From Basidioascus undulatus (lineage: Eukaryota): 33,180 nucleotides of DNA. Position numbers and translations under genes: made by a program. Where the stretch lies: NCBI GenBank assembly GCA_000826855.1, contig JTLS01000086.1, forward strand, positions 1-33,180, in the 5' to 3' direction. The notes under the pieces were generated by a model, which saw only the letters and a list, made by a program, of their open reading frames with translations, did no database searches and was not told the DNA's origin. Positions 1 to 33,180 of this stretch are shown here, in pieces. Numbering within the stretch: position 1 is the first letter of the stretch; every line of letters begins with the position of its first letter.

Positions 1-3000
1 CTGCCCCCTGCGCCCACCCCCCCCATCCAACAACAGAGTTCGAAGTTCGGCCGCCCGATTGGCAAGATCTGGACGATGCTCATCTCTGAACCGTTCTTCA
101 AGCTGCCGCACCTCGTCCGCATGACCGCTGGCTGGGTCTGCCTGCTGGCCCTCATCTTCGGCTCGGTGCGTCTTCTCATCATCAACCCTACAATCGCCTT
201 CCCGTTCATTCCACTCATTCTTACCTTTCCCCTTCCCTTTTCCGCGCTTCATCAGGCATTCGGCTTCCCCCGTCCCGAGGGCACGCGCCTGGCCGATCGC
301 GGTGCGTCGTGATCGCTGAGCGGCTGCCGTGCTTGCGGCATGCAGCGCTATGAAGCTTACACGCGCGAGCTGGGCACGCACACACAGCCATCAGCGTCTT
401 CGGGCTGTTTGTCTTCCAGCTTTGCTTCTGGCTCACGTCCAAGAACCACCGGGCTATTGCGTGGCCCACGGTCATGGTCGGGCTGTACGTCGCGCCCCTT
501 CTGAGAGCTCCCTCACTTCATCGCTGACATGTTGGCCGGGTTGCAGTGGGCTGCAACAGGTCATTGCCCTTTTCGTGCTGAAGACCACCGCCGGCTACGA
601 CATCTTCAAATGGGTCGCAAGTGCGCAATAACCCTCTACGCTGTTATCCGAGGCGTCAATTCTGATAGCGTTGTCCCCTCGACTTCAGCCCTCGCCGCCG
701 ACTTCCTCGCCCAGGCCAACGTCGCGGCAGCGTTCTTCGTTGGTGACGATGTCGCTGCAATGCGTGCGTTTCTTTGCCTCTTCGCCATTCTGCTCCACAT
801 CTCATGCTCATTCACCTGCCGGCATGTGCGTCGGCCACCCACAGACCTCTTCATCATTTCCACGCTCGCGGCGATCATCTTCTTCATTGCCTTCGTCCAG
901 TTGCTTTACTACCTTGGGTACGCGCTGACATCCGACAAATCGTCGTGTACCGCATCGACCTGTATCTGACCGCACCTCTCACGCCGCAGCGTCATGCAGT
1001 GGATGATCAAAAAGTTCGCATGGCTCTTCTACCGCCTCCTGAACATCTCCGGCGGAGAGTCCATCGTCGTCACCGCCACGCCTTTCATTGTTCGTCCGCG
1101 ATATGTTACTATCATTGAAAGCGTTCCGGCTGACTCATTACGGGACGCAGGGTCAAGGAGAGGCGGCATGCTTGGTCCGCCCCTATGTCAAGCACATGAC
1201 TGCGTCCGAGCTTCACCTCATGATGTGAGTTTCCATTCTCGGTTCGTTTAGCCCGTAAACGTAGATTGATAATGGGTTCCCGCTGCAGGACGTCCGGATT
1301 CGCCACTATTGCCGGTGAGTAAAGCGTTGCCGTCCCGCTCAGCGCAGAAGACGCAGACTGATCGTGTCCTGCCAACAGGGAGTGTACGCGTCATCATTGC
1401 ACGATAATGGTTGGAACTGTGAACTGACTCATTGTTCCTGCGCTTGTGTCATTAGGTCATGACTGCGTACAGTACGTCTTCTCGTCCAACCTCGCGGTGC
1501 ACATCAATGGCGTTCTGACGATGCGCCGGGTTTGTAAACAGTCTACATGGGCGTTGACCCTTCCACTTTGGTCACCGTAAATAATTTTTATTTCTCCTCA
1601 AGCTGCCCTACACAATCTAACCATTTTTTGTGCAGGCGGCCATCATGTCCATCCCCGCGTCGTGCGTATCCTGTCCTTCTTCACTTCCTCGTCCCCCTCC
1701 TCCTTCTCTCTGTTCTTCGCCTGTCCTCCTTCCTCCTCCTTCCCCCTTCCACCCGTTCTTCACCTTCATTTCACATGCTCATCCCATTCGACCGGTTTCA
1801 GCATCACAATCTCCAAGCTTCGATACCCCGAGGTCGAAGAGAGCTTGACAAAAGGAAAGGTTGTCATTGACAGAGGTAAGTATCGGTTTACATTGCCCAA
1901 AACCGCAAGCAACTGGGCTGATGCTGTCTGCACAGGTGCGGACAACGAGTACAGGGAGGTGCGGTATGCTTGCTCCAACGGCGCTGTCTTCCATATCCTG
2001 TTTCTAGATGATGCTCACCATTGCCCTTACCCACAAAAGGCCAACGTGCTGCAAGCCTTTAGCAACGGCGCCACATTTGGTATCATATTTTTGCTTGATT
2101 GAGCCAAGAGCGAAAACTGACCCCGCCCCGAAACCAAGGCATCCGCGTCGCCGGCATGATTCTCACCAATGTGTTGACCGTGCTGTCGCTGCTCTGTCCG
2201 TCGTTCTTCCCTTCTCGGCGTTCAGCCATAGTCTGACCGGTCTTGGACGGGGAACAGATGTCATTGACGGTCAACTTCCTCTCTTACCTAAGTACATGTA
2301 AGAATGCGTGCTAACGACTTGCGGGATGAATCCAGGACTCCTTGCCTGGATCGGAAAGAGCTTCAGCATCGGCGTCACGACGCCCGAGGACCTCAAGCTC
2401 GAGCTCATCTTCCGGCAAGTCCCGTTCCTGCAATGAGCCTTCTCACGGTCGCCTGACAGCGTTGCCGCACCGTCTTGTAGGTATATCTTCTACCCGCTCG
2501 CGTGGCTCATGGGCACGCCGAAGCAGGACCTTCTCCACGTCTCTTCGCTCCTTGGGCAGAAGTTCATCGCAAACGAGTCCGTGCTAATGTTTCCAACGTT
2601 ATCTTCCAAACGCCTAGAGCGTGTCACTGACGATTCAAACCATCAACCTTGTTGCCACTCGTGCCTATAGGTTTGTCGCATACAAGGCTCTCATGGCCTT
2701 GCGTGACGCGAACGTCATGACTGAGCGCGGTTTCACCATCGGTGCGTGTTATCCAGTTGCATATTTTCAGTCCCGAAAGCTCCTTAATCCCCGCCCGAAA
2801 CAGCCTCCTACTCGCTGGCTGGCTTCGCCAACATTGCCTCCGTTGGCGTACGTCTTCGTCATTCCCTCGTGCATCATGCTGACACTCAACTGACCCATCA
2901 ACTTTTCAAATGTCTTTAGATCCAAATTGGTGTCCTGTCTAGCTTGGCCTCGAACAAGTCCCGCGTCATCTCGAGCATCGCCCTCAGTGCGCTCTTCTGC

Positions 3001-3186
3001 GGGTTCATTTCCACTTGCCGTGTGTCTACTGTTCACTGCCCGTCTCCGCTCAAAAGACTCGAGGCTAACCTATAACACAAACAGAAACGGCTGGCATCGC
3101 TGGAATGCGTATGTCTTCTTTTCATTTTCGCCTCCACAGACAAGAAACTGACGTTGAGGTTTGGCTTCCCTCGCGCAGTTGTCTAA
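1..3186 (+). CDS. Concentrative nucleoside transporter (CNT/SLC28 family, H+/nucleoside symporter); multi-exon, 5' end outside the window
   Basis: Spliced fragments match CNT motifs: [145 protein letters not shown]. Stop TAA at 3184-3186 in an 8-nt terminal coding exon. Confidence 0.93.
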
Positions 3187-4933
3187 AAACGTGCCTCCCT
3201 GCGAGCGCATACCCCGACCTTTGTCTCCCTTGGCCAGATTCTGTTCATCTTTCTCCCTTTTTTTCCGTTTCACCCTCATTTTTTCACGTACTTTAGGGAC
3301 CGGATTTACCTGCTGCTAGATTTATGCCAAATGATGCCTGTACGATGGGACTTTGTTTGGAACATGGCCTGTGATACCTACGGTGTTTCACTACCTCCGC
3401 TCTTGTATTTCTGGATGATAGATCGGTTACGAGTAACATACGCTGATATGAGCCTGCTTGTGTGGATCTATGCTCTCGTGTGTCTGGAGTAGATCAGGGC
3501 GGGGCGTCTGCCCGTCTGGCAGTCGAATCTGGTTGAGAGATTACAGATAGGTTATGAATTCCGTGTGCACCGGAAGATGCAATACTTTAAAGCTGGGCAG
3601 TGAGGCCTCGCCATAGTCCCTTCTCTCCAAGTCGTAACTCCTTCGGTGGCCTGCCACTCGAGCGCGTTTTGGAGTACAGCCAGAACTAGCGCTTACGATT
3701 GGTCTTGAAAGCTACAATGTTATCATTGTTACCATCAGCCTGAGGAGTTACTTTCAATTCCGCTGCCTCGCATTGCATCGCTGCGTCGTGTGCCTTCTTC
3801 TGGAGGTCGAGTCCACCCAGGGTGCAATCAGCGCAGTTCTGCATCCCCTAAACCCTTACAGATTACCGATTGTGTTGATCATGCTTTGGATCGGCTTCAG
3901 TTTATTCAACCATGCTCTTGCCGGGCACGATGTTGATAAACCAGCGTTGCAGCTTTCATTTCCGAGAAGGAACGTCCTAGTTCATTTGCGCCTCCGAGTC
4001 GGCCATGGTCGGACGAGTAATGAATCTGAGTCCTGATCGCTGATCCTCAAGACGTCTTATCATTATGATATCGGGCGTCGAGGGTAGTAAAGGAAGCGCA
4101 TCCTCGTGTCTGCGCACGCAACATATAATAGGCGGTTCACATTGGTGACCGGCGGCAGGCATCCAAAGACAGGTGCGGGAAGCGTAGTGCACAGTCGTCA
4201 CAATATCATTTCTTGGTAATCAATCACTTCAATATTGCTAATACGGGTAAAACAATTGTAGTCCCCTACTCCACGGCAAGTGATGATGATGAGCTGAGAT
4301 GTCGCAAGCGAGTGCGACTCCGTCACGATGAGCCGCAGGTGCTCGGTAGACTAGGATCGACAGTTCGCACTTCGGTACTCCTCCTGGTGCTTGTTTCACT
4401 AAGATGTCTATCAAAGGGTCTTGAACTCGATCAAGGCTCGTAGCTTCCCCGCCGTGAGCTCGGTGTTGTGGCCAATGTGGAGATGTGGGTACCGGAGGTC
4501 TGCCTGTAGCGATCATCAGTTGTAAAGTAGATTCTCAGCCGCACGCCTATGCTTTGCCGAAGACTGCGTAATTACCGACCAGTAGAGATGTATCCAAGCC
4601 CAACGCGCCGGCAATATGCGCACAATTGTAACCCCTGGTTCCCCTCTCTTAGCGTTGCTGGATCGGCGCCTTGAGCAGAGAGATCGAGGGATCCGCTGAT
4701 CAAAATGATCAGCGGACTTGCTCTAATGTCGAAACCGTCATTTCACACCGCAGTTCTGCTTGGAAATCACCCATGAGCCCCAACCAAATGAACGCATCCT
4801 CTGCGTAGAGTCATCATGCCCTCTTGGCACATTCATCAGAATAGTTCGTTCCATAGGTACTTTCGCTCTCATGCGCGTACAATGTTCCAACCCACAAGGG
4901 ATCCGCGGCTCGCTGGGGGTCCCTCCGCGCACA

Positions 4934-4939
4934 TATAAA
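4934..4939 (+). promoter_or_regulatory. TATA box upstream of the secreted repeat-protein gene
   Basis: TATAAA about 95 nt upstream of an ATG in good context (CCACC-ATG, 5031), with a pyrimidine/CA-rich leader between them. Confidence 0.55.
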
Positions 4940-5030
4940 GGCGGTGGGCGCACTCGGCAGGTCTTCTTTCTTCCAACCTCAACATCTTCGCAGTCAGCCC
5001 ACCCCAGCACCCAAAATTCACAATACCACC

Positions 5031-7075
5031 ATGCGTTTCTCCTTCGCTGTTGTTGCCCGCCCTCGCCCTCGGCACGGCCGTGACCGCTGCTCCCGGCGCT
5101 GCGCCCATCAACAACCGGTGGGTCCTCCGTGTCTAAATCGACTCCTTCCATACCTCTTTTGAAGACCGTACACATTCTTTCTTCAACCGTTCAGGGTGGT
5201 CGCCCGTGGCGGCGGCAGCGACGACTACAACGTGAGTACGAGTTGAACAGCTGCGCAGCCTTCGCGATGATGGCAAAGACTGACTGGCGCTTTCCAATGC
5301 AGCACGACAAGGCGCCTGATGCTGGTCAGTGGGACCACAAGAAGGAGGACGAGAAGAAGAGGGTATATATCCGGTAGCTTTAAATCGTTATAAGGAGTTT
5401 CGATCTCGATCTTAACTCCTTGTCTACTCCGTGTCATCAGGAGGGGTGGAGCCACGACGACAAGAACAAAGACAAGGGCGACTGGAACAAGGGTGACAAG
5501 GTGCACCTTTTCCTCCAATGTATTTTGTAGAAACTTCTACTGTAATGCCTGCTGACCCCTCTTGGTTTTGAAGGGTGGTGCCACGCAGTAGGTCGGCGAG
5601 AAGGAGCACAATCAGAACATGAGCGATTGGAACAAGGGCGACTGGAAGAAGATCTCTCCCATCCCCCCTTTTTGAATGGTCCCCCTCACCAATGATTGAG
5701 ACGCCCTGAGACATCTGACGAGCACAAGCACAAGCAGCCGTCGTCTACCAATGCGCCCGAGCAGACTCCGTCGTCCACGTAGCAATACGAGCAGCCGGCC
5801 TCGTCTACCAAGCAGGAGGCGCAGCCTGCCCCTACCAAAGGCTCCGACGAGCACCAGGTGCGTGGTTGCCTTTAATCCTTCGTTTAAATTGTGCTGACTT
5901 CCGCCTTATTGCCTGAATGATAGGATAGGGAAAGACCGACAAAGGCGACAAGAAGGTGCGTTGGTCGACCCGTTTCGATGGCTGTCTTTCTTCGAGTTCG
6001 AGCTGAACTTTGAGTGCTTTCATGGGTCAGGACGAGGAGTGGAAGAAGGACGACCATGGGAAGCCCACGGACAAGATCGGTGGCTAGATTCAGGACACAG
6101 TCGACCATGGCAAGGTAAATTGATCATTCCTATGCTCCTCCAGCCAGGCGAAGTGGCACTTCATTTGAGCATGCACTTACACTCGCTGCCTTTTTGCAGG
6201 ACTTTGTCGACGGTATCAAGGACAAGGTCTAGGATAAGAAGGTAAACCCTGGACTGGCTCCTGAGGCGATTCGTGCTATCTTCAGCTCACTGGTGTTTGG
6301 GATGTTCGCCGTGCAGGAGGGTGTGAAGGACTGGGTCGACGAGTGGAAGGTGAGTAGGGTTTCTCACATTGGTGTCAGCTGAGCAATAGCAGTTGCTGAT
6401 AATTGAGTCTTTTCTTTGAAGGACGGATGGAAGAAGGAGGGAGACAAGCACGATGACAAGAACAAGGGTGACAAGGTGCGCCTGGTTCCTCACTGTATTT
6501 TGTACCAGCCTTAGTCATTGTGCCTCCTGACGACTTTTGGACTTAAAGGAGGGTGACAAGCAGAATAACAGCACAGAACAAGGACGAGTGGAAGCACGAC
6601 GACCAGAAAAAAAGGGCGACTGGAACAAGCAGGACGACAAGAACCAGGGCTGGAACAAGGGTGATGACAAGAAGGTAATCTGTTGATTCTCCGTTTTGCA
6701 TCAAGTTCCAAAAGACACCGTGCTAACCATCTCCCTCCTGAAAGGACGAGCAGCACAAGAAGCACGACCAAAGGCAGGGCGAAGATGCGCACAAGGACGA
6801 GGGCAACAAAGTAAAGTCGACGTTCAGGTTATCAAAACCGCATACAACGAACTTCAATGTTGACCACTCCCGCTCAACCTAGCAGAAGGACGACAAGGTG
6901 AGTGAAACCGATCTTGAACGCATCGCACAAGGCGTCACGCTGACAGACTACCCGGGTCGACGAGCAGAAGCAGGAGGAGGAGCGCAAGTGGGGCAAGGTA
7001 AGCCGAGACAGTCTCAATTGCTCTCAACTTCCCATTTGAGGCTAATCCCGTGATAAACTTCCAGGGGAACTACGC
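5031..7075 (+). pseudogene. Secreted low-complexity K/D/E/W/H-rich repeat protein, about 16 short exons; disrupted
   Basis: Signal peptide MRFSFAVVA-ALALGTAVTA is restored by removing one C at 5056-5058. Exons encode modules such as HDKAPDAGQWDHKKEDEKKR, EGWSHDDKNKDKGDWNKGDK, EGVKDWVDEWK, DGWKKEGDKHDDKNKGDK, KQEEERKWGK. In-frame TAG at 5589, 5780, 6085 and 6230. Donor site reads AT instead of GT at 5652. The 3' end is uncertain. Confidence 0.8.
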
Positions 7076-7752
7076 CCTCTTTATCGTACCAACTGAGCCA
7101 TTAGTAGAATGCGAGCTTTCGCCCGGCCCAAAGAATTGAAGATGGATAAGTTGACTAGAACGCACGAGCGACAAACACATTCATTCTGAACTTTCCTGTT
7201 TAACCAGTTTTGACTGTCTGCGCCTGAGTGCCTCGTGAAAGATGCTACCCACTTTGACTGAGCGAAACGAACGCGCTGTTACGCGGCAGCGTCAACAATC
7301 CCTTGAGGCCGCTCAAGTAGTTCTCGCGAACACAGCTGTCGTCCTTGTGGACTTCTGAGCCCCGTTAGGCTAACCCACAACAGTCATCCCGGGTTGCGGT
7401 GGCTATGAACCTTATCCCCTTGCCGAAAACTCAGCACAGGCGGCCTAGGTACTCCCTCGCCGAGCTCTCCGCCATCTCTCGTTTGAAGCGATCCCATCAC
7501 TCTCCGGCATGCATGGCGCAGCCCTTACGACTGCAGGGTAATTGACCAGGAATACCTGACTGGGGTATGTTGCGTCAACGTGTGTCTAAAGACATGAGTG
7601 AGTCTAGCCGCCGATAGAAGTGCAGCACGAGGCCGACTGCAGTGCGCAGGCAGGCGCAGCACAGCTCTCCTAGCAGTTATTGCGGCAGTGACGAACATTG
7701 TGCATTTTTGTGAAGTACAACTGTTCATGCACATAAATGCACAGCGCTCAAA

Positions 7753-9354
7753 TAGGGAGTACAATGAACAGCCTTTGTTTGAACTGCTCATGAACTGTTC
7801 ATATGAACTGTTCATGAACAGACGCCCGTGAACAGTGAACATGTATGAACAGGCTGACGAACTGCCTCTGCTCATGAACTGTTCAGGATCTCAAGATAGA
7901 ACCGTTATTTTAGGAAAACATCGGCTCAGTTGGCCCCCATGTAGCACACTTCCGTGGTGGACTTTCCACATGCCTAAGTTTCACGTTAGCGGGGCTTAAT
8001 GGCCGTTGTTGAAGGCGCTGAGGGTACCGAGTATTCCTAACAGGTCCCGCCCGCGTGGGTGGAGGGAGGGCTTCCAAATCAGAAACTGTAACGGAAGGGT
8101 TTTGAACTCACCAGGGCCCAATTAGGGAAAGGCACAGATTTGCCGCTTCCACCGCCGACCTGGGAGGAAGACACGACGGTCAGCGCATGCTTCAGGAAAG
8201 GTAGACATCTTCTGGGTAGAGTAGAGCTTACAGCGAATGCCCTGATGGGCATATAGAAATGGGTGAGTCTTTCCGTTGTGGCGTATCATATGGACAAGAC
8301 GAACCAGACAAAGACCATGACCTACATGCCGCCGTCCAATGCCGCGGCGAGAAGGTACATGCTGGAAACAGTAATATCAGACAACGTTTGAATTTACTAC
8401 TTGCGGAACCAGCCGGGACGGTAGATGCGAAAATACTGTGGGTCGGAGAGTGTAAGTCAAATTGAAGCGGATGTCGAGGCGTTCGTAGTTCATACCCATT
8501 GCGAAACCAGCACAAGCACGAAAGAGAAGAACTGAGGCATCACGCCGTTCAGACATCGAAAGTCAAAGGGAGGTCAAAGCTTACGCACGACACTGCTGTT
8601 AATCCCGACCGAGCGGTTACCGAGCGTCCCTGGGCATGTTCAAAGTCAGCGATTAATGACCTTGGCCATTTCGCGACAAATAGCTTACAGGCAAGCATGG
8701 GAGTGACCACCCGGTCTGCCTTCCAGTTCGGGTGGTACCGGTGGATGAGCCAGAACAGCAGGGGGAGAGCCAGACCCCAGATGATGTCGAGGGGACGATC
8801 TGGAGACGGCACAAAGCAAACAGCTGTAAGCCGCTTTTGCCCTGGAAAGACATGAGAAGACCAACGTACCCCGTAAGGCCCGCTCGGTCTGTAAAGGTCT
8901 TTGCCCAGGTGATGGCGTTAGAGTTGTAGGACTAGACAGCTAGAGTATGGAGCGTTGTGTCAGCGGTAGCGCTTTGAAGTTCGGGCGTTGAGTGCCAGGC
9001 GGTACTTTGGAAGGCACGACATTGCGTACATGTAGTTCTGGAGAGCTCCAACCACCGTGCCAACGCTGAGGTCGGTGTCAGCGGTTCGAATGGGTTTGGT
9101 GTTCCAAACTTCATTTTGAGCAAACAGAACCCATCTGGGTAACAACGTTCTATTATCCTGGTGTCAATCTTTGGCAATATTCCTGTTGGACATGCTGAGG
9201 CTTTGTTCATAAACTTTCGTATGTTCACAGTGAACACATAACCGTGTTCATGAACATCGCTCTGTGAACTTGAACAGCTTCAAACAGGGTCAGACCGGCG
9301 CGAACGCTCACGATCAACTCGTGAATAGTTTGAACACTGTTCATTTAATCCGTA
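7753..9354. mobile_element. Non-autonomous hAT-like DNA transposon (Pack-type) carrying a host gene fragment
   Basis: Left end TAGGGAGTACAATGAACA (7753-7770); reverse complement of the right end is TACGGATTAAATGAACA (9338-9354). Flanking 8-mers CGCTCAAA (7745-7752) and CGTTGAAA (9355-9362) match 6/8. Dense TGAAC/GTTCA subterminal repeats at 7765-7886 and 9205-9343. No transposase seen. Confidence 0.75.
8000..9145 (-). pseudogene. 3' fragment of an OPT-family oligopeptide transporter gene (introns retained), degenerate, inside the hAT-like element
   Basis: Minus-strand exon pieces in the correct OPT order: LPRWVLFAQ..VGTVVGALQNYM; SYNSNAITW (8905-8931); IIWGLALPLLFWLIHRYHPNWKADRVVTPML; SVGINSSV; YLLAAALDGGM*VMVF (TAG 8322-8324); VGGGSGKSVPFPNWAL (8112-8159). 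GTAAGC/GTGAGT donors and CTGAC branch points lie between them. Confidence 0.85.
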
Positions 9355-9580
9355 CGTTGAAAGCAGTAACGTCGCGCATGCCATTGTACAATGCGTCCCA
9401 AAGACATGCGGCTAGTCACGGCTAGGCGCGGCTCTTTATTGCTCTGCATTCATTTCCGGCACGCAGGCCCGAGATTCCCGCGCGGACGCCATTATCGTCC
9501 ACTTGCCCACCTGAGTGCTCTTGCCCGTCGACCATCACCATCTCCCATTGAACAGACCTTTCCCACCACCCAGCACAAAC

Positions 9581-11001
9581 ATGACACCCGTCGCTACCAA
9601 CGAGCCTGCCAAGGCCCCCACGCAGCCTCTCAAGGCTCCGCCAAAGACGCACCAGTCGACAGCCAACCTGTCCGCGAACCCGCTCGCACGTATCTGGCGC
9701 GGCGACAAGGCGGGAACGCTCGCCCTCTCGGCCGCGTACCCGGACTTCAATGGAGACAAGTACACCGAACGCGAGCACATCAAGCGCCACATGGCCGCTG
9801 CGTTCAGGTACTGGGGCAAGCTCGGTTTCGGTGAGGTGCTTTCGGGCGCTGGCGTGACAAGATGAGGGACTGATCGATCTCCATCTATCAGGTGAAGGTG
9901 TTGCTGGCCACATTACAGTCAAGGACCCTGTCCTTCCGGACCATTACTGGTGCGTTCCGGGAATGAACAGCTAACGTGAAAGCGGGAGCTGAATTTCTCG
10001 ATGGGCAACGGTAGGATGAACCCCTTTGCCGTCCACTTCTCTTCCATCACCGTGTCGAAGCTCGTTCTCGTTGGTCCCGATGGCTACGTCGCGCCTGGTG
10101 GTGCGCAGCTGCCCATCAACACCGTGCGTCCCTCCCCTCACCCCAGAAGTCCAACGTCATCGTTGCTGAAAGCCGCTTCCGCACTCGCAGGCCGGATTCC
10201 ACATCCACTCTGCGATTCACCGGGCCCGGCCGGATCTCAAGGCCGCTGCGCACTGCCACAGTGTGCACGGAAAAGCGTGGTCTGTGTTTGGCAAGCCCAT
10301 CGACTGCCTGACGCAGGACTCGTGCTTGTTCTACGTACGCCGTTCGCTTACATTCTGTCCGCAATGCTTCGGTTATGGGCTGATGCCTTGTTGAATGTTT
10401 CAGGACAACCTCGGCGTGTACAAGTGCGTATCTCATTCTTTTCGCTGTGCGGTTTATGGGGCGGCAGTCTGAAATGAAAGCGGAAACAGCAACTTTGGCG
10501 GCATCGTTCTCGCCGACGAAGAGGGGGAAAACATCGCCGCAGCCATGGGCACGAAGTTCAAGACGTGCATCCTCCAGGTCAGCCATCCCCATCCACCTTC
10601 CGTCTCCTCCTCTGCAACACGCCCTTTCTCCCACGAATAGTTCCATACTGACCTGCGCCGAACCCCGACAGAACCACGGCCTCATGACTGCCGGCCAAAC
10701 GGTCGACGAAGCTGTGTACCTGTTCTCCGCGCTCGACAAGCTGTGCCAGGCCCAGCTCCTTGTCGAGGCTGCCAGCGAGGGTGGAGGGCTGAAGAAGAGT
10801 GTCATCGAAAAGGAGGACGCCGCGTTCACCGCGGAGACGCTGCAGCACTGGGAGATCGGTTACCTCAACTTCCAGGTAAGTCGGTGTCCGAATCGTTACA
10901 GCGTGCAGGAATGTGAACTGACAAGGTCTGTTGTTCCGGATGTGTTGCAGCCGGAGTATGAGCTTCTGCTGGAGGAGACGAACGGGGCGTTCTTGAAGTG
11001 A
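9581..11001 (+). CDS. Class II aldolase/adducin N-terminal domain protein (AraD-like; Meu14-like)
   Basis: Motifs [54 protein letters not shown] (metal-binding HxH), LQNHGLMTAGQTVDEAVYLF. ATG 9581, stop TGA 10999-11001, canonical introns. Confidence 0.92.
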
Positions 11002-11154
11002 TCTCTGCGAGACGAGGAACAGTGATACGTGAGAACATGAAATGAGATTGAAATCATAAGCTATCACATTTGATGGCAAACGTCCGTATGAGTCCGCTCC
11101 CGTTCTTCGGTCGCAGCTAATGTCCCCTTGCAACGACTCCTTCATGAGACTATC

Positions 11155-12200
11155 TCACGCACTACCACCTTCTCCCAAATCGTTCGCGCCCTCGTTCCCT
11201 TCAGCCCCGTCCGTCGCCTTCGCCTTCCCCGCTTTCTTCCCTTCCCCTACGCTCTCCAGTATGCTCTCCGCCTCCCTCGACACCTCTTCCTCGGCGCCCT
11301 CAAACACTTCTCTCGGCTCCACGCTCTGCTCCTTTGCCCACTGGGCGAGCTCGTCCGCGCTCTTGCTTTCCAGAAGTCCAACCTCCGCCAGCTCATGCAG
11401 GACGAGCTCGCTGGACGGTTCGGATTCGTGCACGCGTTGCAAGTCTGCAGGGCAAGGAGGGTCAGCGTTCCATTAGGCGGCCTGCGGTGACGTACGCGAA
11501 GTTGAAGCACGCACCTTTCTTCGCTTCCTCCAGTTTACCCAGCATCCGCCGCGCCTTGCCTCGGCGGAACAGCGCCTTGGAGTTGCCGGGGTCGTCCATC
11601 TCCGCAGCGTCCGCGTCGCGCTCCGCCGAGTTGAACCTTCAGACCCAGCTTCAGCAGGACGGTTGACGTTAATAGAAAGGAATGAATGATAGAGAATGGG
11701 GATGTACAGCCTCAGTTGCAGACCCGCCTGCGACCTGTTGAGCACGTACACGGGCTCTTGGGGCGCGAGCTTCATGCACGCCGTGTAGAGGATATACGCG
11801 CGCTTGACGTCCCCAGACCTCAGCGCGGCGTTTCCTTCCTCCTTGATATTTACAGCCTTTGCCGCTTGCTACCCACTCCCCACCGTATCAGCCATCCCCT
11901 CCATCCCCAACAACAGAGACGACCACTCACCCTCGCCCACTCCTCCTTCTCCCGCCGCATCATATGTTCCATCGTTTCGCTCGTCCGTTCCCGCTCCTTC
12001 GCGTCCTCCTCCATCATCTTCATCATGGCGCCGAACTTGACCGGGTCCGCCATGAGCTCCTGCGCGACGCGCGACAGGGCAGGGTTGTTCGACATCCGCG
12101 CGCTGACGAGCAGGTCGTCCAGCTGCTCGTTGTCTGTCGGCCGGATGGATGCCGAGTCGTACGGGTCCATCGGCGAGTTCGGCTGGAACTTATTCGGCAT
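11155..12200 (-). CDS. TPR-domain protein (co-chaperone-like TPR1-3)
   Basis: Spliced reading AVNIKEEGNAALRSGDVKRAYILYTACMKLAPQEPVYVLNRSQAGLQL...AERDADAAEMDDPGNSKALFRRGKARRMLGKLEEAKKDLQRV fits three TPR repeats with carboxylate-clamp-like K/N/N/K/R residues. Four exons. Confidence 0.85.
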
Positions 12201-12576
12201 TGTGGAAATGGATGGGGAATATGGAGGATGAAAGGTGGTGATGCACTAGACAAGGCGGAAGATGAGTCGCCGGCTCCTGGGCAAGTTGCCTGGCGGGAAA
12301 CCGTGGACGCGACGCCAACGCGACTTGAAAGCCAAAGAAAGCCCAAGAAAGCCAATCAAAGCCTGTGTCTCGTGTAATTCACTTTTTCTGTAGAATATCG
12401 GAAAGTGCATAAGCAAGCTTCGGCCGCGCTTGCAGTGATAGATAGCTTGAGGCTTTCGCGGTGAGTCAAAGCGTACGCAGCGGGACCAGCAAGTAGAATT
12501 GGCCAAGCGCCCTTGACCCCATCAAGGATACTGAAAGAAACGAAAAAGAGCAACGCTTGAATTTTTCCGCGACTCA

Positions 12577-14085
12577 TCACCAGTTCTGCCTATCACCGAT
12601 CCTGGTGACCTTCACGTCGACCCCAGCAAGCGGCTCACCAGCACCATCCCTCCCGATGCAAAAGCGATAGGCATACTCCGCAAACTCGGTGAGCTTCCAC
12701 TCAGACTACGCCACCGTCTGAAGATCGCGGCAGCTCGCGGCGAACTTGCGAACGATGTCCGTGCGCGCGATGCGCCTCCGCTCCTCGGCGTCCGCTTTGG
12801 CTTGCTCGAATGACGCGACCTGTGCGCGAGCACTGTCGGTTTCCGTGCCAAAGTTTAGCCCGTTCACGAGGGCCGCCGTGGTCGTGGACGACATTTGTGG
12901 GAAGACGGGTGAGGGGACGGAGGCCGTGATCGGGTTGTCGTCGGCGTCGAAAGTGATGCTGAGGTGTCGGAGCTCGGAGAGCAGGCACATTGCGTTCTGG
13001 ACAGCGTCCTGAACATTCAGACCCATGTCAGCTCCCAGTTCGATGGTAAATCAGGGGGTGCGGAGATAGAGAAGCCTACCAAGCTCGGTGAATGGTCTTT
13101 CATGTCGAGCTTGAGCTCAACCAGGTGCGGGACACGCCGGAGAAGCTCCTGGAGCGCGTCGCCATCCCCGCGCGCGAGAGAGACGGGATCGTAACGCAGA
13201 ACACGAGTTTCCGCAAGCGCGGAAGGAGCGACGTGGAGTCTGACCCTGAAGACGAGACGACATGACCTGTTGCGAAAGGTAGTCGTAGCTCGCAAACGCG
13301 TCCGAGGTTAGTTCGAGCCCCTCAAGCTCCGTTGCTCTGGCAAGCACGTCCCGCAGCGCGCGCTCGCATGACTGACCGCGCTCTTCGTCGATTTGCAGCG
13401 CGCCATACTCCAGCGTCAACTTTGTGAGAGTCGGCGCCGTCTGCCTCGCGATCGCGAACATGCTAGCGATCAAGCGGTCGACCGCATCGCCCGGAAAAAA
13501 TGTGAAGAGGATGCAGCGAAGGGTGAGGTCGGAGAGACCAGTGGTGAGCGCGAAAGACGGAGGCAGAGCGTCGGAGAGGACGAAGCTCGCGGTTCGCAAG
13601 TTGGGCGATCGAGCCAGAGCGCGTCTGATTGCCCAAGAGTGGGGGGTGCGTACGGACACGCCCGAAACGGACGAAGATCTGTTCGAGACAGCGCAGCTGC
13701 TGGATGGTCTCCGCGAGCAACTGGCCGATGGGAAGTTTGAGGACGGAGGGGTCGACGCCCGGAATGGGTTGCGAGTCAACGTGCGAGTGCCCGAAGAAAG
13801 CCTGAGCGGATGATGATGAGGTTCCTGGCAAGGAAGCATCAGCACCCTCAACGGTAACACCCAATTTACGGTACACACAAACAAGTCTCGTGCCCTGGGC
13901 CATGCCCGCAGGCATTCCCTCAGAATGGCCGCGTTCGGGGTACCCTGGATTCGAACGTCATGGGCGCGGAAGACGAGGGGCAGAGCGAAAGCAAGGAAGG
14001 ACGACGAGACGGCGGAGAGGTCTTTGAGGTCTTTGACATCGAGATGTTGCCCAATTTCGTTGAGAAGCTCAGGCGATAAGCGCTA
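12577..14085 (-). pseudogene. F-box plus LRR/RNI-like protein, frameshifted
   Basis: F-box-like LSPELLNEIGQHLDVKDLKDLSAVSSSFLAFALPLVFR (~14080-13960), then LRR-like units (SPNLRTASF, APTLTKLTLEY, ATELEGLEL, LPRLRKL, VPHLVELKL, LSELRHLSI). The frame switches at the G6 run near 13641 and near 13200. In-frame TAG at 12706-12708 is followed by ~40 more protein-like codons to TGA at 12577. No clean start codon found. Confidence 0.7.
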
Positions 14086-16700
14086 GAAGGGCGCCTGCCC
14101 CGATCGGCCCGTGACGGCGACAAGACGCCGTCTGAGTTCTCAGGCTGACGTCGGTCGCCTCATGAATACCCTTGCAGCATCGCTCAGTAACCTCGTGGGC
14201 CTTCCTCTCGGAAATTTATATCGTAGAAGAATGGAAGATACTATATGCAATGTGGTGGCCCACTTGCCGGGCAGTCACTAGTGTGCAGGTACTCTTCCTG
14301 CAGATCAAGTTTTCCATATCTATGTTACTCAAGGATGAGTGACTGTTATGAAGGAATATGAAGTCCAGAGGATGTGGGTTTCAACATGGTTGGTGCGCAT
14401 TGGGAGACTAGGCATCAGTAGACTACCCCGTGCGCAACGAGAACGTCCGCCACAGCCCGCCATTTTGCTTTTCCCAGTGTAGTATGACGACTCCATCGCA
14501 CGAGAGAACACTTATGCATCAGGCACAAAGAAAAGAAAGGATGGTATCAACAAGATGAAGGCGTGAAAAAATGTAGAATGGTGACAGCTTGGGTTCGCAG
14601 CAGCTTTACATTAAACGCTCAGAGCTTGTTCAACGACTGAGAGAATGGCAACAATCTTCTCCCTTTTTCAGCATCCAATAGCAAGAACACCGCGCTTGCC
14701 GAGGGCATCTGCTCTCTTCGAGAGTCCGTCCCACCAAGCCAAGACCGACAGGCGCATTCTCCCATCGAGTGGGGTCGTCGTCTGGAAGAGCAGATGTGTA
14801 AGCTCAGAGCTGTTAACAGGATACGATGGTGCTAACAGAGTGCTTGGTTGGAAGCGTCGTCCTCGTTGAAGGGCATAAAAGAGCTGTTGACAGCGTCACT
14901 CGATGGTGCTGTTTACCCGCATCACCGGGATGATTCCTGTCAGGACAGGACAAAGAAGCAATGTCACTTTGGGAATTTAGGCGAATGGGCTCTCTAAGAT
15001 AGAAGTGCAAAGTACTACTCTTTATACCACGCATCTACTTGAGTCGAAGAAGGTAGTTGAAGTAAAGCAGGAGACCAAGAGAGGTGGTCAGGCTTTGCTT
15101 GGGCACAAAGCCTCGCTGTCAAGTCTTTATACCGTCAATACAGCCGAGCTGCACCCTTAACCGCTCTGTGAACCCTTAATCATCCTAATTTCTCGGGCTC
15201 GCGCGACTCCCGAGGTGGTCGATACGTCGGGCCGCGTGAGCAAGGAAGACTGCGGCTGTTATCAATCGCAGTATACGATGCACCTCAGGTGTTGGGGAGG
15301 ACGGGGCTGTACTGCGCCACCTCCGAAGGGTGCACCAGCACTGGTTTGACGTAGTTTAGTTCACTGAGTTGAGGTGGAGCGGGCAGCTTCGTTGCTTCAC
15401 ATGCTGAATACTACCAGTGTCAAAACGATGGAGCCGCCTGCCATGGTTATCAGCGCCGCCTCTCCTATTCGGAAGACCCTCCCTATCTTTTCCTTTGCGG
15501 CCAAGGAGCCTGGAGTTGGATTTTGAAACAAGGATTGAGAGAGGTTGTACAGGTGTACGTAATTGCACAGATACGAAGGTGACACCTAAACAGCAAGACT
15601 ATGAGATTGAGTCTCCCATCGCTGAGCCAACCTTCTGATCTGTGAGGATGGATAATCTGATTAGAGTCCCCACAGAATAACAAACAAGATACAAGGGCGA
15701 CTGCGCTCTGCAAAATCTCGTCGCGGCATTGCTAACACCAGCAACGCAGGAGCCTCAGCGTGGGTGTCACGGTGCTCCCCTTTCTAGCATGCAGAGCTTC
15801 GTATTGAGTTGTACGAATGCCCCTACACTCTATGAGACTCTATGAGTCTAAAATTCTCCGCCAACGTGCGACAGACCGAAGGACGTCCAGGTCTGTCGAG
15901 CTGTGAACCCGGAAAAGCGGGAAAAGCGACGTATGCCGTGATAGCCACCGTGTGGACTCATGTATGAAGCATACAAAGTTGCTCCGGGAATGAAGGATTC
16001 AATAATTCGAGCATCGGCATCGTTTTATCTGAGCAAGAGGAAGATGGGAAAAGCAAGTATTCGGATGGGAAGGTCTGCAGCCGAGGCCCAGGCACGTCGG
16101 GCACTGCGCACGGGACTAGGGCCCAAGTATCGCCCTCCTTTGCTCAAAACTCTTTGATTACCTCGGTTAAGAATGGAGTTTGTGTTTGTTATGCTGCTTG
16201 CTGAAGCATGGAAGTGTGCAGGATGGCAGCTCTGGCGGAACTGCCACCTGCATCACTACCTCTTGAGGCAGTGTGCGAAGCCTTCATGATGAATATACAG
16301 TTTTCACCCTATACGCATGCCATTGAGCAGAACGTCTGCACGAAAAAGACAGGAGTGGAGGTGACAAAAAGGCTGCACGCCCGGGCATGGAAGGGAAGGC
16401 CACTGCGCCTTCGCTCTTTTGTTTGGCGCCCCGCGCAGCTCGCCCTTCAACGTCCATCTCGGATCGACAATCCACCCCCTGCGACCGACCTTCACTCTGT
16501 TTTTCTACCTTTATTCGCTTCTGAGCAGCACCAACACCGAAGATCACGCACACAGCTCCCTTCCCGGCCAGCAGCGCTCGGTCCGACCAGCGGGAGCTGC
16601 AGTTGGTTCGAGCTGGGCGAGCCCCTCGAGCTCAGTCATCGCAGCGGCTGCTGCTCAGCCGTAGGGTGCATTAGGGTGTTGGAATCTCCCTGCTTTCGCC

Positions 16701-19700
16701 ATGGACCGCGTTCCGTTTTCGCATATTGTGCGTGGCGTCGCGTCAGGGGGTTCAAATAGGTGCGTAGTTCCGTCCGCTGGGCGTTCGAGGAGACATCCCG
16801 TGTTCACGCTCTTTCCCCGCCCGTGTCCCGCATGTGCCTCTCATTCGCATCTTTGCACCACTCAGATCCGCGCCCGTATCGGATGGACCTCCCAATGCAC
16901 GCTCCCACTCTCCTCCGCCGTCGTCGACATCGGCGACGACGCGCGTGTCGATAGACGACCACCCGCACCAGCCGTCCCCGACGCCTTCTTTCCAGTCTTC
17001 ACCCTCATCAGCGACATTTCCCTCGACACCGTACCCGCATCCACACCACACACACTCACACTCCCACCCTTCCATATACTCCTCCATCTTCGACGACCCG
17101 CGCCGGCCCTTCCACTCCGCCCCGGCACCCACACCGATCCGCTCCTCCGAGCAGCCCGCCCCGCCCAGCCCAAGCATGCTCTACATGCGCTCGAGCCAGC
17201 CGCCCAAGCATTCCGCAAGACAGCAGCAGCTCGTTCCGCCCTTCGCGCCCTCCAAAGCGGAGCGCGCGAGCGCGTTCGTGCGCGCGACGCTGAACAAGGA
17301 GGCAGGACCCGGCACCGGCGCGGCAGGCGCGCTGAGCGCGGTTGCGAGGAGTCCGGATGGGTTCAGGGTCGCTGTGGCCGGCCGGGACAGTGCGTTCTTT
17401 CTCTTTCGCATTGAGCAATAGAGACTGCCCTTCTGATGCTGGGGGCTTCGCCTTGACAGCTCTCAAAGTTCTCCGAATATCCTACCCCGAGCGCCAACAC
17501 TCCACCTCCGGCTCCATCTCGGGTCCGCCCCTCACCTCCTCCGCCTCCACCTCCTCCCGCTCTCGCTCTGCCCGCAAGCGACACGCGTCCGACCCCTGCT
17601 TCCTCGCCTGCGGACCGGGCGGGGCAACGCTCTCGGAGGAGCTGGACGTCTGGCGCGGGTCCAACATCCCGCTCTCGTATGGGTCTCTGGACGTGCGCTG
17701 GGGTCATGCCGGTGCGTGGTCGTGTTTCTTCTGCTGTCCCCGTCACGCCTTGTTCATCTCCCTACACCTGGGACGATCGCGCTCAGGCTTCTCCAACAAG
17801 CTCGCGACCGCGTGCTCGAACGGCGCAATTCTCCTCTGGGACATCGAGAAAGTGGGGAACAAGTGCGAGCGCACAATCTGGGAGCACAACCGGAGCGTGC
17901 ATCGCATCGTCTTCTCCCCGGTCCACGCCAACTACCTCGCCTCCGCTTCTCAGGATGGGAACCTGAAACTCTGGGTGCGTTTCCATCTTCTCCTTCCCTT
18001 CCATTCAAGGTCGTTGCGCTAAACCTGACGTCGCGCGTACGCAACAGGACCTGCGACAGCAGCAGGGCGCTCGGATCATGATCAAGCACGCGGACCCGAT
18101 CCGGGACGTCGTCTTCTGCCCGCTGCCGTCGACGCCGCTGCAAGTGATCACCGCGCTCGAGAGCGGGACGCTCACGCGCTGGGACCTCCGCATGGCCCAG
18201 AAGGGCGTCATGGACCGCCTCGCGATGGCCCACCGCGGGCCGTGCTACGCGCTCGACTGGCGCGCGCCGGACGACGGTATTGGCGATGCGGGAGGGGAGA
18301 GCGGGAAGGGGTGGCTGGCTAGTGGGGGGCTGGACAAGACTGTCAAAGTGCGTGCGCGCTGGCTGGTTTTTTGACGTGGGGCGAGCAGGCTGATACGGAT
18401 GGATGGAATGGGCACACAGATCTGGGACATGACCTCCCCGTCGCTTGGCCCCCGCCCGCAGCACACGATCCACACCACGCACGGCACGCTCCGCCTCGCC
18501 TGGCGCCCCGAGCACGAGTGCGAGCTCGCGACGCTGCCCATCACCGCGGGGATCAGCGCGTCGAGCGAGGCGCAGAGCAAGGCCGGCGGCGGCGCGGCAG
18601 AGGCGATCGAGATCTGGGACGTCCGCCGCGGGTACATTAGCAAGTACGTTTTGGAGGGGGGCGACAACGCGGCCGGGTCTGGTAAGTCCCCCTTGCGCCC
18701 TATCGGAGTTTTGGTTGGGCTGAGCTGATGGAAGTTTGTGGGGTGGGGGTCATAAGGCCTCACATGGCTCTCGCCCGACTCGCTCGTCGCGACGTACCGC
18801 AACTCGAACGTCATCCAGCACGACATTCGGTACCACCAGCTCCCGCTCGAGAGCATCCCGCGCTGCGCGATGAGCTGGGACCCTGCGGGGAACCTCGCGT
18901 TCGCGCTCGATGGCTTCCGCCCGGGCGAGGTGCCGTTCGACGACGTGTCAGTCTCACCTCTCCCTCTCCCCACCCTTATTCTCTTTTCCTTCTCATTTGC
19001 TTGTACATTACTCGATCTAAAATACATTGCCCTCCTTCCCCTCCCCATCTCGTGCCGTGCACTCGCCAGACTGCCGCACGTTAAGGCGCAGCAGGCAAAG
19101 CTCAAGATCAAGCAGAAGTCGCCCGCGGATCCGGCGTTCGTCCCGGCGCAGGTCCTCGCCGTCGATCAGGTCTCGCCCGTCTTTGATACCGAGGCATTCG
19201 CGTTCCTCGCGATGGAGTACGTGGTGGATCCGTCGATGACGGCGGACTTGGGCGAGCTGTGCGGGAGAAACGCATTGGTGCGCTCGTCGCTTGCGGTCCC
19301 GCCGGCTAGAATCGTGGCACTGATGAAGCTGAGTTGACTCCACTTGCAGGCTGCAGAACATGTCGGCCGCTGGAGAACAGCAAAGACGTGGGAGCTCATC
19401 GCGTCCATCCTGGCGCCCTCGCCGTGGGAGGAGCCTGCGCCTCCTGTGCTCGCCCCGCCCTCGCACTCCCAATCCCCTGCCGTACACGCCCTCTCACCCT
19501 CCTCGGTCCCGCCGCTCCCTCTCCTGCCGCCCTCCCTCGCACCCGTCCCTGAAAACGCAGTCCCGACACGCGCAGCGCTCATCTCCTCCGCCGCCTCCTC
19601 CACGAGCCGCCAGCGCTCGCGCTCGCGCTCGAGATCGCCTTACCTCCGCGCCTCGGACATCGCGTCCCGCTCGCCCGGGCGGAGCCTCTTCTCGCCCCCA

Positions 19701-21337
19701 TTCGCACCTCTCACCCGCATGAGACTCGACGAAGATCAGCTCGACCTCTCTGAGGCTGCCGCTGCCGACGCCGCCGCTGCCGCGCCCCGCGCAACCCCCA
19801 CCGCCCCGTCAAGCTTCCCCTCGCACCTCTCCCTCTCTCGCAGCGTCCGCTCGCAGCCTTCCAACAGTCCGCTCGTCAAGCCCGTCGCGCTGCCGGGCAA
19901 GGGCACGCTGGCATCCGTAAAGGACTCAGACGACTCGGACTCGGACCCGAGCGGGGACGAGAACGGTCCCACGGGCGCAAGCGCGGGCACGGGCGCGGTC
20001 GACGAGGAAGATGAGGCGACGCCCGTGCCGCACCCGATGAACGACCTGCAGATCTCGCGTAAGTCGTCGAACGTCACACTTAACAGCGCGACGGCCACCG
20101 CCACCGCTGTTCCGACGCGCACGCAGTCGCTCCATTCGGTCGAGCTGCCCGCCGGAGCGGAGGAGCAGGTCGGCGGAGGGGCTGCAGCCGACGGCGCTGG
20201 TGCCGCTGAGGACGCGCTTGAGGACGCGGCTAATACACGCACGACGCCCGCGAGCCACGAGGCGTGGGAGCTCTATGAGGCGATGCGGGAGGTGAATACG
20301 AAGGCAATCTTGGATGCTTGGGAGTACTATGCGGAGCAGGTGAGTGACCGGTTGATTCGCAGTCGAGCGCTGAGGATTGATGGTCGCTGGGTGTACTGTT
20401 TTTAGGGCGACGTGCAGATGTGCGCGACCATGTTCTTGGCAGTCGGAAACCAGATCCAGTTCGACTTGCTCCAGGCTGAGCGCGTGCTCGACTCCTACCT
20501 CGGTGCGCGGCTTCCCCTAGACCGTCATCGTCTTGCCAACTGTGCATTTGCTGACCGTCATCCTGCAGTCCAACTCGATCGCTTCCAGCTCTGGACCGTC
20601 GCGGCGCATATCCGCAAAGTGTCGGACGTCGAGTCACTAGCGCAACAGAGCCAGGTGAGCAGCACGTCCACCTCGGGGAACCGGGACAGCACTGCTCACT
20701 CGAGCGTATTTCTGCATAGAACGCAACGAGCGTGCTCCTCGCTTGCGGGAACTGCGGCGAGACGATCGAGAACCCTCCGCCGAAGCCTGGCGAGGTGCAC
20801 GGATACTGGTACTGCGACAACTGCAAGGCGTTGTCCGGGCTGTGTGCGATCTGGTGAGTCGCTTGCATCCTATTTCGGGTCTAGGAGGAAGTTCTCACGC
20901 TTAAGCCGTCCTCCGCAGCCACCTTCCCGTTCGAGGACTGCATTTCTGGTGTCAAGGTTGCGGTCATGGCGGCTGTGAGGTACGCGCTCCAGCCTGCATC
21001 ACGCGTCTTCAAGCAACCCTGATGGCCAAATCCACTCATACAGGATTGCTACCTCGCCTACCTTGCCTCCCCGCTCTCCCTGGCGCCCGATCCCCCCCTC
21101 CCTCCACGCGCGCCTTCCCCCGTGCAGTCTTCCTCCGTCTCAGACGGCACCGCCCTGAGTCGCTCGGCACAGTCATCCGTGCCGGCTTCTTCAGTGACCG
21201 GCACAGAAGGCGCGCGCAGCCGTGCCCAGAGCGGCGCGGATGACGAGGCGGCGAGGCCCGTGTTCAGAGTCTGTCCGTCCGGGTGCGGACATCGGTGCAC
21301 CGTCCAGATTCGAGCGAGCTGGATGTCGGCTGATTGA
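16701..21337 (+). CDS. RTC1: SEACAT/GATOR2 subunit Rtc1/Sea2 (WDR24 orthologue): WD40 repeats plus C-terminal zinc-finger/RING
   Basis: WD40 motifs KLATACSNGAILLWD, EHNRSVHRIVFSP..YLASASQDGNLKLWDLR, HADPIRDVVFCP, AHRGPCYALDW, LASGGLDKTVKIWD. Also YYAEQGDVQMCATM and C-terminal CGNC..[35 protein letters not shown]. Exon 1 (16701-16759) splices in frame to 16866. Confidence 0.88.
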
Positions 21338-21488
21338 GGATATATATTGCTTGAGCCGGCAGTGGAACGTCGCGTGCATTCGGTGCCCTAAATAAATGGT
21401 ATCATGCTCAGATGCAATGCGACTACAATAAAACACAAGTGACACGGCCAAGAACGACAAAACAGCAGGAAATGCAACCCATGCAGAA

Positions 21489-23224
21489 TTAGGTAGTCTT
21501 GGGTGAAACGTCTTCGGATATCGGCGCCTCGACATCGCCTCGACGAGCCCTGTTGATAACAGGGGGGGTGAAGACTGTAAGCAAGAAAATTTGGCAAGGC
21601 AGTAGTGATGCAAGTATCGCTTACAGCTCGCGGAGGTGCATGCGCTTCATGAGGAGCGTGAAGATGATCGAGCCACCAGCGAAGCCCGCAGCGGCTTTGT
21701 AGCCGACGTAGTAGTGCGGAGCTTCGCTTGCAGGGTAGATGAAGACTGTAGAGAACGTCAATGTCAGGCATGCCCGGCTGAAAAGTCGTAAACGGAAAGG
21801 GACGTACTGTTGGCGAAAGAGTCAATGGCAAAGACAAGCGTGAGCGTTACCCCAAGAATGAGTGCACGCTGCTCGGCAGAGTTATTACAAATATCCGCCA
21901 TCCATGCCTTGGTGCACAACAGTGTGTGTCAGGGGAAGGATGTAACGAAGGATGAGAGACGGGCACGCACGACGAGAATTGGCCCGGCTGCGTTCGAGAG
22001 CCAAAGCACGAAGTACGCGAACATCTTGAAAACGAAGCTAGAGGGCCAGGCCGACAGAATGATGCAGCCGAACAGCATCGTAGACTGCGATAGGCGTAGA
22101 GATGGTAAACAGTCTGCGAGCAACGTGCAATTGGATCAGTAGACGCACCTGCTGCACGACCACCCAGCGACACCGCTTTTGTGTCCAGTCCGATAACCAG
22201 GAGAAGAAGAGCATGGCGACGATCATGAGAATATAACCTCCAATTCTTATACGAGGGAAGGGTATCAGCTGAGGAACGATAATGTTAGACACACTGAATG
22301 CGCCGGAAGATCGAAAGAGAAGGCATGGGTGGGTGTCGTACAATCCATGTGTTGGAATTTTGAGACCAGGTCCAGGTGCTACGAGCCGCAAGAAAATCAG
22401 TATGGCGAGTTTACAAACGTGTGGCAATATATACTCACGCATACGCTACGGCAAAGATGTAAAGCGGCCAGGTGGTAAAAGTCTTCTTCAGCATGCAAAT
22501 GCTCCAACCCTGCAGTGCACGTAATTCAACAACGCTCTGGTTGCCTGGCGGAGTAGGCGAGAGGCTTACGACGGGGGAAGCGCGTCCAATTCGGTCCATG
22601 CGCTGCCGTGCAATATCACGCTGCACGGGCGTGAGCCATGGTACCCGACAGTCGGCCGGGCTGTCAGGGACCTGTAGGTTGGAGAACGTTGGAGTCGTTA
22701 GCATCGTTGCGCGGCTGTGAGGCCCGTATGTCGCTGCGTACAAAGAGGAATCCCGTAACTGCGACGATCGCAGTCATAATAGCATTGAAGATGAATCTAA
22801 GGATGCGCCCAAGGATCAGCGGGTGCGGTGAGTGAGAAGACCATACGGAAGGCGGGTTACAGCCACCGCCAGCCGGACAGGCCATGTGTGCCATTCATGC
22901 CCTGTTGTCCATTGATCCCGTAAGGCATCGTATCAATAGAAATCTTTGTAGGTGACGTACCTGGTGCAATGCGGCTTGCATGAACGAGACGAAAATGTTT
23001 GCCGCGGGATAAGAGGTGCCGAAGATCGCGACCCGCTTGGCGAGCTCCTGAGGCGTGTACCACGAGTAAAGAACCGTGATGATGCCCGGGTAGGACGACT
23101 GTTCACAAATCGATCAGCTGCGAAGTCGGAAGCAAGATGAGAGAACGCCTCACAGCCTCAGCGACGCCGATGAGGAAGCGCAAGGCATAGATCAGCTTTG
23201 CATTCTTCGCAAGCGCCATGAGTC
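21489..23224 (-). pseudogene. MFS transporter of the anion:cation symporter type (Liz1/Fen2 pantothenate-transporter-like), 5'-truncated
   Basis: GLMALAKNAKLIYALRFLIGVAEASSYPGIITVLYSWYTPQELAKRVAIF, GMNGTHGLSGWRWLFIFNAIMT, VPDSP, AWMADIC..AEQRALILG, YPASEAPHYYVGYK. No N-terminal TM1-2 exons upstream. Possible internal loss near 22260 and a probable +1 in the G7 run at 21562-21568. Confidence 0.75.
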
Positions 23225-23229
23225 CTGTT

Positions 23230-24064
23230 CCATAATGGATCCAGATCCGTAAGGTCCCCAAACCAATCCCCAAGGTCGCTGCAGTCCGATGGGAGGGGAA
23301 GTCTCACCCGTCCTCGAAGATCTGCGTGCACAGCGCTGTCGCGGTGCGGGTGGCGTTGGGAAGGGATGGGATCGATGCGAGCACGCCCGGCTTGGCCTCG
23401 AGGGCCAGGAGAAGGGTCACCCACAGCGAGCCGATGGCGCGGATCATCTGCGTGGGCAACTCGACCTCGCCGACGGCTGCGATGAAGAGGGCAGGGAGGA
23501 TCAGTCATCCCGCAACGAGGCTTAGGGAAAAAGCAAGGATGGACTCACTGATGAATGCCGATCCTTCCCTAACGATGAACAGCGTGAGACCCTCGAGCAC
23601 ATGGAAAGTCGAAGGCTCCGTCTTCTCGCGGCTCGAGACGAGCTTCCCGAGCTTCTCCATCTCGATCTCGAGCAGGTCGGCGATCGGAATACTGCACATA
23701 AGAATGCAATCTGAGCATAAAGCTACTATTTATACTCCCCGTTTGTGAGCGCGTCGGACGCACAGGCAGAAAGTCGTTGTAGCAGAATATGCCGTACGCC
23801 TCCGGGTCACGCTTCTCGACTGCAACGCCGCACCCCTCTTGCCGTTAACAGCCACCGACGACTTTAATTGAGTAAAGGTTTGCCTTCTTTAAGCAAGCGG
23901 TTCGCTTCATCTATGGCCGCCTTAGCCCACAATTCCGTCTCGTGCGCGTTGAGGTAGTCGTATCCTTCGGGCGCGGGCGGAAGCTTGGCCTCGATCGCGC
24001 GGACCTTCTCCTCGTAGGCCTTCTCGGATGGCGTCGGGGACGGCGTGAGCGAAGGGGGAGCCAT
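23230..24064 (-). pseudogene. Fungal hypothetical protein with a KRDP..YNDF motif; apparently frameshifted and 3'-truncated
   Basis: MAPPSLTPSP...ANRLLKE|VEKRDPEAYGIFCYNDFLP|..IADLLEIEMEKLGKLV..VLEGLTLFI|..MIRAIGSLWVTLLLALE..IFEDG. First intron (23820-23883) is GC-AG. Splice phases disagree near 23686 (one extra base). The sequence runs directly into an MFS exon. Confidence 0.55.
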
Positions 24065-24486
24065 TATGAACGTGCAGTGAGCGTGGTGATGGTTAGTCGA
24101 GAAGAAGTGGAAGGGGACGCGACGGCATAACGCGGGCTGGGGTCGGCAAAGTCGAACAGTTGGGGACGACGCGTCGGGGCGGAAATTGTCAGACGGGTGC
24201 GCGTGATAGCCGGAAGCACTGACGAAAAATGCCAAAGAACGAACCTCGACTGTGGTACGTACCCTTCACTCTTTTTCCCCCTCCTGTCGTACCAGCTCCA
24301 GTTCGTGAAAGCAGATCGTAGAGGCTAGGTGACAACGTCCATACATGGCCGTGTCTGGCGAGAGGGGCAGACAGAGATCATGGAAAGCCCTTTCTGCAGA
24401 CTGCCATTCTGCTTCACTTGCACTTCGCAACCACCCACCGTCAAATGCAATCTTATTGGATCGAGGTATAAAGCGTCTGGCCTCAA

Positions 24487-26288
24487 CTACTCCTCGTACG
24501 CCTGTAGGATAACTCCCTCACAATGCCCAAACCCGACGAGGCCCTCCCCCGACCCGTCATCCGTGCACGCGACAAGATCGATCTTGTCTCCGTCCTCGAG
24601 GAACGTGCGCCTGACCTTCGTTCCGTCGTCCAAATCGAGCTCGAACGGTTCCTTCCCGTTGAGGCTCAGCTCAAGAAGCGAGCCGAGCTCAGAGCGGCTG
24701 GGGCCGGAAATGGTGCCCGAGCCTAGGAGGTCACCGGTGTTGAGCGGGCAACCGCCCGACGAGTGATGTGCGAGCATCTGCGCAAACGAGTAGTATAGAT
24801 GCCTCATGTTGGACTTGGAGATGGTTGTCGAGGCGGTCGACCCGGCAGCTGGTGTCCGGCAGCAAAACGACGTGAGTACGTACGACAGCGACGGGTGGCG
24901 AATTAGGGAACAGTGTACGCACGTGTATATTGAACTTCCAGCTGGATGTCCCAGGTAGGCTTGTGATCCTTCTCCTGAAGGTACGATAGCTGCTCAATGC
25001 CCTCGGCCTGTCGCGGGCAGCATCGACTATGAGCATTGTTCAATGGAGATGAGCAGGAACGTGAATGCAGTGCTTACCCGCTCTGGCAGCGGCGCCTTGA
25101 ACGGCTCGAGCGCATCGAGTGTAACGACCCATGGACTTATGGTCGTCCCAAAGTTCTTACCGTTAAACGGTCCTAGGGGCATGTACTCCCAAGCCTGTAT
25201 GTCGCGACTGGACCAGTCATTCATGACGACGACTATACAGCAAAACGGTTGCTTCAGCAGCACTCGCCGAAAGGAGGTAGGCAGAAGTACGCACTCCCGA
25301 AAATGTGCTCGCGCGCCTTGTCGATGGGGACGCGCTTTCCTAGCTCGTTCGGCGCCGACACGAACGCGGCCATCTCGAGCTCTATGTCGAGCTTCGCGGA
25401 AGGACGGAAGACAGGCTGCTTGACCTCAGCCATCGGGTTGAGTAGAACCTGCCCGAGCGGGCGGCGGATGGACGTGCCAGAGGGGACTACAGACGAGGCG
25501 CGGCCGTGGTAGCTGAGGAGCGCATGATAAGTAATTGCAAAGTTTCAGCATTCAGAGTGCGATTACAGGCGCACCCGATTGGGATGTGCAGCCAGTTGGG
25601 CATGAGCGCGGCGCCGTTCGAGCGAAACAGTCGCCCGACGTTCGTCGCATGCTCCTTGCTCGCTAAATCAAATCCACCAAGGAAGATTAGGAAGGCCTAT
25701 AAGCACAGATATATTGGAAAAACGCACCGTAGAAGTCAGTGTAGTCGCGAATCTGGAACGGCAGATGGCTCTTGACGTCCTTCAGCGGAATAAGCGCTTT
25801 CAATCGAAGAGCGTGATCGCCATCAAGAGCCGAGCCGGTTGAAAGAAGAGCTTGGATATGTTCCCGAATGGCGCGGCGGACGGGCAGACGGAGAGCAGCG
25901 AACGCGTTGAGGTTCTCCTGGGGAACAGGTTGAAAATTGTCATCCAGCAGAGTAGAACAAGCGGGCGCGATAGGGCGTCCTTCAAGGATATATCTATGGA
26001 AGGACGACTCCTCACCTGGTCAAAAACGGACGCATCGAAGCCGACGACGTCCGCAAACAGGCTAGCGTGCGACAAGGCTTGCAGGTCGAGCGCATAGTCT
26101 CCTATAGCCGTTGCCGGTCGAGGACGAGGCTAAAAAGCGACCGGAGAGGGTAAGTAACTAGGAGAACTCCGCGATTCACACCCGCGGATACTGACCTGAG
26201 CTTCCGTAGAAATGATCCCGAACGGGATGTTCCGCAACGAGAAATGCGAGTCGGGGCGGACGGACACGAAAGAAGGTGCTGGCGGCAT
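24487..26288 (-). CDS. fahA: Fumarylacetoacetase (FAH) family protein
   Basis: [144 protein letters not shown]. Confidence 0.95.
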
Positions 26289-27017
26289 GACGGGCGGTGG
26301 AGTGAAAGACTCTCGAATAATATTGGAGCGTGTGCGGGGGTTAGAGCTTTCCACGGACGTCGTTGAGGAGTTGAGCTGGTGGATGAGGATCGAGCTTCGA
26401 GTGCAGCCCGAGTGCGTGAGCTCTGGGTGGGTCGAATCACGAATGTCCGAGGTCAGATATCGGGTGAGTGCAGATGGATTACTTTTATTGAGAGTATCAG
26501 TTGTTCGTGCTCAGTGGATAAGCACGAGGTAGTTGGGATAAGGACGGACAGCGTGATGAAGGCTCGGTTCAAGGCGCGTCGGGCCGCAGGTGTGTCACCT
26601 TGTGACCTCCTGCTCGTTCAGGTGAAGCGGTAAACAAAGAACTCTTGAATTGTCGTTTCCAGTTCACGATAATTTTGGATCGGTTCAAGCAGGGAATTGC
26701 CCTTCGGTCGCGGTGATACCTGGCCGTCCAACTGGATCTGGAGCAGGCGTTGGATATTGGACGTCCAGAAAGTCAGGCAGCACACTTGCTACGGATTCGG
26801 AGGCTGAATCAGGCCTTTGAACTACACTGAGGGATTTTAAAGTACCTAGAGGAAGGGCCTTAATATTTTCCTCAGCAGATACAGGTTCGACGGTCAGGGT
26901 GAAAGCCAGATTCGCACTCAGCAGCAATTTTCCAAGCGACCATTACTTGTTTATCATCAGTACAAAAACAAACACATCATAGACCTTATCGAGCCCGTGT
27001 CTCTCTCATCCGGCTCC

Positions 27018-28823
27018 TCAGATGAGCGCCGGGTTGTGCTCAGTTCCACGACTGCCGCGCCACGAGGTGGGTCCGGTACGGTTCTTTGCGCGCTGGCCAG
27101 CGACGCGCCGGGTGAACCACTGAAAGGCAGTGGCACAATTTACGTATCAGAGCCGGGAACAGAACAAAGAAATCTCATGGACAAGAAAGAACGCACCTGG
27201 CGACTAGTGGTCCCAGGCGGGACTTTAAAAGTCATAGTCTTCTGCGCCTCCGCGACGATAGGGCTGTCGAGGGGCTCGAGGATGCTCTCGAATGCCGGGC
27301 GACTGGTAAAGTTGGGGAAGAATGATCAGATTCAGTGTAACAGAGAGGTGTAAGAGGGGGAGAATCCTCACGTGAAGTAGACACAAGAGAAGCGGGGTGC
27401 TCGACTTGCTCGCCCGGCGGGGGCACGACACGGTGCAAGTTCGAGCGGCTGTACGGAGACAGACAAAAGTAGGGAATAGAAAGGTATACAGTATGTGGGA
27501 CTCACAGAAGACCACCAGAGTAGATAGCCATGGCGTCGCCTGCGAATAGAAGGGGTGTGAGTGACTGGCGACAGAAAGCAATGCAGCGTTAAGAGCAGAC
27601 TGACCGAGGTTGCAGACGGCGTGGCCCTCAATAGGCTGTATTTGAGAAAATAAGCAAGAAACCTTCCGATTCGGTTTGAACGTCATCAGGCGCACCTTGA
27701 TGTACTGCCAGTTGTCGTTGCCAGGCGGCAGGACCTGGAGACCGCCCGTCATGTTGTTGTGCAAGAAGCTCTGCTCCGCCCCAGCACGTCCATTTCAATA
27801 AACTGGGAGACACGATGAAAGAATCTGATATCAATTAAACTCACGAATGTGCCAAAGTCCGTGTGGCTACCAATCGCAGCCTTCTCGAGCGCAGCGACGG
27901 GGTCCTTCGGCGGCGGGTTGCGGATGACACGCAGCTCGGACGGCGACGGCTCGGAACTGTGCAGGTCCGTGATCGTGTTCTCGGGGAGACCCAGGCGGAC
28001 GGTCAGGGCGCGGAGGAGAATCCTGGGTCAAATCGAACAGTCAATTAGCGAGTTAGGCATGGGCAGCGTGAAGGGGGCTTTGACGCACATGGTGATCTCG
28101 TGCGAGCGTTCGATGAACGACTTGATCGGCTGCATCCGCTTGTTGCATGTCTGAAAGCGAGACGGGGCAAAAGCTCAGGTCCGAAAGTCCCAAGTGTGCT
28201 GCTTTAAACAACGATACCTCGGGGTAAGTGCGGTGGACAACTTCAGGGTACGCCAGAGCGTCGTCCTGAAAAGGGGGCCGTGTATTCCGAGTCAGCATGT
28301 ATGCACTTTGGGTAACAAGAAGGCTTCCTCCAACTTACCTTGCCCACGTTGATGAACTCCGGGGTGTCCAAATTCCCGAACTCATCGGTGTTGGTCGCGC
28401 CTGCGGCTTTGTATCTGCGCGTGTCCTCAAGCAGTTCAGCAAACGACTGAAACAGCCTGCGCCAGAGAAAGAAAAAATACCCCATGCTCATGCCCTCGTC
28501 ACCCTGTTCAAACTTCATCTTCTCCTCAAGGGGGAGCAAGAACGTGTCCGCGCCCATCTCGAACATAGGGTGGGGGTCCACACCGTGGTTCTGCTCGCAC
28601 CCGGACACATTCAGGACCGGAAACCGAGCACAGAGTCCGACAGTCCACGGACCTTAAGGTAGAAGAACCCCAGCTTCTTGCACGCCTCAAAGAGCGTGTC
28701 GATCTCCGCCTCCTCCCCCGCCGCGACCTTCTGGTAGTCGACGACGAGGAGCGGGTGCGCCGGGCAGTCCGCGGGGAAGGGCACGACGGGGCGGTGGTCG
28801 GGGACGGTGATCGGAACGGGCAT
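27018..28823 (-). CDS. 2-oxoglutarate/Fe(II)-dependent dioxygenase (DIOX_N + 2OG-FeII_Oxy; IPNS-like superfamily)
   Basis: LFEACKKLGFFYLKNHGV, FLLPLEEKMKFEQGD, GYKAAG, iron ligands GSHTDFG (HxD) and SNLHRVV, GGLQVLPPG..WQYIKPIEGHAVCNLGDAM, C-terminus SRGTEHNPALI*. Confidence 0.92.
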
Positions 28824-29490
28824 GGTGGACGGTGGACAAATGCGTAAATGCTGCGCTGGCTAAAAATTAGAATAGTGATGGAAGATGGGGCTTCGGAGTC
28901 GCCAGTGGTTCAGATTCGGAGGATGGAACAAAGTCTCTCGATGCGAGTGCACGCCTTGTTATACTTTCATCTCCGACATGGTGGACAGCATTCGGACCTC
29001 ACTATCGTGGGTGTCCGTACGTGTCCGTGATATCCTGGGAAGGCGGAAAACGCTAACCGATGGGATTGCAGTTTGGTTTGAACAGAATACTGCGTCCGGA
29101 AAGTGCTGGCCGGCAGCGCAGCAGACAGAACAACCACTGCATGTTACGGTCAGATGATGCCCTGTCTCGGCCGCCTCCAGCCGCTGCTTGCCGCCGCGAT
29201 CGTTTGCATGGGACTGGCGGAATTGTCCTGTTCAGCTGAAATTAGAAAGAAAGGACGACAAAGAATCAAGAAGTGTCTTATGCGAAATGAACACAACGGG
29301 CCTGCTAGTATCATCCTCTCGTAAAGTGCCTCCGACACTTCTCGGGAGGCCTTGACTGCCAATTGCCTTCCGGCTTGGGTGAAAAAGAAAGAGCAAAGTA
29401 GTAGTAATTCAGTGGTTTCTTTGGATTGCCAGAGAATGTTAGAAACAACATGGAAACCAAGCTGAGTAGACGTCCAATAAGCAAAAAGAT

Positions 29491-29588
29491 GGGCCTGACC
29501 GGGAATTGAACCCGGGACCTCTCCCAAACATGCGACTGCATGGGCTTCGCAACCCGAAGGGAAAATCATACGACTAGACCATCAGGCC
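29491..29588 (-). tRNA. tRNA-Pro(CGG) with a 26-nt intron (29527-29552)
   Basis: GGCCTGA acceptor stem pairs with TCAGGCC. Anticodon arm TTCCC-TT-CGG-G[intron]T-GGGAG. T-arm CCGGG-TTCAATT-CCCGG. Intron at the canonical 37/38 position. T5 terminator just downstream. Confidence 0.93.
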
Positions 29589-30236
29589 GATGCCCTTTTC
29601 CCAATCGATACTTTTCACAGTCCTTTTTCATCTCTACCACTACCCACGACTCTCCTTCGGCTGGTCATGCTCCTCTAAGTTGTACACTACAGATCCGGAT
29701 ACACACACACCTTCAGAAATGTGTTTCTGCTCAACCCGACGGGATTGCACTGCAGCGCGCTGCATCGGCGACTATGCGCAGCCTGCATGGTGGTGGTGGT
29801 GCGGCCCTATGATGCGACGCGTCTGACTTGACTTTCCCCTTGACCTCTCCTCACCCATCCCCTTTCCTCCGCCATCCCAACATCCCTCACAAGCCATCCA
29901 CCTCGACGCCCCATTCGCTTTTTGATACGCGCTCCTTTCCCACTGGGATCTCTAAATTGTGAGTCCGCTTTACTGGGCTTGGTTCACTACGCGTCAAGCA
30001 CCTCGCGTCGTGCGACCCGCGTCGCGATAGCGAGCCCGCTTGACGGACGCATGTTCAGCCCGAACCGTCTCGTCACAAACCATCATAGAAACCAGCCTTC
30101 TGCTAGTCATGGGCTAGAGCACCTCGATCGAAGGGAGTTACAGCACTCGAAGAGAGGGGTGCAGGGCGTCCACACGTCCACCTCCCATCCGACCCCCTAA
30201 CCTCGCCCATCCATCGTACTCTCCCCTTGGACCGCG

Positions 30237-31643
30237 ATGCTCATGCCATTCTTTCTCCGCCCCGCCTCAGCGCGCCCTGCCAAACTGCTCACCCTCACGC
30301 GCAGCATGTCCGCCACGTCCGACCCGCCCTTCGACCCGCCCTCGTCACGTTCGCCCTCGCCCGTGCCCGCGCCCGCAGCTGCGACCCCCTCTTCACCGCC
30401 CCCGCCCGCAGCGACCGCAGCAGCGCACGCGTCCGAGGCGTCCGCGTCGTCTCTCATCGAGCGGCGTCCTTCGCTCCCTGACCCGCCCGCGGAGGATACC
30501 GAGGGCCAGAGCCAGAGCCAGACGAAGGAGCACTCACCGTCCGCATCTTCCTCCTCTGCCCAACCGCAACCGCGCCCGCACCCGCAGCCGCTCTCGCTCT
30601 CCCCCTCCTCACTGCACGCACCGCTCGCATCGTCGCCCACGCGCACGCACGCACACACCCTCCCCCCGGCCGCGCCGCTCGACCTCCCCGAGCCGATCCC
30701 CGCGCTCTCCCCGACGCGCCCCACCAACCTAACGACGACCATAACGCACGCGACGCCCTCCCCTCTCCGGCGGCCGTCGCACAAGCCGTCCCACTCCCTC
30801 TCCTCCTTCAACCTCAACCTCTTCTCCTCCTCGCCGGACCTGCACCCGACCGAATCCGAGTCCGGCTCGTCTGGCGCGTCCCCGCCGCGCAACGGGGGCC
30901 CGCAGCTCGCAGACAGGCTGAGCACGGCGTTCGGGCGGCTGCTCGGCCCGCGCAGCGCGCAGCGCATGCTCAGCGACGCGGAGATCGAGGAGGAGGCGCG
31001 GCGCGAGCGGGACCGCACGCGCGCGGAGGCGGAACGCATCCTCCGCGGGGAGAGGGAGGAGGACCACCCGCTCCCTCCCCCACCGCAGAACGGTATCCTC
31101 CCCCGCTCCGCGCTCCAGCCGCACCCACACCCAGCCGAGGAGGCCCTCCGCTGCCTCCAAGCGCGCTTTGAGCACCTCGAGCGTTGGTCGGTAGGGCGGA
31201 TTCATGCGCTCGAGCACCGCGTGCGTGCGCTCGAGGCCTCCGCAGCCGCAGCCGCCTCCTCTCCCTCCCTCGCTGCGCTCCTCCCCTCCCCGCCACCGCC
31301 CGCAGCCACCTCCATCCTCCCCGACCCCACTCGGCTCTCCCCAACCCTCCACTCCTTCCCGCGCACGGCCTCCTCCCCGACATCCTCTACCTCCCCCTCC
31401 CCCGACCTCGCTGCTGCGGCCGGGGGGAACCGCGCGCGCTTTCCCCAGCGCACCCTCTCCACGCCCACGCCCGTCGTGCCCCCGGTCGGCGGCCTCGGAA
31501 TCAACACCAAGGTCGCCGGGCACGGAAATGGGGTCAAGGACAAGGTCGAGCGCGCTACTAGCCCGATTGGTGGGCATCCCAAGGCCATGAGCGCGGGTCT
31601 GAGGGCCCGCGCGCAGACTTTCTTGAGGGATGATGGGAAGTAG
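30237..31643 (+). CDS. Intronless Pro/Ser-rich, largely disordered protein with short coiled-coil segments; function unknown (start may be ATG 30306)
   Basis: Uninterrupted 468-aa ORF with GC3-rich codons. Helical patches LSDAEIEEEARRERDRTRAEAERIL and LRCLQARFEHLERWSVGRIHALEHRVRALE. Confidence 0.75.
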   Translation: MLMPFFLRPASARPAKLLTLTRSMSATSDPPFDPPSSRSPSPVPAPAAATPSSPPPPAATAAAHASEASASSLIERRPSLPDPPAEDTEGQSQSQTKEHSPSASSSSAQPQPRPHPQPLSLSPSSLHAPLASSPTRTHAHTLPPAAPLDLPEPIPALSPTRPTNLTTTITHATPSPLRRPSHKPSHSLSSFNLNLFSSSPDLHPTESESGSSGASPPRNGGPQLADRLSTAFGRLLGPRSAQRMLSDAEIEEEARRERDRTRAEAERILRGEREEDHPLPPPPQNGILPRSALQPHPHPAEEALRCLQARFEHLERWSVGRIHALEHRVRALEASAAAAASSPSLAALLPSPPPPAATSILPDPTRLSPTLHSFPRTASSPTSSTSPSPDLAAAAGGNRARFPQRTLSTPTPVVPPVGGLGINTKVAGHGNGVKDKVERATSPIGGHPKAMSAGLRARAQTFLRDDGK

Positions 31644-32659
31644 GGAGTGGGGAGAGGGATGAGGGGGTTATGCTTTATGCACTCCACTATTGACTCTGAG
31701 TTTCTTTGAGCACTGAGTTGGGCAAGCACAAGGGAGGAGATGCCGAGACTCTTTGAGCGCTCTGTTTGGTCTTGCGCATGGGCGGAGATGTTCATGGACT
31801 GCATCAAAGGAGTCTTTGATCATGCGTCGTTGGGAGCAAATGGTGATATGGACTGGGAGCAGGCTCAAGACTGCGCTACGGTCAGGCAGGGCAGATGCCA
31901 CGCTGTCCTTGTTGGCGCCTAAGATCGGCACAACGTAGCGCACACCGACAAAAGAATGAATGTGTGTGCTCTGAAGACATATGGATCGTTCTACGCAGAA
32001 TGGAGACCCCGCCCATCTCAAGAATCGGCACCTTCCCCCAAGGTCCACGAGTGAGCAATGTCCCGCACGCTCTCCAAAATATGCTCCCATTCCTCCCCGC
32101 CATCTCTTTCAAGCAGAGCGGCCTTATCAGCCGCAGCGATAATCCTCTCCCTCCCAGATCGCGCCAGGACCTCTGCCAACTCCCGACGGGACTGGCCGCA
32201 CACGCATCTCGTAAGGGATCGGGTACCTTGTCCGTCGCGCAGCTACGCTGACGCTGTTCGGACTCCGCCCCGCCGCCCTCACAATAACGAAACCGAACTA
32301 ACAGACTTTCTCAATGGATTGCTTTCGCAGTTCGGCCGCGGAAGCGCGAGCGACTTGGGAGAGCGACTTGATAGCGCCGGCACAGGCCTCGCGGCCTGAG
32401 CGTCTTTCCTTTCTCCTTCGTTCGCCTCCTTTCCTCCTTTCCTCCTTTCCCTCTTTTCTGACTCTTCCTTAGTTTGTACACCCCTAGTTAGCACCGACAC
32501 TTCGATGCTATAGCGCTACTCGGTTTTACTTGCTCTCGCGTGCCGCCTGCTTCCGCCTACGAACACGACAGACCGACAGCGCTCGACTACAACACAATCT
32601 TCTGTGAACTTAACTCTACGGCTTCGTACAACAGGGAGGCCTCTTTATCGAACTGTGAG

Positions 32660-33050
32660 GCTCACACATCTCCTCCAGCGCCTTCCCCCTCTCCGCCCAA
32701 TCCTCTCCAGCTCCGCCTTCTCAAGGCCGAGCTCTTCTCCTGCTCCACCGCCCGTGCTTTCATGTGGCCATCAATGTACCGCAAGCGGTTGTTCGCAGCC
32801 CCAGACCCTCTTCGAGGACACGCATCTGCGCCTCGCGCGTCTTCCCACGGTGCTCCGCCGCTTAGAGAGCGTCGGCTTGCACTTGGAAGCGCGCCTCGTA
32901 GTCCTTCTCTAAGAGGCCGCGGCGCTTCTCGAGCTCGACTGAAAGACGCTGGTTCTCTGCAAGGTCGGCTTCGACCGTGTGGATCTGCGCATGCAACGCA
33001 GCCGAATGTCTTCAGACATTGAGACGGCGCGCGACCGCGACCGCGAGCGG
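32660..33050 (-). pseudogene. Degenerate coiled-coil protein coding fragment (probably continues beyond the window)
   Basis: ALHAQIHTVEADLAENQRLSVELEKRRGLLEKDYEARFQVQADAL*AAEHRGKTREAQMRVLEEGL, with in-frame TAA at 32862-32864, then two apparent frame changes (ANNRLRYIDGHMKARAVEQE / ELGLEKAELERI). Confidence 0.45.
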
Positions 33051-33180
33051 GTCGCCGGATGCTTGGGCGAGGCTCGCCTGTAGATAACGCTGGGCGGATT
33101 GGGTACCGGCGTACGGCGTTGGGAGGCGATGCGAGTGCAGAGGCGTCCAGGGGGGCAGGGTAGGGGGAAGGTGTAAAGGA

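Follow-up and report, generated by a model that had tools for sequence, protein, structure and literature searches.

In a 33,180-nucleotide stretch of DNA from the fungus Basidioascus undulatus (the window), part of an OPT oligopeptide-transporter gene lies between short inverted repeats. Is this a transposon that has acquired a piece of a gene from elsewhere, or is it a resident gene that has decayed in place?

We consider it likely that window 7753-9354, a span of 1.6 kb bounded by terminal inverted repeats (TIRs), is a non-autonomous cut-and-paste transposon, most likely a hAT, with about 1.0 kb of OPT DNA captured from elsewhere in the genome. The hAT placement, the most likely one, is read entirely from the length of the target-site duplication (TSD) and the sequence of the ends. 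When the cargo is subtracted, a backbone of about 600 bp remains.

No transposase or other Pfam domain was found in three minus-strand frames of 7900-9200 or in six frames of 1-11100, and a hAT domain is absent both from those six frames and from the open reading frames (ORFs) of at least 110 aa over the whole window. In these scans the element is thus like a Pack-type element in having no transposase of its own.

Other loci were sought in the contigs of two public runs (run X1 and run X2) at a likeness of at least 80%. Among these contigs only one copy carries the cargo. Flank, arm and cargo are joined in single contigs on each side (7600-8152 and 9046-9500), in both runs.

Ends and Subterminal Arms

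A preliminary description of this locus had reported imperfect TIRs, an 8-bp flanking duplication matching at six positions, and TGAAC-rich arms, and all three were recovered where it had placed them. The TIRs (7753-7770 and 9338-9354) align as TAGGGAGTACAATGAACA against TACGGATTA-AATGAACA, with one gap and 15 of 18 columns identical; none of 20,000 random pairs aligned equally well. The left TIR occurs once in the window when up to 3 mismatches are allowed. The flanking 8-mers CGCTCAAA and CGTTGAAA agree at 6/8 positions, and the binomial chance of at least six matches is 0.0042.

Inward from the TIRs, the inverted likeness of the arms extends for about 18-40 nt and fades after about 40 nt. 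Exact words common to both arms are at most 12 nt long (blastn, arm against arm). The arms are rich in the hexamers TGAACA/TGTTCA: 16 of the 39 in the window fall in 7745-7900 and 9195-9362, about 1% of its length. The word TGTTCATGAAC occurs 10 times in the window at no more than one mismatch, where 0.45 are expected and none of 100 shuffles has as many as 10. The arms hold eight of these ten; one lies just outside at 7722 and one at 31789. The hexamers are presumed to be transposase-binding sites.

Sequences ending like the element were also sought more widely. A metagenome scan with the TIR TARGGAGTACAATGAACA returned 42 loci, none of which matches the element past 21 nt. No hexamer array was found at any of them, with at most two hexamers per 200 nt from the start of the match. 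Because of this, the 42 loci were rejected as chance matches. A literature string search with the TIR sequence found no related description.

In the metagenome scan, the matched TIR itself contributes one hexamer.

The OPT Segment

The identity of the cargo was established by protein comparison. One read-through frame, compared by phmmer with 1.84 billion proteins, gave five hits (E 1.5e-6 to 3.5e-5), and four of the five carry the OPT family PF03169. In a tblastn search with 120 full-length OPTs, picked via a basidiomycete-like hit, 264 of 271 HSPs fell inside 8000-9099; the remaining seven lie elsewhere in the window and are all weak. The basidiomycete names of these OPTs follow from that choice and say nothing about the taxon of the window. 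A fumarylacetoacetase exon, used as a query for taxonomic placement, matched mostly bacterial and unnamed proteins at 42-61% identity and placed the window in no group. The PF03169 profile threshold was not reached, and Pfam returned no families for eight ORF pieces, three read-through frames or the six-frame translation of 1-11100. The cargo is a broken OPT fragment and not a member gene; of about 785 residues it spans roughly the final 180.

For the 122-aa ORF at 8552-8917, 148 longer candidate relatives included none at E <=0.001, so the collection searched apparently lacks the donor protein in the size range of 215-2000 residues.

The cargo consists of eight exon pieces with their introns, and both breakpoints are intronic (Table 1). 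Five of the introns, 39-70 nt long, begin with GT and end with CAG. The splice phases of exon pieces X3/X4 and X6/X7 agree with the OPT alignment. Thus, the earlier view that a non-autonomous TIR element holds an OPT gene's 3' part, copied at the DNA level with its introns, is borne out.

Table 1. Features of the element, with positions in the window.
Feature	Positions	Strand	Remarks
Left TSD copy CGCTCAAA	7745-7752		6/8 identical to 9355-9362
Left TIR TAGGGAGTACAATGAACA	7753-7770	+	15/18 against right end; sibling match starts exactly at 7753
Left subterminal arm, TGAACA/TGTTCA-rich, with 11-nt tandem TGAACTGTTCA	7771-7890		Sibling match 7753-7838
Internal backbone, no coding signal	7891-8080		8019-8046 common to sibling; Pfam null in six frames
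Cargo, 3' part of OPT oligopeptide-transporter gene, introns kept	8081-9083	-	About 95% likeness to a second locus, 8090-9083
Exon piece X8, VGGGSGKSVPFPNWAL	8112-8159	-	Followed by GTGAGT donor at 8106-8111
Exon piece X7, MYLLAAALDGGM*VMVFVWF	8301-8361	-	In-frame TAG at 8322-8324
Exon piece X6, YFRIYRPGWFR	8401-8435	-	Next intron, 8362-8400, only 39 nt
Exon piece X5, FFSFVLVLVSQW	8496-8531	-	OPT tblastn and splice sites
Exon piece X4, TLGNRSVGINSSV	8589-8629	-	Flanking introns 8630-8688 and 8532-8588 with GT start, CAG end
Exon piece X3, IVP / LDIIWGLALPLLFWLIHRYHPNWKADRVVTPMLA	8689-8799	-	1-nt deletion at 8790; best OPT match, 42-53% identity
Exon piece X2, ..AV*SYNSNAITW / GKDLYRPSGPYG	8870-8971	-	10-nt deletion at 8903; in-frame TAG at 8932-8934
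Exon piece X1, VGTVVGALQNY	9030-9065	-	Preceded by intron 3' end CGCTGACACCGACCTCAG at 9066-9083
Internal backbone with LLPRWVLFAQ (9116-9145, minus strand)	9084-9200		9098-9135 common to sibling
Right subterminal arm, TGAACA/TGTTCA-rich	9201-9337		Sibling match 9218-9345
Right TIR, degraded, reverse complement TACGGATTAAATGAACA	9338-9354	-	Pairs with left TIR
Right TSD copy CGTTGAAA	9355-9362		6/8 identical to 7745-7752

Two parts of the OPT gene are missing from the cargo, namely its 5' three quarters and its last small exon. Full-length OPTs extend 13-19 residues past exon piece X8, which shows that the last exon was left behind. Between exon pieces X1 and X2, about 15-25 residues of the stretch ILLxVQGTNxWSG, conserved in the family, have no counterpart. 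The best candidate for them there, TQRSIL, scores 13.5 bits, and shuffled sequences reach up to 16.2.

The extent of the cargo differs from that first proposed. OPT exons with introns had been recognised correctly, but the segment measures about 1.0 kb (~8081-9083) instead of 1.15 kb. Its start had been placed at a 'PPR..F..Q' region, which is probably wrong: the corresponding peptide, LLPRWVLFAQ, lies outside the segment shared with the second copy described below and is probably not OPT. At the left end of the cargo, about 9 bases from 8090 to 8081 align when a 4-nt indel is allowed, as read by eye.

A Second Copy of the Segment

A separate OPT copy elsewhere, anticipated in the preliminary description, is found as a second locus about 95% alike to the cargo. 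The likeness covers 8090-9083 only, in both runs. The DNA past its two ends is unrelated to the element, since 3223 of 5000 random 30-mers do equally well on one side and 520 on the other, the side with LLPRWVLFAQ. As in Pack-type elements, the interior therefore comes from a host gene with a separate copy elsewhere.

The donor-like copy is the more intact of the two at the sites where the cargo has lost its frame. At exon piece X2 it has 10 extra bases behind 8903, after which it reads SYNSNAITWGALGKDLYRPSGPYG, and at exon piece X3 it has one extra G and a single open frame. It is in frame at both deletion sites, whereas the element's copy is frame-broken at both. The intron at 8362-8400 is longer by 22 bases in the donor-like copy. 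In the only contig over position 8324 across the two runs, the base is G and the codon CAG. With its deletions and in-frame TAGs, the captured piece is decaying, as had been suggested, and cannot encode a transporter.

Repeat-induced point mutation (RIP) was rejected as the cause of this decay. The base changes in run X1, those of the sibling included, comprise 22 transitions and 23 transversions (n=45), with no excess of transitions.

A Sibling without Cargo

The arms occur at more than one locus: a sibling was found in the contigs of both runs that contain the stretch, and its match begins exactly at 7753. A third run (X3) gave no contigs here, which does not speak for absence. Only 7753-7838, 8019-8046, 9098-9135 and 9218-9345 are alike to the element. 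The right end of the sibling, TAAGGAGTACAATGAACA, is a 17/18 inverted match to the element's left TIR, and the sibling has an 8-bp TSD of its own (CACGAGCG/CACAAACG, 6/8). No OPT cargo was found in it at a likeness of at least 80%. The DNA between its matched pieces could be short, could be other DNA, or could even be an autonomous element.

The sibling's read depth is that of a single-copy locus. That the second copies might be alleles of another haplotype was rejected: flanks and variants are of equal depth (48.8 against 43-49 in run X1), which makes the second copies separate loci, and these are differently flanked. With only one sibling seen, the family with these arms is very small.

The sibling bears directly on the alternative in which a resident OPT gene lost its 5' part in place, while related small repeats inserted independently on its two sides. 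Such in-situ decay could account for an imperfect TSD (6/8) and for an OPT-like peptide, LLPRWVLFAQ, beyond the duplicated segment. It would leave unexplained why the sibling, which lies elsewhere and has a TSD of its own, carries both arms as a unit. The OPT likeness moreover stops inside introns on both sides, and other pieces of an OPT gene are absent, the seven weak HSPs being all that was detected elsewhere. There is also a neighbour to consider: a class II aldolase gene starts on the plus strand 228 nt to the right of the element's right end, head to head with the minus-strand OPT fragment. In-situ decay, which the preliminary description had named as the competing account, is thus contradicted on each of these points, and we hold it to be extremely unlikely.

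If a transposon captured the fragment, did the sibling branch off before or after? The element and sibling are about 87-95% alike where their backbones align and below 80% elsewhere, and the cargo and donor-like copy are about 95% alike. As the backbones are less alike than cargo and donor, the sibling lineage appears to have split off before the OPT capture. What the sibling lacks (8046-9098) is nearly the same interval as the cargo (8081-9083), which is the pattern to be expected of a backbone that never held it.

Alternatively, the sibling might be a deletion derivative of the element with its cargo. In that case transposition would have followed the capture, and the piece common to both, 9098-9135, would be OPT exon sequence. 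LLPRWVLFAQ shares L, P, R and AQ with the OPT motif KLPPRxTFxxQ; it lies 45 nt upstream of exon piece X1, and the spacing from its Q to VGT is right. Should this peptide truly be OPT, the sibling's 9098-9135 would also derive from OPT, and the sibling could not count as an independent backbone. The donor-like copy, however, departs from the element at 9083, with no GT in the next 30 bases, and is no more alike to the LLPRWVLFAQ region than the 520 random 30-mers mentioned above. The candidate intron would be 44 nt long and out of phase. Together with the coinciding gap and the greater divergence of the backbones, this makes a deletion derivative clearly unlikely, and a split before capture is the reading we retain.

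Proposed Route of Capture

Under the preferred reading, an OPT locus elsewhere in the same genome would be the source of the approximately 1.0 kb that the 600-bp backbone acquired. The most likely route would begin with an attempted excision that leaves a double-strand break. The repair polymerase would then switch template to the OPT locus. After capture, the frame would have been lost via the 10-nt and 1-nt deletions and the in-frame stops. Template switching in break repair has been put forward to explain Pack-type elements and the filler DNA of Ac/Ds. It would be expected to leave microhomology at the junctions, where TTCGAA (9084-9091) and AAACTGT (8083-8089) lie. Mobilisation in trans after the capture, as suggested in the preliminary description, stays conjectural with a single cargo-bearing copy among the contigs and a sibling free of cargo at a likeness of at least 80%.

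Superfamily

hAT elements have 8-bp TSDs and short TIRs of about 10-25 bp that begin with YARNG. Both the element and its sibling have 8-bp duplications at the predicted boundary, each matching at 6/8, an imperfection expected for old insertions. The TIRs are likewise short, with 15/18 matches in the element and 17/18 at the sibling's right end.

A Mutator-like element, as in Pack-MULEs, would have a 9-11-bp TSD and TIRs of at least 100 bp. This was rejected here: the TSD is 8 bp, the words shared by the arms are at most 12 nt, and the inverted likeness is gone after about 40 nt.

Another superfamily with 8-bp TSDs and the same anatomy, for instance Zisupton/KDZ or P-like elements, has to be weighed as well. 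These also make 8-bp TSDs, which are not exclusive to hAT, and Zisupton/KDZ is listed as occurring in Basidiomycota. Ac-like hATs tend to prefer targets of the form nTnnnnAn. At positions 2 and 7 the TSD of the element has G/A and that of the sibling A/C, so neither fits, although these are two sites only and the preference is a tendency. On the other side stand the TAGGG end, the TIR of about 18 bp and the subterminal hexamers in two orientations, which form the classic Ac/Ds layout; hAT is also listed, in partly available text, as ubiquitous in fungi. We therefore regard a different superfamily as rather unlikely and continue to treat the element as a probable hAT.

Comparison with Known Systems

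Several known systems resemble the element in part. The Ac/Ds elements of maize have TAGGG-type ends, an 8-bp TSD and subterminal hexamers (AAACGG) that are bound by transposase, and in rearranged Ds derivatives the interior has been replaced by foreign filler DNA in gap repair. The element shares the type of ends, TSD length, hexamer arrays and foreign interior. Its sequence is unrelated to theirs, and its hexamer is TGAACA instead of AAACGG.

Pack-MULEs of rice and Arabidopsis capture gene fragments with introns at the DNA level. The element likewise is non-autonomous and captured an intron-containing gene fragment as DNA, but its TSD is 8 bp and its TIR short, whereas Pack-MULEs have TSDs of 9-11 bp and long TIRs.

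Pack-TYPE transposons, which include Pack-hAT of maize, are presented as a plant group in the available portion of Gisby & Catoni 2022 (PMC8903248), where the main text does not mention fungi. As described there, they resemble the element in being non-autonomous TIR elements that are flanked by TSDs and filled with host coding DNA copied from elsewhere in the genome. Unlike the plant examples in that portion, the element resides in a fungus-like genome with short introns, and one cargo copy and one sibling are seen.

Another comparison can be made with the histone H3-bearing hAT of Pseudocercospora fijiensis and other Dothideomycetes, as far as it is described in the accessible text of Dhillon et al. 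2019 (PMC6710886). This element has an 8-bp TSD, a 20-bp TIR and a host-gene copy, and its copies are decaying. It is about 9.5 kb long with a hAT transposase domain, and is present in hundreds of RIP-mutated copies. Its H3 copy is intron-less, taken from a transcript. By that account, both are fungal hAT-type elements with an 8-bp TSD and a decaying copy of a host gene. The element described here differs in being 1.6 kb, without transposase, single, and free of a transition excess, and its OPT cargo keeps its introns, which places its origin in genomic DNA.

Finally, Helitron gene capture in Pleurotus ostreatus, known from partial text (PMC4289320), is an example of capture in a basidiomycete and, on that text, likewise took gene fragments at the DNA level. 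Unlike Helitrons, which have neither TIRs nor TSDs, the element has both: its inverted likeness spans about 18-40 nt and its TSD 8 bp.

Significance

Most documented cases of cut-and-paste transposons that capture gene fragments come from plants. Those found in print for fungi, going by the available parts of the sources, are the large autonomous hAT with intron-less H3 (PMC6710886) and Helitrons (PMC4289320). The element adds a well-supported example from a fungus.

Being small, the case lends itself to dissection: the donor-like copy, the cargo-free sibling and the two intronic breakpoints can all be identified. It may be useful for asking how capture works, by template switching in gap repair, in a compact genome. 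As the element is a single decaying copy without sign of function, its biological weight is modest.

A wider role seems quite improbable to us. The element would be the visible part of a family of miniature hAT-type elements, none described in this fungus, that can still be mobilised and that captures intron-containing gene pieces. If this were true, the OPT fragment, which faces the aldolase gene head to head, could be transcribed into RNA matching the donor OPT gene and could dampen it. Dampening of a donor gene by RNA has been proposed for small RNAs derived from Pack-MULEs in rice.

Annotators may take a caution from this locus, for the fragment would otherwise enter an annotation as an OPT pseudogene or partial gene model.

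Ends and Arms of the Element

The element is a small non-autonomous TIR transposon (7753-9354). It carries a copied 3' part of an OPT oligopeptide-transporter gene (the cargo, about 8081-9083, minus strand), which is also present elsewhere and is set between two backbone pieces common to a sibling, a second element with the same ends at another locus.

With one gap, the two TIRs agree in 15 of the 18 aligned columns; 20,000 pairs of 18-mers and 17-mers drawn at random from the window yielded no score as high. Beyond them, looser inverted likeness runs on for about 40 nt. No further copy of the TIR is found within the window at up to three mismatches. The flanking 8-mers, CGCTCAAA and CGTTGAAA, agree at six of eight positions (binomial chance of at least six, 0.0042). 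At up to one mismatch, TGTTCATGAAC occurs ten times in the window, where 0.45 occurrences are expected and none of 100 shuffles reached ten; eight of the ten lie in the arms, the subterminal parts inside the TIRs. TGAACA/TGTTCA hexamers are similarly distributed: 16 of the window's 39 fall in 7745-7900 and 9195-9362, only one lies between the arms, and no 150-nt span elsewhere in the window holds three or more. TIRs, 8-mers and enriched arms all lie where the preliminary description placed them.

One more motif of the arm type, AACTGTTCATGCACA (7719-7733), stands 20 nt outside the left TIR. A small inverted repeat, TGTGCATTTTTGTG/CACATAAATGCACA (7699-7712/7730-7743), encloses it. An older related insertion may have left this motif behind, or the match may be due to chance.

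Features of the element, its cargo and the neighbouring genes
Feature	Position	Strand	Sequence or reading	Remark
Left TIR	7753-7770		TAGGGAGTACAATGAACA	read directly in window
Right TIR, reverse complement	9338-9354		TACGGATTAAATGAACA	read directly in window
Exon piece X1	9030-9065	-	VGTVVGALQNY	
Exon piece X2	8870-8971	-	..SYNSNAITW / GKDLYRPSGPYG	
Exon piece X3	8689-8799	-	IVP / LDIIWGLALPLLFWLIHRYHPNWKADRVVTPMLA	
Exon piece X4	8589-8629	-	TLGNRSVGINSSV	
Exon piece X5	8496-8531	-	FFSFVLVLVSQW	
Exon piece X6	8401-8435	-	YFRIYRPGWFR	
Exon piece X7	8301-8361	-	MYLLAAALDGGM*VMVFVWF	
Exon piece X8	8112-8159	-	VGGGSGKSVPFPNWAL	
Na+-dependent nucleoside transporter gene	~400-2600	+		intron-rich
Class II aldolase/adducin-type gene	9582-~11000	+		start 228 nt right of element
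WD40 protein gene	17336-18371	+		intron-rich
Fumarylacetoacetase gene	24490-26019	-		intron-rich
Dioxygenase-like exon	28246-28653	-		below Pfam's threshold

Junctions and Copies at Other Loci

Of the words sampled from 7000-10000, 94-97% are present in two public DNA runs, each from a different study (runs X1 and X2, distinct from the exon pieces of those names); the window itself may derive from one of these runs. Contigs of both were placed on 7600-9500 at a likeness of at least 80%. Contigs of both runs cross without a difference from the left flank through the left arm into the cargo (7600-8152), and from the cargo through the right arm into the right flank (9046-9500). An assembly error confined to the window therefore does not explain the junctions.

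The sibling contig matches 7753-7838, 8019-8046, 9098-9135 and 9218-9345 at a likeness of at least 80%, with the depth of a single copy (45.1 versus 48.8 in run X1; 18.2 versus 18.3 in run X2). Unlike DNA starts exactly before 7753, and past 9345 ten more bases finish a terminus with a 17/18 inverted match to the element's left TIR. The 8-mers flanking the sibling, CACGAGCG and CACAAACG, are likewise identical at 6/8 positions. The sibling fixes the element's left boundary to the base, reveals the family TIR, and shows that both arms move jointly, as a single unit. Single-copy arms had been named in the preliminary description as evidence against its reading; one sibling locus carries both. 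Arm depth corresponds to the element's copy plus this one sibling, and the family is tiny.

The cargo has a second locus, also with the depth of a single copy, which is about 95% alike over 8090-9083: 7-8 letters differ per 151-172 bases. Past both ends its DNA is unrelated to the element: out of 5000 random 30-mers per side, 3223 reach the same score at the 8090 end and 520 at the 9083 end. By eye, about nine further bases align on the 8090 side given a 4-nt indel, placing the breakpoint near 8081. Depth is the same over the flanks and in both variants, and each second copy is flanked by DNA of its own, so these are other loci and not the other haplotype.

Structure and Identity of the Cargo

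Eight exon pieces were recognized by setting the minus-strand reading against OPT alignments. Five introns between them, 39-70 nt long, start with GT and end with CAG; two additional ones (8972-9029 and 8160-8300) are tentative. The cargo opens with an intron 3' end, CGCTGACACCGACCTCAG (9066-9083), and stops 31 nt into an intron opening with GTGAGT (8106-8111), so both breakpoints are intronic. Full-length OPTs extend 13-19 residues past the WAL/WGL point; of a protein of some 785 residues, the cargo covers about 590-770, and the last exon is missing. Likeness to the second copy is unbroken over exons and introns. The template was therefore genomic DNA rather than a transcript.

Between X1 and X2 (8942-9029), about 15-25 residues of the conserved OPT stretch ILLxVQGTNxWSG have no counterpart. 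A 58-nt GT..AG intron at 8972-9029 would connect the two frames, yet the protein stays short. No indel of the second copy is listed at 8942-9029, and this donor-like copy may be atypical too.

Pfam gave no match in ORF pieces, read-through frames or the six frames of 1-11100. With one read-through frame, phmmer returned five hits among 1.84 billion representatives (E 1.5e-6 to 3.5e-5); four contain PF03169 OPT (E down to 2.5e-33), and the fifth is a 54-residue fragment. In tblastn, 120 full-length OPTs fetched via one of these hits produced 271 HSPs, 264 within 8000-9099 and seven, all weak, elsewhere. These results support the presence of an intron-containing OPT gene part, as originally proposed.

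Its proposed start at 'PPR..F..Q' is probably wrong. LLPRWVLFAQ (9116-9145) is similar to KLPPRxTFxxQ, a motif of OPTs, and its spacing from X1 is right for OPT. Speaking against an OPT origin, it is not part of the segment common to the second OPT copy, the candidate intron would be 44 nt and out of phase, and the second copy has no GT in the next 30 bases. It also falls in 9098-9135, common to the sibling, which is cargo-free at a likeness of at least 80% and could, with low probability, be a deletion derivative of a cargo-bearing element. We take the motif as probable backbone sequence resembling OPT by chance.

Decay and Direction of Transfer

Compared with the second copy, the element's cargo is 10 bases shorter at 8903 and one base shorter at 8790. 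With the missing bases put back, X2 reads SYNSNAITWGALGKDLYRPSGPYG and X3 reads IVPLDIIWGL...TPMLA in a single frame, both as in the OPT family. The intron at 8378 lacks 22 bases of the second copy, leaving 39 nt. In-frame TAGs stand in the window at 8322-8324 and 8932-8934. At 8324, where the window's A gives the TAG in X7, the sole contig placed there in either run has G (CAG); strains may differ at this base, or the contig may belong to the other copy. The two frame-breaking deletions and the TAGs bear out the earlier view that the cargo is decaying. Differences in run X1, those of the sibling included, comprise 22 transitions and 23 transversions; without a transition excess, the decay is not due to RIP.

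The second copy is better preserved and goes on as intron sequence past the breakpoints. This fits transfer from gene to element, the donor-like copy being the putative gene.

Mechanism and Known Systems

The preliminary description's core interpretation is right and the finding is real; mobilisation in trans and rarity in basidiomycetes, as proposed there, are conjectural. A template switch while an excision break was being repaired may account for the capture. The sibling is about 87-95% like the element in aligned parts and below 80% elsewhere, and thus more diverged than the cargo is from the donor-like copy (about 95% alike), which suggests capture after the split from the sibling lineage. 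Had the element inserted no earlier than the 5% cargo divergence implies, fewer than two TSD mismatches would be expected (P ~0.06); this weakly favours capture in place rather than transposition after capture.

Three features make the element a probable hAT: the length of its TSD, its TAGGG end and the hexamer arrays in its subterminal parts. According to PMC5751038, hAT elements are ubiquitous in fungi, and Zisupton/KDZ occurs in Basidiomycota. Pack-TYPE elements, Pack-hAT included, have been described in plants (PMC8903248), and Helitron capture has been reported in Pleurotus (PMC4289320). A fungal hAT of 9.5 kb, whose TIR is 20 bp and whose TSD is 8 bp, contains a histone H3 copy free of introns and is present in hundreds of RIP-mutated copies (PMC6710886). 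As described there, it has its own transposase domain, whereas the element here is non-autonomous and its cargo keeps its introns. Our literature search found no small non-autonomous fungal hAT-type element with an intron-containing gene fragment; others may exist in print.

Neighbourhood

Neighbouring genes along the window are intron-rich. Left of the element, an ORF-poor stretch holds a diverged direct duplication (5439-5588 and 6460-6629; 75-81% over 53-106 nt) as well as three tandem copies of an 18-nt unit (6592-6644). At 30000-31700, a block of 70-74% G+C contains long overlapping open frames, on either strand and as long as 480 aa, none with a Pfam match.
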